From NCBI GenBank assembly GCA_049840735.1, contig JASGJN010000020.1, forward strand, positions 768,001 through 832,000: a stretch of DNA of 64,000 nucleotides. Direction: 5' to 3'. This document shows, one piece after another, positions 1-64,000 of the stretch (position 1 is the stretch's first letter; every line of letters begins with the position of its first letter). The notes beneath the pieces are model-generated. The model did no database searches. It was not told the DNA's origin and saw nothing but the letters and a program-made list of their open reading frames with translations. Source of the DNA: Anaeromyxobacter sp. (lineage in GTDB: Bacteria; Myxococcota; Myxococcia; Myxococcales; Anaeromyxobacteraceae). Position numbers and translations under genes: made by a program.

Positions 1-3000
1 TGGCGCGCCTTCCGGATCCCGCCGGCCGACGCCGAGATCATGAACCCTGCCCAGCTGCACGTGCTCGAGGCGGGGCGCCAGGCGCTCTCGGCCGTCCGCG
101 CGCTGCCGCGCGAGCGGACCGGCCTCTGGCTGGGCGCCACCGGGCTGGGCTGGCAGCCCGACACGGGGCTCCGGGTCCGGCTCGACGATCTCCTCGAGAC
201 GTACCGGGCCGCGTGCGCCGACGCCGCCCTGGAGCCCTCGACCGCCGCGGCCGCGCTGGCCGACGCGCGCGCCGCGCTCGAGGCCCGGGCCCTGCCCGCC
301 AGCGAGGAGCCGGTCGTGAACTCCGCCGCGAGCATCGCGGCCGGCCGGCTGGCCACGCTGTTCGACCTGCGCGGCCCGCACTGCGCCGTGGACGCCGGCT
401 TCGCGTCGGGGCTGGCGGCGCTCGAGCTGGCTTGCCGGGCGCTGCGCGACCGGACCGTGGACTGCGCCATCGCAGGCGGCGCGGCGGAGCTCCTCTCCCC
501 GGCCGAGCTGACCGCGCTGGAGCGCATGGGGGTCCTGGCCCGCGAGGCGCCGCGCCCCTTCGACGCGGCGGCTGACGGGACGGCGCCGGGCGAGGGCGCG
601 GTCCTCTTCGCGCTCAAGCGGCTGGAGGACGCCCAGCGCGACGGCGACGACGTGCTGGCGGTGGTGCTGGGCGTCGGGAGCGGCGCGGAGGGCGCGCGCG
701 CCCCGATGCTCGCGCCGTCCGCAGCGGGCCAGGCGATGGCGGCGCGCCGGGCGCTGGAGGAGGCGGGCGTCGGCGCGGACACCATCGGGTACCTCGAGTG
801 CCATGGCACCGGCACGCCCCTGGGCGACGCGACCGAGCTGGCCGCGCTGGCCGAAGGGTACGCGGGCGCAGGGCCGGTCCCCATCCCCATCGGCTCCGCC
901 AAGTCGGCGGTCGGGCACCTCCGGGGCGCAGCCGGCGCGGTGGGGCTCCTGCGCGCCGTGCTGGCGCTGTCCCGCGGGACGGTCCCCCCCAGGCCGGCTG
1001 GGCGGCGCCCTGCCCCGAGCTGGCCCGCGCCGGCGCGCCGTTCTCGGTCCCGACCACGCCGCGCCCGCTCTCCCCGCGGCGGCGCGGCCCGGGCCCGGGC
1101 CGGCGTGGCCGCGGCCTCGCTGGGCGGCATCTGCTACCACGCCATCCTCGAGGCGCCGGGGGCACGCGCGGCCGCACCGCGCGCAATCCCCTCGCCCGTC
1201 TCCAGCGGCCGCGAGCCCATCGCCGTGCTCGGCCTGGGGAGCGTCCTCCCCGGCGCGGGCGACGTGCCCGGCCTGTGGCGCGCCCTGCTGGAGGGGAGAT
1301 TGGGAATCCGCGAGGTCCCGCCCCAGCGGTGGTCGGCGGAGCGCTTCTGCGACCCTGATCCGCAGCGGCTGGAGCGGAGCTACACGCGGCTGGGCGCGTT
1401 CGCGGACACGCCCGACCTGGATCCCCGCTGGCGGGTCCCCCCGGCCTCGCAGGCGGCCGTGGACCCGACCCAGCTCCTGGCCCTGCGCGCGGCCGAGGAG
1501 GCGGTGGCCGACGCACACCTGGAGGACGGCGCGTGGGACCGGGCCCGCACCGGTGTCTTCCTCGGCTTCATGGCTTGCCAGGGGCGCAAGCTGCTGGCGG
1601 AGGTCCGCTTCCACGCGCTGCGCACGGGGGCGTACCTGCGCGAGGCGCTGGTGGCCCGCGGTGCCCCCGAGGAGCAGGTCCGCACGCTGCTCGCTCGCGC
1701 CCAGGAGCGGACCGAGGCGGCGCTGCCCCCCCTCGACGAGGACGCGCTGCCGGGCTGGCTGGGGAGCGTGGCCGCGGCCCGCATCGCCCGCCGCTTCGAC
1801 CTGCTCGGCCCGCGGCTGGCCATCGAGTCCGCCTGCGCCTCCACCCTGGCCGCGCTCCAGGCGGCGGTCCAGGCGCTGCGCGCCGGCGCCTGCGACACCG
1901 CGCTGGTCGGCGGAGCGTGGGCGGACATGCAGCCCGAGTTCTACGTGGGGAGCTGCCGGTTCAACGCGCTCTCGGCCAAGGGCAGCACGCCCTTCGACGC
2001 CCGCGCCAGCGGCTTCGTGCCGGGCGAGGGGGCGGGGTTCGTGGTGCTGCGCCGCCTCGCCGACGCCGAGCGCGACGGGCAGCGCGTCCAGGCGGTGGTG
2101 CGCGGGGTGGGGGCCTCGAGCGACGGCGCCGGCAAGTCCATCTTCGCCCCCTCGGCCGAGGGCGAGGCCACGGCCATGCGCCGCGCGCTGGAGGACGCCG
2201 GGGTGGCGCCGGGGCTGGTGGAGTACGTCGAGTGCCATGGGACGGGCACCGCGGCCGGCGACGCCGCGGAGGTGGACGCCTGCACGCGCGCCTACGGCCG
2301 CGGGCGCGAGCGGCCGCTGCGGGTGGGATCGGTGAAGTCGAACTTCGGACACCTGCTGGGCGCGGCCGGCGCGCCGGCGCTGGTGAAGGCGATCCTGGCC
2401 CTCCGCGAAGGGCTCCTCCCGCCGTCGCTGAACGTCGAGCAGCTCAACCCGGCCATCGACTTCGCCGCCGGCCCGGTCGAGGTGGTGACGCGGCCCACGC
2501 CTTGGGAGGCCGCGCCGGGCGAGCCCCGGCGCGCCGGGGTCTCCGGCTTCGGGCTGGGCGGCACGAACGTGCACGCGGTGCTGGAGCAGTACCGCTCCCC
2601 CGCCGAGCGCCGCAGCGACGCCGAGCGCTCGCGCCCGCGGCTGGAGGCCGTCGCCCTGCCCGCCCCGCGCCGCCGGATCCTGCCGGTCGCGGTGGCGACC
2701 GGGGCCGACCTGGCCGCCTGCGCGCAGGAGCTCGTGGCGCTGGCGGCTGCCGCCCGGCGCGCTGCGCCGGGCGAGTACCTGGCCCTGCTGGCCCGGGCCC
2801 AGCGCAGCGCCGGGGCCGGCCCGTGCCGGATGGCCGTGGTGGCGCGCGACGCCGCCACGCTCGGCGCGCGGCTCGAGCTGATGCAGAACGCGCTCGTCGC
2901 CGGCCTCGACCCGGGGCTGCTCGGCTCGCAAGGCATCTTCGTGGCGCGGGGGGACCGCCAGGGCGTGGCGGTGACGTTCCCGGGCCAGGGGCCGCAGTAT

Positions 3001-6000
3001 CCCAACATGCTCCGCGACGCGCTGGCGGAGTTCCCCGAGCTGGGCGAGACCCTCGACGCGGCGGACGGCGCCTACCAGGCGCTGTGCGGCAGGACGCTCC
3101 GGCAGGCCTTCTTCACCGATCGGCCTGCGGAGTATGCCCAGCGGGACGAGGACATCCACTGCGCGGTCTTCGCGGTGAACGTCGCCCTCTACCGGCTGCT
3201 CCAGGGGTACGGGCTCTGCCCGGATGCGCTCATGGGGCAGAGCGCAGGCGAGCTCGCCGCCCTGGTCGCGGCCGGGGCCGTCTCGTTCGAGGACGGGCTG
3301 GGGGTGGTCCGCGAGCGCACCGCCTCGGTCCTGGCCATCCAGACCGACGACCCGGGCAAGATGATCGCGCTCTCCTGCGGCGCCGAGGCGGCGCTGGCGC
3401 TGGCTGCAGGCATCCCTGGCTACGTGGCGCTGGCCGCCGACAACGGGCCGGACGCCTGCATCCTGTCCGCCGACGGGCGCGCGACGCCCGTGCTGGTCGA
3501 GCGCGCCGCCCGCGCCGGGATCGAGGCCACGGTCCTGGGGGTCTCGCACGGCTATCACTCGCAGCTCATCGCCGCGGCTCGGCCGCGCTACCAGGAGCAC
3601 CTGGCGCGGGTGGCCTTCCAGGCGCCGCGGCTCGAGGTGTTCTCGACCGTCACCGGGGGCTCGCTGGGCACCTTCGATCCCGGCGGCATGGTGGAGCACC
3701 TGGGCAGCCAGTTCGTGGAGCCGGTCCGGCTCCGCGCGGCGGTCGAGGCGCTGTACGCCCGCGGCGTGCGCGTCTTCGTGGAGTGCGGGCCCAAGTGGCC
3801 CCTCACCACCTTCGTCGGCCAGATCCTGGGCGACCGCCCGCACGCCGCCATCGCGACCATCCATCCCAAGGTGGGTGAGGTCGAGCAGATCCATCGCGCA
3901 CTCGCCTGCCTGTTCGTGCACGGCGCCGCTTCGCTCTTCCCCGTGGAGGACCTCGTGATGCACGCCTCACCCGCCGCTGCCGGCCACGCCTCTCCGTCGC
4001 CGTCGGAGCCCGCTCGCGCCGGCGATCTCACCGCCCTGCTCCGGGGGATCCGCGACCTCATCGACGGCTACCTCCGCGCCACCGGCGCCGAGGCCTCCCT
4101 CGCACCGACGCCGGGCGCTGCAAAGGCGAACGGCGCCACGGCCAAGACCAACGGCGTGGCGACCCATGGCGCCCACCGCGTGCCGGCGCCGGCCCCGGTG
4201 CCGGTGCAGGCGTCGGTGTCGGCGCCCGCCTCGGTGCCGGCGGCGGTCCCCTCGCCGCGCCAGGCGATCGAGCCGGCCTCGCCGCCGAGCGCTCCGGCCG
4301 AGCCCGCGCCCACGCTCGAGCTCGTGCAGGGTGCGCTGATCGACGAGTTCGCCCGCCGGACCAAGTACGTCCCATCCATGTTCAACCCCGACCTGGACCT
4401 GGAGGCCGAGCTCGGCATCGACACCGTGAAGCAGGTCGCGGTGCTCGCGGCGGTCCGCCAGCGCTTCGGCGTCGCGCCGGACCCGACCTTCAAGGTGCGG
4501 GACGCGAACACCATCGCGAAGGCCGCGGCCTGGCTGGTGGCGCGCGCCACCGGAGCGAGGGCCGGCGCCACGACGGCACCGGTCGCCTCGGCCGCACCGC
4601 CCGCACCAATCCCGCCTCCTGCCCCGGCCAAGGCCCCCGCGACCACCGCTGGGAGCACGCCGCTCCCGGCGGCCGCCCCCCCGCCGGCCGGCCTGCCGCG
4701 ACGCCCGAGGCCACGCGCGACGGCTCGGCGACGGCAATCCCTCCGGGAGCCTCGCTGGCCGAGGTCTGCGAGAAGGTGCGCCGGATGCTGCTGGACGAGT
4801 ACGTCCGCAAGACGCGCTACCCCGAGGCGATGCTCGATCCGGACCGTGACCTCGAGGCGGAGCTGGGCATCGACACCGTCCGGCAGGTCGCGGTGCTGGG
4901 CGCGGTCCGGGAGCGGCTCGGCCTGGCGCCGGATCCCCGCTTCAAGCTGCGCGACGCGAACACCATCGCCAAGGCGGCCGAGGTGCTGGCCTGGCGCCTG
5001 GTGGGCGAGGCGCCGCCTCCCTCCGGCCCGGGGCCCGGCGGCGGGCAGCCGCGACCGGGCTCGGCGGAGCCGGCCTCCGCTCACGGGACCTCCTCGGCGA
5101 GCGGCGCAACCTCGGCCATCATGGCGCCGCTGGCGAGCGCGGCGTTCGCGCCCAGCGCCGCCGCTGCGCAGCGCCCGGCCGCAGCCCTGGACCGCGCCGG
5201 GTGCGGGCCCGAGGCGGCGCCTCCTCCCGTGCCCACCTCCGCCGCGTCGCTCTCCACCGCGGCTCGCCTGCTCGAGGCCATCCTGGCCACCGCCGGCGGC
5301 GACGTGCGTGAGCTGACGGGGATCGCCGTCGGTGGCGAGGCCGGGTCCGGCAGCCCCGGTGAGCCTCGGGTCATGTCCGAGCCCCCCCACGGCGGCGCCG
5401 TCCGGCAGCATGCGGCCATGGGCGGCGCGGCCGCCGAGGCCACGGTCCGCACCGGCCCCGCGACGGCCCGGCTCGACGCGCCGCCGGAGGTCCTGGCCGC
5501 CGTCGCGCCGGTCCGGCGCGAGCGGGCGGCCGGCGGAGATGAGCTGCGCGCGGCGCTGGCGCCGGTCCTGGGAGAGGCGCGCGGCCTCCTCACCTGGGCC
5601 CGCTCCGAAGGGTTCATGTCGACCGCGGGAGGGGCGCTCCTCCCGGGCGGATCGCCGGCCGCCCGCCTGTCTGCCCTCCTGGTGGCCGCGGCCGAGCTGG
5701 CGTCCTTCGCCTGGCTGGGGCTCACCGGCGCGCCGCACGCGCTCGTCGCCATCGAGCGCGTCACCGTCCAGGCCCTGCCCCACCCCGGCGCCGAGCTCGG
5801 CCTCAAGGTGAAGATGATCCCGCCCGAGAGCGGGCTGTGGCGCGCCGACGTCCACGTGGTCTGCGAGGGGGAGCTGGTCGCGGAGATCCGCGGGCTGACC
5901 GGGGCCCCGGTCCGGGCCGCGCCCGCGACGCCGGGCCTCGTCGGCGACGCCGCCGAGCGCGCCTGGCGCCGCTTCTGCCGGCGGATGCGGGCGGAGCACG

Positions 6001-6020
6001 CGGCGGAGGAGGTGGCGTGA
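1..6020 (+). CDS. Iterative type I PKS / Pfa-like synthase subunit (KS lacking catalytic Cys - KS - AT - ACP - ACP - C-terminal hotdog/DH-like region); 5' end outside window; apparent frameshifts
   Basis: KS1 has DAGFAS (no Cys), HGTGT and KSAVGH. KS2 has ESACAS, HGTGT and KSNFGH. AT has FPGQG, GQSAG and HGYHS. Two ACP repeats (LGIDTVKQ, LGIDTVRQ). ORFs 40..5316 and 4776..6020 join by a frameshift near 4700; there is a compensating frameshift pair near 990-1075. Confidence 0.8.
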
Positions 6021-9000
6021 GCGCGGTGGGACCGATCGCCATCGTCGGGCTCGGCTGCCGGTTCGCCGGCGGGGCCGGGCCTTCGGCCTTCTTCGACCGC
6101 TGCGCCAGCGGGGCAGCGCCGGCGCGGGCCGTCCCGCCGACGCGGTTCGATCCCGAGGCGCTCGCCCACGAGCTCCCCCCCGGCGCCCGCCTGCCGATGC
6201 GCGCCGCGCTGGTGGACGAGGTCCCGCTCGACTGGAAGGCGCTCCGCATCCCGCCCATCCAGGTGGAGGGGCTCCACCTCGGCGAGCGGCTCGCCCTGCA
6301 GACCATCGTGGAGGCGATCCAGGACGCCGGGCTCCCGCCCGGACCGCGCGAGCCCCTGGACCGCGCCCAGGTCTGGCTGGCCGCGACCACCTTCGGCTCC
6401 GACGAGCGGATCGATCCCATGCGGCGGATCCGCCGCTACCGCCTGGCCGCGCCCATCCGCGAGGCGCTCGAGCGCCACGCGCCGGGCGAGGTCGAGCCGG
6501 CGCTGGCGCTCCTCGACCAGCTGGTGGACCTCGCCTCGCCCTCCATCGAGCCCGACGCGCTCTTCACCTCGGCGAGCATCGTGGCCGGCCGCGCCACGCA
6601 CCTGTCCAACTTCCGGGGCGGGCACCTGGCCATCGACGCGGGCACCGTCTCCTCGCTGGCCGCCGTGGCCGAGGCCTCGGCTGCGCTGGCGCGGGAGGAG
6701 TGCGACCTGGCCATCGTGTGCGGGGTCGCCCCCCTCGTGACGGCCTCGGCGCTGCTCGCCTTCGCCCACCGGGGCGAGCTCTGCCCGGGGGCGCCGGCAC
6801 CGTACGCTCGCGCGCCGGCCGGCACGCTGCTGGGCGAGGGGGCCTTCGCCGTGGCCCTGACCCGGCCCGCAGAGGCGGTGGGGCGGCGGGTCTACGCGGT
6901 CATCGAAGGGATCGGCGCCGCGGCCGAGCCGCGGGACGCCGGCGACGCAGGGCTGGAGCGCTGCGTGGCCCGGGCCGCGCGCGAGGCCCTGCTGGCCTCG
7001 GGGGTCTCGCCCGACGCGATCCACGCGGTCTCGAGCCGGGCGGCCGGGCTGCCCAGCGACGCCGCGGAGGCGGCGGGGCTGGCCGACGCCTACCGCGGGC
7101 GGAGCGCGCCCCTGGCGGTGGCGTCCTGCGTGCCGGCCACCGGTCACCTCCGGTGTGCAGGCGGCCTGGCAGCGCTGGTGCAGGCGGCGGTGGCCCTCCA
7201 GCGCGGCGCCTGGCCCGCGCCGCCGTCGCGGTCGGGGGACCTGGTGGGCGGGGTGGTGATGGCGGGCGCGTCGCCGGTCCGGCCCGAGCAGCGGGTGGCG
7301 GTGAGCGACGCCGGCCCCGAGCCGGTGGCGTACCACGCCGTGCTGGCGAGGCCGGGAGCCCCGGCGGCGGCGGCCCGGCCGGCGGCCCGGAGAGCCCGGC
7401 AGGCTGAGGGGTTCGCCGTGGTGGGCGTGGGGCTGGTCGCAGCCGACGCCAACGATCCCCGCAGCTACTGGAAGAACGTCCTCGAGGGCTCGGATCCGGT
7501 CAGGGACCTCCCGGCCTCGCGCTTCGACGTCGAGGCGCTGGTCGGCCGGAACGCCGAGCTGGCCCACGCCTTCCGCACGCGCCTGGCGGCGACCGTCTCG
7601 CCGCCGCCGCTCGACCTGGCCCGCTACGGGATCGCCCCGCAGGAGCTCCCGACCCTGGACCCGGCCATCCCCATCGCGCTGCTCGCCGCGGAGCAGGCGC
7701 TCCGGGGCGCCCGCTGGGAGCGGAGCGCCGGCCGGCGTGGACAGGCGGTGTTCGGCCAGCTGTCGCTTCGCGCGCGCGACGCCGCGGTGGAGATGCGGAT
7801 CGCCTTCGCCTCCACGCTGGCCCTGGCCTCCGAGGCGCTGCGCGAGGCCGGGCTCTCGCCGGAGCGCATCCGGGAGGTCCTCGCCACGGCGCGCGCCCTC
7901 TACGACGCCCGCGGAGCCGCCCACTGGACCGAGGCCCTCTCCGCCAGCACCGGGTACTCGCTCGCCGCGCGCGTGGCCGGCGCCTTCGGCCTGGGCGGCG
8001 TTCCGCTCACCGTGGACGCGGCCTGCGCCTCGTCGCTGGCGGCCGTGCGCCTGGCTTGCGACGCGCTGGCGCGAGGCGAGGTGGACCTGGCCCTGGCCGG
8101 CGGCGTGGCCTACAACCTCCTGCCCGAGTACTACGTCGGGCTCGGGCTCATGGGCGCCCTCTCGCCGCGGGGCGCCCTGCCCTTCCACGAGAACGCCGAC
8201 GGCTTCGTGCCGGCGGAGGGCGCGGCCGCGGTCGCGCTGCGGCGCCTGGCCGACGCCCGCGCCGACGGCGACGAGATCCTGGCCGTGGTCCGCGGGCATG
8301 GGATCTCCAGCGACGGCCGGGCGCTCTCCATCTACTCGCCGTCCTCCGAGGGCCAGCAGCTGGCGCTGCGCAGGGCGCTGGCCGACGCCGGGGTGGAGCC
8401 CGGGACGGTGGACCTCCTCGAGGCGCACGGCCCGGCCACGCAGCTCGGCGACCGGACCGAGATTGCCAGCTGCGCGGCGGTGTACGGTGACGCGCCCCGG
8501 CCGTCTCCCCTGGTCCTGTCGGCCTCGAAGTCGCAGGTCGGCCACACCACCAGCGCCGCCGGCATGATCGCCCTGGTCCGCGCCGTGCTCGCGCTGGGGG
8601 AGCGGGTCCTGCCCGGCTCCAACCGCCGGGGCGAGCTCGACCCCGAGCTGCACCTGGAGCGGATCCCGGCCGTGCTGCCGACCACGCCCCGCCCCTGGCT
8701 CGCTCCGCGAGGCCACCCCCGCCGCGCGGCCGTGAGCGCGTTCGGGTTGGCAGGCGTGAACCATCACCTGATCCTGGAGGAGGCGCCGGGCGCCGCGGAG
8801 GGCGAGGTGCGCGCCCCGGTGACGGTGCCGCCGGCCAGCGGCCTCGCTGCGGACCGGTTCGCCATCGAGCTCGCGCCGGTGGCGCTCCCGGAGCGGCCGC
8901 CGCTCCACGCGCTGGCCGGGCGCCGGGCCGTGGTGGTGGGCGCGCCCGGCGGCCGCGCCGAGGCGCTGGCGCAAGCGCTCGTCGCCAGTGGTCTCCAGGC

Positions 9001-11296
9001 GCGGCGCCTCGATCCGCCCGCGTCGGGCGAGCTCGAGCTCGAGGGCGTGAGCCTGGTCGTGGACGCGACCGCGCTCGAGTGGGACCCCGGGCTCCTGCTC
9101 CTCCCTGCCGCCGCGCTCGCAGCGCAGGCCCGCGCGCACGCGCAGCGGGCCGTCGCGCTGGCGCGCTCCATCCACGGGTGGATGGAGGACGCCTCCGCGG
9201 AGCGGCCGGCCATGTACGCGGCGGTCACCGCCATGGGCGGCGACCTCGGGCTCTCCGGCGGCGGCGCGGGCAACGTGCTGGGCGCGTTCCAGCATGGGCT
9301 GGCGCTGGCGCTGAAGCAGGAGCTCCCGGCCGTCCTGGTCAAGGCGCTGGACGCGCCGCCGGGACTGGCCGCGCCGGAGCTCGCCCGCGAGCTGCTGCGG
9401 GAGCTGGAGGACGGCAACGAGCGGGTCCAGGTCGGCTGGGCCGGCCGCCGGTTCGTGGTGAATCTCCGGCGCGCCGCGCACCCCGACGAAGCCGCCCCCT
9501 TGCGCGAGCTCCGGCCTGGGGACGTCTTCGTCTTCTCCGGGGGCGGCCGGGGCGTGGTGTTCGAGTGTGCGCGGGCCGTGGCGCAGCTGGGCGCGGTCGC
9601 CGTGGTGACCGGCCGCACCGCCGTGCCCGATCCGGGCGCCCCGCACGTCGGCCTCGACGACGAGGCGTTCGCCGAGTTCCGCCGCCGCGAGATTGTCCGG
9701 CGCCGGGGCGAGCCGGGGCTGACCCCGGCGCGGTTCGAGCGGGAGATGGCGCCGCTGGTCCGCGAGCGGGAGCTCCACCGCAACCTGGCGCGCGCCCGCG
9801 CCGAGGGGCTGGCCATCGAGTACGAGCCCTGCGACGTGGTCGATCCCGAGTCCGTGCGGGCGCTGGTGGCGAGGGTGCGCGCGCGGCATGGGGCCATCCA
9901 CTACCTGGGGCACGGCGCCATGATCGAGCGCTCCACCGGCCTGCCGTCGAAGACCGACCAGGACGTGGCGCGCACCGTGGACTCCAAGGTCGCCGGCCTG
10001 CTCAACCTGCTCGACGCGACGGCCGCCGATCCCATCCGCGCCGTGATCGCCTTCGGCTCCGGGGTGGCTCGCTTCGGGAACCGCGGGCAGACCGACTACG
10101 CCGGCGCGAACGCGCTCATGGCGGCGCTGCTGCCGGCGAGGCTGGCGCGCGCCGGGCACCCCGCCGCGTGCGTCACCGTGAACTGGCCGGCCTGGCGCGA
10201 GGTGGGCTGGGCAGCCTCGAACCGCGACATCGCCGCCGGCCTGGACGCCATGGGGGTGACGTCGATCCTGCCCGAGGAGGGGCGGTACTGGTTCCTGTCC
10301 GAGCTGCTCCACGGGACGGAGCCGGAGGTGCTGGTGGCCGGTGAGCGGATGCTCCACGCCTGGCCGTTCTTCGGCGCGTCCGCCGACGGGCGGCGGCCGA
10401 TTGGCCCCACCGACGACCGCGCCGCGCTGCTGGTGCCCGGCTCGTTCCCGCTGCTGGACGAGGTGATCGAGCGCGGCCCGGGTCGGCTGCTGGCGGCCCG
10501 GAGGCTCGATCCGGACCAGGAGCCCTTCCTGGCGCAGCACCTGCTGGATGGCCGCCCGGTGCTGCCGGGGGCGTTCGCCCTGGAGATGCTGGCGGAGGCA
10601 GCCTCGCTGCTCCGGCCCGGAGCGGACGTGGTCGAGGCCGTCGAGTTCCGCGTCGACGCGCCGGTGGTGAACGTCCGCGGCGCGGTGGACGTGCAGGTCG
10701 AGGCCGTGGAGGTCGGGCCAGGCCTGGTCGAGGCGCGGCTGCTGAAGCGGCTCGCCATCGAGGGCGCGCCACCCCGGATCCACGCCTCCGCCCGGCTCCG
10801 GCTCGGTGAGCGGCCCGCCAGGCCTGGCGCCTCGCCCATCCCCGAGGCCGAGGGGGTGATCCGGGCCCGGTCGTTCTATCGGACCTCGCGGGATCCGGTG
10901 GCCCTCGGCCCGCTCTTCTGCCGGGCCCAGTGGATCGAGCTCCGGGGCACGGAGGCCGTCGGCTTCATCGAGTCGCCGGACCCGGGCGGCATCGTCGGTG
11001 GCTCGACCTGCCCGGCCTTCCGGATCGATCCCCTGCTCCTCGACTCCGCGTTCCAGCTCGCCGGGAGCGTGGAGGGGTTCGGCGAGGGGTTCGTGTGCGT
11101 GCCGGTGGCGGTCCAGGCGGTGCGGGTCGGGGACGTCCCCAGGCGCGGCGAGCGCGCCCGCGGGCGCGCGGTGAGGGCCCGCGCCGAGGCGCCACGCGTG
11201 TTCTACGACGTGGTCGTGGTGGGCGAGGACGGCAGGTTGCTGCTCGACGTGGTGGGCCTCGAGCTGCGCCGCGTGGCCCAGGCGGAGGCGGCATGA
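6017..11296 (+). CDS. Iterative type I PKS subunit (degenerate KS - KS - KR - DH)
   Basis: GTG overlaps the upstream TGA. KS1 has DAGTVS (no Cys). KS2 has DAACAS, EAHG and KSQVGH. KR has GGGRGV and GNRGQTDYAGAN. DH has HLLDGRPVLPG and LLDSAFQ. Confidence 0.85.
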   Translation: MSAVGPIAIVGLGCRFAGGAGPSAFFDRCASGAAPARAVPPTRFDPEALAHELPPGARLPMRAALVDEVPLDWKALRIPPIQVEGLHLGERLALQTIVEAIQDAGLPPGPREPLDRAQVWLAATTFGSDERIDPMRRIRRYRLAAPIREALERHAPGEVEPALALLDQLVDLASPSIEPDALFTSASIVAGRATHLSNFRGGHLAIDAGTVSSLAAVAEASAALAREECDLAIVCGVAPLVTASALLAFAHRGELCPGAPAPYARAPAGTLLGEGAFAVALTRPAEAVGRRVYAVIEGIGAAAEPRDAGDAGLERCVARAAREALLASGVSPDAIHAVSSRAAGLPSDAAEAAGLADAYRGRSAPLAVASCVPATGHLRCAGGLAALVQAAVALQRGAWPAPPSRSGDLVGGVVMAGASPVRPEQRVAVSDAGPEPVAYHAVLARPGAPAAAARPAARRARQAEGFAVVGVGLVAADANDPRSYWKNVLEGSDPVRDLPASRFDVEALVGRNAELAHAFRTRLAATVSPPPLDLARYGIAPQELPTLDPAIPIALLAAEQALRGARWERSAGRRGQAVFGQLSLRARDAAVEMRIAFASTLALASEALREAGLSPERIREVLATARALYDARGAAHWTEALSASTGYSLAARVAGAFGLGGVPLTVDAACASSLAAVRLACDALARGEVDLALAGGVAYNLLPEYYVGLGLMGALSPRGALPFHENADGFVPAEGAAAVALRRLADARADGDEILAVVRGHGISSDGRALSIYSPSSEGQQLALRRALADAGVEPGTVDLLEAHGPATQLGDRTEIASCAAVYGDAPRPSPLVLSASKSQVGHTTSAAGMIALVRAVLALGERVLPGSNRRGELDPELHLERIPAVLPTTPRPWLAPRGHPRRAAVSAFGLAGVNHHLILEEAPGAAEGEVRAPVTVPPASGLAADRFAIELAPVALPERPPLHALAGRRAVVVGAPGGRAEALAQALVASGLQARRLDPPASGELELEGVSLVVDATALEWDPGLLLLPAAALAAQARAHAQRAVALARSIHGWMEDASAERPAMYAAVTAMGGDLGLSGGGAGNVLGAFQHGLALALKQELPAVLVKALDAPPGLAAPELARELLRELEDGNERVQVGWAGRRFVVNLRRAAHPDEAAPLRELRPGDVFVFSGGGRGVVFECARAVAQLGAVAVVTGRTAVPDPGAPHVGLDDEAFAEFRRREIVRRRGEPGLTPARFEREMAPLVRERELHRNLARARAEGLAIEYEPCDVVDPESVRALVARVRARHGAIHYLGHGAMIERSTGLPSKTDQDVARTVDSKVAGLLNLLDATAADPIRAVIAFGSGVARFGNRGQTDYAGANALMAALLPARLARAGHPAACVTVNWPAWREVGWAASNRDIAAGLDAMGVTSILPEEGRYWFLSELLHGTEPEVLVAGERMLHAWPFFGASADGRRPIGPTDDRAALLVPGSFPLLDEVIERGPGRLLAARRLDPDQEPFLAQHLLDGRPVLPGAFALEMLAEAASLLRPGADVVEAVEFRVDAPVVNVRGAVDVQVEAVEVGPGLVEARLLKRLAIEGAPPRIHASARLRLGERPARPGASPIPEAEGVIRARSFYRTSRDPVALGPLFCRAQWIELRGTEAVGFIESPDPGGIVGGSTCPAFRIDPLLLDSAFQLAGSVEGFGEGFVCVPVAVQAVRVGDVPRRGERARGRAVRARAEAPRVFYDVVVVGEDGRLLLDVVGLELRRVAQAEAA

Positions 11297-11982
11297 CCCT
11301 CGTGGCGCTCGCGCTCAGCCGGGTGCGAGTCCACGATGCTGCGCTGACGGACCTCGACGAGCGTGAACGGGCCGCGCTCCTGCCGGGCGCCGTGCCCAAG
11401 CGGCGGGCGGAGTACGCTGCCGGGCGCCGGGCCGCACGCGCGGCGCTGGCGAGGTTCCTGGGCCAGGCCGCGGAGGGGACCGCGGTGGTGCCCGCAGGAG
11501 CGGGGGGCGGCAAGCCGCTCGTCATCGACGCCAGCGGGGCGCCCCTGGCCGACGCCCACCTGTCCATCACCCACGCCGCCGGCCTGGCAGCGGCCGCCGT
11601 CGCACCGCGCCCGATCGGCCTCGACCTGGTGACGCTCGAGCCGCTCGAAGAGGCTTTCCGTGAGGAGGCCTTCGAGCCCGGGGAGATCGCGCGCTGGGAG
11701 GCGTGGATTGGCGCGGCCCAGGGATCCGTGCAGGGTCCCTGCGTGGCGTTCGCGGCCAAGGAGGCCGTCCTGAAGTGGCTCGGGACCGGGCTCGAGCTGC
11801 CCCTCCGCGCCGTCCGCGTCGAGCCCGCCGGGCCGGGGACCCCGACGCTGCTGGGCGATGCGGTGGCAGCGCTGTCGATGCCCGTGCGCGTCGAGAGCCC
11901 CCGGGGCACTGCGCTGCTCGAGGGCTGGATCGCGGCGTCCCCTCGGCGGGTGATGGTCGGGGTGTGCGGCTCCACGCCATGA
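11293..11982 (+). CDS. 4'-phosphopantetheinyl transferase
   Basis: KRRAEYAAGR, GKP, LSITHA, IGLDL and FAAKEAVLK motifs; ATGA overlap with the PKS gene. Confidence 0.85.
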   Translation: MTLVALALSRVRVHDAALTDLDERERAALLPGAVPKRRAEYAAGRRAARAALARFLGQAAEGTAVVPAGAGGGKPLVIDASGAPLADAHLSITHAAGLAAAAVAPRPIGLDLVTLEPLEEAFREEAFEPGEIARWEAWIGAAQGSVQGPCVAFAAKEAVLKWLGTGLELPLRAVRVEPAGPGTPTLLGDAVAALSMPVRVESPRGTALLEGWIAASPRRVMVGVCGSTP

Positions 11983-12099
11983 GGGCACCCCTCGCGCTGG
12001 TGCCAGGCTCGGCTTCACGGACCGGGTCGCCGCCAGGAAGGGCAAGACTGGAAGCAAGCGGTGGAGAAGGTGGTAGATCTCGGCGTCGAGGAGGACGAC

Positions 12100-12345
12100 A
12101 TGGGCCTGATCTCCTGGATCGTGGTGGGGCTGATTGCGGGCTGGTTGACCGGAAAGATCATGGGCGGCCCGAGCAAGGGCGTCCTGATGGACATCATCAT
12201 CGGCCTGGTCGGCGCAGTCGCCGGCGGGTTCCTGGTGGGCCTGTTCGGACTGCGACCGGAAGGCGGCATCATCTACACGATCATCGTTGCGGTGATCGGA
12301 GCCGTGGTCCTGACCTGGATCTACCGCAAGGTGACGGCTCGATAG
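12100..12345 (+). CDS. GlsB/YeaQ/YmgE family (transglycosylase-associated) small membrane protein
   Basis: MGLISWIVVGLIAGWL...IIIGLVGAVAGG...AVIGAVVL pattern; GAGGAG RBS. Confidence 0.85.
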   Translation: MGLISWIVVGLIAGWLTGKIMGGPSKGVLMDIIIGLVGAVAGGFLVGLFGLRPEGGIIYTIIVAVIGAVVLTWIYRKVTAR

Positions 12346-12380
12346 AGGTCGCTCGCGGCCCGGGGGCCGCCGCCGCAGGA

Positions 12381-12410
12381 ACCCCGATCACCGGCTGGCG
12401 ATCGGGGCTC
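12381..12410. terminator. Hairpin between convergent genes (putative terminator)
   Basis: CCCCGATC...GATCGGGG stem between the stop codons at 12345 and 12452. Confidence 0.45.
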
Positions 12411-12451
12411 CCGACGCGGCGCCGGCGAACCGGATGCCGCGGACCGGCTCG

Positions 12452-13281
12452 CTACTGCTGGACCAGCTCCACCCGCCGGTTCCTTGCCCGACCCTCCTCC
12501 GTGGCGTTGCTCGCGACCGGCGCGATGGGCCCGGCGCCACGACCGACCATGCGTCCCGCGTCGATGCCCTGCTTGGCCACCAGCGCCTGCACCACCGCCT
12601 CGGCGCGCGCCTGGGAGAGCTTGAGGTTCAGGTCGAGCGAGGCGGTGTTGTCGGTGTGCCCCACCACGTAGACCCGGAGCGCGGGGTCGGCCTTGAGCAG
12701 CTTGGCGATTCTCGGCGAGCGCGACCTCCGACTCGGGCTTCAGGTCGGCCTTCCCCGTGTCGAAGAAGATGCCCGGCACCTCCACGTGGCCGCTCTTGCT
12801 CAGCCCGGCCTTGAAGACCTCGGCGCTGGCGGCGACCTCCTGCACCATGGCCTGCCGCTCGATGATGGTCAGCATGTACCCCTTGCCCCAGGCCGTGTCG
12901 ACCTGGGCCCAGATCTCCTGGCCGTCCTTCGCGACCTTGAGCCAGGTGTAACGATTGTCCTCGAACAGGACCGTCCCGCCGATCCTGGTGATGGCCTGCT
13001 GGTGGTTGCGGATGATCGCGAGCGGGCTGGGGTACGCCTCTCCGGTCCGGATCTCGGTAGCGCAGCTCGATCCGCTTCCCTTCCACGGTGGCGTCGGTCC
13101 CCTTGCCGGTCTTGAACTTCTGGCTGTCGAAGGGGAGCACCCTGCAGGTCGCGATTCGCATGGCGTTCATGCGGGTGAAGAGCGGGTGGTCGGTGCACCC
13201 GGCCGCGTCCGCGTCCGGAGCGGCGGCGTGGACCCGAACGGCGGCGGCGACCAGCACGGCGACGACGACCAGGCGTGTCAT
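12452..13281 (-). CDS. OmpA-like peptidoglycan-binding exported protein (two apparent frameshifts, ~13055 and ~12710)
   Basis: Signal peptide; IFFDTGKADLKPES, VVGHTD, LSQARAEAV and NRRVE motifs spread over three frames. Confidence 0.8.
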
Positions 13282-13741
13282 GACTCTCCTCCAGCTGAAG
13301 TGGGTCGGTCTCGAAGCCAACACGTGCTCCCTGGCCACGGGGACTGGGAGCGGAGGACATCCAGGGGCGCTCCAGGCAGCGCTGCTCTACGGAGCACCAG
13401 GGCAGGATGTCACCAACCGTCAAGCGAGCGGCCGTTGGCGCGCGGGCACGAGGCCGGCGCAGCTGAGCGCCTCGCGGGATGGTGACCACCGGCAGGGCGC
13501 CGCGAGAGCGCGTCGAGTCCGCTGGGGTGGGGCGCGCGGTGCCGCTTCCACCAGGGGACCGTCGAGAGCCTCCCGCCCGATGACGGTCCCTTCGACGGAG
13601 CAAGCGAGGGTGGCTTCGAGGCCCCAGTCCGTTGCTTCCAGGCCCTCCTGATCCAGGGTTGGCTCGCCCGCCGAAGCGCCCGTGCCGTCAGCTCGGGTAG
13701 GTGCAGACCTCCCCCTGGAGGGCCAATCGTCCATCTTGTCG

Positions 13742-13759
13742 CATGTGAGCGTTCACATG
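13742..13759. promoter_or_regulatory. LacI/GalR-type operator palindrome upstream of the sugar ABC operon
   Basis: CATGTGAGCGTTCACATG, a near-perfect palindrome matching the TGTGAGCG|CTCACA LacI-family pattern, ~145 bp upstream of chvE. Confidence 0.6.
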
Positions 13760-13903
13760 TATGTTGCACACGCGGATGTGCTTCGGGCCGGGAGCCCCGG
13801 TCGAGAGACGTACGACGTGGAGGCAACACGAGGACGCATCGCGTGGGCGTGTCACTGTCCGTGCGGGCGATTGCCAAACCTGGTGACTCGAACAAGGAGG
13901 CGC

Positions 13904-14971
13904 ATGATGAAGCCGCTCACGGCAGTCCTGGCTTTCCTCTGCATGGCACTCGTCGCCTGGGCTGCGCCAGCAGCCGCCGCGGACAAGGGCACGGTGGGCA
14001 TCTCCATGCCGACCAAGTCCTCCGCCCGCTGGATCTCCGACGGCGAGAGCATGGTCAAGGCGTTCCAGGCGAAGGGCTACAAGACGGACCTGCAGTACGC
14101 CGAGGACGACATCCCGAACCAGCTGGCGCAGGTCGAGAACATGATCACCAAGGGGGTCAAGGTCCTGGTGATCGCCGCGATCGACGGCACCACCCTTTCG
14201 GACGCGCTGCAGAAGGCCGCCGACAAGGGCATCAAGGTCATCGCCTATGACCGGCTCATCCGCGGCTCGAAGAACGTCGACTACTACGCGACCTTCGACA
14301 ACTTCCAGGTGGGCGTGCTCCAGGCGAACTCGATCGTCGAGAAGCTCGGCCTGAAGCAGGGCAAGGGTCCCTTCAACATCGAGCTGTTCGGCGGCTCGCC
14401 CGACGACAACAACGCCTTCTTCTTCTACGACGGCGCCCTCTCCGTGCTGAAGCCGTACCTCGAGAACGGCAAGCTCGTGGTGCGCAGCAAGCAGATGGGC
14501 ATGGAGAAGGTCGGGACGCTGCGTTGGGACGGCGCGGTCGCGCAGGCCCGCATGGACAACCTGCTGTCGGCCTTCTACGGCAAGGACCGCGTCGACGCGG
14601 TGCTGTCGCCGTACGACGGGCTCTCCATCGGCATCATCTCGTCGCTCAAGGGCGTCGGCTACGGCACGCCCAAGCAGCCCATGCCGATGGTCAGCGGCCA
14701 GGACGCCGAGATCCCGTCCATCAAGGCCATCCTCCGCGGCGAGCAGGGCTCCACCGTGTTCAAGGACACGCGTGAGCTCGCCAGGGTGACCGCCGAGATG
14801 GTCGACGCCCTCCTCTCCGGGAAGGCGCCGCAGGTCAACGACAACAAGACCTACCACAACGGCATCAAGGTGGTGCCCTCCTACCTGCTGAAGCCGGTGA
14901 GCGTGGACGCCACCAACTGGAAGGCCGTCCTCGTGGGCAGCGGCTACTACAAGGAAAACCAGATCCTGTAG
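13904..14971 (+). CDS. chvE: Multiple monosaccharide ABC transporter substrate-binding protein
   Basis: [38 protein letters not shown] and SGQDAE motifs; AAGGAGG RBS; signal peptide. Confidence 0.92.
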
Positions 14972-15047
14972 GCTTGAGACGCGCGGGGAGCCCGCCCCCG
15001 TGGGCGGGCGCCTCGCGCAGCGACGCGGCCCGGCGAGCGGAGGGACT

Positions 15048-16586
15048 GTGGACGCACTCCTCGAGATGCGCGGCATCAGCAAGGCCTTTCACGGCGTGCC
15101 CGCGCTGACCGACGTGAACCTGGTGGTCCGCCAAGGCGAGATCCACGCCGTGGTGGGGGAGAACGGCGCCGGCAAGTCGACGCTGATGAAGGTGCTCTCG
15201 GGGGTCCACCCGCACGGAGAGTACAGCGGCGAGATCCGCTACCTGGGACAGGAGCGCCGCTTCGGCGGCATCGCCGACAGCGAGAAGCTGGGCATCATCA
15301 TCATCCATCAGGAGCTGGCCCTGGTCCCGCTCCTGTCCATCGCGGAGAACATCTTCCTCGGCAACGAGCAGGCCCGCCACGGCGTGATCGACTGGGCGCT
15401 GGCCCACAAGAAGACGCGCCAGCTGCTGGCCAAGGTCGGCCTGCGCGAGTCTCCCGCAACGCTCATCACCGACCTCGGCGTCGGCAAGCAGCAGCTCGTC
15501 GAGATCGCCAAGGCGCTGTCGAAGGAGGTCAAGCTCCTCATCCTCGACGAGCCCACGGCCAGCCTCAACGAGAGGGACAGCGACGCGCTGCTGGAGCTCC
15601 TGCTCGGGCTGAAGGCGCACGGCATCACCTGCATCCTCATCTCGCACAAGCTCCACGAGATCTCGAAGGTGGCCGACTCCATCACCGTGCTGCGGGACGG
15701 CGCCACCGTCGCCACCCTCGACTGCAGCGCCGGCCCGGTCAGCGAGGACCTCGTCATCCAGAAGATGGTCGGCCGCGAGATGACCGACCGCTACCCTCGC
15801 CGCACACCCCGCCCCGGAGAGACCGTCTTCGAGGTGCGCGACTGGCGGGTCTTCCACCCTCTCCACGCCGACCGCCAGGTGGTCAAGGGCGTGAACCTGA
15901 GCGTGCGGCGGGGCGAGATCGTCGGCATCGCCGGACTGATGGGCGCCGGCCGCACCGAGCTGGCCATGAGCCTCTTCGGCCGCTCCTGGGGCCGCCGCAT
16001 CAGCGGCAAGGTGCTCATGGACGGCCGGGAGGTCGACGTCGGCACCGTGCAGAAGGCCACCGCCCACGGGATGGCCTACGTCACCGAGGACCGCAAGGGG
16101 CTCGGGCTCGTCCTCAACGACAGCATCGCGCACAACACCACGCTGGCGCACCTGCCCGGCGTGTCGCGGCGCGGCGTCATCGACGACGGGCGCGAGCACA
16201 GGGTGGCCACGGACTTCCGCGCCAAGCTGGCCACGCGCTGCGCCGGGGTTCACCAATCGGTGGTCAGCCTGTCGGGCGGCAACCAGCAGAAGGTGGTGCT
16301 GGCCAAGTGGCTCTTCGCCGACCCCTCGGTGCTCATCCTCGACGAGCCCACCCGCGGGATCGACGTGGGCGCCAAGTTCGAGATCTACACCCTCATCGCC
16401 AAGCTGGCCGAGGAGGGCAAGGCCATCCTGATCATCTCGTCCGAGATGCCCGAGCTGCTGGGGATGTGCGACCGGCTCTACGTGATGAGCGAGGGCAGCC
16501 TCGTGGGTGAGCTCACCGCCGCCGAGGCGTCGCAGGAGCTGATCATGCGCACCATCGTGAAGGCCAGCGCCCGGACCGGGACGTAG
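15048..16586 (+). CDS. gguA: Multiple monosaccharide ABC transporter ATP-binding protein (GguA/MmsA)
   Basis: GENGAGKST, two ABC halves, LSGGNQQK and LDEPTRGID. Confidence 0.9.
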
Positions 16587-16596
16587 AGGAGACCTC

Positions 16597-17789
16597 GTGG
16601 AACCGTCCATCGCCGTCGCGACCGCGCGCCCCACGCAGCGCACCGCGCACTTCCTGAAGCAGAACCTGCGCGAGTACGGGATGCTGCTGTCCCTCGTGGC
16701 CATCATGATCTTCTTCCAGATCATGACCGAGGGCACGCTGCTGCAGCCCCTCAACCTGACCAACCTGGTGCTGCAGAACAGCTACATCGTCATCATGGCG
16801 CTGGGGATGTTGCCGCTGATCGTGGCCGGCCACATCGACCTCTCGGTGGGCTCCTCCAGCGGCTTCATCGGCGCGCTGGCCGCGGTGCTGATGGTGACCC
16901 ACGACTGGCACTACGTCCCGGCCACCCTGGCCTGCCTGCTGATGGGGGCCCTCATCGGCGCGGCCCAGGGCTGGTTCATCGCGTTCTTCAGATCCCCTCG
17001 TTCATCGTCACGCTGGCAGGGATGCTGGTGTTCAAGGGGCTGGCGCTGGCGCTGCTGCACGGCCAGTCGGTGGGCCCGTTCCCGTACGAGTTCCAGAAGC
17101 TGAGCTCGGGCTTCATTCCCGACGCGTTCTCCGGCGCCGAGCTCCGGCTCACGTCACTGCTGGCCGGGATCGTGCTTGCGGGCGTGATGCTGGCGCTGGC
17201 CTGGCGCAGCCGCCAGAACCAGCTCGAGCACGAGATGGAGGTCGAGCCCTGGGCGCTGTTCGTCGCCCGCAACGGCGCGTTCGCCGCCGTCATCGTGGCG
17301 ATCAGCTGGCTGCTGGCCTCGTACAAGGGGCTGCCCAACGTCCTCGTCATCATGCTCGCCCTGATGGTCGCCTACGACTTCATCACGACCCGCACCGTCC
17401 TGGGGCGGCGCATCTACGCGCTGGGCGGCAACGAGAAGGCCGCGCGGCTCTCTGGCATCCGCACCGAGCGGCTCTCCTTCTACGCCTTCGTCAACATGGG
17501 CGTGCTCGCCGCGCTGGCCGGCCTGGTCTTCGCGGCGCGGCTCAACACGGCCACGCCCAAGGCCGGCCAGGGGTTCGAGCTCGACGTGATCGCCGCCTGC
17601 TTCATCGGCGGGGCCTCGGCCGCGGGCGGCGTGGGCAAGATCATGGGCGCGGTCATCGGCGCCTTCGTCATGGGCGTCATGAACAACGGCATGTCCATCC
17701 TGGGCGTCGGAATTGATTACCAGCAGGTGATCAAGGGGCTGGTGCTCCTGGCCGCGGTCTTCGTGGATGTCTACAACAAGAACAAGTAG
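16597..17789 (+). CDS. gguB: Multiple monosaccharide ABC transporter permease (GguB/MmsB), apparent frameshift near 16990
   Basis: GHIDLSVGS, YALGGNEKAARLSG and FELDVIAACFIGG; ORFs 16597..17103 and 17022..17789 join. Confidence 0.88.
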
Positions 17790-17938
17790 GGCCGTCGGCC
17801 GGGAGCGGTTCGCGAGGGTTGCCCTGGCCGTCGCCTGCGACGAGTAGGGCGGCGAGCAGCGCCGACGAACGCCTGAAGCCAGCGCTGCGCGCCGCCGCGC
17901 ACCCTGCGGCGGGCCATCTGGAGCGCTCTCTTCCGTGA

Positions 17939-17976
17939 TTCACTCTAAGTGGTAACGCCGCTTGTCGGTGCCGGTG
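17939..17976 (+). promoter_or_regulatory. Putative ECF sigma promoter (copy 1) upstream of exbB
   Basis: TTCAC-N5-GTGGTAACGC-N12-CCGGTG; same motif and spacing at 23625-23662. Confidence 0.6.
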
Positions 17977-18026
17977 ATCCTCTGGCGTACGGCCGCTCTC
18001 CGCGGCCCTTCACCGGAGCCCAGAAG

Positions 18027-18680
18027 ATGACCCGCCAGCTGTTCGAGCTGTTCACCCGCGCCGGCGCGGAGTGGGTGATGTTCCTCCTCGTCCTCCTCTC
18101 GATCGCCTCGGTGGCGGTGATGCTGGAGCGCCTCCTCTTCTTCGCGCAGCGCGGCCGGGAGGTGCCCGGCCTGCTGGCGCTGCTCCAGTCCGGCCGCCTG
18201 GCGGAGGCCCGTGCGCTGCTGGGCGCGCGGCGCGGCCTGGAGGCCGACGTGGCCCGGGCGGCGCTGGCCGCGGCGGACGGCGGACCGGCCTCCGTCAAGG
18301 AAGCGGTCGAGTGCGCGGTGGCGGTGGGCCGCCCCGCCTACGAGCGCGGGCTCTCGTTCCTGGGCACGCTGGGCAACAACGCGCCGTTCCTGGGCCTGTT
18401 CGGCACCGTGGTGGGCATCATCAAGGCCTTCTCCGACCTGGCCGTGGGCGGCCCGCGCGGCGCCGGAGCCGCCGCCGTGATGGCCGGCATCTCCGAGGCC
18501 CTGGTGGCCACCGCGGTCGGGATCCTGGTCGCCATCCCGGCGGTGGTGGCCTTCAACGCGTTCCAGAAGCGGCTGCGCACCCTGACCGCGCGCGCCGAGG
18601 CGGGCGGCCACGCCCTGGCCTCCTGGCTCGAGCGCGACGACGTCCGCGAGGCTGCGCTCCGGCGCACCCACGCGGCCTGA
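18027..18680 (+). CDS. exbB: MotA/TolQ/ExbB proton channel protein
   Basis: LGTLGNNAPFLGLFGTVVGI and GISEALVATAVG. Confidence 0.88.
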   Translation: MTRQLFELFTRAGAEWVMFLLVLLSIASVAVMLERLLFFAQRGREVPGLLALLQSGRLAEARALLGARRGLEADVARAALAAADGGPASVKEAVECAVAVGRPAYERGLSFLGTLGNNAPFLGLFGTVVGIIKAFSDLAVGGPRGAGAAAVMAGISEALVATAVGILVAIPAVVAFNAFQKRLRTLTARAEAGGHALASWLERDDVREAALRRTHAA

Positions 18681-18707
18681 CGCCCCCCAAGCCCCGAGGA
18701 GCCAGCC

Positions 18708-19130
18708 ATGGCCGCGCACACCGGCGGAGCCGACGACGCCATCACCGGCATCAACGTCACCCCGCTCGTCGACATCACCCTCGTCCTGCTCGTCGTCTTC
18801 ATGGTCACGGCCTCGTACATCGTGAAGGAGTCGATCGAGGTGGACCTCCCCCGTGCCGCCGCCGGGGGCGAGACGGTGGGGCCCACCCTGTCCTTCGTCC
18901 TCGACCGCGGCGGCCGCCTCTACCTGGACGGCCAGCCCGCCGATGCCGCCGCCGCCCGCGCCGCCGTCCGGGCCGCGCTGGCGCGGAGCCCGGAGGCGCG
19001 CGCCATCATCGGCGCCGATCGGGCGGTCTCGCACGGCGCGGTGGTCGAGGTGATCGACCTCGTCAAGCAGGAGGGGCTCACCCGCTTCGCCATCCAGATC
19101 GAGCGCAACGCCGCCGGGGACGTGCCGTGA
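18708..19130 (+). CDS. exbD: ExbD/TolR biopolymer transporter
   Basis: INVTPLVDITLVLLVVFMVT; ADRAVSHGAVVEVID. Confidence 0.9.
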   Translation: MAAHTGGADDAITGINVTPLVDITLVLLVVFMVTASYIVKESIEVDLPRAAAGGETVGPTLSFVLDRGGRLYLDGQPADAAAARAAVRAALARSPEARAIIGADRAVSHGAVVEVIDLVKQEGLTRFAIQIERNAAGDVP

Positions 19131-19885
19131 CCTCGCCGTCCGACCACCCCGCGTCGCGCGGCGCCGGCCGGGCCCTGGCGCTGGCCGGGACGGCAGCCGC
19201 CTCGCTCCTGCTGCATGGGGTGGGGTGGGCCGCGGCCGCGCGGCTCACGCCGCGGGCTGCCCGAGCCACGGCCCCCGTGACGGTGGCCTTCGAGGTGGCG
19301 CCGCCGCCCCCGGCGCCGGCGCGATCCACCCCGCCGCCGCCCCCGCAACCGGTCCCCGTCCGGCGCGCGGTCCACGCCTTCAGGCGCCCCACGCCGCCGG
19401 CGGCGGACCTGCCGCCGCCTCCGCCGCCCAGCGAGGCGCCGCCGCCCGACGCACCGGCACCCCGCGCCGCCCCGCGGGTGGGAATCACGCTCTCCTCCAC
19501 GGCCACCGGCGGCGCCTTCGCCGTCGGCACTGGCAACACGCTGTACGGGCGCGCCACCGAGACGGCGGGTGACCCTGCCGAGGCCCACCCCTACGCGGCG
19601 GTGCCGGCCGCGCGGCGCTCCGTCCAGCCGCGGCTCCTGGAGCGGCCGGAGATCGCCTATCCGCCGGAGGCGCGCCGTGCCGGCGTGCAGGGGCGGGTGG
19701 GGCTGCTCTTGCGCCTCGACGCGGAAGGGCACGTCGTCTCGGCCCGCGTGCTGGAGGACCCAGGCGCCGGACTGGGCGAGGCCGCCCGCACCGCTGCGCT
19801 CCGGTTCCGCTTCTCCCCTGCGCGGCTGGACGGGGCCGCCGTCGAGACCGAGCTGCGCTTCACCTACACCTTCGTCCTGGAGTGA
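19127..19885 (+). CDS. tonB: TonB energy transducer
   Basis: N-terminal TM with SLLLH, Pro-rich linker, C-terminal YPPEARRAGVQGRV domain. Confidence 0.85.
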   Translation: MTSPSDHPASRGAGRALALAGTAAASLLLHGVGWAAAARLTPRAARATAPVTVAFEVAPPPPAPARSTPPPPPQPVPVRRAVHAFRRPTPPAADLPPPPPPSEAPPPDAPAPRAAPRVGITLSSTATGGAFAVGTGNTLYGRATETAGDPAEAHPYAAVPAARRSVQPRLLERPEIAYPPEARRAGVQGRVGLLLRLDAEGHVVSARVLEDPGAGLGEAARTAALRFRFSPARLDGAAVETELRFTYTFVLE

Positions 19886-19889
19886 ATTC

Positions 19890-22478
19890 ATGATCCGCGC
19901 CGTCCCCCTCGCGTTCGCCCTGGCCCTCGCGCTCCTGGGCGCGTCCCCTGCCCGCGCGGAGGCACCCCCGGGACCCGCCGGACCGGGCGCGCTCACCCGC
20001 GCCCCGGAGGTGATCGCCCCGGCCGAGCCCGACTACCCCGCCGAAGCCCGATCCGCGGGGTTGGAGGGCGAGGTCACGCTGGAGCTGGAGCTCTCCGAGG
20101 CCGGCGCCGTCACCGACGCGGTGGTGGTGAGCCCGGCCGGCCACGGCTTCGACGAGGCCGCGCTGGAGGCGGCCCGCCGGCTGCGCTTCTCGCCCGCCGA
20201 GATCGACGGCCGGCCCGCTGCGGTCCGGATCGCCTACCGCTTCACCTTCGCCCTGGCGCCTGCCGCGGCCGCGGCACCGCCGCCGGTCAACCTGCGCGGC
20301 CAGGTGGTGGAGCGAGGCACGCGCCTGCCGGTGGCGGGGGCGCGGGTGACGGCCGGCGGCGCCTCCGCGTACACCGATCGCGACGGGCGCTTCGCCCTGG
20401 CCGGCGTGCCCGAGGGCACCGTGCAGGTGGTGGTGGAGGAGCCGGAGCACCGGCGCCTCGCCTCGCCGGAGGAGGTCCGGCCCGGGCAGGCCACGGAGGT
20501 GAAGTACTGGCTGGAGCGCACCGCCCAGGGCGCCTTCGAGGTGGTCGTCACCGGCAAGCGGGAGGAGAACGAGGTCTCGCACGTGGCCATCTCGGCCGGC
20601 GAGATCCGCCGCGTCCCGGGCGTGTCGGGCGACGCCGTGAAGGTCATCCAGAACCTGCCGGGCGTGGCGCGCACGCCGGGCTTCTCCGGCGACCTGGTGG
20701 TCCGCGGCGGCAACCCGCGCGACACGCGCGTCTACGTGGACGGCCACGAGGTGCCGCAGGTCTTCCACTTCGGTGGGCTGACCAGCGTCTACTCCTCCGA
20801 GCTCATCAAGGACGTGGAGTTCGAGGCCGGCAACTTCGGCGTCCGGTACGGCCGCGCCATCGGCGGCCGCGTGAACCTCGTCACCCGTGATCCCGGCGAG
20901 CGGACCCACGCGCTCGCCGACGTGAACCTGTACCACGCCACCGGCCTCTACGAGGGGCGGCCGCGGGAGGACCTGGGGCTGGCCCTGGCGGCGCGCCGCT
21001 CCTACGCCGACGCGGTCCTGACCCGCGCGGCCGAGTCGATGACCGACGGGCCCACGCTCTCGGTCGCGCCCCGCTACTACGACCTGCAGGCCAAGGCCGC
21101 CTGGAAGGCGGGCCCGGCCGACACGCTGCGGCTCGACGCCTTCGGCTCGGACGACCGGATGGTGCTGACCGGCCTGCGCCTGGATGACAGCGTGCAGCAC
21201 CTCGACAGCTTCGAGAACGGCACCCGGTTCTGGGCGGCGACCGCCCGCTGGGATCACCGGGCCAGCGAGGACACGCGGCTCGGGGTCGAGCTGGGGGGCG
21301 GCTACGCCGCGTACACCACCACCGTGGGCGACCAGTTCTCGGAGGATGACCAGGTGTGGTCGGGCACCTTCCGCGCCGAGGTGCGGCAGCGCCTGGGCGC
21401 GCGCGCCCGGGTGGTGACCGGCGTGGACGCGCTCTGGTACCCGCGCGCCCAGCTCTCGGTGACCGCGCCGGAGATCCCGCCCGCCGGCCAGGTCCCCGAT
21501 CCCTACTCGCCCTCGCGGATCTACGAAGACACCGCCACTGGCGGCGAGGCGGGCGTGTACGTCGAGGCCACGCTCGAGCCGGTGGACGGCCTGTTCGTCG
21601 TCCCGGGCGTCCGCGCCGACCTGCACCGGACCCTGGCCTCGCTCTCCTGGGTGGACCCGCGCCTGGCGGTGCGCTGGCAGGCCAGCCCGGGCACCGCCCT
21701 CAAGGCCGCGGCCGGCCTGTACCACCAGGCCCCGTCGCTGGTGTACCTGACCGAGCAGTGGGGCAATCCGGACCTGAAGGCCGAGGGCGCCTGGCAGTAC
21801 TCGGCTGGCGTGGAGCAACGGCTGACCCCGCAGCTCTCGCTCGATCTGCAGGTCTACTGGAAGCGGCTCTTCGACCTCGCGCTCCCGACCGACGCGACGG
21901 TGGTGCGCGGTGGCCAGGAGGAGCCGCTGCGCTACACCAGCGCCGGCAGCGGCGACGCCTATGGCGCCGAGGCGCTGCTGCGCTGGGACCCGGATGGCCG
22001 CTTCTTCGGGTGGGTCGCCTACTCGCTCTCGCGCACCCGCCGCGACCAGGCGGTGGCCGGCGGGCGCATCGAGGACGAAGGCGACGCCTACGACCAGCCC
22101 CATAACCTGGTGGCGGTGGGCACCTGGGAGCTGCCGGAGCTGTGGCGAGGGCTCTCCGCCGGGTTCCGCCTCCGCTACACCACCGGGAGCCCCTACGAGG
22201 CGATCCACGGCGCCGTCTACGACGCCGACGGGGACGCGTACCAGCCGCTGGAGTCGGGCAAGCGCGGCGAGCGGATGCCGGACTTCATCCAGCTCGACCT
22301 GCGCGCCGACAAGCGCTGGACGTTCCAGGCCTGGACCCTGTCCGCCTACCTGGAGATCCAGAACGCCACCAACCGGCAGAACGCCGAGGCCGTCTCCTAC
22401 GGCTACGACTACCGCCAGCGGGCCTGGGTGACCGGCCTGCCCATCTTCCCCGCCTTCGGCGTGCGCGCCGAGTACTGA
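19890..22478 (+). CDS. TonB-dependent receptor with N-terminal TonB_C and carboxypeptidase-regulatory-like domains
   Basis: Signal peptide, YPAEARSAGLEGEV, plug motif NLPGVA...VRGG, barrel ending GVRAEY. Confidence 0.85.
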   Translation: MIRAVPLAFALALALLGASPARAEAPPGPAGPGALTRAPEVIAPAEPDYPAEARSAGLEGEVTLELELSEAGAVTDAVVVSPAGHGFDEAALEAARRLRFSPAEIDGRPAAVRIAYRFTFALAPAAAAAPPPVNLRGQVVERGTRLPVAGARVTAGGASAYTDRDGRFALAGVPEGTVQVVVEEPEHRRLASPEEVRPGQATEVKYWLERTAQGAFEVVVTGKREENEVSHVAISAGEIRRVPGVSGDAVKVIQNLPGVARTPGFSGDLVVRGGNPRDTRVYVDGHEVPQVFHFGGLTSVYSSELIKDVEFEAGNFGVRYGRAIGGRVNLVTRDPGERTHALADVNLYHATGLYEGRPREDLGLALAARRSYADAVLTRAAESMTDGPTLSVAPRYYDLQAKAAWKAGPADTLRLDAFGSDDRMVLTGLRLDDSVQHLDSFENGTRFWAATARWDHRASEDTRLGVELGGGYAAYTTTVGDQFSEDDQVWSGTFRAEVRQRLGARARVVTGVDALWYPRAQLSVTAPEIPPAGQVPDPYSPSRIYEDTATGGEAGVYVEATLEPVDGLFVVPGVRADLHRTLASLSWVDPRLAVRWQASPGTALKAAAGLYHQAPSLVYLTEQWGNPDLKAEGAWQYSAGVEQRLTPQLSLDLQVYWKRLFDLALPTDATVVRGGQEEPLRYTSAGSGDAYGAEALLRWDPDGRFFGWVAYSLSRTRRDQAVAGGRIEDEGDAYDQPHNLVAVGTWELPELWRGLSAGFRLRYTTGSPYEAIHGAVYDADGDAYQPLESGKRGERMPDFIQLDLRADKRWTFQAWTLSAYLEIQNATNRQNAEAVSYGYDYRQRAWVTGLPIFPAFGVRAEY

Positions 22479-22499
22479 CCCGCACCCCTGGAGAACGCC

Positions 22500-23603
22500 A
22501 TGAGGCCCACCCTCCCGCTCGTCGCCGCCGCGCTCCTCGCCGCCGGCTGCATGCCCGATCTCGACCCTGCCTCGGAGGTCACCGGGCTCCGCGTCCTGGC
22601 CGTGCGCGCCGAGCCGCCTGAGCTCGCCCCCGGTGCGGCCGGCGCGCCCGACCGGGCCACGCTCGGTGCGCTCGTCGTGCACCCCGCCTTCACCGCCGCG
22701 CCCGACCGGCGCGCCACCGTGCTCCACGTGGCCTGCACACCCGTCCCCGGCGACCCGAGCCCCTCGCCCTGCACGCAGCTCACCGAGCTGGCCGATCCGG
22801 TGGCACTGCTGGCGCTCGTGGATCCTTCCCAGGCCTGCGCCGCGCCCGGGACCGGCGCGGCAGGGGCCATCACGCTGGCCGGCCTGGAGGCGTGCGGCGC
22901 CCTGGGCTGCGAGCCGGTGGTGGTCCTGCGCGATCCGGCCGACGCCACCTCCGCGGTGACGCTCCCCGCGCCCGGCTACGCGCTGCCGGCCGGGTACACG
23001 CTGGACCTCCCGGCCGGAAACGCCCAGCGCGTGCTGGGGGTCCAGGTCGTGGACCTGGCGCTGGCCCTCGACGCCGGGCCGGAGGCGCTCGCGCCGGTCG
23101 AGCCGGCCGCGGACGCATGCGCGGCGCTGCTGGCCGTGGCGGAGCGGTTCGGAGCCGCCTGGGCCAGCTCCGAGCACGTCACTGCCCTCAAGCGGATCAC
23201 CGTCCGCGGGCCGGACGCGCCCTCGCCGCCCAACCGGAACCCGGAGCTCACCGGCGTCACGCTGGACGGCCGCGCCCTTCCCCTGCCCGGCCAGGCGCCG
23301 GCCTCGGTGGCTGCCGGGGTAGAGGCCGGCTTGCTGCCGGTGCTCCCTGGCGATCCGGACGCGCTGCGGGAGGAGTACGTGCGCTGCGACGCCGCCGGGA
23401 GGCCCATCGAGACGCGGCGGGAGGACTGGACCTTCTCCTGGTTCGCCACCGCCGGCGAGCTGCAGCACCTGCACACCTACGACGCGACCGAGGCCGACCG
23501 CTACACGGCGCCGGGCGAGGGCCAGGTGCTGGTCTGGGCCGTGGTCCGCGACCTGCGCGGCGGGGTGGCCTGGCGCGCCGCGGCGCTGGAGGTGGCGCGC
23601 TGA
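22500..23603 (+). CDS. Lipoprotein associated with the TonB-dependent receptor
   Basis: Lipobox LAAG-C; LRVLAVRAEPPE and VVRDLRGG motifs typical of myxobacterial receptor-linked lipoproteins. Confidence 0.7.
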   Translation: MRPTLPLVAAALLAAGCMPDLDPASEVTGLRVLAVRAEPPELAPGAAGAPDRATLGALVVHPAFTAAPDRRATVLHVACTPVPGDPSPSPCTQLTELADPVALLALVDPSQACAAPGTGAAGAITLAGLEACGALGCEPVVVLRDPADATSAVTLPAPGYALPAGYTLDLPAGNAQRVLGVQVVDLALALDAGPEALAPVEPAADACAALLAVAERFGAAWASSEHVTALKRITVRGPDAPSPPNRNPELTGVTLDGRALPLPGQAPASVAAGVEAGLLPVLPGDPDALREEYVRCDAAGRPIETRREDWTFSWFATAGELQHLHTYDATEADRYTAPGEGQVLVWAVVRDLRGGVAWRAAALEVAR

Positions 23604-23624
23604 GGTGATTCCCGCGCCCCGATC

Positions 23625-23662
23625 TTCACCCATCGTGGTAACGCGGGATGCCCACCCCGGTG
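23625..23662 (+). promoter_or_regulatory. Putative ECF sigma promoter (copy 2)
   Basis: TTCAC-N5-GTGGTAACGC-N12-CCGGTG, as at 17939-17976. Confidence 0.6.
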
Positions 23663-23711
23663 TTTCCACTCTGGACGGGCCGCTCCGGCCCGAGGAGAGG
23701 ACCCCGAAGCC

Positions 23712-24695
23712 ATGAGCCCCCGCACCTTGCTCGCCGCCCTGTCCACCCTGGCCGCCCTGCCCGCCCTGGGCCAGGAGGCCGCACCCGCCGCGGCGCCGCC
23801 GCGGCGCCACGTCACGGTGGACGTCTCGCTGGTCCCGGGCCTGAGCATCAACGGCGAGGGACCGGTGCTGAACAACCTCTCCCTCGGCCTGGTGGCCCAC
23901 TCCACCGAGCTGCGCGGCGTGGCCCTCGCCGCGGCCCACCTGGCCGACGGCGACGTGACCGGGCTCCAGTGGACCTGGGCGGCCTCCAGCGCCGGCGGCA
24001 CCGTCCGCGGCGTCCAGCTGGCCAGCTTCGCCAACGTGGCCGGCGACCTGCGCGGCCTGCAGTGGGGCGGCGTCAACGTGACACGCCGCGGCGTCGAGGG
24101 CGTGCAGCTGGCGGTGGTCAACGTGGGCGGCGAGGTGGCGGGCTCCCAGATCGGGCTCGTCAACGTGGCGCGCAAGGTCCACGGGCTGCAGCTCGGTGTG
24201 GTCAACGTGGCCCGCGAGGCGGACGGCTCGGTCGGTGCGCTGGCGCTGGTGGGCGACGGCCGGCACCAGGCCGAGTTGTTCGCGACCGAGTTGACCCCGC
24301 TCGCGGCCGGGGTGCGGCTGGGTGGCCGCCGCGCCTACGGCGTGCTCACCGGCGGCGTGCAGCCGGAGCAGCGCCCCTCCGGCCGCACGCTCTGGACCAC
24401 CGGTGGCGGCGGCGGCGTGGGCTTCCAGCCCACGGCGCGGCTCTCGCTCGACCTGGACCTGACCGGCCAGTGCCTCTGGCTCGACGACACCGCCGAGGGC
24501 GTGGTGGGAAGCCTCCGCGCCACCGCCGGGTGGCGCTTCACGCCCTGGCTGGCCGCCTTCGCCGGGCCGACCGCGAACGTGGTGATCTCCGACGAGGCGC
24601 AGCCCGACGTGGACCTGGGGACGCAGTTCGGTGAGGGGACGGGCAGGTACCAGCGGTACTGGTTCGGCTTCGTCGCGGGCCTGCGCGTCTTTTGA
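23712..24695 (+). CDS. Exported G-x-Q-x-G-x-x-N repeat (LA_2272-like) surface protein with barrel-like C-terminus
   Basis: Signal peptide, repeated GVQL/GLQ..VNV units, terminal GLRVF. Confidence 0.65.
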   Translation: MSPRTLLAALSTLAALPALGQEAAPAAAPPRRHVTVDVSLVPGLSINGEGPVLNNLSLGLVAHSTELRGVALAAAHLADGDVTGLQWTWAASSAGGTVRGVQLASFANVAGDLRGLQWGGVNVTRRGVEGVQLAVVNVGGEVAGSQIGLVNVARKVHGLQLGVVNVAREADGSVGALALVGDGRHQAELFATELTPLAAGVRLGGRRAYGVLTGGVQPEQRPSGRTLWTTGGGGGVGFQPTARLSLDLDLTGQCLWLDDTAEGVVGSLRATAGWRFTPWLAAFAGPTANVVISDEAQPDVDLGTQFGEGTGRYQRYWFGFVAGLRVF

Positions 24696-24810
24696 CCGCG
24701 CCGCCCATTCGCGTCGAGCCTCCGCTCGACCGGTGGCCGCCATGAGCACTGGCGGGATGGCGTGAGGAAGCGGTAGAACGGGCCCGTCCAGCGGGCCAGA
24801 GGAGGGCGAG

Positions 24811-25320
24811 GTGGCGGTCGACGTCGAGGCGTACTACCGGGACCTGGGTCCCATGGTGCTTCGCCGCTGCCGCCGCCTCCTCCGCGACGAGGAGAAGGCC
24901 GTGGACGCCATGCACGACACCTTCGTGAACCTGCTGCGCGCTGGGGACCGGCTGTCCCACCAGGCCCCGGCGTCGCTGCTCCTGCGCATCGCCACCCACG
25001 TCTGCCTCAACCGGCTGCGCTCCGAGCGACGCCACCCCGAGGATCGCGACGAGGAGGCGCTGCTCGCCATCGCGGCGGCCGAGGAGCCCGAGGCGCAGTC
25101 CCTGTCGCGCTTCGTGCTCCGGGACATCCTCGGCCGCGAGCCGGAGTCGACGCGGGTCATGGCCGTGCTCCATCACGTGGACGGCCTCACGCTCGAGGAG
25201 GTCGGGCGGGAGGTGGGGCTCTCGGCGGCGGCCGTGCGCAAGCGGCTCCGGGGCCTCAAGGCACGGGTGGCGGCGCTGGCGGCGTTGCCCGAGTCCCCTC
25301 CCGGCGCGGAGGTCGCATGA
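24811..25320 (+). CDS. ECF sigma-70 factor
   Basis: Region 2 (AVDAMHDTF...LLRIATHVCLN) and region 4 (DGLTLEEVGREVGLSAAAVRKRL). Confidence 0.88.
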   Translation: MAVDVEAYYRDLGPMVLRRCRRLLRDEEKAVDAMHDTFVNLLRAGDRLSHQAPASLLLRIATHVCLNRLRSERRHPEDRDEEALLAIAAAEEPEAQSLSRFVLRDILGREPESTRVMAVLHHVDGLTLEEVGREVGLSAAAVRKRLRGLKARVAALAALPESPPGAEVA

Positions 25321-26114
25321 GCCCGCGCCGGCCCCCCACGCCCGACGTCCTGGTCGAGCGGCTCCACGCTGGCGACCTCTCCCCCGCGGAGGCGGTGCGC
25401 GTCCGCGCACGCCTCGAGGCCGAGGGCGGCCTGGACCGGCTGGCGGCGTTGGACCGCGACGCGGCCACCTTCCGCGAGGCCCACCCGCCCGGCCCGGGGC
25501 TGGCCGAGATCCGCCGCCGGGCCGGCCTGCGGACCGGCGCTGCGCCGCGCCCGCGGCGCCGCTGGGCCATCCCTGCCTTCACCCTGGCCGCGGCGGCGGC
25601 CGCCGCCGCGCTGCTCGCGGTGGTCCGCGCGCCGGGGCTGCCCGGGCCGGGCGGCGCCGCCGGCGAGGACACGCGGCTCAAGGGTCCCGGGCCGCACCTT
25701 CAGGTTCACCGGCGCGGGCCTGGCGACGTCCCGCAGCCGCTGCCCGACGGCGCCACGGCCCGGGCCGGCGACGTGCTGCAGCTCTCCTGCGTGGCGGCCG
25801 GTGGCGCGTTCGGCGTCGTGGTCTCGATCGACGGGCGCGGCACCGTCACGCTTCACCTGCCCGACGCCCCCGGGCCGGCTGCGCGGCTCGAGGCGCGCGG
25901 CGCGGTCCCGCTGCCGCACGCCTACGCGCTCGACGACGCGCCGCAGTTCGAGCGCTTCTTCCTCGTCACCTCGAACGCTCCCTTCGACGCCGAGCTGGCC
26001 CTCGCGGCCGCGCGCCGGCTGGCCGCCTCCGGGCGGGCCGACCGCGATCCGCTCCCAGTCCCGGCGCCGCTGGCCCAGCAGGGGTTCCTGCTGGTGAAGG
26101 CCCCGGCCCGATGA
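25317..26114 (+). CDS. Membrane-anchored anti-sigma-like protein (ActD-like/DUF4384-like)
   Basis: Translationally coupled to the sigma gene; N-terminal ERLHAGDL, TM segment, TRLKG, SIDGRG and LDDAPQFERFF motifs. Confidence 0.65.
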   Translation: MSPRRPPTPDVLVERLHAGDLSPAEAVRVRARLEAEGGLDRLAALDRDAATFREAHPPGPGLAEIRRRAGLRTGAAPRPRRRWAIPAFTLAAAAAAAALLAVVRAPGLPGPGGAAGEDTRLKGPGPHLQVHRRGPGDVPQPLPDGATARAGDVLQLSCVAAGGAFGVVVSIDGRGTVTLHLPDAPGPAARLEARGAVPLPHAYALDDAPQFERFFLVTSNAPFDAELALAAARRLAASGRADRDPLPVPAPLAQQGFLLVKAPAR

Positions 26115-28244
26115 TCCCTTCGCGCTCCCTGCGCCTCGCCCTGGCTGCGCTGGCCACCGCCGCCGGGCTCTCGGCTGGCCCCGCGGCCGGGCAGGCCGCG
26201 CCGCTCGCCATCCGCCGCCTCGCCCTGGTGACCGGCGCCAACGACGGCGGCCCGGAGCGCGCGCGGCTGCGCTACGCCATCAGCGACGCCGAGCGGTTCG
26301 CCCGCGTGCTGCAGCAGATGGGCGGCGTGGCCGGCCCGGACCTCATCCTGCTGCTCGACCCGGACGCCGCCGGGCTCCGCGCCGCCATGGCCGACCTGAA
26401 GCGGCGGGTGGGGCGGTCGGCGGCGGAGGCGCGGACGGAGGTCATCCTCTACTACTCCGGCCACTCCGACGAGGACGGGCTCCTGCTCCGGGGCGACCGG
26501 ATCCCCTACCGTGAGCTGCGGGCCTGGCTGGAGGGGACAGGCGCGGGGGTCCGCATCGGAATCCTCGACTCCTGCGCCTCCGGCAACTTCACCCGCGGCA
26601 AGGGCGGGATCCGGACGACGCCCTTCCTGGTGGACGCCTCGACGCAGGTCTCGGGGCAGGTGATCCTCACCTCGTCGTCGGCCGACGAGGCCTCCCAGGA
26701 GTCGGACCGGATCGGCGCCTCCTTCTTCACCCATTACCTCGTCACCGGCCTGCGCGGCGCCGCCGACGCCAGCCGCGACGGCAAGGTCACGCTCTCCGAG
26801 GTCTACCAGTTCGCGTTCCACGAGACGCTGGCCCGCACCGAGCGGACGCGCAGCGGCCCGCAGCACCCGGCCTGGGACATCGCGCTGGTGGGCGCCGGGG
26901 ACGTGGTCATGACGGATCTGCGCGGGACCGGCGCCACCCTGGTGCTGCCGGCGCCGGTGGTGGGCCGCTTCTTCGTGCGCGACGCCGGGGAGCGGCTGGT
27001 GGCCGAGCTGCGCAAGGAGGCGGGCGAGCCGGTTCTCGCTGGCGCTCGATCCCGGCAACTACCGCGTGACGCGCGAGACCGACGGGCTCCTGGTCGAGGC
27101 GCGGCTCTCGCTGGGGAGCGGCGCCACCGAGCTGCCGCGCCAGGGGTTCGAGCCGGTGCCGCGCGAGCGGACGGCCATGCGCGGTGACCAGGTGGAGGAC
27201 CTCGCCCGGATCCCGGTCGATTCTCGAATCTTCCCGCCGGTCTCGCTCAACGGCGACCGGTACGTGGAGAACCGGCTGCAGCTGGGGCTCATCGCCTCCC
27301 GCACCACCCGCCTGCGCGGCCTGGGGCTGGCGCCCGTGCTCTGGGCCGACGAGGACGTGATGGGGGCCCAGCTCGCCTACATCGGCAACTCGGCGCGGGG
27401 GAAGGTGACCGGCGTGCAGGGGGCGACGGTGGCCAACGTCTCCGGCCCGCTCTCCGGCCTGCAGGTGGCCACCGGCCTCAACCTGGCGCGCGGTCCGGTG
27501 TACGGGATGCAGCTGGCCACATTCGCGAGCTGGGCCACCGACCACGTGCACGGCGCCCAGGCGGCGGTGTTCCTCGACTACGCGCACCAGCTGACCGGGG
27601 TCCAGGTGGCCACGGTCTCCATCGCCGAGCAGGTGCAGGGTGGCCAGGTCGGGCTCGTGAACGTGGCGGACGACGCCCAGGGGGCGCAGGTAGGGCTCGT
27701 CAACGTGGCGCTCCGGGCGCGCGGCACGCAGGTGGGGCTGATCAATGTGGCCGGCGAGCTGGACGGCGCGCCGGTGGGGCTGCTCTCGCTGGCCGGCAAC
27801 GGCGAGCAGAAGGTGCTGCTCCTGGGCGACGAGAGCGGGATGCTCGGCGCCGCCGCGCTGCTGGGCAGCCAGACTTTCCACACGCTCCTCGTGGGCAGCG
27901 TCCAGCAGGCCGGTGACGGCCCTCGCACCTGGGCCGGGCTGGGGCTGGGCACACACGCAGCGAGGGGGCGGCTCCTGCTGGACGTCGACCTCGTGGCCCA
28001 GGCGGCGCAGGGCGTCTCGCAAGAGAACGTGCTCGTCACGGCGCGCGCGCTCGTGGGCTGGTCGCTCCGGCCTCCGGGGACGTGGGGGGCGGCGCTGGTG
28101 GCCGGCCCCACCGTGAACGGCTTCTTCGCCGAGGAGGGGTTCGACCCGGGGCTCGGGAGCCCGTTCTCCTGGCGCTTCGGCGGCGGCGACGGGACCGCTC
28201 GCGGCTGGCTCGGTTTCCAGATCGGCCTGCGCGCCGGCCGCTGA
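26111..28244 (+). CDS. Exported caspase-family (peptidase C14) protein with C-terminal GxQxGxxN repeats; apparent frameshift near 27040
   Basis: Signal peptide, LRYAISDAERF, catalytic YYSGH and LDSCASG; ORFs 26111..27187 and 27066..28244 join. Confidence 0.8.
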
Positions 28245-28459
28245 GGTGGGGGCGCGGCGCGTCCCGTCATCGCGCGGCGGTCCCGGCAGTTCCTTCGCGC
28301 GAGTTCGGACGCGCCGGGCTCGGCTCTGCGTAGCTCAATCCCTTGGCCACGGAGCCGTGCAGCTCCAGAGCGCGCGGCGGTGGCGATCGCTCCTCACCAT
28401 CACGCACGATGGCCGGCGTGGACGCGGGAGCGGGGCCATCCCGCGGGGGTGTCACTCCC

Positions 28460-29407
28460 TCACGGGAGCACCCGCACGATCACCGCAGGCGAGGCGACCC
28501 GCAGGTCGCCGCTCTCGAAGTCGAGATCCACGTTGCCGTCTGCGTTCGCGTAGCTCACGCCGAGCACGACGTCGAGGACGGCCACGCCCTGGGGCGGGAC
28601 GAGGAACGTCTCGTAGCGGAGGTCGAAGCCGCGGAACACCGCGTCGCTGGAGACCGCGCCCACGTCCATGATGGCCCAGGGCGTCTCGAGCCGGCGGGAG
28701 AAGGCAGGCAGGGACTGGTTCGGCTCGGGCATGGGGACCGTGGGCGGCTGGTTCCACCACTCCCAGAGCTGGAGCCGCGCCGTGAGGTTCACCTGGCTGC
28801 TGGCCTCGCCACCCCAGCCGCCGTCCGCGCCCATCTGCACGACCCCGTTCAGCACCAGGAATCCGTCCACCTGGACGACCCGGAACCGATCGTCGAGGTT
28901 CTGCCACAGATACGAGAAGACGACGTCGCCGGCGCCGCTCCCGCTGGACGTCTCGCGGAACTTGACCCAGGTGTCCAGGGGAGCGTCGTGGCGGCCGGAG
29001 AGCCGGAGGTCGCGGGTGGCCACGACCTCGAACGGCGCCTGCAGCAGGTGGCTCTCGGCCACGCCGGGGGCCTGCTCGAGTTGGTGAGCCCGATCGACCG
29101 CCGCCGCGCGCGCGGCGGACGTCGCGGGTCCGGCACCCTCCAGCGCCTCCACCCGGAACCGCTCGGCGTCGCGGCGCGCGCGGGCCTGGTGCTGCTCGCG
29201 CAGCTTCTCCACGGGGGTGAGGTCGTACCCGGACTGGGCGAGGTGCGCGGCGAGAAGCTGGCCCGCCGACCGCTGGGCGGCCCGCGACGCCACCTCGCCC
29301 GGCGCCGGGATGGCCGGATCGTCGCGCAGGGCGGCCCGGCTCCTGACGGCGGCCATGATGGCCTTCACCTGGGACGTCTCGGGCAAGCGCTTCGGCACGG
29401 CCTCCAT
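28460..29407 (-). CDS. Hypothetical protein
   Basis: Protein-like composition from MEAVPKRLPE to VIVRVLP; GGAGG RBS. Confidence 0.6.
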   Translation of the reverse strand: MEAVPKRLPETSQVKAIMAAVRSRAALRDDPAIPAPGEVASRAAQRSAGQLLAAHLAQSGYDLTPVEKLREQHQARARRDAERFRVEALEGAGPATSAARAAAVDRAHQLEQAPGVAESHLLQAPFEVVATRDLRLSGRHDAPLDTWVKFRETSSGSGAGDVVFSYLWQNLDDRFRVVQVDGFLVLNGVVQMGADGGWGGEASSQVNLTARLQLWEWWNQPPTVPMPEPNQSLPAFSRRLETPWAIMDVGAVSSDAVFRGFDLRYETFLVPPQGVAVLDVVLGVSYANADGNVDLDFESGDLRVASPAVIVRVLP

Positions 29408-29599
29408 CTCGTCCTCCCGGGCCCTCACCGGATGGTGCGGGACGCTCGTACGATCCACCACGGGTGCGGGCGGCGGCACCTCCCGCGATGAAGTCACCCG
29501 TGAGCAGGGGAGAGCGCCTCTCCAACCTGGGCTACGCCGGCGAGCGCTCGGGACCTGGCCGATCGCTTGCGCGCTCCGCCCGCTGGAGGGGATGAGCGA

Positions 29600-30018
29600 C
29601 GCTCTCCGCTCGCAGTTCCGCGCCGTCACGGCGCGGATCCGCACGCCTCCCGGGAGCTCCCGCTCTTCCGACTGCGGTCGCGCCTGACGATACCAGCGGT
29701 TCGCGAACCCGAGCACGCGCTCGATGGCCGGCATGACGTCGATGACGAGATCCTGGAACAGCCAGCGACACACGGGCGCGCCTTCGCGCTGGTCCTCCCG
29801 CGAAAGCCCAGCCTCCGAAGCCGATCTCCCAGCTGCGCCCAGGCCGCGTAGGTCGTGACCTCCACGACCACGTCGACATCCTGCGTGAAGCGGGGTCGCG
29901 GTGCCGCCGGATCCGTGACGAAGAGGTCGACGACCGCGCCCCCCACGAAGATCACCTCGTCCTTGAGATCGCCGAGCGCCACGACCGCCCGCGCCAGCAT
30001 GTCGAGGTTTGGCGTCAT
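29600..30018 (-). pseudogene. Nucleotidyltransferase (AbiEii/AbiGii-like toxin), frameshifted and 3'-truncated
   Basis: VIFVGGAVV...RFTQDVDVV NTase motif; continues in another frame (IDVMP...LGFANRWY) and breaks off after IRAVTA. Confidence 0.65.
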
Positions 30019-30563
30019 CGCTTGCTCCTCGAGAGCATCCGCTGGAGGAGGTCGCCTGCGACCTGCCGCTCCCGCGCTGAGCCACCGCGGATCGCGTCGA
30101 CGAGGGCGGCCGCGTCGTACATCGGCGCGTCGGCGAGGATCGCCCTGATGGTGGCCTGCGACGAGTAGAGCGGCGAGAACGACTCCCCCCGCGCCGTTCC
30201 CTCCGGGTCCGGCCAGACGGGCACCGAGCCGTCGCCGTGCGCGATGAGGTTTCGCAGCACAGGCGCAGCGTATCCGGTCGGATGGCCTCGCGTGAGCTGA
30301 CCTCGGACGACGGGGAACGCGTACTTCACGCCGTGGATCAGGAACTCCAGCAGGTTCTGCACCTGCACGCCGATGCCCTTGGGTCCGCTGGCGACCGCGA
30401 GCCTGGACAGGAGGCCGCGCTGCACCGCTGCGTGGACCTCGGACACACTCAACCCCAGCGCCGCCGCGACTTGGGGATACGACCAGGCGGCGTCCCTTCG
30501 GAGCGCGAGGTTGATCAGGACCAGGACGTCCTGAGGCTTGAGCTGGGGCGCCTTCCCTGGCAC
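30015..30563 (-). CDS. HTH protein, probable antitoxin partner of the NTase (type IV TA-like)
   Basis: LKPQD, HTH-like WSYPQVAAALGLSVSEVH, LLEFLIHGVKYAFP; coupled to the NTase gene. Confidence 0.65.
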   Translation of the reverse strand: MPGKAPQLKPQDVLVLINLALRRDAAWSYPQVAAALGLSVSEVHAAVQRGLLSRLAVASGPKGIGVQVQNLLEFLIHGVKYAFPVVRGQLTRGHPTGYAAPVLRNLIAHGDGSVPVWPDPEGTARGESFSPLYSSQATIRAILADAPMYDAAALVDAIRGGSARERQVAGDLLQRMLSRSKR

Positions 30564-30569
30564 ACGCTT

Positions 30570-30598
30570 ATGCTATTCGCGATTCGCGAATACCGCAA
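30570..30598 (-). promoter_or_regulatory. Sigma-70 promoter with a palindromic operator in the spacer; leaderless transcript likely
   Basis: Minus strand TTGCGG-17nt-TAGCAT; perfect IR TATTCGCGA-T-TCGCGAATA (30574-30592); GTG start 6 nt downstream. Confidence 0.6.
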
Positions 30599-30610
30599 GC
30601 TTCGCCCCAG

Positions 30611-30792
30611 GGCCCCGCTCGCCGGCCCCGCTCGCCGGCCCCGCTCGCCGGCCCCGCTCGCCGGCCCCGCTCGCCGGCCCCGCTCGCCGGCCCCGCTCGC
30701 CGGCCCCGCTCGCCGGCCCCGCTCGCCGGCCCCGCTCGCCGGCCCCGCTCGCCGGCCCCGCTCGCCGGCCCCGCTCGCCGCAACCGCTCGCC
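30611..30792. repeat. Tandem repeat: 13 perfect copies of GGCCCCGCTCGCC plus one degenerate copy
   Basis: Direct reading: 30611-30779 = 13 x 13 bp, then GCAACCGCTCGCC. Confidence 0.95.
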
Positions 30793-30917
30793 GCGTGGCG
30801 AAGCCAGCCTTCTTGGATCTTCGCCGACATCGCTGGCCCGGCCAGGCTCCGCAGTCCGTTCCCCTCTCCCCAGAAATCAGAAACCCCGACCGCTTTTCGG
30901 CGATCGGGGCTCTGGGC

Positions 30918-30930
30918 TGGTTGCGGGGGC
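30918..30930. repeat. att core copy 1 (tRNA-Met 3' end duplication)
   Basis: TGGTTGCGGGGGC identical to 58441-58453; preceded by a hairpin at 30884-30909. Confidence 0.85.
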
Positions 30931-30974
30931 TCACTGGTGAGCTTGCTGCTCGGGTCGAGTTCTCGACGTGAGTG

Positions 30975-31277
30975 CTACCCCTTCGCCGCGGACCCGTGGA
31001 GCTCCAGGCCGAGCGCCCGGATGACCCGCATCACCGTGCCGAACTCCGGGTTCCCATCGGGAGAGAGCGCCTTGTAGAGCCCTTCGCGCGTGAGCCCCGT
31101 CTTGCGGGCGAGGCCCGCCATGCCACGCGCGCGCGCGATGTTGCCGAGCGCCGCCGTGATGAAGGCTGGATCCTCGCGCCCCTCCTCCAGGCAGGCCTCC
31201 CAGTACCGGGCGACGTCCGCGTCGGTCTTGAGGTGCGCCGCCGAGTCCCACTTCTTGAGCTTGAACTTGCCTGCCAT
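30975..31277 (-). CDS. Addiction-module antidote protein (HigA-like HTH)
   Basis: WDSAAHLKT, ALGNIARARGM..LARKTGLTREGLYKALS..GNP.F.TV. Confidence 0.88.
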   Translation of the reverse strand: MAGKFKLKKWDSAAHLKTDADVARYWEACLEEGREDPAFITAALGNIARARGMAGLARKTGLTREGLYKALSPDGNPEFGTVMRVIRALGLELHGSAAKG

Positions 31278-31286
31278 TCCCGACTC

Positions 31287-31445
31287 CTAGACCTGCTTCG
31301 CGAGCGCCTTGGCCGCCTCGATGTCCTTCGCCTGCGAGCCCTTGTCACCCCCGGCCAGCAGGATGACCAGCTCGCGCCCTCGCTGGACGAAGTAGATGCG
31401 ATGGCCCGGCCCGTAGTCGAGCCGCATCTCCGAGACGCCACCGCA
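31287..31445 (-). pseudogene. Addiction-module killer (RelE/HigB-like) toxin, N-terminally truncated
   Basis: [18 protein letters not shown]...[14 protein letters not shown]; the expected N-terminal half is missing. Confidence 0.75.
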
Positions 31446-31502
31446 CGTCCTTGGTGATCGCTGGGCCCTGGAGGTACCACGCGCCAGTCGCTTGCTCGAA
31501 CG

Positions 31503-31565
31503 GGCGACGAACTCAAAGGTCACCGTTCCGGGAGTCCCGATCAGTGAATCGCCCCGGGAGGGAGG
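31503..31565. repeat. Intergenic ~65-bp repeat family 2, copy 1
   Basis: GGCGACGAACTCAAAGGTCACCGT..GAGTCCCGATCAGTGAATCGCC aligns with 33276-33342 and 34662-34727. Confidence 0.65.
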
Positions 31566-31614
31566 AACAGTAGCGTTGCCTTCCGAAAGGCGTGCAGTGC
31601 GGAGCAGCCTATTG

Positions 31615-32298
31615 TCAGTATCGCGAACGCAAGCAGATCTCGTACTCGAGTTGCAGTTCTTGTCCCTGGCGTTCTACGTCCACCGTGATCGTCGATGCCG
31701 TCCTGACCCGCTGGTAGACGTCCAGGGCGTCCTCGGGCGTGCGCACCACCATCCCATTCACGCGTCTGACAATGTCGCCGCTCTCAAGCCCTAGCGCGGC
31801 ATAGGTGTAGCCGGGTACCACGAACACCTTGAAGCCCCGCGGCTCTCCGCCCACGAATGCGGGGACGATGCGCAGGCCGTACGATCTACAGCCACCAGAG
31901 GCCGTTGGCGGATCTGCCGTCCAGGCGGCGACGCGGTAGTGGCGGGCTCCCACTCTCTCGACACAGAACTCCTCCATGCCGGGAAGCGGCTGGCAGGAGA
32001 GCGCGCACGTCTTCCGCGACTCGGGAACTGGTGGGTCGCCCACGAAGAGTACGCTAAGGCGAGTCGGATCGAGGGGCGCCCGGACAGCTGGCGGTTGGTC
32101 CTCCGCCGTGAGCACCACTTCCGGACGCCAGAGGAGTGCCATGCTGGCAGCGAAGAACGAGGACACGACGCTCGCGAGACACCACGCCACGCCTCCCAGC
32201 CCGGCCAGGTTTGCCAGGACGTCGACGGCGGTGGTCCTCGGCGGAACCGGCATGCCTTCTGGGCCCAGCAACAAGCATGCCCCTCGCGCCTTGACCAC
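31615..32298 (-). CDS. GspC-like membrane protein with C-terminal PDZ domain
   Basis: TM segment, then RIVPAF..GFKVF...[14 protein letters not shown]...DVERQGQ. Confidence 0.65.
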
Positions 32299-32472
32299 AT
32301 CCTCCCGACAGGACGGGAGTTCCGGGAATGTCCTGCGGCGCCATCTTCATCGGCTCGTGACAGGATGGCATTGCCCTCCCGTTGTCGTTCGCGGTCCCTG
32401 TCAACTTGGCACGCCCCCTGCCCCGTCACTGGTGTAGCCGTTCTCGCGGCCAAGGAGGTTGGGACGCCCTCT

Positions 32473-32620
32473 ACCTGACGGTGAACCCGGCACCGGCCGC
32501 CCCTACGCCCGACATCCAGGGCGCCGTGGAGCGGGCCGCGGCCGGGCTGGACGGCCTCCGGGGCCACGACGTCCGGCGCTCCTTCGTCACCCTGGCGCGG
32601 CGCAGCGGTCGAGCCTGCCG
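32473..32620 (+). pseudogene. Tyrosine recombinase fragment (box II)
   Basis: Translates to AGLDGLRGHDVRRSFVTLARRSG (H-x-x-R motif); no start or rest of gene. Confidence 0.55.
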
Positions 32621-32687
32621 AGCGTACGCTTCTGAACCTTCGGGCAGGGCATCCCTCCAGCGTGGAGGGGGACACGCCGGCAGACGC

Positions 32688-33192
32688 TCACTTCATCTCT
32701 TGGCCCTTCTCTGCAACGAAGTCCGCTACCCACCTTGCCATCGCCCGCACGTCGATGGCGCGGCCATCCTCGACGCGCTTCGAGAATCATGGTGAGCGCG
32801 TTGAGGTGGAGGCTCGTTTCGCGGAACCGCAGCGTGGGGTCGGCACCGTACTTGTCGGTCACCTCCCACCAGCTCAGCCCGTCGACCGACGCCGCCAGGG
32901 CATCCCCGAACACGATCCCGAGCGACTGAAGCTCCCACGTCGCGCTCGCCGGGATGACCTTGGCATCCACGATCTTCTGGAGCAAGTCGAAGTCCCGGGG
33001 GGTGCGCGTGATCCGTTCGCCAGGGAATTGTTCGGCGACGACGCGCGCAACGAAGGAGCGCTGCGTGTCCATGCTGGCGATCAGCTCGGGAGGCAGCGTA
33101 CGGAAAGTCGTGTCCACCGAAGAAGCCCCCTTGGCTTTACCGAAGGAAATGCCCATCGCAATGCACGCCAGCAACGCGAGCCGAGAAGTCAT
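32688..33192 (-). CDS. DUF3806-like protein (apparent frameshift near 32785)
   Basis: LQSLGIVFGDAL...WWEVTDKYG.DPTL...LTMI, continuing SKRVEDG in another frame. Confidence 0.6.
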
Positions 33193-33275
33193 TCCGAACC
33201 CCTCAGACAACATAGCGCGGGTCTGGTCGGTCCGGGGTAGCACTGAGTCTTGCCGGCGCCTTCGCCTGCGTTCCG

Positions 33276-33342
33276 GGCGACGAGCCCGAAGGTCCACCGT
33301 CCAAAAGTCCCGTTCAGCGATCCGCCCGGTGGAGCAGGAAGG
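33276..33342. repeat. Intergenic repeat family 2, copy 2
   Basis: About 10 differences over 67 nt versus 34662-34727 (hand alignment). Confidence 0.8.
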
Positions 33343-33361
33343 GGCTCATCGCGCACCGCCG

Positions 33362-33754
33362 TCAGAAGTACCGCCCCCGCGAGATGATGAAGTCGATCTC
33401 CCCGTACTGCTCCAGCCACTGAAAGCCGTCCTCCGTCGAGCCGTCCATGAACGGTTCCAGGAACCCGAGCACATGGTCGAGCGTACCCTCGGTGAGCTGC
33501 CACGTGAAGGCATTCGGCCCAGTGCACCGGATCCCGGTTCCGCCGCCCCGCTGCACACGCACCCTACACGCATCGACGGCTTCCACTCCCGGGAGCGCCG
33601 AGAGTTCCACGCCCTCCTCCGTGAGCGTGGTGAGCGTCGCCGCTAGGGCGCGAACAACCTCGGCCTCGCTGCCGTAGAGCAGCAGCGTTGGGTTCCGGTC
33701 GGGACCTGCCTCTCCCATGAACTCCAGCTTCATCCGTACCTCCACCTCGACCAT
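33362..33754 (-). CDS. Small hypothetical protein
   Basis: Acidic, globular-looking 123-130 aa ORF with GGAGG RBS before MKLEF. Confidence 0.6.
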   Translation of the reverse strand: MVEVEVRMKLEFMGEAGPDRNPTLLLYGSEAEVVRALAATLTTLTEEGVELSALPGVEAVDACRVRVQRGGGTGIRCTGPNAFTWQLTEGTLDHVLGFLEPFMDGSTEDGFQWLEQYGEIDFIISRGRYF

Positions 33755-33838
33755 GGCTCAACGTTGCAGCGCAACTCCGGTGACGATTCTCACGGTCCAG
33801 CTCCCACCGGCGTCACAACCCGCGGAAGGCCGGGGAAC

Positions 33839-34531
33839 CTACTGCGGCGACCGGATCGCGATCTTCACGGCTTCGATCTCGAGAACGTCGCCGCTCTGAA
33901 GCTCGATCTCGATCCGGCTCGCTTCGCTACCGGCGTGGATGGGGCGCGGGCCGCGCACCTCGTTCACGTATGCGCTCCCTCCCCCACCCCAGGGCTCGCG
34001 CCGGGGAGCCTTCACCAACAAGACGCCCTCTGCTGCGATGCTCACCCTTCCCGCCGCCGTCCTGAACCAGACGAGCGCTGTTCCAGCCGCAAGGTCGAGG
34101 TGCAGTTCCTCGATCACCGCGTCGTGGAGATCAGGCCCTGGCCGCCTCCATCTTGCCTGGGCAGCAGCGACCAGCTGCCGGTCTTCATCGTCGCCAGCTG
34201 ACTGCGCCAAGGCCTCTGCTCGCCGCAGGCAATCATGGGCCTCGTCGATGCGGCCAAGACGGAAGTAGACGTCAGCCAGCGCAACAAGCGTGAATGGCTC
34301 CGGACCTTCGGTGGCAATCGCCTCGTCGTAGTAGCTCGCCGCCCTCAAGAGGTTCCCGTCCTGCTCGCAGAGAAGCCCCGCGGTCTTGCCCAGCAGGGAG
34401 GTGTTTGCTGGCCTGGACGCGCTCGAACGAGTGCGCGCCAACGCTGCCTCCAGGCAAGCGACGGCTTCCCCCACCCTGCCCGCCCGAGCCAATTCAGAAG
34501 CGGCTCGAAGCGGACTGCTCTCATCTTCCAT
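33839..34531 (-). CDS. TPR-repeat protein with C-terminal LHDA-motif domain
   Basis: TPR-like helices (ALADVYFRLGRIDEAHDCLRRA), then LHDAVIEELHLD...IELQSGDVLEIEA. Confidence 0.6.
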   Translation of the reverse strand: MEDESSPLRAASELARAGRVGEAVACLEAALARTRSSASRPANTSLLGKTAGLLCEQDGNLLRAASYYDEAIATEGPEPFTLVALADVYFRLGRIDEAHDCLRRAEALAQSAGDDEDRQLVAAAQARWRRPGPDLHDAVIEELHLDLAAGTALVWFRTAAGRVSIAAEGVLLVKAPRREPWGGGGSAYVNEVRGPRPIHAGSEASRIEIELQSGDVLEIEAVKIAIRSPQ

Positions 34532-34661
34532 GGCCGAGTCCCCGCCTCGAAATCCGCGCGCAACCGTCAGCGTACCAGTGGGACCAACCTCCGCGCAGAC
34601 CCGAGGCGGCTCGCATGATAGCGCGGCCGGAGCGGATCAAGCCGCGGACCAGCATGCCCTC

Positions 34662-34727
34662 GGCGACGAGCTCGAAGGTCCACCGTCTAGGAGTCCCATT
34701 CAACGATCCGCCGGGGGGGGCAGAAGG
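34662..34727. repeat. Intergenic repeat family 2, copy 3
   Basis: GGCGACGAGCTCGAAGGTCCACCGTCTAGGAGTCCCATTCAACGATCCGCC. Confidence 0.8.
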
Positions 34728-34849
34728 AGGCGGGGGAACCGGGAGGGCACCGCGCGCCGCCGCGATGGCGATGGACTGTGCCATTCGACTCATGCTCCGC
34801 CAAGCTGGACCAGCCGCGGCGCGGGGTGCGGCAGCGCGGTCGGGGGTTC

Positions 34850-35590
34850 TTGCCCTGCTCGCCCCCGACGCCACGGCACCCCTGCATCAAAGAAGAAGGC
34901 AGGCCGCGGGTGGTCGAAGCGCCTGCTGCATCACCTTCTGCGGAACGAGCGCTACATCGGGCGGGTGATCTGGAACCGGCGCGAGTGGGTCAAGGTGAAC
35001 GACAGCAGGCGGCGCCCTCTCATCCGGGCCCGGGAGGAGTGGCATGTCCGCGATGAGCCGGCGCTGGCCATCATCGACGCCTCGACCTGGGCCAGAAACA
35101 GCGGCCTCGCGCAAGGGCCGCAGAGCAGACCGGGGAGATTCGAGCGGCTGGAGCGGCCAGGTCCATCCAGGCCCGGATCGATAAGATCACCGAGGCGCTC
35201 GCGGGGATCGGCTACTCCGAGCCGCTGGAGGCGAAGCTGAGATCCGAGGAGGCGCGCCTGCTGGACGCACGTCAGGCGCTGGCCGCCGCGAGCAGGCCCG
35301 TCGCCGCCCCTGCCGTACCCCTGGCGTACTCCAGCAGCGCCGTCCTGGCCCTGCTGGCGAACGCCGGGGCCGCGGTGGCCTCCCGCCCCCAGAAGGCCAG
35401 GGCGCTGCGCCAGGGCGTCGTCGAGGGCATCCTGATGCAGCCCACGCCCGACGGGTATGCGGTGCGCGTGAGCCTGAAAAAGCTCGACCCCTCGGCTCAA
35501 GAGAGCGGAGGGGTCGATGACTACCAGACTGGTTGCGGGGGCGCGCTCGTGACCTTGTCTGCTCCCCTGCTCTTCATGACTCACAGGTGA
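34850..35590 (+). pseudogene. Large serine recombinase remnant (catalytic domain and Zn ribbon deleted)
   Basis: GWSKRLLHHLLRNERYIGRVIWNRREW...LAIID and a coiled-coil region homologous to 56795..58462; ends GCGGALVTLSAPLLFMTHR across the att core. Confidence 0.8.
35530..35542. repeat. att core copy 2
   Basis: TGGTTGCGGGGGC; hairpin at 35484-35517 immediately to the left. Confidence 0.88.
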
Positions 35591-35754
35591 GGCGGTCAGA
35601 AACGTCCGTATTCTTGCATACCTACCGACGCTTCGCGCCTCGCCACGGGCCCTAATCCGTTCGAGCCCCTGGGCGCCCCTCATTCCCGCGCCCCCGAGCG
35701 TTGGCGATGTTACTATTTGTCTCCTGATACAGTCACCAGGCGACATTCCGAACC

Positions 35755-36393
35755 ATGGCATCGACCTCCAAGCTCGACGCACTCCTCCGGCTCGCCCGTG
35801 CCGGGCCACTCCGTGCGCGCGACCTGGAGGGGGCCGGAATCCCCAGGACATACCTGCGGCGCCTCACCGACCGCGGCCTCCTCGAGCAGCTCGACCGGGG
35901 TCTCTATGGGCTGCCCGACGCTCCGGTGACCGAGCTTCACTCCGTCGCCCAGGTGGCGAAGCGCATCCCGCACGCGACCGTCGCTCTCCTCAGCGCGCTC
36001 CAGATCCACGGCCTCACCAGTGAGGCGCCGCACGCAGTCTGGCTCCTGATCGATCGGGGTGCGCGGACCCCACGGGTCGGCCAGCCCAGGCTCGAAGTCG
36101 TCAGGGCGAGCGGCGCGGCGCGCACACATGGCATCGAGCGCCACGTGATCGAAGGGGTGAATGTGGGTATCACCACGCCGGCGAAGACAGTCGCGGACTG
36201 CTTCAGGTACCGGCGCCACGTCGGGCTCGAGGTCGCGCTCGCGGCCCTCCGGGCGTACCTGGGTCGGCCCAAGGCCACTCGGCCGGAGCGCTCCCGGCTG
36301 CAGCGAGGCTCCCCCATCGACGCCCTCATCGAGGCGGCGAAGGCCGACCGCATCTACTCCGTGCTCCGTCCCTACCTGGAGGCGCTCGCATGA
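35755..36393 (+). CDS. Type IV TA AbiEi family antitoxin
   Basis: GLLEQLDRGLY, LLSALQIHGL, TTPAKTVADCFRYRRHVGLEVALAAL. Confidence 0.88.
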   Translation: MASTSKLDALLRLARAGPLRARDLEGAGIPRTYLRRLTDRGLLEQLDRGLYGLPDAPVTELHSVAQVAKRIPHATVALLSALQIHGLTSEAPHAVWLLIDRGARTPRVGQPRLEVVRASGAARTHGIERHVIEGVNVGITTPAKTVADCFRYRRHVGLEVALAALRAYLGRPKATRPERSRLQRGSPIDALIEAAKADRIYSVLRPYLEALA

Positions 36394-37310
36394 AGCGGGA
36401 GGGTCCGAACGTTGGCGCGCGCGCCCGCGTCCAGCTGCTGCGGCTGGCGAAGGAGCGCGGGGAGGACTTCCAGCTGGTCCTCTTGCGCTACGCACACGAG
36501 CGCCTGATGTATCGCCTTGCAGCCTCCCGGCACGCAGCTGCGTTCGTTCTCAAGGGAGCTGCGCTCTTCACCGTCTGGACCGGGCATCCGCACCGGGCCA
36601 CCCGTGACCTCGACCTGCTCGGCTTCGGTGATCCCTCGCAGGAGCGGCTGCGGGCTACCTTCGTCGAGGTCGCCCATCTTCCCGTTCCCGACGACGGGGT
36701 GGAATTCGACGGAGCAGGGATCGAGGTGGGGCCCATCCGCGAGGGCGAGGAGTACGGCGGCGTCCGCGTGCACCTGGTCGCGCGCATCGTCACGGCCGTC
36801 ATCCGCCTCCAGATCGACGTCGGCTTCGGGGACGCGATCACCCCTGCCGCCGTCGAGCTCGACTTCCCTCCCCTCCTCGACTTCCCAGCCCCTCGACTGC
36901 GGGCCTATCCCCGGGAAACCGTCGTCGCCGAGAAGCTCGAGGCGATGGTGAAGCTCGGCCTCGCGAACAGCCGCCTGAAGGACTTCTACGACCTCGCGGA
37001 GCTCTCTCGACTGTTCCCCTTCGACGGCGCGCTGCTAGCCGCGGCCATCCGCGCCACGTTCGAGCGGCGCGGGACCGAGCTCCCGCGAGGTCTACCCGTA
37101 GCGCTCACCTCGGCTTTCGCGGAGGACCCGCAGAAGCAGGAGCAGTGGCGCGGCTTCGTGAGGAAGGCGGGCGTCCAGGATGCCCCCAGCCTTGGCTCGA
37201 CAGTCGCGCTTGTAGCCGCGTTTGCCGGTCCAGCGCTCGCCGCTGGCGAGGGTACTACTCGATGGGCGGCGAGCTGGCCACCGGGCGGTCCGTGGATCCC
37301 GGTTCGCTAG
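36390..37310 (+). CDS. AbiEii/AbiGii family nucleotidyltransferase toxin
   Basis: FVLKGA, RATRDLDL, QIDVGFGD, AEKLEA, NSRLKDFYD. Confidence 0.9.
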   Translation: MKREGPNVGARARVQLLRLAKERGEDFQLVLLRYAHERLMYRLAASRHAAAFVLKGAALFTVWTGHPHRATRDLDLLGFGDPSQERLRATFVEVAHLPVPDDGVEFDGAGIEVGPIREGEEYGGVRVHLVARIVTAVIRLQIDVGFGDAITPAAVELDFPPLLDFPAPRLRAYPRETVVAEKLEAMVKLGLANSRLKDFYDLAELSRLFPFDGALLAAAIRATFERRGTELPRGLPVALTSAFAEDPQKQEQWRGFVRKAGVQDAPSLGSTVALVAAFAGPALAAGEGTTRWAASWPPGGPWIPVR

Positions 37311-37382
37311 GTCCCAAGGCGTGGTCACGGGCAAGGCCACCACGCGCAAGGAGAGCTTGTCGCGTACGGTGCACAGCCACCC

Positions 37383-38216
37383 TCACCTGCTCCGGCGCGC
37401 TGGGCGGCGCTCCTCGGCGAGCGCCAAGAGGCCAGCCACCGTGCGCTGCCCTGCCTTGGCCCTGGGACGGCTGCGCGCCTGGAAGTTCCGGAGCAGTACT
37501 GCCCCAAGCGCCAGGCTGGGGTCGTCGGCCGCGCGCCGAAGCCAGGCGTCCTTGGTCTTCGCCGGCATCGCGCCCACCCACCGGCGGAAGGCCGCACGAT
37601 CGTGGTGCGTTTCCGCGCTGCGCGTCGCCGCGGCCGCCAGGAGACAGGCATCGATCCGCAGGAGCGATGCCATCGCCTCCTGGGCCGCCGTGAGCGAGCC
37701 AAGCCCCGCCGGCACAGACGGCTCTACGGCGTCGCCGTCCAGCTCACCTTCCTGGACTGCCAGCAGCCACGCCAGGTACGCCGGGCGGAGATCGCCCGCC
37801 ATCAGCTCCGCGCGCGCTCCGGACAGGACCGCAAGCTGGGCGTCCTCGTCGTCCTCGAACTCGGGGGGCTCATCCTCGCCGCTCACCAGGTCGATCACGA
37901 GGTGTCCGACGCGCGCAGTGAGCTGCGCCGCCCGGGAACCCGGGAAGTAAGGGGCGAGCACGGCACGCTTCACGCGCGCCGCCGGGAGGCGCAGCATCAG
38001 CCGGTGGGTGCCCCAGTTCGCGAAGTACAGGTGGGCGTCGAAGTACCGCTCCAGCAACTTCGCCGGATCCGCCTTGAGGTCGCCCCAGTGGTACTCGTTC
38101 CAGAAGCGCGTCGGGGTGATGGTGGCACGGCTCGAGATGCGACGCAGGGCCGTCATCTGCCGCCCGGTCAGCGGGCGGTCCAGCGCGACGAACTCGTACC
38201 ACTGGTACTCGCTCAT
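37383..38216 (-). CDS. Conserved hypothetical protein (MSEYQxYEF N-terminus)
   Basis: MSEYQWYEF..DRPL, ISSRA.IT, NEYHWGD, YFDAHLYFANWG; AGGAGG RBS. Confidence 0.75.
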   Translation of the reverse strand: MSEYQWYEFVALDRPLTGRQMTALRRISSRATITPTRFWNEYHWGDLKADPAKLLERYFDAHLYFANWGTHRLMLRLPAARVKRAVLAPYFPGSRAAQLTARVGHLVIDLVSGEDEPPEFEDDEDAQLAVLSGARAELMAGDLRPAYLAWLLAVQEGELDGDAVEPSVPAGLGSLTAAQEAMASLLRIDACLLAAAATRSAETHHDRAAFRRWVGAMPAKTKDAWLRRAADDPSLALGAVLLRNFQARSRPRAKAGQRTVAGLLALAEERRPARRSR

Positions 38217-38324
38217 GATTTCCTCCTGGCTCGGCGCGGCTCAGGCTGCGCTACGTCCGGCGCCCCGCCTTGACAGCGGACGTTGTGTGCGCTCTAGGTC
38301 TCGCACACTACACGGAGCACGTCC

Positions 38325-39740
38325 ATGCCGTTCATCCGACGCCGCGGAAACCAGCTCGTGCTCGCCCACGGGGAACGCGAACCAGGGACAGGCAAGGTCC
38401 AGCAGCGGATCCTGTTCACGCTCTACTCACGTCCCGAGGCGCTCGCTGCCATCGGCCGCACGGATCCCCATGCCCGACACCAGTTCCGCGGCCTCATCGA
38501 GGATGCCTACCCGAAGCTCCGCTTCGACTGGAAGGCTATCGAGGGCGCCATCGCCTCCCACCTCGAGGCCCTGCCGGAGTCGGTACCGAGTACCGGACGA
38601 CCCGGCTGCTCTCCCGCTTCCGAGCCGACCTGTGCGCCTTCGCGCGTCAGCTCATCGTGGCCGAGCCACACTCGCTCCTCTCCGCGAGCCAGGTCATCGA
38701 CGAACACCGGCGGGAGCTCCATCTCATCGTGAAGCTCATCCAGGACCGGCTGCAAACGCGGCCTCCCGAGCCCAACGCCTACAACCAAGACAACCCCTGG
38801 TTCTGGCGAGCGGCGTTCCGGGGCCACGACGTTCCGGCGGATATCGAGGAGCGTGCGGCCACGCATTACGAGCGTCACGAGTTCGACGACGCCGAAACAA
38901 TCTTCCGGCTGCTGGTGGACGCGTTCGACGACTACGCCGAAGGCCACAACTATTTGGGATTGATCGCATACCAGCGCTCACGGCTCGCCGATGCCGTCGG
39001 ACACTTCCGGAAGACCGTCGAGATCGGCCGCCGGCTCTTCCCGAAGCGCGTGGCCAGATCCAGCTGGTGGACCAACCTGTCCACGCGCCCCTACATGCGC
39101 GGCCTGGGCAACCTTGCGCTGGCGCTCAACGAGAGCGGCGCCTTCGCCGAGGCCCTTGAGATATGCCGGCGACTGGAAGACGAGTGCGATGACCCAATCA
39201 CCGCCAACGCCCACCGGGCCTCCGTCTGCATGAACGCGAGCCGGTGGGCTGACGCGGCGAAGGCTGCACTCCACAATCGCAACGTCAATCCGACTGAGAG
39301 TCTGGTCGCGGGCCTTGCCCAGTTCGAGCGGGGCCAGCGCGAGGACGCGATCGTCTCCCCTCCTGCACGGCGCACTGAACAGCCCTCGCGCAGCCCAGAT
39401 GCTTGCAGGTCGGCGCACCCCGTCGCCGGAGAGTTCACTGGAGGGCCGTGACCACAACAGCGGGGTCCACCTGCGCCGCACCTTGCAGTTCTACCTGGCT
39501 GCGCGACGACGGCCCGCCCTCCGCTACCTTGCAGCGCTTCTCGATGCCCCGCAGGTCTCGGCCCTCGTCGACGAAAAGCAGGAGGCCGCGCGCCGGTGGT
39601 CCTCCTCGGGGCGGGAGGGCAAGCGGTCGGATTTCGACCGAGTGGCGGAGATGCAGACGCTCGAGTTCGCCAAAGCTCAGGCCCGGGGCCTTCCACCGAG
39701 CATCGGGGCCAGGTTCACATCCCTCCGCTCGGGAGTATGA
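38325..39740 (+). CDS. TPR-containing protein (apparent frameshifts near 38590 and 39355)
   Basis: MPFIRRRGNQL... joins YAEGHNYLGLIAY/TRPYMRGLGNLA TPR segment and LLHGALNSPRAA C-terminal ORF. Confidence 0.6.
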
Positions 39741-39972
39741 CTGGACACGCCACTCACATTACTCCCGCGAAGAGCGGCCATTGCCACACCTGCGCCCTCG
39801 CGCCCGGTGCAGCGCTGCCCGCCAGACTCCCTCGGCTCGACAACATTCATGAGCGTCGTCGACTCCAGGGATGGCGTCGTGACCACGTCAGCCCGCGTCA
39901 AGTTGGGAGCCGCAACGACCATCCTCCAGAAATCAGAAACCCCGACCGCCTCGCGGCAATCGGGGTTCCAGT

Positions 39973-39985
39973 TGGTTGCGGGGGC
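39973..39985. repeat. att core copy 3 (left end of element C)
   Basis: TGGTTGCGGGGGC; hairpin at 39938-39967; left flank nearly identical to 30870-30910. Confidence 0.88.
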
Positions 39986-40464
39986 GCGCTGGTGAGGTTG
40001 TCTGCGCCGCTCAGCTTCATGCTGTGATCATCCACTGCGCCCTCTCACGATCACTTCCCCCGTCGGGGTCGACGGCGCCTCCTGGTCGTGGAGTCAGTTC
40101 GTGAGAGACGAAAACGAAGTGACGGGCGGGCGGTCACGTCATGTCGACGTGACCGCCTCTCGGGGAACGCGGCGAGTCAGGCGCGCGTTTTGGTCGTCCT
40201 GGACAGGCTTCGGGCAATCGCAGGTGCGGCCCCGCACGGCCGGCGATGTCCGCCGCTTGCGTTTGGCGTTTGTCGCGTAGCGTTCTCGTGGCACTTCGTT
40301 GTCCGTAGACCTACAGTCTCGTGGGATGCGCCGCACTCGAGCAGCCTCTGACGATGCACCGATCAGCTTCATGAGGTCCCCGCCCACAACGTCCCCACCC
40401 AGGCTAGCCGCCAGTTCGTGTCGTCGATTCTGGTAATGGCGGTTCGATATTGAGTTCGGCCGGC

Positions 40465-41223
40465 TCAAGGCCCCACCCCACTCGATGGCGCGCTCACGAC
40501 TAGGCGTCGGAACGCTTCTGTGACTCGGGCCTGAGCTTCTGCTGCTGACTCGTTCCAGATGCCCGCTAACACTGGAACGATCTGCGCAGTCTCCAAGGGA
40601 ACACAGGGCGACCGCGAACGGCGCCGAAGGGTCCATCCGACTCGGGCAGCAGCCGGTCCCTCGGCATCGCTGCCACCGCAGCACGGCCTCTCGCAGACGA
40701 AAGCATCGAGGGGTTCACCGAAAACCAGCAGCCCATCTCGGCGGCACGAGCAGATCTGCCGGTCAGTTCCCAGATACCAGTGAAGTACGAACTTGCCTGC
40801 GGATGGCTCTTCCTGGAGGACATCGAGGATCCCTCCAGCTGCGCCACGGCTATGCAACGAAACGATCCGCCCTCCGGCTGTTCGGCAGAGGCGCAGGATG
40901 TGCCTGAGAACGTCTTGCTGGCGCCCGAGATGCTGGCGATGCAGAGGGGATCCATCTAGCCCCACTTCTCCGACGTAGGCAGTCTTCACCAGTAATGCTT
41001 CAAACCGCGAGAGCTCGTGCTCGTGCGTCGCCACAAGTTCTGGGTGAAGGCCGACCGCGGTGCGGATCCGGCTCGCCGAAGGTACGAGCTGCGAAGTTCC
41101 GTGGAACGCAGAAGGAACTGTCGTGACCGACAGAACGTAGATGCGACGTGCAACGCACTCCCGCACGACCCACGCCGCGTCAGGGTAGAGATCGAGATGG
41201 CAGTGCAGGTCTACTACAACCAC
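40465..41223 (-). CDS. qatD: Qat system TatD family nuclease (compensating frameshifts in the 3' part)
   Basis: DLHCHLDLY, GLHP, GEVGLD, HSR, HWY; FSVNP...ESDGPF in the alternate frame; last gene of the qat operon. Confidence 0.85.
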   Translation of the reverse strand: MVVVDLHCHLDLYPDAAWVVRECVARRIYVLSVTTVPSAFHGTSQLVPSASRIRTAVGLHPELVATHEHELSRFEALLVKTAYVGEVGLDGSPLHRQHLGRQQDVLRHILRLCRTAGGRIVSLHSRGAAGGILDVLQEEPSAGKFVLHWYLGTDRQICSCRRDGLLVFGEPLDAFVCERPCCGGSDAEGPAAARVGWTLRRRSRSPCVPLETAQIVPVLAGIWNESAAEAQARVTEAFRRLVVSAPSSGVGP

Positions 41224-42482
41224 GCGATGGTACCCACGAACGACCGCAACTCGTTCAAGCCCCGCCGAACCACGTCGACGTATAGCGCTCGCTGAGCGGT
41301 GTCACTCGGCAGCGGCCCGGACGCGACAGTCCAGCGTTCGAGATCGCGCTGTTTCAGCGCCGCGGTAGCGAGGCGGACGGCAAGCACGTCGTCGTTGCTT
41401 CCTTCGACGGCCAGGTTCACAGCGTAGTACGGGGTCTTGTCCTTCACGGCCGCGTAATCCATCGCCGCGCGACGAATGAGGCAAGGCACGCAGCGGCCGC
41501 ACTGCTTGTTCAGCCGCTTCCCCTTCCCGCACGAGTACGACAGGTGCGCGAGCTTCCTAATCCTGTCGTCACCGCATGCCTTGAGCATCTCGCCCTTCGT
41601 CTTGCTGCCGTACGGGTTCAAGATCTTCGCTTCGATGCCGACAGCATCAAGAACCTTCTGTATGGAGCCGATGAAGTACGGATGCGTCGTTCTCGTGCTC
41701 AGGCTCCCCAGTCGGCGATACGTGAGCGGCGGGTTGATAGCGATGAGCCCGTTCTCGGGCACGTACACAGTCACGGGCGCACCGATGTCCGCGACGAGCG
41801 CGCTGGCCGCGAGCGCGCCATAAGAAATGAACAGCAGGGAGCGCGCTCTGCACGACGGCTCATATGGTGGCTTGAACCGTTCCCGCACCCGCCCCTCGAA
41901 CCGGTGCGCTCCGAGGCCGATTGCAGTCGCAAGCTCCGCCTGCACACCACCCTCCTTCGGCGACGCCTGACTGACAAGAAGAGGGGACCTGCCCTTCGCG
42001 ACGAGATCAAGCGCTCCGATGAGGCTATCCATCCCACCCGAGAACAGGCATACGCAGTCGCGGTCAGTATTCGTTTGCTTGACGTCCGGCGGTCCGATGC
42101 CGCCATCTTTGAAAGACACCCTCCAGATGTCCCCTGTCAAGAACGTGAGTGCGTCCGCCAGCGCGCGCCCATGCGCGTTCCACGGGGCTGGTTCCATGAG
42201 CTCGACCGTCAGGTCGATCTCGCGCGTCCAGCCGTCGGCCGCTTCGTTGCGCAACACGAACCGATCTGCGGCGAAGACCGAGAGCGCGAAGGACAGGAAG
42301 TCCCATGCCCGAACGCTCGGGGCACGCGGTAACTGCTTCGTCGACTTCAGCAGCCATTTGCCCAACCCAGGCAAGCGCTCCGTTCCCGTGTTGTAGAGCG
42401 CGACGGGGACACCCCCCTGTGCCTTTGCGGCCGCCTTCGCACGCGCGCGGTCGGGCCCTGCGTACACGCGGGTCAGCGCCAT
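41214..42482 (-). CDS. qatC: Qat system QueC-like protein
   Basis: LFSGGMDS, ENG..INPPL..RRLGSLSTRTTHP, TKGEM, SCGK, CGRCVPCLIRRAA. Confidence 0.9.
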   Translation of the reverse strand: MALTRVYAGPDRARAKAAAKAQGGVPVALYNTGTERLPGLGKWLLKSTKQLPRAPSVRAWDFLSFALSVFAADRFVLRNEAADGWTREIDLTVELMEPAPWNAHGRALADALTFLTGDIWRVSFKDGGIGPPDVKQTNTDRDCVCLFSGGMDSLIGALDLVAKGRSPLLVSQASPKEGGVQAELATAIGLGAHRFEGRVRERFKPPYEPSCRARSLLFISYGALAASALVADIGAPVTVYVPENGLIAINPPLTYRRLGSLSTRTTHPYFIGSIQKVLDAVGIEAKILNPYGSKTKGEMLKACGDDRIRKLAHLSYSCGKGKRLNKQCGRCVPCLIRRAAMDYAAVKDKTPYYAVNLAVEGSNDDVLAVRLATAALKQRDLERWTVASGPLPSDTAQRALYVDVVRRGLNELRSFVGTIAWL

Positions 42483-43324
42483 CTCGCCATCTCCTCTTCG
42501 ACCACCTCAACAAGCCTCCTCACCAGCGCCGTCATAGAGGCGGGAGTGAGTGAGTCGCCCCAGCTGTCCATCACCTCACCGCCAACCGCCTGCGCAGCTT
42601 CGTGGATGACCTCACGGATGTCGTTCTCACGTTGCACCGCAGCCGCGGGACTTGCGGCGCCTGCAAGTGCTCGTCCCGCATCGCCGGCCACAGCGACGAA
42701 GACGAGCTCCGCAGCCAGAGCGAGGGTTGCGATCCGAATCGCATTTGCGTCCAGTGCGGTGGGGTCGAAGACATCGACCCCCTCCAGCGCAGTCGCAAGC
42801 GCCTCCCCTACAGCGATCCGCGCCCATTCGTCGTCAAGAATGCCGGGGGGGCAAAACGCATCGACGATCCGCGACACCGCGGCGTCCGCTGGGAGCCCCA
42901 CGAGCGTTCGGACATCGACAGGGGCGCCCAGAATCGGTGGCAACCCAGCGACAGCCCGCGATACGCCGGCGAGAGCGGCGCCAGCGCGACTTGCGGCTCG
43001 AGCGACGCGCCGGCTTCCAGTGTGCGCTCCGCCGGACGCGTGCGCCCATGAGCCGAGCGCCCGCCGCGCGTCGGCTCGAGATCCCGTGCGCGCGCAATGC
43101 CGCAGCGAGATGCGAAACCCGGAGAAGCGCCGCGGCTCGGCTTCCGGGGCAGGTCCGTCCGACTCAGGTCCTTGTTCCGCCGGGCCCGGCGGTTGCGAGG
43201 CGCCTTCTCCGCCGCCCTGATCCTCACCGACATCTGGAGGCGGCATGCTGCCTCCGCCTTCCGCCCAGGGCGGCACGAGAGGCGAACCAGGCCGAGCGTC
43301 TCTCTTCGATTGCGATGTCCCCAT
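42473..43324 (-). CDS. qatB: Qat system protein QatB
   Basis: MGTSQS...PLVPPWA N-terminus; position between the ATPase and the QueC-like gene. Confidence 0.82.
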   Translation of the reverse strand: MGTSQSKRDARPGSPLVPPWAEGGGSMPPPDVGEDQGGGEGASQPPGPAEQGPESDGPAPEAEPRRFSGFRISLRHCARTGSRADARRALGSWAHASGGAHTGSRRVARAASRAGAALAGVSRAVAGLPPILGAPVDVRTLVGLPADAAVSRIVDAFCPPGILDDEWARIAVGEALATALEGVDVFDPTALDANAIRIATLALAAELVFVAVAGDAGRALAGAASPAAAVQRENDIREVIHEAAQAVGGEVMDSWGDSLTPASMTALVRRLVEVVEEEMARWR

Positions 43325-43340
43325 CTGACAACTCCACCCG

Positions 43341-45083
43341 CTACTTTCGCAGGAAGCCCGTCAGCCTAAATGCTGATGCGTCGCCCTTGTTGATCGTCAC
43401 GGGGAGAGTCTCCACATACGCGCGAAGCTCGGCCTCGCACTCAGGAGCCGATTTCGCCAGGATGATCGCGCCATGAACCCCCTGGACGCGCTTCGACCAC
43501 TCCGCCTGACGCATCGCGCGGATAAGTTCGGTCATCACGATGACTCGGTCGGCTGGCGCAAGTTCCTCCGCTATCCTCGCTGCAGCTGGGGAAGCGACGG
43601 AATCGACCAGCAGTAGAGCGTCGATGGCCTGCCGTACGGCTTCCGTGATCCCGGCGCGCGGGAGCGCGGGCGCCATGACATCGCGGCTCAAGAAGACTGC
43701 CGGCTTCAGGTCAATCTTGTCATCGAACGGAGGATCCATCCCTCGCCACCGCTCGACGAACGCCTCGAACTTCTTCCACTCCGGCGGCAGCTCAGCCTGA
43801 TTCTTATCAGTTGCTGGCGCGAGCACCTCTGTGCCCGTCCCCGTCATGACGATTCGGTAGAGCGCGAGCGTCGCCGCCTCGTCCGTGCCGCGCTCGAACA
43901 CAGCGAGCTTTGCAAGCGTTGCAAGGTCGACGGCCATTCCTCTGCTCGCAGCAAGCTCAGCGCGCAGCATGATCGAGTTCAGAAGTCGCTTCACGATCCG
44001 TGGGTTGCCCTGAATAGCGGGCGCGGACACAAGCATCGGCGCGAGCTGATCGGCAACGCTGAGTTGGTCCAACATGCCACCCGGCTTTCCGGCCAACTCG
44101 TCGATGTCCTTTCTGGTGAACGTCGCGCCTCGCCAGGCGTTCTGAAGCGATGACATCAGTACCGACTGCACGTCCTTGAGCTTGCCAGGAGCCTTCAGCG
44201 AGACAAACAGCGAGAACATGTACGCGCGAAGATCTTCGGGCCCCACCTGCGGCACACGAAGCGGAACTTGGATGACCTTGTCCAAGTAGTCGCGGATGTG
44301 AGGGGCCTCCGGATCGCTGAAATGCTTGGCGACCGAGTGTCGAATCATGCCCTCGTCAGCAGCAATCACAAAGGCCGTTCGCGGCATGAACAAGAACAGG
44401 CGCATAGCCTCCAGCGTGCCGATGGCGACGTCGGGCAGGCATCTGTCCAAGTTGTCGACGAATAGCACAAGAGTTCGGTCCGACTCCTCGAGGACTTCGC
44501 CAAACTCTTTGCGGAACAGGTGAATCTGCTTGGGCGGGGTCTTCTTCTTCTCCGGCTTGATTAAAGCCTGCGCCTGGGACTTTGCCGATGAGGCACCCTG
44601 CTTCAGTGCCTCGTAGTCTGCCGGCTTTCCCTCGCCGGACCCCAGCGCAGCGAGCGAATGGATGGCCGACCCCACCGGGAGAGGCACGCCGGTGGCGACA
44701 CTAGCCCCGAGATCAACCGCAAGCGCAATCGCGCGAAAATAGTTCACTCGCTTCGCGAGCTTGAGCGCCTTCTTGTACAGCGGCGTGTCCTTCTCGAGCT
44801 GAGCGAGCAACTTTGCCGCGACGACCTCCATCAACGCGGCGCGAGCGTCATCAAACCCCTGATACAGCCAAGCATCAAAAGTAATGACGAGCGGCTTCGA
44901 CTTACCCACCGATGACAGCCGCGCCTGAACTAGCTGAAGGACTGTCGACTTCCCCGTCCCCCAGCCTCCGAACACTCCAACCGATATCGGGAGCAGTTCG
45001 GGTTTTGTGACCAGCGCCGCGATCTGGTCGGCGACTTCAGTAAAGTTCAGGAAGTCCTGGTCGGCCTCGCTGTCTCGCCACAT
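43341..45083 (-). CDS. qatA: Qat system KAP-family P-loop ATPase
   Basis: MWRDSEADQDFLNF, GGWGTGKST, FDAWLYQG, VDNLDRC, YLDKVIQVP, GNPR.VKR. Confidence 0.9.
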   Translation of the reverse strand: MWRDSEADQDFLNFTEVADQIAALVTKPELLPISVGVFGGWGTGKSTVLQLVQARLSSVGKSKPLVITFDAWLYQGFDDARAALMEVVAAKLLAQLEKDTPLYKKALKLAKRVNYFRAIALAVDLGASVATGVPLPVGSAIHSLAALGSGEGKPADYEALKQGASSAKSQAQALIKPEKKKTPPKQIHLFRKEFGEVLEESDRTLVLFVDNLDRCLPDVAIGTLEAMRLFLFMPRTAFVIAADEGMIRHSVAKHFSDPEAPHIRDYLDKVIQVPLRVPQVGPEDLRAYMFSLFVSLKAPGKLKDVQSVLMSSLQNAWRGATFTRKDIDELAGKPGGMLDQLSVADQLAPMLVSAPAIQGNPRIVKRLLNSIMLRAELAASRGMAVDLATLAKLAVFERGTDEAATLALYRIVMTGTGTEVLAPATDKNQAELPPEWKKFEAFVERWRGMDPPFDDKIDLKPAVFLSRDVMAPALPRAGITEAVRQAIDALLLVDSVASPAAARIAEELAPADRVIVMTELIRAMRQAEWSKRVQGVHGAIILAKSAPECEAELRAYVETLPVTINKGDASAFRLTGFLRK

Positions 45084-45384
45084 GGTCGGTGAACGTAGCA
45101 CGCAGCGTCGACATCAAGCACAACTGTGTATGCGACAGGGTGTCGTGATCTCGGCGGATGGGCGACAGCACCCCGCCACACCTTCATTCACGGTAAGATC
45201 GAACCGCAGCAACGATGCCGCTGCGGTTCACGCCCACTCGGTCACTGGCCGCATCCGCCCGGCTCCAAGGCCGCAATCGATTTCCCGGCGCCTCCACCAC
45301 TCAACTACCGGAGAACATAGGGGCCCGCGCAAGCGAGCTTCTTCGTGTCCCCCACGTCTCTCCCGTCCTCTCCGTCTCCTGTTC

Positions 45385-45610
45385 GCCGGCGATCGAGGAG
45401 CCGGATCGCGGCGTCCTTCGCCCCAGGCAACAGGATGCATGCAGCGCATCGTCTTCGTCAGGTTGGGGCGCCCCGCCAGTTCCTGAATCGCCTCCGCGGG
45501 CGGGCCATGCATCGCGAGGCGCCACCAGAACGAGTGGCGCAGGACGTGGACCCGCCTTTCACCGGCAGCGCTGCCTGGCGCTGCGCCTGTTCCATCCAGC
45601 GACAGACGAG
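45385..45610 (-). pseudogene. Tyrosine integrase C-terminal remnant
   Basis: Minus strand VHVLRHSF.WRLAM.G.P.EAIQELAGR.NLTKTMRCMH...KDAAIRLLD (HxLRH intact; catalytic His and Tyr positions decayed). Confidence 0.65.
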
Positions 45611-45638
45611 CGTGTTCGTCGGTGCGGAACTGTTGATG

Positions 45639-45923
45639 CTAGCGGCGGAAAATGCCGTTCGGATCGTTCACGACCCGGCCGCTGGAGTCTCGTTCAACGC
45701 CGACCATACGATCGAACACGGCGCGCATCTCCGGAGGAAGCGCCTCCTTCTTCTTCCTCTCGTCGGCCACGTGGAACCGCCAGCCTAAAAAGAACGCGAC
45801 GCCTAGCGTGCCGACGCCGCCGATCGCGGCCCACAACACTGAGAACACGCTGTCAGTTGCGTATCCGCCGGCGAAGCCGCCGAGCACCGCCCCTACGAGC
45901 AACGTGATGACCACCGGTCCCAT
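45639..45923 (-). CDS. Small two-TM membrane protein
   Basis: Two hydrophobic segments; GGAGG RBS. Confidence 0.6.
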   Translation of the reverse strand: MGPVVITLLVGAVLGGFAGGYATDSVFSVLWAAIGGVGTLGVAFFLGWRFHVADERKKKEALPPEMRAVFDRMVGVERDSSGRVVNDPNGIFRR

Positions 45924-46050
45924 TTGCGCCTCCCCTGTCTCTCAGATGATATCACCAGCATACCAGCCGATCGGACACGAACACATGACGTGCGACATCG
46001 TTCGTGCGCTAATATTCCGGGCCGAACGCAGTCGTACTCCGGGGGTGAGG

Positions 46051-47403
46051 ATGGCTGACGCGCCGATTCACGAGTTCGAGAAGGTTCGGTTCTTCGCGGA
46101 GCACCTCGAGACCAAGGGCCAGCGAGTTGAGTATTCGCGGATCCGCTCCCTCGACTTCGCGCGCATCACGCAGAATTCGTCCGGCCAGGCGCACCACCAG
46201 ACGATCCTTCTGGTCGAACTTACGGACGGGTCGAAGCCTGTCGAATTCTCGGTGGTCCCGAACCGCTCGATCTTCGGGGGAGACGACTACGACGCGCGAG
46301 CCGGCGCGCTCGACGCGCTCCATACTTTCCTGGCTCGCGCGACCTATGACCAGCGACTCCGGTATTACCTCACGGAGCTAAGCGAACGCGGGTACTTCAC
46401 GTACGGCGACAAGCGATTCCATCCTGACGGAACTGTCGCGCTCGAGAACGGCCGCACGGTCTCCGTCACCGAGCACGCGCTCTCGGTTCAGCCCCACAGC
46501 ATCACGATCGAGATACCGGCGGCCAAGAAGGGACTTCAGCGATTCAAGGACTTTTGGGACTCACCAAGAGTCCAGATCCTCGCGTTCACGAACAACGACT
46601 GCATGATGGCGCTTCTCAAGCTCGTCTACGGCATCCAGTGGTTCAAGATGGATGACCTCCGGTTCGGGGCAACGAGTTTGCGAAAGCCCGGCGAGACCAC
46701 CAGGCCACCTGACCACGTACTCTTCAGCTCACCGGCACCGAGGAACCGTTCTGGGTCCGAGGCCGCTACTGATTTCCGAAACGTTGACTCAGAGCGGGTG
46801 CTCGACGCCTGCAAGGCGATGGCCGCGCACCTCGCTGACTTCGCCGCTCCACGAGTTCAGGCCTCGAAGCTGCAGTGGGGGTTCGGGTACCAGATGCTCG
46901 ACGTGAAGAGCCCCGAGGCCGTCCAGGCTTTCGCGAAGTGCCTGCCCGAATCGGCATTCCTCGGTTACTCCTTCGGCGTGCTGTGTATGCTCGCCTGCGT
47001 TCACCTGCCGGCATTCCCGGGGACCGAGGGGTATCAGAAGGCGCGAACCCTCGTCGGGACGGAACTGTGGTACCGGATGCTCGACGGGCTTCCGAAGCTC
47101 GTCCATACAGCCATGGGCGAGAAGCTGACGGAGATGATGGTTCGCACAGCCATCGCGGAGATCGACGCGGCGTTCAAGAACGTTCAGGAGTGTGCCGGCC
47201 TCATGAACGCGCATGCGGACAACCCGCTCGCGCCTCTGCAACGGGCACTCGCGAAGCGCACGGGCCTTTGGGTAGCGGACGACGCGGTAAACCTCGACCG
47301 GTCGCTCCACGACGAAACCAAGAACCTACTCGCACTGGGTGCTGGCGTCCTGGGGGTCCCGGTGAGCCCCTCGGCAGCGAAGTCGGCCAGCTTCGGCCGT
47401 TAG
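46051..47403 (+). CDS. Hypothetical protein
   Basis: 450-codon ORF with natural composition; RBS before MADAPIHEF; stop overlaps the convergent gene. Confidence 0.7.
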   Translation: MADAPIHEFEKVRFFAEHLETKGQRVEYSRIRSLDFARITQNSSGQAHHQTILLVELTDGSKPVEFSVVPNRSIFGGDDYDARAGALDALHTFLARATYDQRLRYYLTELSERGYFTYGDKRFHPDGTVALENGRTVSVTEHALSVQPHSITIEIPAAKKGLQRFKDFWDSPRVQILAFTNNDCMMALLKLVYGIQWFKMDDLRFGATSLRKPGETTRPPDHVLFSSPAPRNRSGSEAATDFRNVDSERVLDACKAMAAHLADFAAPRVQASKLQWGFGYQMLDVKSPEAVQAFAKCLPESAFLGYSFGVLCMLACVHLPAFPGTEGYQKARTLVGTELWYRMLDGLPKLVHTAMGEKLTEMMVRTAIAEIDAAFKNVQECAGLMNAHADNPLAPLQRALAKRTGLWVADDAVNLDRSLHDETKNLLALGAGVLGVPVSPSAAKSASFGR

Positions 47404-48032
47404 TAGAAGCGGAGACGTGCTTCCCACTGCAGCGCGGAAGCACGGTCAGATGCTTCCCTCCGAACGGCTTCAAGCGCCCCGGGCCGGTAACGGTAGCTCG
47501 AGCACCGACTGTTGTAATCCTGGACGTACCTGTTGAACGTATCAACCCGGCCATTGTTGGTCACCAGCGGCTTCATGTATCCGATCCGCTCGTCCTCGAA
47601 GATGCAGTAGCGGAGTTCGCTTATCGAGAGTGACCTCCCAGACCCGACGGGCGGCTTCGTTTCCGTGGAATCCGACCTACCGTACGAGGATCGCACCCCG
47701 TCCCCGGAGTTCCCAGAAGAACTCGCCGGAGACGAGTACGACGCGCTGCCGGAGCTCGCGGTGTATCGGCTCGGTTTTGTGCTCGCCGTGTCGCACATCC
47801 AGACCAAAGCCGCGATACCCCCAACGACCCACACCTTGGCAGGGATCGCGCCAAGCAGTGCTGCCAGCCCCCCAGAGCCGTTCGCTGCGGGTCGCGGGGA
47901 TGGGGCCGGGGTCCGCGGTATCGGAGGCGGCGGTGCGCGGGCGGCCCGCTCTGCCGCATCCACGTCAGCAGCAACGTCGGACACCAGGTCAGCGAGCCCA
48001 GAGAAGCCAACGGGATCCGAGGAGCCGCTCAT
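47400..48032 (-). CDS. Single-pass membrane protein with a two-Cys extracytoplasmic domain
   Basis: Pro-rich linker, TM (VWVVGGIAALVW), Ser-rich linker, ETKPPVG...ELRYC...FNRYVQDYNSRC. Confidence 0.7.
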   Translation of the reverse strand: MSGSSDPVGFSGLADLVSDVAADVDAAERAARAPPPPIPRTPAPSPRPAANGSGGLAALLGAIPAKVWVVGGIAALVWMCDTASTKPSRYTASSGSASYSSPASSSGNSGDGVRSSYGRSDSTETKPPVGSGRSLSISELRYCIFEDERIGYMKPLVTNNGRVDTFNRYVQDYNSRCSSYRYRPGALEAVRREASDRASALQWEARLRFY

Positions 48033-48036
48033 GAGG

Positions 48037-49098
48037 TCACCTCAACTTCCCTTGCCGCATGAGTTCCGCGAGCAACGCCGCGTTCGAAGGCACGTTCGCC
48101 ATCCTGTCCAGGGTTGCGATGTCGTTGTCTAGGAACTCGACGACGCGGGGGACCTCGGCGAAGACGGCGCGGAGCATCGAGGTCAGCCTCCGAGCGGCCC
48201 ATAGCATCGCATGCTCGTTATGTAGATCGACGGCTGTCGAGCGAACCCGGTTGACGAGCTGGATGCTCGGGGTGTGATCGATCCCCCTCGCCATCGCACT
48301 GAGCTGGATCGGTTGCGCCACCGCGTCCCAGTTTCGTACCACCTGCTCGATGCGTTCGATGAGACGATCGAGGGTTGCCCGCTGTGCTCCCTTCTTCGCC
48401 GCCGAAGTGAGAGCGCCGAGTAGCTGGCCGACGGCCACTGACTCGAGTTCCAGGAACCGCGCCGCATCAACCTCGTACGAGTCAACGAACTGGTCGACGA
48501 GCAACGGCGCATGCTGGCGCCCCTTGCCGGTCGTGCGGTCCACAATCGCGGTCACCGTCTCTACGAGTTGACGGGTCGGCATGCGGTCGAGCGCGGTGCG
48601 CACCGCAGCTACATAGAACCTGCGCTGTTCTGCGATCGCCTCCTCAACGAGGTCCTGCTGCAGAACCTCGGGCATCTCCGCCGCGGCGCGGTCCTCGTTG
48701 ATTGCGTCGAACACCTCCTCAGGATCCGTCTCGTCGTGAGCGGTGGCGAGCGTGACGATCCATTCGACGGCAGCCCCCACGGGCATGGAAGTCGTGGTGA
48801 TCGCCAGAGCAGACGCCGCAAGATTCGCCATCGCCAACGGAGGCAAGCCGTTCGCGCGGACAGCGGAAGCGGTGGCCAGATCGCGGACTAGGTTCGTGCA
48901 ACTCTCTGGATCCACCCCCGGTAGCCAGCTCACCTCAACCGAAACACGCTGCCTCGGGTTGGTGAGATCCGCACGCGCCTTTGCGCACACGTCGGAGTCC
49001 ATCATCAGCGCGCGGTCCTCGGCGAGCTGCATGATGCGGCGGCGACTGTCTCTGGTAGTGGCACCGAGGAGGTGGAAGGGGTTCTCGCGTAGGTTCAT
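48037..49098 (-). CDS. Helical protein with J-domain-like N-terminus (no HPD)
   Basis: NPFHLLGA...AKARADLTNPRQR resembles the first and last helices of J domains. Confidence 0.55.
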   Translation of the reverse strand: MNLRENPFHLLGATTRDSRRRIMQLAEDRALMMDSDVCAKARADLTNPRQRVSVEVSWLPGVDPESCTNLVRDLATASAVRANGLPPLAMANLAASALAITTTSMPVGAAVEWIVTLATAHDETDPEEVFDAINEDRAAAEMPEVLQQDLVEEAIAEQRRFYVAAVRTALDRMPTRQLVETVTAIVDRTTGKGRQHAPLLVDQFVDSYEVDAARFLELESVAVGQLLGALTSAAKKGAQRATLDRLIERIEQVVRNWDAVAQPIQLSAMARGIDHTPSIQLVNRVRSTAVDLHNEHAMLWAARRLTSMLRAVFAEVPRVVEFLDNDIATLDRMANVPSNAALLAELMRQGKLR

Positions 49099-50535
49099 GG
49101 CGTCCTGAAGCCGATGGCCGTGGGCTTCGCGTCTTCCTTCGAACGAGATGGAGCGGACTCGAGCGCCGCCTCCAAGCTGCGGAGGTCGATGGTATCGAGG
49201 CCCCGCTTGGCTGCGAGTCTCGCGCCCTCCCGCACCACGAACGCCACATCCGAAAGCGGTCGGCCGACGAGCTTCACCGCAAGAGTTGTGACGTCGACCG
49301 CAATGCCACCTGGGATCCGGGACAGAACACTCGACAGTAGCGACCGGACCTCCAACTCACCTGGCATCCCGACTTCGATGACGTGGTCGAACCTGCCGCG
49401 GCGCAAAATCGCGGGGTCGATCATCTCGATCCTGTTCGTCATCCCGATGACCAGGACGCGGTTCTCGACAGCTTCAGGCATGCGGCGGAGAAACTCCGCA
49501 ACCTCTTCAACGTGATGAAGCCCCTGCCCACCGCCCGCCTGTCGATCCGACAGGAACGACTCCATCTCATCGATCACGATAACCGAGGGCGACGCCTTGA
49601 TCGCGTCGTCGAAGACCTTCGCGATCTTCCTGCCGGTTTCGTGGATGTACGGGCTGCCGATGGTGCTCGAATCGACGGAGAAGCTAGGCCAGCCGAGGTA
49701 CTCGATCAGCCGCTCGATCGCGAACGTCTTTCCCGATCCAGGTGGGCCGTACAACGCAACCGGCGCCGGGAACTGAAGCCCCAGCGGGGCGTAGCGACTC
49801 TCGTTGTCAATCAGGTCGATGACGTGTTCGAGGAAAAAGTTCTCGAGCGCAGCGCGTCCTGGCAGCGTGAATGGCTGACGGGACGGAGAACCGGTGGGGC
49901 CAGCCTTGGGCTGCTTCCCACCACCCTCCGAGCCGGCGTTCACGAGGGTACCGCCGGCGCCGGGAACTGTGTCGGCAGCAGCGAAGCCCGCCGCATCAAG
50001 AACGCTCTTCAAGTCAGGGGTAGTCAGTCGTCCGACTAGCGAGACTAGTCGTCTGAACGACGTCGTCGAGACCCGAACTCCGCCGGTCAGCCACATCCCG
50101 AGCACTACGTCATCCGATAGCGCTGGGGCGAGGGACCAGGTCGGCAGCAGCCGCGAGATCCGCTCCACGTAGAGAGCGTCATGCAGCGGCGCATCCCGCG
50201 TGATGCGACGTGTCTCGTAAAAGGCGATGGCGAAGCTCATCGCCTCGGCCTTGTTCCACGGCCCTCGGGACTCCACTACGGGGCACACCACCTGATTTGC
50301 TGAACTCTCGAAGAAGGCGATCTGCTCGCCGGCAAACGATACGTAGCGAGGCGCAACTTGATCGAGCAGCCTTGCATCGGTCCATCGCTGCAGTAGTGCC
50401 TTCCGGACAACCAGCGCGCGTCCGCCTGAGCTTGTCTCGTACACCTGCCACCCGGGGCCCTCGAAGAGGGCCCGGCGAGACGTGTTGCCCTGTTCCAGCC
50501 GAAACCCTGAAGGCAACCAAGGATTCGATGGCCAT
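49095..50535 (-). CDS. AAA+ ATPase (classic clade) with N-terminal domain; likely +1 frameshift near 50520
   Basis: GPPGSGKT, VIVIDEME, TNRIEMIDPAILRRGRFD; ATG at 50535 overlaps the Hsp70 stop and gives MAIESWLPSG if one T is removed. Confidence 0.85.
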
Positions 50536-53033
50536 CAGCCCCTCAGGATGTTCGCGGCCTCGAACATGTCCCCACTCCTCGCGCCACTGATCCGAATCCG
50601 CGCGAGCCCCTGGACCACTTCTCGGAGTCGGTCGATTTGGTCCCCCTGCAGTGCGGCAACGCCTGCCTGGACCAGCTCAGCGAACCGCCTCCTGTCCAGG
50701 AAGTCATCCGGGGAGTCAACCATCGACTTGAACCGCCCGACGACGAACCAGTCCTGCCGCCACAGAATCTCGAATCCGCGTCCCCTCACCTCGTCGATGA
50801 TGTTCTCGAAGTCCTTGTCGCGCGTATCCACGGCCCTCTGAGCGGTCAGGAAGAGCGCATCGACAGCCTTGATCTCGGCAGGCCGCGCGTGAGGTCTGAT
50901 GAGCTTGTCAAACGAGGCCGTCAGCTCATCGAGCTCGATCTGCCGGATCTCCCTCGAGTGTTCCATTCGGACATCCGCGAGGAGCTTCTTGGCCTCAAGC
51001 ACGTCGTCGCGGGCTTGCTTCGCTGTCTCGGGATCTTGCTCTGCCGGCCTGAGCGCTGCTGCTGCCGACAGCTTCTCGCGCGCCTCGTCAATCTTGGGAT
51101 TGTCGATACGTTCGGCGAGCTTGTCGAGCCGCTCGTTCGCTTCCTCGACGTCCCTCACGATCTTCGCACCGGCCGCCGTGAAATCGACTTGCCCGTCCTG
51201 TCGCGAGTAGTAGTTCCGCCCCGAGTGAAACGAGGCACCGATCCGGGGGACCGAGACTTCGAGCGTGATGAGCCCACTGTCCGTGATCTCGTACTCGCAT
51301 ACGAGATCATCACCTGCGGCGATGACTCCGTCCTCGAAGTCCGTCCCGACGATCTTCATCGAGCCGACGAACTCGTTGTCATGGATGACATCCTTGATTT
51401 CGCCTTCCCAGAGTTTGATGTTGATCGAGCCGGAGGTCTGCGCTCGAAGCGACTCCCCCGCCTTGAATTGGGCCTTCCCTTTCTTCGGGAGTGGGTCGCC
51501 CTGCTTCAGCAGGTACTCCGAAACCGAGCGGCCTCCCATCTTGTCCAGAGCCTCGACGAAGACTGAGTGAGACGCCGGGATTGCGTCGATCGTCGCCGCC
51601 GTTCGAGCGATGACGATTCGGTTGGACTCGAGCGGTATCGATGCCCCGCTCGAATCGAACGCGAACACCTTGAACTGATGCTCTCCCTGCACTGGGAGCT
51701 GCAACTCGACGGCGGTACCGTCCGACAACGGGAGACGGCCGGAGGTCCAGCCCGTGTCGAGGCTGTCGACCTGGAACTCGGCGCCGACCGGACGGGGGCC
51801 CTCGACCTTCGCCACGACTCGAGCTTTTGCTTGCGTGGTCCTCGCGTTGAAGACGAAGGAGACCTTAACCAGCCCGGTGGCTGCGACCGACCCCTTAGAA
51901 CCCTTGCGGCTTCGGCTGGACGAGCTCCAGTCGATCGACTCGGCGAAGACCGCAGCGCCCTCCGCGACCGCGGTCATCGGGTTCACTTCCGTGCTCCCGC
52001 GGACCCCAAGCTCCTCGCAGACCCTGTCTCGCAGAGGCTTGTATTGGGTAGGACCACCGACAAATACGACCCCCCGTTTGACATCCTCCGCGCGGAAGCC
52101 CGACCTCGCCAGGGTCTCCTTCGTGGCCCGGATCGAATCGTCCACCTTTTGCGAGATGAGCCGGTCGTACTGCTGCCGCGAGATCTCGACCTCGAAGTAG
52201 ACGTCAGAACCGGAACGATCCTTGACTGCGACCTCCCGCTCGTCGAGTCGCACCACGGCGGTTTCGTTCGCGGACAGCTCGATCTTGGCCCTTTCTGTCG
52301 CCCAAGTGGCGACCTGCACCAGCTTGCGCCAAGCCGGGTCTTCAAGAAGCGCGTCCGGCAGATCGAAGTTGGAACGCAACCAGGGAGCGACAACGTCAGT
52401 AACGAGTGCCCGGTCGAAGTCGCGCCCGCCGCACATGGCGATGCCGCCGTGCGCGTGAAGCGTGACGCGGCCGCCGATGCTCTCCGCGATGGCGATGTCG
52501 AGCGTGCCGCCACCCAGGTCGTAGATGACGAAGATGCCGTCGTCGCGGTTCCCCCGCATGACGCTCATGACGGCTGCGACGGGCTCCTGCATGAGCGCGA
52601 CCTTCCCCAACTCTGCGAGTTCGGCCGCCTGGAGAGTCGCGTCCTTCTGCATCTGGCTGAACGCAGCAGGGACAGTGATCACGGTCCCTGTTTCAGGAGC
52701 CCGCCGGACCTCCTCGGGAAGGTAACCAAACAGGGTCCGGAGGATCTCCGCGGAACACTGCTCCGGGGAAAGCGTCAGGCCGGCAGCCGGCAGGGAGATT
52801 GGCGTTCCCGTACCCATCAGTCGCTTGAATCGCAGTGCCGCTGCGTCCTCGTACTTCGGTGCGCTGTCGTAGGCGCGGATGCCGACGAGACGGCCGCCGC
52901 GCTTCTGGTACAGGAGCGCGGAAGGCGTTACGTCGTTCTGCTCCGGACTCTTCCACAGCCGCACAGCCTTACCGTCGAATGTCGCGATCGCGCTGTTCGT
53001 TGTCCCGAGGTCGATTCCGACGTAGTGCCTCAT
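50535..53033 (-). CDS. Hsp70-family protein (non-canonical, ~830 aa)
   Basis: VGIDLGTTNS, VITVPAAF, QEPVAA, YDLGGGTLD, GGRDFD, AKIELS, FVGG, AVAEGAA; extra insertion before the SBD-like region. Confidence 0.92.
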   Translation of the reverse strand: MRHYVGIDLGTTNSAIATFDGKAVRLWKSPEQNDVTPSALLYQKRGGRLVGIRAYDSAPKYEDAAALRFKRLMGTGTPISLPAAGLTLSPEQCSAEILRTLFGYLPEEVRRAPETGTVITVPAAFSQMQKDATLQAAELAELGKVALMQEPVAAVMSVMRGNRDDGIFVIYDLGGGTLDIAIAESIGGRVTLHAHGGIAMCGGRDFDRALVTDVVAPWLRSNFDLPDALLEDPAWRKLVQVATWATERAKIELSANETAVVRLDEREVAVKDRSGSDVYFEVEISRQQYDRLISQKVDDSIRATKETLARSGFRAEDVKRGVVFVGGPTQYKPLRDRVCEELGVRGSTEVNPMTAVAEGAAVFAESIDWSSSSRSRKGSKGSVAATGLVKVSFVFNARTTQAKARVVAKVEGPRPVGAEFQVDSLDTGWTSGRLPLSDGTAVELQLPVQGEHQFKVFAFDSSGASIPLESNRIVIARTAATIDAIPASHSVFVEALDKMGGRSVSEYLLKQGDPLPKKGKAQFKAGESLRAQTSGSINIKLWEGEIKDVIHDNEFVGSMKIVGTDFEDGVIAAGDDLVCEYEITDSGLITLEVSVPRIGASFHSGRNYYSRQDGQVDFTAAGAKIVRDVEEANERLDKLAERIDNPKIDEAREKLSAAAALRPAEQDPETAKQARDDVLEAKKLLADVRMEHSREIRQIELDELTASFDKLIRPHARPAEIKAVDALFLTAQRAVDTRDKDFENIIDEVRGRGFEILWRQDWFVVGRFKSMVDSPDDFLDRRRFAELVQAGVAALQGDQIDRLREVVQGLARIRISGARSGDMFEAANILRG

Positions 53034-53386
53034 GCATTCGCCTTCCGAAGGAGCACGGTTCCTGCCCGAACGAGCTGGCTCTCGCCCATGAGGATGGGCT
53101 CGAGCATCTGGTCGATGACGAGTGCATCGTCGGCCGCGAAGTCTCCGAGGTTCAGCGGAGTGACGGCGGCCCCGGGATCGAACGGTTGGTTCTCGACGTT
53201 TACGAGCCGCAACCCTGCGGCATCGAGCGATTCCGTCAGCTTCTTGACGTACCACCGCAACTGGCTCTCGTAGCGAGCCTTCTCGCCGGCATCGAGCCTG
53301 GCGAGCATTCTCACGAACACTCGCGTGAAGCGCCAGGACTCGACAGCCATGTCGATGAGCGCCTTGCGTTCGTTCGAATCGTTCAT
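53030..53386 (-). CDS. Short GrpE-like protein
   Basis: Helical N-terminus, then GLRLVNVENQPFDP...LEPILM...LVRAGTVLL resembling the GrpE head; ATGA overlap with Hsp70. Confidence 0.6.
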   Translation of the reverse strand: MNDSNERKALIDMAVESWRFTRVFVRMLARLDAGEKARYESQLRWYVKKLTESLDAAGLRLVNVENQPFDPGAAVTPLNLGDFAADDALVIDQMLEPILMGESQLVRAGTVLLRKANA

Positions 53387-54019
53387 GGAGCGTCGTCTCT
53401 CCTTGGTCTCGCTCACTCTGGACGCTGCGCTCCTGACTCCGAGAACGCTTCAGCTCATTCGAGAATGATGCGGAAGTCTTTGCCCGCTGTCGAGATCTCG
53501 CCTGCTCCGCGGGAGTGGAGTTTCGACACCAACGTTAGGCCCTGCCACTCCACTTTCGAACTGTGCCGCTGAAATGTGATCGAGGCGACCGGTACTGCTG
53601 CGAGTGCCAGGCCGCCGCACGGGTTAGCTGCATCCGCGCCGCTCGCCTGTGCCACCGCAGGTCCGCGAAATGACGGGCGGATCAGCGGGGCGTCGGCGAT
53701 CGCCGCGCCCGCCGCCGCTGGACACGCCTATCGCTCACATACGCGGTGTCGGCTTCCTCGCCACCTGCAGCAGCGCCTTCGTCTACGCAACGGTGGACGG
53801 CGGTCCGGCGGCGTGGATTAGGCCTTACAGCGGGTCACCGCGGCCGGCTGGCGCGTTACGATGGACACCGCCTCCGCAGTGCCTCGCGGCGGCGCGTTGC
53901 TCATTTTCAAGGCCAACCGCCGGGGGGCCTCGGAGCAATGCACCCGAGTGATCAACGCTCCAGGGCGGCGTCGTTCCTCGCCCGCCCGCGACCACGAGCG
54001 ACGACTAAGAAACCTCTCA

Positions 54020-54262
54020 CTAGATGTAAGTGAGGATCAGGATATCGTCCGGGTCCCAGTGCGCCAGCACGGAGTTCTCTCGAGCGAGTTGCTGCCGCGT
54101 CTTCGCGCCCGAGGCGATCGCTGCCTCGTCCCGCGCCTTGTCCTGAGCCTTCGCGGCGCGGAAGGGCGTCATCGGGCGCGAGGGACCCACGCGACGGCCC
54201 CAGCACGACCAGTCATCTGGAGCAGTAGGGGCCCGCGTGTCGCGGGGTTTCCGGTACGCCAT
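54020..54262 (-). CDS. Small hypothetical protein
   Basis: 80-codon ORF downstream of the XRE gene. Confidence 0.4.
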   Translation of the reverse strand: MAYRKPRDTRAPTAPDDWSCWGRRVGPSRPMTPFRAAKAQDKARDEAAIASGAKTRQQLARENSVLAHWDPDDILILTYI

Positions 54263-54330
54263 GGTTGATACGTACCACCGGCAAACTCTGCGCGCCACCA
54301 CCCCCGGAACGCCTCGCCGGCTGCGGGCGC

Positions 54331-54570
54331 CTACCTGGACCGCTCCTGCGGACCCCCGAGCAGCTCCCAGAGGTCCACCCCGATCGCCGCGCTGACCCTC
54401 AGCAGCGTCCGGATGGTCGGGTTGACGGCCCCCTGCTCCAGCCGCTGGTACCGTTTGTAGTCGATGCCGCTGCTTGCGGCGACGGCCTCTTGCGTGAGGT
54501 CCGCCCGCACTCGCGCCGCGCGGATGCGCCGCCCGACTTCCTTGAGGGCCTTCGTCTCGGTGGTCGGCAT
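54331..54570 (-). CDS. XRE-family HTH regulator
   Basis: VGRRIRAAR...LTQEAVAASSGIDYKRYQRLEQG..NPTIRTLLRVS. Confidence 0.88.
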   Translation of the reverse strand: MPTTETKALKEVGRRIRAARVRADLTQEAVAASSGIDYKRYQRLEQGAVNPTIRTLLRVSAAIGVDLWELLGGPQERSR

Positions 54571-54591
54571 GCGCCGCCGAGAATCGATGGC

Positions 54592-54626
54592 TTGGGAAGA
54601 TCAGGACACCGCACTATAATACGGTG
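54592..54626 (+). promoter_or_regulatory. Sigma-70 promoter divergent from XRE, with an IR around the -10
   Basis: TTGGGA-17nt-TATAAT; CACCG...CGGTG flanks the -10; ATG at 54629. Confidence 0.6.
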
Positions 54627-54628
54627 CC

Positions 54629-55160
54629 ATGTTCGAATCCGCCCGCGAGTTCTACGAAGCCGACCCGACCGTTCGCACCGTCCGGCTTGGACATTCCCGC
54701 ATCGTCATCCCCGCCGTGAAGCCAGTGAGCGAGGATCTCCCTGACCCGGGATCCCAGCCTTCGCATGTACAACGGCGACCTCATCCGATGCGTCACTGTG
54801 GCCGCCTGGTGTGGCAACGCCGCGGCCCTGCGGGCCCACGACGAGTGGGAGCGAACGATCACGCGCGAGCGCCTGGGTCCCGAGGCCGATCCGCTCCTCG
54901 GCTGGCACGAGCTAGGTTCCCTGGCTCCTGGTGGAGCGGCGCTCGAGGAGTTCGACTTCAGTGCGTGCAACCACTGGATCATCGCCGAGGCGATCCGCGG
55001 CCAGTTCTGGTGGAGGGCCGTCGAGCGGGCGGAGTGGTTTCCGGCGGCTCGAGCGTGCCTGGAGTCAATGAAGGCCCCGCGGCCGATGCCCCGGTCGAGG
55101 CACCGGAGCCGCACAGGTCGACGTCGCCCGGGCGGCGACCGTCGCGACAGGGCACGGTAG
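54629..55160 (+). CDS. Hypothetical protein (apparent frameshift near 54740)
   Basis: MFESAREFYEAD... joins ...RMYNGDLIRC...IIAEAIRGQFWW after a 1-nt shift. Confidence 0.5.
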
Positions 55161-55615
55161 CACCGGGCACTCGACTGAAACCGCTTCTCAGCGTTGCCGG
55201 GCGCGTGGCCACCGTCCCGGCCAAGCGACCTCCCCTGCCTTCCTCACGATCTCCCGCGACTCCCCCGTCCCTGGCTCAGTCTTCCGCCTACCCGACTGGC
55301 CTGGGGCCTCCTCACTCTCCACGCCTGACCCGGCCCCGAACTCGTCGCCTGTCTTCAGCTTAGCCACCCCGGCCTTCATCCAAGCACCCGACCACCTCGG
55401 CCCAGCCTTTCTTCCCTTCTTCCTCCCTCTCCCCTCCGACTTCCACAGGCATCCCCTGCTCGCGCCCCAACCCTGCAACTTCCATTTTCTGACACTCCCA
55501 ACACCACCCTCATCCTCCCCCTTCTCCCCTTCTCGTCATCCATCTCTCCACTACCTCACTCCTCATCCATCCTCCAATCCGACCTTCCCTCCGCTTCCTC
55601 CTGTTTCACTCACCA

Positions 55616-55676
55616 CTCACCCCGCTCCGACCCCTTACTCCAAGTCGTCGGGAGTGAGGGGTCGGAGCGGGGTGAG
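55616..55676. repeat. 26-bp inverted repeat with 9-nt loop
   Basis: CTCACCCCGCTCCGACCCCTTACTCC / GGAGTGAGGGGTCGGAGCGGGGTGAG, 25 of 26 Watson-Crick plus one U-G. Confidence 0.9.
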
Positions 55677-56291
55677 CCATTTCGTGCGCTTATCGCAAGT
55701 CCCGGCATGAGCAGGAACGTCGTGTGTTCTTCAGCGTTTCCCTCATCTGGCCGTCACCCTCGGTGACGCTCAGGGTGCCTACACCCCTGGCAATCCGAAT
55801 CGCCAGGGCTGTAGGCAGGCAAACGCATCCCGCAGTTGCCTGGCGTTCTGCCTGCCTACACCCCCGTTCGACGCAGAGGACGGAGCGCCGGCGGCGAGTT
55901 CGCCGCTTGCGCAACCTCGGTCGAACTTGTCGAGGCAGGCGCGGCGGAGTTCCCATTCTGTGCGCCCATGACTGGTCCCACGCCTCCCTGAACCTCGCAA
56001 TCAACCAACCACCTCTCGCTGCGGTTGATTGCGCTCGCGGGCTGGTCATGCCACGCGGGCTGGCCCGGGCCGGTGCGCGCCGAGTCCGCACCACCACCGA
56101 GCATCTGGGCCACTCCGTGGCTGCGCCCCAGCGGGTTGCGGTGGCCGCCATCCCCGGGTTGACTGCGCTCCACCTTGCCCTGGGTTCGCGAGGACCCGAT
56201 TTGTATTCTATTTGCACTACATTGAGATCACGATTGCGTGTCTCACTAACAACGATTTGACCTTTTCTGAGCCCCCGGGCAGGATGAACCG

Positions 56292-56794
56292 ATGCCCTCG
56301 GCGCGCTCCCAGCGATCCAGAAGGCGTGGCACGCCCGCAGAGACGAGCGACTCGCTCCAGCTCGCGCTGCCCGGGCTGACTGGCGTGGAGCCGGGTTCTC
56401 CCGCCCCCGGAGAAAGCACTCGGCCGGAGGATCCGCCCTACCCCGAGCCTCGACGCCAGCCGGTGACCGCACCCCAGGAGCGCGAGACGTCTGTCGCCGC
56501 TCCATGCGCGATGAAGCAAGCGCCCTCTCGCGAAGCGCCCAGCACGCGAGAGGAGCGCCTTGCACCCCCTGCCGCGGAGCAAACGCCCGCCCCGCCTTCC
56601 AAGCAACCCCCGCGCCGCGAACACAGTCTTGAGGTCCGCGTCGATCGCACCGGCTCCGACTCCTCGATACGCCGCATCACGAACCAGTACGTGGACCGCG
56701 CCGCCAGGATCGCCGCCAAGCTCTATCTGGAGGACCGGCTCCCGCCGCTCACCGGAGTCGGGCCCATCAACCCTGCCCTCCTGGGGAAGAAGCC

Positions 56795-56798
<4 letters not shown>
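56292..56798 (+). CDS. Small protein coupled to the recombinase (possible directionality factor; start uncertain)
   Basis: GTGA stop/start overlap with the recombinase; only the C-terminal ~60 aa look globular. Confidence 0.4.
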
Positions 56799-58520
<1,722 letters not shown>

Positions 58521-58626
58521 GGTGGGAAAGTCGTTGAAGCGAGGCGGACTTCTACCGGTGACCCCGCCTTGGGTCAAGCAGTTTCTCGCGTTCGCCCGTG
58601 GGGGCGGGTGAGCGCCTGGCTGGGAC

Positions 58627-59466
58627 TCACGAACGCGCACGGAGGACGGCTCCGGGCACCAGCAGCACCGCCGCCAAGGCCACCATGGTGGCGCCGGTGG
58701 GGAGCTCCCACAGCCAGCTCAGCACGTACCCTCCGCCTGCGGCGACGAGGCCGATGATGGTCGCGATCAGGAAGGCGGCCTTGAACGACGCCCGGCCGAG
58801 CAGGGCTGCGCCGGCGGGCAGGGTCAGGAAGGCGAACACGGGGAGCGCGCCGAGGGCCCTGGCGGTCACGGGGATGGCCAGGCCGATGGTCAGGAAGAGC
58901 AGCGCGTCCCAAAAGCCCACGGACATCCCCAGGGCGCGGGCGGTCTCGGGGTCGAAAGACACGAAGGCCAGCTCCTTCGTGAACACCAGATGCACGGCCA
59001 GGCAGAGCGCGGCCACCACGGCGATCACGGCCAGGTCGCCGGCGGGCACGGCCACGGCGTTCCCGAACACCATGCCGCCGAGGTCGTGCGCGGCGTGGAC
59101 GAGCTGGCTCACGCCCAGCACCACCAGCGCGGACGCGGTGATCCAGACGGCGCCGACGGCGGCCTCGGCGGGGATGCGCCGCGAGCGGAACGCGCCCAGC
59201 AGGAGCGCCCCCACAACCGAGAAGGCGATGGCCACGGCCAGCTGCTCGGAGGCGTGCTCGGTCTGGACGTGGAACCGCTCCTCCACCAGCAGCGTGCTCA
59301 CCAGCCCCAGGGTCGAGAGCTGCGTCAGCGCCGCCGAGACGAACACGGTCCGGCGCAGCACCACGTAGACGCCCAGCGCGCCCAGCAGCGCGCCGGACAG
59401 CACCGAGGCGGCGAGCGGGACCTCCCAGATGTCGCGCGCCTCGAGGAACCCTTGCAGCGCGCTCAC
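58627..59466 (-). CDS. Zn/Mn ABC transporter permease
   Basis: LGVYVVLRR..F, SFDPETARALG, LGALPVFAFLTLP, LPTGATMV. Confidence 0.88.
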   Translation of the reverse strand: MSALQGFLEARDIWEVPLAASVLSGALLGALGVYVVLRRTVFVSAALTQLSTLGLVSTLLVEERFHVQTEHASEQLAVAIAFSVVGALLLGAFRSRRIPAEAAVGAVWITASALVVLGVSQLVHAAHDLGGMVFGNAVAVPAGDLAVIAVVAALCLAVHLVFTKELAFVSFDPETARALGMSVGFWDALLFLTIGLAIPVTARALGALPVFAFLTLPAGAALLGRASFKAAFLIATIIGLVAAGGGYVLSWLWELPTGATMVALAAVLLVPGAVLRARS

Positions 59467-60242
59467 GGCCGCACCTCCCCGTCGGTCGGGTACACGAGCC
59501 TGCGCCCGTCCAGCTCGCGCACGGCCACGGACCGCCCGTAGAGCGCGCCCAGCGCGGCGGGCTGGAGCATCTCGTCCAGCGGCCCCACCTTGAAGAGCGC
59601 CTTGTCCTTGTCCACGAACGCCAGCGTGCGGGCGTAGTTGGCCACCGCCTCGAGCCGGTGCGAGACCATCACGATGGCCAGCTCGCCGCCCTGGTGGATC
59701 TGGCGGAGCAGGTCCATGGTGGCCAGCTCGGCGGCGGGGTCCATGCCGTTGGTGGGCTCGTCCAGCACCAGCAGCTCCGGCCTGGCCGCCAGCGCCCGCG
59801 CGATCAGCGTCCGCTGCCGCTGGCCGCCGGAGAGCTCGCCGTAGGGGTGATCGTGCAGGTGCGCGATGCCGACCCGCTCCAGCGCCTGCCGCACGGCGGC
59901 GCGGTCCTCGGCGCCGGGGCGCCGCCAGGGCCCGAGCCCGGGCACGCGGCCCATCAGCGCCACCTCCCCGGCGCGGAAGGGCCAGATGGCGTCCACGTGC
60001 TCGCGCTGCGGCACATAGCCGATGCGCAGCCCGCGCCGCAGCCGCCGCTGCCCGGAGACGAGCGGCAGCGCGCCCAGCGCGGTCCGGACCAGGGTGGTCT
60101 TCCCGCCGCCGTTGGGCCCGACCACGGCCAGGAAGTCGCCGGGCAGCACGGCCAGCGCCACGCCGGACAGCAGCGGCCGGCGGCCGTAGCCCACCGCGGC
60201 CGCGGACAGCTCCACCAGCGGCTCGCCTGCGGCCCCGCTCAT
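59463..60242 (-). CDS. Zn/Mn ABC transporter ATP-binding protein
   Basis: GPNGGGKT, IGYVPQ, LSGGQRQR, LDEPT. Confidence 0.9.
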   Translation of the reverse strand: MSGAAGEPLVELSAAAVGYGRRPLLSGVALAVLPGDFLAVVGPNGGGKTTLVRTALGALPLVSGQRRLRRGLRIGYVPQREHVDAIWPFRAGEVALMGRVPGLGPWRRPGAEDRAAVRQALERVGIAHLHDHPYGELSGGQRQRTLIARALAARPELLVLDEPTNGMDPAAELATMDLLRQIHQGGELAIVMVSHRLEAVANYARTLAFVDKDKALFKVGPLDEMLQPAALGALYGRSVAVRELDGRRLVYPTDGEVRP

Positions 60243-61174
60243 CGCAGCGCCCCGGTGATGCGGGTCACCAGCGCGTCGAGGTACTTCGGGTAGTCGGTGA
60301 TCCCCGGCTCGCCGCCCACGTCGCCGGGGATCTGCACCACCTTGGCGCCGGAGTGGCGCGCCACCACCTCGGACGACCGCGTGTCATAGTAGTTCTCCAC
60401 CACGATGGCCTTCACGCCCTTCTGCTGCGCCAGCTGCACCAGCTCGGCCAGGTGGCTGGGCGGCGGCGGCGTGCCGGGGCGGGGCTCCAGCTCGCCCGCG
60501 GAGACCAGCCCGGACCAGTCGAGGAAGTACGTCAGCGTCCGGTGCTGCGAGTAGATGGCCTTGCCGCGCACCGCCGCCAGCGCGGCCCCCCAGCGCGCCT
60601 GGTCGGCCTGGAGCGCCTTCCGGAAGGCGGCCAGGTTGGCCTGGTAGGCGGCCGCGCCGCCCGGATCGAGCTGGGAGAGCTTCTGCGCCAGGGCTGCCGC
60701 CACCTCCAGCCCGCGGCGCGGGTCGTCCAGGTAGTGCGGGTTGCCGGCCGGGTGCAGGTCGCCGCTGGAGCGGTCCACGGGGCCGGTGGGCACGTCCAGC
60801 ACCTGGATGGCCTGGGCCGCGGTGAGCCGGCGCTTGCCGCCGGGCTGGATCTCGCCGTTGCGCGACTGGGTCACGAGCGGCGGCAGCCAGCCAATCTCCA
60901 GGTCCAGCCCGATGTCCACCAGCAGCTCGGCGTTGCGCAGCTTCACCGCCAGCATGGGGTTGGCGTCCACGAAGTGCGGGTCCTGAACGCCCTTCGACAG
61001 GCTCTCGACGGAGACGCGGTCACCGCCCACGGCGCGGGCCAGGCTGGCCAGCCCCTCGGTGGTGGTGACCACGCGCAGCGCCGCGGCGGCGCGCGAGGGG
61101 ACGGCCAGGGCCAGGGCCGCCAGCAGCGCGGCGGCGGCGAGGCGGCGGAACGAAGACGTCTTTGGGCAGCTCAT
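60239..61174 (-). CDS. Zn/Mn ABC transporter substrate-binding protein
   Basis: QDPHF, GLDLEIGWL, GDLHPAGNPHY, EPRPG.PP. Confidence 0.9.
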   Translation of the reverse strand: MSCPKTSSFRRLAAAALLAALALAVPSRAAAALRVVTTTEGLASLARAVGGDRVSVESLSKGVQDPHFVDANPMLAVKLRNAELLVDIGLDLEIGWLPPLVTQSRNGEIQPGGKRRLTAAQAIQVLDVPTGPVDRSSGDLHPAGNPHYLDDPRRGLEVAAALAQKLSQLDPGGAAAYQANLAAFRKALQADQARWGAALAAVRGKAIYSQHRTLTYFLDWSGLVSAGELEPRPGTPPPPSHLAELVQLAQQKGVKAIVVENYYDTRSSEVVARHSGAKVVQIPGDVGGEPGITDYPKYLDALVTRITGALR

Positions 61175-61183
61175 GTGCGCCTC

Positions 61184-62419
61184 CTAGAACGGGTGGGCGC
61201 CGTGCGCGCCCATGATGAACTCGAAGCCCAGCAGCCCTTCGACGCCGCCCTCTCCGCCGGGCAGCCAGTCCTGCGAGACCTGCAGCCGCAGCCGCATGAA
61301 CTCGGACGCGAACCAGCTCCCGACCACGCCGGCGCGCCGCTCGGTGCCGGCCTCCCCCTCCCCGGCCGCCGGCGCCTCCTCGTAGCGGAGGCCGGCGCCC
61401 CACCAGGCGTTCGGGCGCCAGGAGCCCTCGGCCCACCACCCGTGCTCGGTCCCGTTCCCCTCGGCCAGGCCGCGGAAGCGGCGCAGGTACACCTCCGACT
61501 CCAGCGTGACGTAGCCGCGGCCCGCGATGGGCCGGTACTTCACCATCAGGTCGGCGCCGCCCAAATCGCGGTGGCCCCCGCCGGGCTCGGCCCGCAGCGC
61601 GCCGGAGAACCCCAGGCCGACGGTGGTGGCTTCGCCCAGCGAGGCGTACTGGAGGAGCCGCGCCGCGCCAGTCAGCTCCGCCGCGTCCTCCTCGGTGGGC
61701 TGGGTGTCCTGCGCGGCCAGGTGCAGCTCGGCGAACCAGGGCACGGGCGCGAGCCAGGCCAGGGCCACGCCGGGACCGGAGAGCGACTCCTCGGCCAGGA
61801 GCCGGTGCTGCGCCAGCGGCGCGTCCACGAAGCGCCAGGCGTGCGGGTGGCTCTGGTTGAACCGGCCGAACGGGGTGAAGAACTTGCCGGCGCGCAGCTG
61901 CAGGCCGGCGGGGAGCGAGAGCGTGGTGGCGTAGGCCTCCTCCACCTCCGCGCCCTCCGGGGTGAAGGCCACGAACACGTCGGCCCGCACGTACGGGTCC
62001 ACCACGGCCCGCAGCCCCAGCTCCACCTCCTGGAACAGGAAGGTGGGCCGGTCCTCCTGCCCGTAGGGGCCGGGCCTGGGGGAGAGCGCCTCGACGTCGT
62101 AGCCGTCCCACGCGGCCGCGAAGCTGCCGATGGCGGAGAGGTCGGGCATGAGCAGCAGGCGCGCCAGCGGGTTGCCGCCGGTCGTGCCGGCGGCGGGGGC
62201 CTGTGCGGTGCCGGCGGGAGCGGCGGGAGCGGACGGGGCCGGGGATGTGCCCAGCTCCTTGGCGATCTCGGCCTCGAGGCGGGCCTTCTCGGCGTCGGAC
62301 TGGGCCTGCGGGCCGGCGGGGGTGGACGGGGCGGCGGCCGCGCCGGACTGGGCGCGGGAGAGGGACGGAACGGCGGCGAGGGTGGCCACGAGGACCACGA
62401 CCATGGGTGAAGACGTCAC
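61184..62419 (-). CDS. Outer-membrane beta-barrel protein of metal-uptake loci
   Basis: Signal peptide, QEVELG...VDPY, FGRFNQSHPHAW, SEF.RLRLQ, terminal GAHGAHPF. Confidence 0.75.
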   Translation of the reverse strand: MTSSPMVVVLVATLAAVPSLSRAQSGAAAAPSTPAGPQAQSDAEKARLEAEIAKELGTSPAPSAPAAPAGTAQAPAAGTTGGNPLARLLLMPDLSAIGSFAAAWDGYDVEALSPRPGPYGQEDRPTFLFQEVELGLRAVVDPYVRADVFVAFTPEGAEVEEAYATTLSLPAGLQLRAGKFFTPFGRFNQSHPHAWRFVDAPLAQHRLLAEESLSGPGVALAWLAPVPWFAELHLAAQDTQPTEEDAAELTGAARLLQYASLGEATTVGLGFSGALRAEPGGGHRDLGGADLMVKYRPIAGRGYVTLESEVYLRRFRGLAEGNGTEHGWWAEGSWRPNAWWGAGLRYEEAPAAGEGEAGTERRAGVVGSWFASEFMRLRLQVSQDWLPGGEGGVEGLLGFEFIMGAHGAHPF

Positions 62420-62584
62420 GGACGACCTCCGGCGCGCACGCAGGCGCGCCCAGCAGCGATGGGCAACGAGCAGGGGCGCGCGACGAGCGCGCCCGCCACG
62501 AGCCGCCAAACGGCACCTGCCCTTCGACTTCGCCCCGACTTGCGTCGGGGCTACGCTCAGGGCGAACGGGTGGTGGCGGTTCCG

Positions 62585-62845
62585 CTAGCTGCTGATGGGA
62601 GGCGACTGCCCCGGGATGGCGCCCAGCGGCGCGCCGGTGACCGGCGAGGCGGCGGGGACGGCCACCTCGCGCTCCGGCCAGGCCGTGGGCGGGGCGACGT
62701 CGGGGGTGCTGCTGGTGGCCACGTCCGAGCTGCCGGCCACGCAGACGGCGCACCCGTGGGTGCCCGCGGGGCCGGAGTGGACGTGGGGCGCCGCCGCCGT
62801 CAGGGCGAGGAAGACCGCGAGGCCGGCGGCGAGCAGCGCGCGCAT
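62585..62845 (-). CDS. Small exported His/CxxC peptide (DUF2946-like upstream ORF)
   Basis: Signal-like N-terminus, PHVH, HGCAVC, Pro-rich spacer, C-terminal GQSPP. Confidence 0.6.
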   Translation of the reverse strand: MRALLAAGLAVFLALTAAAPHVHSGPAGTHGCAVCVAGSSDVATSSTPDVAPPTAWPEREVAVPAASPVTGAPLGAIPGQSPPISS

Positions 62846-62940
62846 CGGCTGGAGTAGTGATCCTCGGCCGGGCCGATGTCAACGCGAAGTCGGTGCGGCT
62901 CCCTGCCCGGGGCCGCGCGGCCCCCCCGCCCCTTCCGCAC

Positions 62941-64000
62941 CTACCCCAGCACACCCGCCGCGCGCAGCGCCGCGATCTCCGCCTCGGTGAACCCGGCCTC
63001 GGCCAGGACCTCGGCGCCGTGCGCGCCCAGCTGCGGCGCGGGCCGGCGCGGCGCGGTGAGGCCACGCAGGCGCACCGGGGAGGCGACGCCGGGGATGGCC
63101 CGCCCCTCCCACGGCGTCTCCACCTCCAGGAACGCGCCGCGCGCGCGGAGCTGCGGATCGGCCCGCGGCTCGTCGCCCTCCAGCACCGGCGAGAGGCAGA
63201 CGTCGTGCTCGGCGGCGAAGGCCGCCCACTCCGCCCGCGTGCGCGCCGCGAAGATGGCCTCGAGCTCCGCGCGCGGCCCGGCGCCGCCCTCGTCCAGCTG
63301 CCGCTCCGCCAGCTCCGGCCGCCCCACCGCCCGGCAGAAGGCGGCGAAGAACTTGGGCTCGAGCGCGGCCAGGGCCACGAAGCGGCCGTCGCGGGTCGGG
63401 TAGACGCCGTAGCAGGCGGCCCCGCCGCCCAGCAGCTCGGCCCCGCGCCGCAGCGGCGCCTCGCGCGCCCAGGCCATGGCCAGCGGCATGGCCAGCAGCG
63501 CCAGCGCCCCCTCGGTCATGGAGACGTCCACGTGCGCGCCCTGCCCGCTCGCGGCCCGCCCCACCAGCGCCGCAAGCACCCCGGCCACCGCGGGCCACGC
63601 GCCGCCGGCCAGGTCGGCGGCCTGTACGCCGGGCGGCACCGGCGCCGCCGGGGGGCCGTTGAGCGCCAGCGCGCCGGCCAGCGCCATGTAGTTGAGGTCG
63701 TGGCCGGCCCGGCCGGCGGCGGGGCCGTCCTGGCCGTGGCCGGAGATGGAGCAGAGCACCAGGCGCGGCTGGCGCGCGTGGAGCGCCTCCCACCCGCAGC
63801 CGAGCCGGTCCAGCACGCCGGGCCGGAACGACTCCATCACCGCGTCGGCGGAGGCCGCCAGCCGCAGGAAGGCGTCGCGCCCCTCCGGCCGCGCCAGGTC
63901 CAGCGCCAGCGAGCGCTTGTTGCGGTTGAGGGCGTGGAACGCAGCGGACTGCTCGGCCAGGAGCGGCGGCGTCCAGCGCAGCCAGTCGCCGCCGCGCGGA
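62941..64000 (-). CDS. CaiB/BaiF family III CoA-transferase (5' end outside window)
   Basis: NRNKRS, ESFRPGV, CSISG.GQ.GP, GHDLNY, ALEPKF, APQLGAH. Confidence 0.92.
   Translation of the reverse strand, partial: PRGGDWLRWTPPLLAEQSAAFHALNRNKRSLALDLARPEGRDAFLRLAASADAVMESFRPGVLDRLGCGWEALHARQPRLVLCSISGHGQDGPAAGRAGHDLNYMALAGALALNGPPAAPVPPGVQAADLAGGAWPAVAGVLAALVGRAASGQGAHVDVSMTEGALALLAMPLAMAWAREAPLRRGAELLGGGAACYGVYPTRDGRFVALAALEPKFFAAFCRAVGRPELAERQLDEGGAGPRAELEAIFAARTRAEWAAFAAEHDVCLSPVLEGDEPRADPQLRARGAFLEVETPWEGRAIPGVASPVRLRGLTAPRRPAPQLGAHGAEVLAEAGFTEAEIAALRAAGVLG

Follow-up and report, generated by a model that had tools for sequence, protein, structure and literature searches.

A co-oriented repeat in a broken element at tRNA-Met

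The window is a 64-kb stretch of Anaeromyxobacter sp. DNA (64,000 nucleotides; GCA_049840735.1 JASGJN010000020.1:768001-832000) in which several large-serine-recombinase elements are stacked at a tRNA-Met gene. One of these elements, now broken, lies between att cores at 30919 and 35531 and holds an array of repeat units and genes. The features of the locus are as follows.

30919..30929, plus strand: att core, left border of the array-holding element, of a family distinct from the repeat
30975..31277, minus strand: addiction-module antidote gene (dnstrm_HI1420)
31287..31500, minus strand: Gp49/HigB-like toxin gene, 5'-truncated and decayed, its N-terminal third replaced by the left end of unit 1
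31501..31562, plus strand: repeat unit 1 (sequence and profile search)
31615..32298, minus strand: PDZ-like gene (weak Pfam match below cut-off)
32500..32620, plus strand: scrap with a tyrosine-integrase-like H-x-x-R stretch
32587..33192, minus strand: DUF3806 gene
33274..33334, plus strand: repeat unit 2 (sequence and profile search)
33362..33733, minus strand: acidic orphan gene, for which the Atlas gives an Imm32-like lead (0.87)
33776..33836, plus strand: repeat unit 4, degenerate, full length (weak alone; position shared with a clear unit in G021)
33839..34531, minus strand: 230-aa fusion ORF, TPR gene plus Imm50-like module (Atlas 0.86, a lead)
34660..34721, plus strand: repeat unit 3, ~150 bp ahead of a truncated large serine recombinase
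34880..35541, plus strand: large serine recombinase remnant with the att core at 35531, the right border of the element, at its end
56795..58462, plus strand: intact large serine recombinase, its end overlapping tRNA-Met, with no unit nearby
58441-58517, minus strand: tRNA-Met

Units 2 and 3 are identical at 57 of 67 nucleotides (E 5e-14 in a search of the 6.67-Mb genome), while unit 1 displays ~75% identity to each of them (E 0.001 and 0.013). All three are significant in a profile search of the 6.67-Mb genome, which returned no further significant copy. Unit 4, with 35-38 identities of 61-62 to the other window units, is not significant by itself (E 0.16 in a small set and 4.8 genome-wide); its support is positional, a clear unit occupying the equivalent place directly ahead of the corresponding gene in the related genome G021. 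An earlier note on this DNA had described a co-oriented repeat of ~65 bp at 31503, 33276 and 34662, which is borne out, all copies being on the plus strand. It had also recorded a weak partial copy at 33779-33837; that copy is present and weak, but is a full-length degenerate unit (33776-33836) and not a partial one. The minus-strand peptide SLNGT...WTF, proposed to be common to the copies, can be read in copies 2 and 3 and partly in copy 1, but is absent from copy 4.

Cargo genes of the window

Several of the genes carried by the array resemble orphan immunity genes, likely protecting against the toxins of rival bacteria, and in this recall the rAID-1 arrays considered below. The Imm32 and Imm50 labels of the acidic orphan and the fusion ORF are both Atlas leads under 0.9. 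The TPR half of the 230-aa TPR/LHDA ORF matches a free-standing TPR gene of the genomes G014 and G005, and is 74% identical to the G014 gene, which lies ~44 bp behind an Rhs gene. The spot right behind an Rhs gene is the usual site of an immunity gene. The Rhs core tail was itself considered as the origin of the repeat and rejected, since the G014 Rhs locus contains no repeat match. The four whole cargo genes have a GC content of 0.63-0.66, compared with 0.73 for the genome, and the DUF3806 gene and the acidic orphan are present in only 1 and 5, respectively, of 92 family genomes. Arrays elsewhere also carry GNAT, APH, hydrolase and metallo-beta-lactamase-fold genes.

The view that every segment of the array is a one-gene cassette does not hold in the window, where the segment between copies 1 and 2 contains the PDZ-like gene, the integrase-like scrap and the DUF3806 gene. 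The H-x-x-R stretch of this scrap, which we take to be tyrosine-integrase-like, has no profile match behind it.

The repeat family

The window copies are members of a non-coding repeat family of ~56 bp with CCGG ends. Units in relatives were found by pattern and then by two sequence-only models, the second of which matches 15 of the 92 family genomes at E<=1e-5 (11 of these 15 had supplied training sequences) and 25 of the 92 at E<=0.002. Four weak hits within long ORFs (the second in G020, the second in G023, and those in G030 and G055) were dropped before loci were counted. G021 contains 23 copies in 7 loci and the other matching genomes 1-4 each, a distribution that counts against the cassette reading developed below. 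The repeat is also present in 28 metagenome stretches. Beyond the Anaeromyxobacter-like family, none of 141 genomes of other families in a sample of the phylum displayed a match, and the plasmid and phage collections searched were likewise negative. Viral contigs yielded one match to the left arm alone in one search and zero in another, while two matches in an unrelated group, obtained in an exact-pattern scan of contigs, were taken as chance. No published description of the 56-bp repeat was found in a literature search that took in main texts, largely those free of subscription.

Each unit opens with CCGG and a 25-bp left arm, followed by a right arm, a second CCGG and a G-run. The left arm is strongly conserved in sequence, whereas the right arm is of three types. 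Among 80 units, the left junction falls between CC and GG in 55, the right junction between C and CGG in 60. The terminal symmetry extends over at most 4-6 bp, with no longer terminal repeat, and the presence of CCGG at both ends is compatible with either a target duplication or an inverted repeat of 4-6 bp. The earlier statement that the copies lack attC-style inverted symmetry is thus correct in that there is no attC-like fold, but the ends do bear this short CCGG symmetry. Across the 80 units the distance between the end anchors ranges from 47 to 57 nt in single-base steps, with 50, 51 and 52 all common. No reading frame is therefore kept and the unit is non-coding, which led to rejection of the view that it is a coding remnant. 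The SLNGT peptide, proposed to be a shared feature of recombinase tails, is unconserved across these 80 family members and is a by-product of the DNA likeness between copies.

Layout and genomic setting of the arrays

The layout of the arrays was analysed in 84 units at 48 non-redundant loci. Two or more units are present at 14 of the 48 loci, and all 50 of the 50 units at these loci are co-oriented, with none reversed. A replication-fork bias was rejected as the source of this co-orientation, as six loci run against the fork and four with it in four closed genomes, with the terminus assumed to lie opposite dnaA. The 34 segments between units divide into 13 that are empty (<200 bp), 14 with one gene (antisense in 11), 3 without a called gene and 4 with several genes; these counts derive from our own ORF caller and leave out unit 4 of the window. 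Co-oriented sites with 27 of 34 segments empty or single-gene are an integron-like trait. Tandem units without genes are spaced at a period of 68-82 bp.

The unit loci examined are islands or lie beside orphan genes, and are found at tRNA-Met, -Lys, -Glu, -Pro and -Gly, at rlmD and elsewhere; a tRNA call is located within 5 kb of 11 of the 48 loci. Islands with units carry differing integrases where any is seen, the units occur in both orientations to the tRNA, and gene direction is mixed in some unit loci. At the same tRNA-Met locus G021 displays three units with mostly different genes. Invariant flanking genes, which the earlier note had raised as an argument against its own reading, are therefore not what is seen, and its proposal that variable genes form a co-oriented, non-attC array nested within an element is supported by this difference in cargo.

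These layouts bear on whether the unit is a regulatory element (an operator, promoter or transcript-processing signal) that rides with mobile immunity and accessory genes, rather than a recombination site. Consistent with such a role, the unit is often upstream of an antisense gene (22 of 71 left neighbours, at a median of 113 bp), its position is kept before homologous genes, and its left 25 bp are the strongly conserved part. Units are, however, also found behind gene ends, contacting gene 3' ends in 38 cases compared with 32 contacts with 5' ends; they occur in gene-less tandem runs and beside clipped genes, and display neither a conserved RNA structure nor a match in Rfam. We consider a purely regulatory function unlikely.

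Junctions and gene movement

Genes of the arrays recur in new company. The 3' neighbour of the acidic-orphan gene is a different one in each of three sources (the window, G021 and a metagenome), and in all three the gene has a unit on one side or both. Two orphans, an APH gene and a gene rich in cysteine likewise recur beside units with new neighbours. Excised circles and reorderings between strains were not observed. The junctions themselves are sharp. Units that are 88-98% alike start at CCGG after unrelated flanks in three genomes, while two contigs share the same sequence from the right CCGG up to the end of the shorter contig (~80 bp) although their unit bodies are different. The flank against which the unit body changes varies between pairs, being the left one in some and the right one in others. 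As the bodies change against either flank, no single crossover point of the kind used in integrons is demonstrated.

Genes are also clipped at the unit boundaries. The left ends of units clip the toxin gene of the window, whose intact form resembles the start of the unit, and a resolvase in three loci, and right ends stand ahead of clipped recombinases. In a few loci the right end is joined, via the G-run, to an arm that follows a serine-recombinase att core, and modules of the form arm-(gene)-unit exist. Three sets of homologues count against the cassette reading, as no unit accompanies the TPR gene's close homologues (79-82% DNA identity), the matching toxin-antidote pairs of relatives (79-91% identity) or four genes distantly homologous to the acidic orphan. 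An empty allele, in which the flanks are joined and the unit is missing, was found in none of 67 clusters, a comparison of low power with one genome per species.

These junctions could be the work of the unit itself, if it were a tiny non-autonomous, MITE-like element that targets CCGG plus a G-run and favours island DNA and its own neighbourhood, with later deletions between or beside copies and gene shuffling as a by-product. An element of this kind accounts for the two sharp ends as well as or better than cassette joints do, and is consistent with the independent variation of units against both flanks, the regular period of tandem units, the clipping of genes on either side and the close cargo homologues that lack units. 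It does not account for orientation, as all 50 units are co-oriented despite the symmetry of CCGG and the replication fork is not the cause. It is also at odds with the failure to detect an empty allele, subject to the low power of that comparison, with a terminal repeat no longer than 4-6 bp, with the confinement of the examined copies to islands or the vicinity of orphan genes, and with the observation that none of the Y1 or IS110 genes examined is flanked by units. We regard a MITE-like origin as a serious, if minority, possibility.

Known repeat classes

In a published description (PMC5027507), attC sites are defined by the R boxes RYYYAAC and GTTRRRY with conserved AAC and GTT; the shortest sites are 57 bp and the AAC triplet is said not to matter per se. 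The length of the unit is close to this minimum, and the unit could be viewed as a degenerate form of a known repeat, be it a REP, a group II intron end or an attC site whose core triplets have changed. A further point in favour of such an origin is the L-box complementarity, which in a permissive test is marginally in excess of that of shuffled arms (5.47 compared with 5.24 +/- 0.07). Extended complementarity with the flanks, whether the unit's own or the previous one, was not above shuffles. Against an attC identity, AAC is present near the left end of 7 of 80 units and GTT near the right end of 2 of 80, and folding of the units gave a mean z of -0.08 on one strand and -0.09 on the other, 5 and 6 of 65 units falling below -1.5. 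Single folds, alifold, averaged pair probabilities and covariation revealed no conserved structure in the unit. An attC heuristic of our own, applied over 616 kb, returned 12 weak candidates, none at a unit. The integron integrase model TIGR02249 was over its cut-off in none of five genomes, two of them only ~80% complete, the best score being 86 bits compared with a cut-off of 265. The missing boxes, the lack of a fold on either strand and the lack of IntI in the five genomes speak strongly against an attC site.

The repeat is also distinct from the REP family of the genome, which meets the suggestion in the earlier note that a generic REP might be involved: the REP words differ and occur more than 100 times, compared with 3-4 copies of the repeat, and the units have no fold. 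The repeat has no match in Rfam. A group II intron domain V-VI was rejected, as there is no RF00029 match at E<=10 and no likeness at 15 intron ends of the genus. A term search of the main texts of two REP/HUH surveys did not find Anaeromyxobacter named. Descent from one of these known classes is mostly refuted computationally, and we attach very little probability to it.

Integrases and the search for a partner enzyme

The earlier note viewed the copies as att arms like those at the recombinase tails of tRNA-Met. More generally, the units might be attachment arms of serine or tyrosine integrases, left behind by stacked integrations. The proximity of 11 of the 48 loci to a tRNA call, and the few right ends that are joined via the G-run to an att-core arm, together with the arm-(gene)-unit modules, are consistent with this. 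However, the repeat profile has no match at the four att cores of the window (30919, 35531, 39974 and 58442), and recombinase 3' ends carry a different arm family after them. The tail peptide is unconserved, and the units are located in varied tRNA and rlmD islands that contain differing integrases, in both orientations to the tRNA. In addition, the conserved part of the unit is 25-55 bp away from the right junction, a distance beyond the reach of a serine-integrase half-site. The equation of the copies with arms of the tRNA-Met recombinase is largely refuted, and attachment arms of any integrase are a very unlikely explanation. The best-matching relatives of the intact large serine recombinase bear the name Anaeromyxobacter.

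Within 3 kb of the 48 unit loci, matches comprise nine small resolvases, four large serine recombinases, four Y1 genes and two tyrosine recombinases. No tyrosine recombinase heads any array at the 48 loci, two of which have such matches within 3 kb. When resolvase loci were fetched independently, 22 of 24 were without a unit in the DNA covered and the other two overlap, representing one place in G021; 19 Y1 loci fetched in the same manner contained no unit. The Y2 transposase family of IS91/ISCR (PF04986) was matched in 0 of 5 genomes, the controls being equally blank. No link to the repeat emerged for any candidate partner, be it IntI, a Y1 or Y2 enzyme, IS110, a small resolvase or a large serine recombinase, and no enzyme tied to the repeat was found among the recombinase and transposase families searched.

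Comparison with known gene arrays

Integron arrays and CALINs (PMC5027507) share with the repeat arrays co-oriented sites of similar length, short unrelated genes of low GC with very short flanks, empty cassettes, and the occurrence of arrays without an enzyme close by. Compared with attC as portrayed there, the repeat lacks R boxes, a hairpin and, in the five genomes tested, IntI; one of its arms is conserved as sequence and not as fold, and it has junctions at both ends of the site. The rAID-1 arrays of Bacteroidales (10.1101/471110, 10.1101/2025.05.03.651265) are headed by a XerD-like recombinase followed by co-directional genes. Like them, the arrays described here are rows of short genes split by conserved intergenic motifs, with candidate orphan immunity genes among them. 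In contrast to rAID-1, no XerD-like head enzyme was found with the repeat, the genes of some loci do not all run one way, the cargo includes enzymes (GNAT, APH), and the host belongs to a different phylum.

With MITEs and REP/BIME elements (PMC3733652) the repeat shares its short non-coding nature, tandem runs with short linkers and sharp ends, but it is low-copy, located in islands, devoid of a stable hairpin and strictly co-oriented, and flanks none of the Y1 genes examined. Its likeness to the large-serine-recombinase att arms of tRNA-Met is limited to shared islands and a G-run that is similar to the att core and in some cases linked to an arm; otherwise there is no sequence likeness, the units are present in islands of other integrases, and they do not follow recombinase 3' ends. 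The array would function like an integron array or rAID-1, yet lacks what defines either.

A possible gene-capture system

The explanation that we favour, while giving it no better than an even chance, is that the repeat is the joint of an integron-like cassette array of short imported genes. Cassette joints are favoured because co-orientation, short spacers and reshuffled naked genes fit repeated site-specific addition beside an existing site. Of the original integron-like reading, the co-oriented, non-attC array with variable genes stands, the att-arm identity and the strict one-gene segments do not, and the recombinase that it proposed was not found.

In the mechanism that we propose, the junctions would be the product of a site-specific enzyme, a recombinase encoded elsewhere that would act in trans and cut double-stranded DNA at the CCGG ends. 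Insertion of new modules next to existing units could then generate both the arrays and the tandem gene-less units, while off-target joins may have clipped the toxin, resolvase and recombinase genes that adjoin units. The array of the window may serve as a store of orphan immunity genes, similar to rAID-1. Taken further, Anaeromyxobacteraceae may possess a gene-capture system of their own, separate from integrons and rAID-1, in which a 56-bp site that stays double-stranded and unfolded, with crossovers at the CCGG of either end, together with an enzyme elsewhere, stacks orphan immunity and accessory genes in any tRNA island. This wider proposal is tentative, and we think it possible rather than probable.

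If the unit is merely a MITE, it adds a small family of new repeats and is of modest interest. If it is a cassette joint, a non-folding site with two junction points would need chemistry unlike that of IntI. The arrays would then constitute a route for collecting and shuffling genes that is invisible to attC-based tools, in a group for which one recent paper reports no integron cassettes among its myxobacterial genomes (PMC13616975), and arrays of orphan immunity genes would extend beyond Bacteroidales.

Stacked integrations at tRNA-Met

The tRNA-Met serine-recombinase elements have left four att cores in the window, at 30919, 35531, 39974 and 58442, which mark stacked integrations; an intact recombinase is present only at the last of these (58442). 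The first two cores border the broken element that holds the array of ~56-bp repeat units, and just outside its left border, at 30610-30790, a 13-bp sequence is repeated in tandem about 13 times without a mismatch. On the plus strand, the D-arm region of tRNA-Met (58478-58512) bears a loose resemblance to the left arm of the ~56-bp unit, with about 19 matches when a gap is allowed, a likeness that is probably due to chance.

Genes surrounding the array

Two gene pairs lie on either side of the array:

29626-30563, PDC-M21A-like gene adjoining a broken nucleotidyltransferase gene
35755-37310, AbiEi/AbiEii pair

The island contains a complete QatABCD defence system at 40465-45101 (PADLOC; QatA, E 5e-159, together with QatB, QatC and QatD). 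A gene cluster at 45652-53273, labelled by reading its translations, comprises one Hsp70-like gene, one AAA-ATPase-like gene and large unknown genes. Upstream of the intact recombinase is a non-coding stretch with a strong C/T skew (55200-55690), at the end of which stands an inverted repeat. A broken copy of the window's TPR gene, the first module of a fused TPR/LHDA open reading frame, is located in a second island of the same genome (G000:C13:281145-281752), where its neighbours are an antidote gene and a scrap of an integrase, and no unit is present.

Neighbours of the unit in related sequences

In L143, one of the loci collected from relatives and metagenomes, a stretch (1430-1760) that we take to resemble the RT gene of a group II intron, in its 3' part, is positioned antisense, directly against the right end of a unit. 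The single genome G025 contains 14 ends of group II introns, along with 10 matches to IS110-family transposases.

A second repeat family, of roughly 90 bp, constitutes the arm that follows the serine-recombinase att core. In L162, L026, L131, L153, L156, L160 and L123, a G-run links this arm to a tRNA remnant, an att core or the right end of a unit. Upstream of the small resolvase, the commonest recombinase neighbour of the units, is a palindrome of 14-20 bp with a variable two-base centre (L140, L126, L245 and L294). This palindrome, which has 11 bases in common with one unit (L131), is likely the crossover site of that resolvase.

Follow-up and report, generated by a model that had tools for sequence, protein, structure and literature searches.

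A mobile Hsp70-AAA+ cassette in Anaeromyxobacter with tag-sharing membrane proteins as a candidate envelope-level defence system

Analysis of a 64,000-nt stretch of Anaeromyxobacter sp. DNA, referred to below as the window, revealed a gene cassette that, judged by gene content and order, very probably encodes a horizontally mobile, private Hsp70-based protein-remodelling system, and that may represent an undescribed envelope-level defence. Conflict or defence appears to be its likeliest role, at roughly even chances. The five genes initially annotated as co-oriented and tightly coupled were indeed all found on the minus strand (Table 1): the GrpE-like and Hsp70 genes overlap in an ATGA (53033-53030), the Hsp70 and AAA+ genes in a TGATG (50537-50533), the AAA+ and adaptor genes in a further ATGA (49098-49095), while a 4-nt gap separates the adaptor and membrane-protein genes. 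A promoter and terminator scan stayed at chance level, with a single weak site at 53493-53465.

Table 1 Coordinates of the chaperone cassette and of the surrounding island, given as positions in the window.
Feature	Position	Strand	Product or remark
att core copy, left end of island	39973..39985	+	
qatABCD	40465..45101	-	co-cargo outside the chaperone cassette; PADLOC QatA, QatB, QatC, QatD
Convergent ORF	45652-47403; likely start ATG 46051; module part 46051..46656	+	probable sixth member
Membrane-protein gene	47400-48032	-	210 aa
Tag coding sequence	47973..48008	-	residues 9-20; predicted adaptor-docking segment
Adaptor gene	48037-49098	-	353 aa
AAA+ gene	49095-50534 (open frame)	-	479 codons; natural ATG at 50535
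Hsp70 gene	50535-53033	-	832 aa
GrpE-like gene	53030-53386	-	118 aa
Large serine recombinase of island	56795..58462	+	Pfam Resolvase, Recombinase, Zn_ribbon_recom
tRNA-Met	58441..58517	-	3' end = att core at right end of island

A survey of gene order across relatives revealed conserved synteny, with 42 of the 43 loci that offer 6.7 kb or more of upstream sequence carrying the GrpE-like, Hsp70 and AAA+ genes in this order 5' of the adaptor gene, a set that covers GC contents of 0.34-0.64 and 27 Hsp70 clusters at 90% identity. The spread is patchy, as the cassette occurs in 4 of 301 genomes of the host phylum and in a single one of 5,426 E. coli genomes, and the host carries a separate grpE-dnaK-dnaJ locus. 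In an E. coli copy, L094, the annotation shows all five genes as intact. Conserved order, patchy distribution and the separate host locus together support the earlier proposal of a dedicated, non-housekeeping and mobile remodelling system.

The cassette resides in an island whose att core TGGTTGCGGGGGC, the 3' end of a tRNA-Met, occurs four times in the window (58441, 39973, 35530 and 30918; 0.00 expected), and from these copies the island was delimited to 39973-58453. Together with the PADLOC assignments of QatA-QatD (E 5e-159 to 2e-34), this bears out the description of an att-bounded element with qatABCD as its other cargo. A functional link between the cassette and qatABCD was considered and rejected, because a 90%-identical relative (contig X1) is alignable only across 45648-53365, and because Qat models gave no match among the 170 cluster representatives scanned from 293 called neighbour ORFs, a set from which singletons below 140 aa were dropped and for which the simple caller may overlook genes where loci are GC-rich.

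The Hsp70 gene product matches Pfam HSP70 (E 3.9e-51), and its AlphaFold2 (AF2) model (pLDDT 77.7) comprises an ATPase domain, an extra beta-sandwich, a substrate-binding beta domain and an extended helical C-terminus; the additional insertion noticed at the outset is modelled as a block of some 100 residues (about 380-477) that is rich in beta structure. Foldseek returned full-length DnaK as top matches, and the actin-like ATPase with its catalytic residues, the beta-sandwich substrate domain and the helical lid place the protein in the Hsp70 family. The catalytic residues D8, K70, P122, E150 and T177 are invariant across 16 aligned rows, whereas the R167 equivalent is Ala in 53 of 55 sequences and the linker VLLL is replaced by AA(S/T/Q)(I/V) in most. 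With these alterations, a score of 174.6 bits against the DnaK equivalog cut-off of 822.55 and a length of 832 aa against about 640, the protein is not a canonical DnaK; we regard it as a divergent Hsp70 that, by its residues, would be catalytically intact.

The GrpE-like protein consists of a short helical part and a beta head and belongs to a family of 774 clusters at 50% identity. The protein itself gave no Pfam match, searches of the PDB with its family and of 50,697 phage records returned none either, and only 3 of 112 relatives matched Pfam GrpE (PF01025), weakly and under the cut-off (best E 0.0012, profile 15-164). HHalign to host GrpEs reached probabilities of 37-46% on the GQPFDP stretch, an Atlas neighbour automatically named 'putative GrpE' scored 0.96, and the nearest Pfam cluster, GrpE, 0.87. 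The proposed likeness to a GrpE head therefore draws on weak but converging HHalign, Atlas and Pfam signals, though the protein has no significant Pfam match of its own, and a private nucleotide-exchange factor is its probable identity. Elsewhere, GrpE-like domains were seen fused to Mrr_N, EVE and HsdR_N.

The AAA+ product matches Pfam AAA (E 5.8e-29) and forms a single-ring classic module of the Cdc48/VAT/NVL type, with NVL, VAT and p97 as best PDB sequence matches. Walker A and B, an aromatic pore loop and a second region of homology with Arg fingers are conserved, placing it in the classic clade, and an IGF motif stands near the C-terminus in 132 of 135 sequences. Its N-domain of 185 aa has no family assignment; a pseudokinase reading was dropped after HHalign to 14 host kinases gave 0.1%. 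While the AAA module and the uncharacterised N-terminal domain were borne out, the start was not, as in the assembly the TGATG overlap places its ATG (50535) one base off the AAA+ reading frame. The first in-frame start, TTG 50516, would remove a Trp kept in at least 90% of relatives, and relatives at 80-89% identity begin MAIDPWLP. Contig X1 has one base fewer at 50524, corresponding to an extra base in the window near 50524, and the shift is probably an assembly slip.

The adaptor is all-helical (AF2 pLDDT 92.2), with four short helices in the order expected of a J-domain at residues 7-56. As initially described, the HPD motif is missing, with HPD or HPE present in 0 of 91 rows of the N-terminal alignment. 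Homology to J-domains gained no statistical support, HHalign giving a probability of 1.7%, below that of a control window (9.5%), and Atlas clusters containing DnaJ resemble the adaptor at only 0.78-0.81. Foldseek returned no match at E 0.001 or better, a PDB sequence search with the adaptor family none at all, and VIA (best Z 10.3) uninformative generic helical bundles over 200-340, these fold searches having barely probed residues 1-158. The J likeness, which we consider unproven, would derive from the order of the helices and the pattern of the motif. J-stimulated ATP hydrolysis depends on HPD, R167 and the hydrophobic linker (PMC8215388, in the sections consulted). As HPD is lost in the adaptor and R167 in the Hsp70, we infer that the J-like surface would work without the HPD-R167 contact.

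A C-terminal extension is present in 74 of 90 classifiable adaptor homologues, and the adaptor of the window is without such a variable module. By eye these modules may be PH-like, and 6 of 38 members gave a weak match to DUF6585. The ORF convergent with the operon is a stand-alone copy of one of these module classes (HHalign 87.7%, E 3.4e-6), with 23% identity by tblastn to the adaptor C-termini of L010, L031 and L048. It is collinear in X1, GGGGGTGAGG sits just upstream of ATG 46051, and the ORF is probably a sixth cassette member.

Hydropathy divides the membrane protein into a cytoplasmic tag, a Pro-rich linker, a transmembrane segment near 55-80, a Ser-rich linker and an outer domain, whose two cysteines (C143 and C177) are kept without exception in the 32 aligned relatives, as are tag residues G9, F10, G12, L13 and S18; the single-pass, two-Cys description is therefore upheld. 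The tag, GF(A/S)GLxxLVS, recurs in the cytoplasmic tails of unrelated single-pass proteins of relatives, whose outer domains include peptidoglycan-binding, TPR, ankyrin, TonB-C, EB, EGF-like and SH3 domains; PDB sequence matches to the membrane family came only through the peptidoglycan-binding domains of relatives. We counted 96 tags in 1.12 Mb of cassette loci versus 2 in the 6.67-Mb host genome, the loci being related and the pattern having been derived from the same loci. Tags occur in 69 of 92 loci, with two to three copies in 24, and a hydrophobic segment follows in 80 of the 96 cases. Two complete loci without a regex match, L005 (36.4) and L091 (32.3), are tagged by PSSM, and the tag is absent from two distant variants that have no AAA gene, L095 and L096, of which L096 also lacks the groove residues described below. 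We discarded the view that the adaptor and membrane genes are a split form of the usual 550-aa adaptor, as the long adaptors mostly terminate in another kind of module and tagged proteins are normally encoded by genes of their own; a true adaptor-TM-two-Cys fusion without a tag exists (P0076) but is rare.

Complex modelling placed the tag in a conserved adaptor groove (residues 167-260) with an ipSAE of 0.81 versus 0.00 for the best control, a mark that 116 of 157 solved pairs and 2 of 215 mismatched ones attained in calibration, although the model here used three chains and its own alignments, unlike the calibration. The runs shared no less than 97% of their contacts, the pLDDT of the partner was 80 or higher, and replacing the adaptor reduced the value to 0.00. 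All confident contacts of the tag were with the adaptor; the AAA+ N-domain made none, which is no evidence against such contact. Conservation at the 14 core positions of the groove exceeds the average (0.76 vs 0.62), while that of the full predicted interface of 39 residues does not (0.60 vs 0.62), and a PDB sequence search found no like complex. Sequence comparison shows a tag shared among swappable membrane proteins, and the model, with support from covariation, points to an adaptor groove predicted to grip it, in line with the suggestion that the membrane protein is a sensor or client.

With respect to function, neither Pfam nor PADLOC recognised a nuclease, protease or other effector in the cassette. 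Defence genes neighbour 9 of 39 loci versus 1-2 of 19 random regions drawn from one phylum only (one-sided p 0.09-0.22, not significant), and 3 of the 9 loci share one arrangement. Defence neighbours include qat and AbiE in the window and Zorya, BREX-2, RdrB and DptF elsewhere; many other neighbours are housekeeping genes such as argJ, GMP synthase, glgC, xseA and cytochrome b. The anti-phage role proposed at first is no more than suggested, the neighbour enrichment being non-significant.

In the reading that we favour, a self-contained, mobile remodelling machine would act on the cytoplasmic side of the inner membrane, served by one to three single-pass receptors per locus with swappable outer domains and the short amphipathic cytoplasmic tag. 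The adaptor would grip the tag in its conserved helical groove and recruit the private Hsp70 through a J-like surface independent of HPD-R167, which would insulate the system from host DnaK/DnaJ; the GrpE-like protein would reset the Hsp70. By analogy with its family, the Cdc48-like ATPase would thread and then extract or unfold the captured protein. With conflict or defence at the envelope as the likeliest purpose, a change outside the cell, such as phage adsorption or injection, wall-cutting enzymes or a rival's effector, may cause the machine to take apart either the receptor complex or a target that the variable C-terminal module of the adaptor holds. A bolder and less probable form of this reading is an immune system without toxin or nuclease, in which an expandable set of receptors spanning the envelope, all coupled to one chaperone by the shared tag, would direct the Hsp70 and the Cdc48-like extractor to dismantle invading proteins at the membrane.

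Alternatively, the cassette could be a biogenesis or quality-control line without an immune role, similar to HscC with DjlB/DjlC, in which the tag is an address label that sends envelope proteins to their own chaperone and extractor to be inserted, assembled or turned over, to the benefit of envelope stress responses or surface interactions. This fits a cassette that has no effector and whose clients are all envelope proteins, many with peptidoglycan-binding domains, and that in a subset of loci is followed by further envelope genes (RDD, lipoprotein-like), as well as the non-significant defence-neighbour enrichment. We nevertheless find it rather doubtful, since outer domains are freely swapped, one small 210-aa receptor suffices here, a large investment for folding, and the cassette is rare, patchy and recurs beside defence genes.

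Less probable still is a chaperone-addiction guard, whose machine would keep a tagged membrane protein harmless. A phage protein able to inhibit chaperones or to displace the tag by competition would release that protein, leading to membrane damage and aborted infection. A tag that is short, conserved and includes an aromatic residue, together with a dedicated predicted partner, would suit such a guard; however, no toxin domain is recognisable, the tagged genes are kept in L004 despite a split Hsp70 gene, and in the window an intact receptor accompanies the broken AAA start. Mobile protein-quality-control islands offer a parallel for a role in general stress tolerance, with the cassette as a second Hsp70/AAA bichaperone raising disaggregation or heat resistance, and the parts list of this mobile cassette does mirror DnaK, GrpE, J-protein and AAA+. 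Yet the cassette has lost HPD, R167 and the hydrophobic linker, its ATPase is Cdc48-like rather than ClpB, and Hsp70 genes are already numerous in the host. Narrow specificity is moreover implied by the specific tag and by clients that are obligatorily membrane proteins. We consider this the most improbable of the readings.

Whatever its role, an Hsp70 with intact catalytic residues but without R167 and hydrophobic linker, paired with an HPD-less partner, provides a natural test of rewired J-type activation, and a 12-residue tag with a predicted groove is a testable wiring rule that might also be transferred to other settings to direct proteins to an orthogonal chaperone. No description of the cassette was found in the literature searched or among PADLOC 2.0 models, and if it stops phages it would add to these a further mechanism class, ATP-driven remodelling at the envelope. 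Should the immune reading be true, it would form a bacterial parallel to receptor-adaptor signalling and p97-type membrane extraction, with an Hsp70 cycle without the standard HPD-R167 switch.

Among known systems, DnaK-DnaJ-GrpE (with ClpB) shares with the cassette the Hsp70 fold, the catalytic residues, a GrpE-like partner, the J-like pattern and an AAA+ partner, whereas the cassette differs in its extra beta-sandwich, long helical tail, absence of HPD and R167, altered linker, Cdc48-type ATPase, tagged membrane clients, and mobile and rare occurrence. HscC with DjlB/DjlC and HscA/HscB are likewise dedicated Hsp70s with their own operon-encoded partners, and HscC works with membrane-anchored J-proteins and has been proposed to target the cytosolic portions of membrane proteins (PMC8215388, in part). 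According to the same sections, HscC has 550-580 aa, is thought to operate without GrpE and has J-domain proteins as partners, in contrast to a cassette Hsp70 of 832 aa with GrpE-like, AAA+ and tagged receptor partners, which scores far below both the HscA and DnaK family cut-offs. The GAP1-N2 and DO-GTPase systems are predicted conflict systems with HSP70, GrpE and a DnaJ-fused partner and related themes involving membrane-bound proteins (Kaur et al. 2020, PMC7159879, in the parts available); they centre on TRAFAC GTPases, FNIII or tubulin proteins, while no GTPase was found among the operon and island ORFs scanned or in conserved neighbour families. CoCoNuT CnuD is an Hsp70-like component of operons predicted to serve in defence, in some cases alongside a CDC48-like ATPase, but is described as degenerate and linked with McrBC and HEPN nucleases (excerpts of PMC11090510), whereas the cassette Hsp70 has intact catalytic residues and no McrB or nuclease partner. 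The ietAS system shares the classic AAA+ module, IetA models matching the AAA+ at E 4e-20, although the score of 62 lies below the cut-off of 510, the N-domain differs and no protease (S8) gene is present. Toxin-antitoxin-chaperone (TAC) systems pair an ATP-independent, SecB-like chaperone with a TA pair, and no such Pfam or PADLOC match was obtained for the five genes. What HigBAC and CmdTAC have in common with the cassette is a dedicated chaperone that recognises a short peptide element, and TAC systems sense phage by competition with their addiction peptide (10.1101/2024.02.24.581848, in the portion consulted).

The five minus-strand genes, encoding a GrpE-like protein, an Hsp70, an AAA+ ATPase, an adaptor and a single-pass membrane protein, were confirmed in the window sequence together with the junctions read in the initial annotation, although the ATG of the TGATG overlap, itself present, is shifted by one base relative to the reading frame of the AAA ORF. 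The operon region has a GC content of 60–66% versus 71–76% for the host genome contigs. Copies of the 13-bp 3' end of tRNA-Met (0.00 expected) bound the surrounding island, which contains a serine recombinase, the chaperone operon and qatABCD. Behind it lie two more stacked segments, one carrying AbiEii; this gene and the recombinase fragments in the stacked segments suggest repeated integration at one tRNA-Met site. Just beyond the outermost att copy stands a tandem array of about 14 copies of the 13-bp unit CCCCGCTCGCCGG, and in the oldest island segment three 70-nt repeats, 67–83% alike and placed between short genes, could be gene-cassette ends.

Features of the chaperone operon and its island (window positions)
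Feature	Position	Strand
Five-gene operon	47400-53386	-
Adaptor gene	48037-49098	-
IGF motif near AAA C-terminus	49095-49120	
Convergent ORF	45652-47403	+
C-terminal 250 codons of convergent ORF	46657-47403	+
94-aa ORF	45639-45923	-
qatABCD	40465-45101	-
Island	39973-58453	
Three stacked segments	30918-58453	
tRNA-Met 3'-end copies dividing the segments	58441, 39973, 35530, 30918	
AbiEii	36390-37310	
Recombinase fragments	34872-35260	
70-nt repeats	31503, 33276, 34662	
Tandem array	30600-30790	

The window copy of the AAA gene may carry a one-base defect. AAA relatives at 80–89% identity begin MAIDPWLP, and X1, a relative contig about 90% identical, has one base fewer at 50524, in an alignment that holds 56 gaps as a whole. 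Other frame changes in the assembly include two split Hsp70 paralogues and one split gene among 15 test orthologues. We consider an assembly slip more likely than real inactivation. The AAA module keeps every motif, and its nearest solved proteins in a PDB sequence search are NVL, VAT and p97. An IGF motif near the C-terminus recurs in 132 of 135 homologues; it resembles protease-docking loops, but no protease gene is encoded.

A metagenome scan, in which 422 of 428 pattern matches were confirmed, gave 80 loci, to which GTDB added two. The survey of gene order proposed in the initial annotation found it conserved: GrpE-like, Hsp70 and AAA genes stand upstream of the adaptor in that order in 42 of the 43 relatives with at least 6.7 kb of upstream flank, a filter that dropped 39 of the 82 loci as too short and favours loci with the membrane gene before the adaptor. 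This gene may otherwise follow the adaptor, and is sometimes present in two copies. The loci range in GC from 0.34 to 0.64, their 55 full-length Hsp70s fall into 27 clusters at 90%, and the GrpE-like family comprises 774 clusters at 50% identity. The cassette is rare, occurring in four of 301 genomes from the phylum of the host (host included) and one of 5,426 E. coli genomes; a search of 72,556 plasmids gave four near-full matches to the adaptor, and 50,697 phage records gave none to the GrpE-like protein. In annotated records it lies directly behind Tn7 genes, between zorA and BREX-2, near an integrase, or within a tRNA-Phe island adjoining rdrB and a dptF fragment. A distant AAA-less variant was found on rhizobial plasmids, where loci L095 and L096 hold adaptor-like, GrpE-like and 840-aa Hsp70 genes, without AAA gene or tag, beside restriction and OLD/UvrD-type genes. 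Because six of these seven records, the AAA-less ones included, were drawn from a plasmid collection, their mobility in part reflects selection.

The membrane protein has the N-terminus GFSGLADLVSDV, and its tag pattern, GF(A/S)GLxxLVS, was counted over the 1.12 Mb of 92 loci, with 96 matches at 69 of them (two or three copies in 24 loci), and in the 6.67-Mb host genome, with two, one being the operon's own membrane gene; these counts speak for specificity, not independence, because the pattern was derived from the same, related loci. A hydrophobic segment follows the tag in 80 of the 96 matches and a two-Cys domain in 58. Modelled together as three chains, the adaptor, the AAA N-domain and the tail scored 0.81, compared with 0.00 for the best control and 0.00 with the adaptor replaced; contacts agreed between runs to at least 97%, partner pLDDT did not fall below 80, and the confident contacts were confined to adaptor residues 104 and 167–260. 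Of solved pairs, 116 of 157 reached the model mark, as did 2 of 215 mismatched ones; these counts are only roughly valid for a three-chain job. The modelling supports the predicted binding of the tag by the adaptor. Conservation is 0.76 at the 14 core groove positions versus 0.62 on average, and at 0.60 not above average across the full predicted interface of 39 residues. Two complete loci without a regex match keep the groove, and a PSSM then detected tags in both, on a divergently encoded SH3 protein (L005) and in the gene after the adaptor (L091). The PSSM found none in the distant AAA-less variants, of which L096 no longer has the groove residues. P0076, a rare adaptor-TM-two-Cys fusion, is also without tag.

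In the Hsp70 model (pLDDT 77.7) one can distinguish an ATPase domain, a block rich in beta structure (about 380–477), a beta domain for the substrate and some 210 residues in helices, and Foldseek returned full-length DnaK. No variation was seen over 16 rows at D8, K70, P122, E150 and T177; alignment with the host DnaK matches the last three to what we take to be P143, E171 and T199 in DnaK numbering. PMC8215388 describes contacts of the HPD motif of DnaJ with R167 of DnaK and with the linker, whose hydrophobic residues are required for stimulation. In 53 of 55 cassette Hsp70s Ala takes the place of R167, most have AA(S/T/Q)(I/V) as their linker, and HPD is absent from all 91 adaptor rows; both halves of the HPD–R167 switch are gone. 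The adaptor model is all-helical with a confident fold (pLDDT 92.2), and fold searches returned no clear structural match. Of its proposed J-like N-terminus, the lack of HPD stood; the putative J likeness rests on an NPFxxLG...LxxPxxR pattern and the order of the helices, and a profile test gave no support (1.7%). GrpE likeness is weak but goes in the same direction in three analyses; fusions of the GrpE-like protein to Mrr_N, EVE and HsdR_N (3 of 112) lean to defence but may be read-throughs. The host has a separate grpE-dnaK-dnaJ locus, and its genome as a whole has 24 HSP70-family matches, many at separate loci, and two canonical GrpE genes.

Among the 90 of 100 adaptor homologues with a classifiable C-terminus, 54 share one beta-rich module, 12 form a second, mixed cluster, seven end in helices and a TM segment, one is different and 16 are short like the window adaptor. 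The convergent ORF is probably a sixth cassette member, since it contains the second module in stand-alone form (87.7%) and is kept in X1. Its C-terminal 250 codons, with high GC3 (0.79) and no family match, could represent another domain or another gene fused to the first. Just past it, a 94-aa ORF with two hydrophobic segments may also belong to the cassette, because the X1 alignment ends at 45648. In L008, L018, L030, L059, L068 and other loci the gene after the adaptor codes for an unannotated but conserved protein of some 214 aa (18-ORF cluster), which is sometimes fused to a tagged membrane protein (L033) and is absent from the window; an additional block, which includes an RDD gene, was seen in 6–8 loci.

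PADLOC was run on 170 representatives of the 293 neighbour ORFs that flank 39 loci over 342 kb, and Pfam on 68 selected proteins. A defence gene that we judged convincing was present at nine loci: Tiamat-like in one arrangement (L010, L030, L072), AbiEi (L013), PDC-S57 (L051), GmrSD (L054), type I methylase (L058), PsyrTA (L059) and PDC-S28 (L092). About six more loci gave partial matches. Compared with one or two of 19 random 8-kb regions, drawn from the host's phylum only, the defence-island enrichment to be surveyed was not significant (one-sided p 0.09–0.22). Many cassette neighbours are housekeeping genes or integrases. No effector domain was recognised in the cassette, and tagged proteins carry PG-binding, TPR, ankyrin, TonB-C, EB, EGF-like or SH3 domains. 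We give an even chance to a role in envelope conflict or defence, in which the cassette would remodel its targets. Private envelope biogenesis is the foremost rival, though rather improbable. A TAC-like guard seems unlikely, and general stress tolerance slightly less likely still.

As to prior art, PADLOC 2.0, a check proposed in the initial annotation, lacks models for four of the five genes, the fifth giving generic AAA matches only. No description of the layout was found in the full-text literature searched, a scope outside which most subscription papers and supplements fall, nor in the accessible portions of PMC7159879, PMC8215388, PMC13580251, PMC11019930, PMC11090510, 10.64898/2026.10.06.757031, 10.64898/2026.10.19.760177 and 10.1101/2024.02.24.581848; it could figure among the candidates tabulated by large defence screens. 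The features that lend themselves best to testing are the predicted wiring of tag to adaptor and the loss of HPD together with R167. Overall, the operon is a real, conserved and mobile system of putative function, whose parts are known from chaperones but whose arrangement differs from that of every described system with which it was compared.
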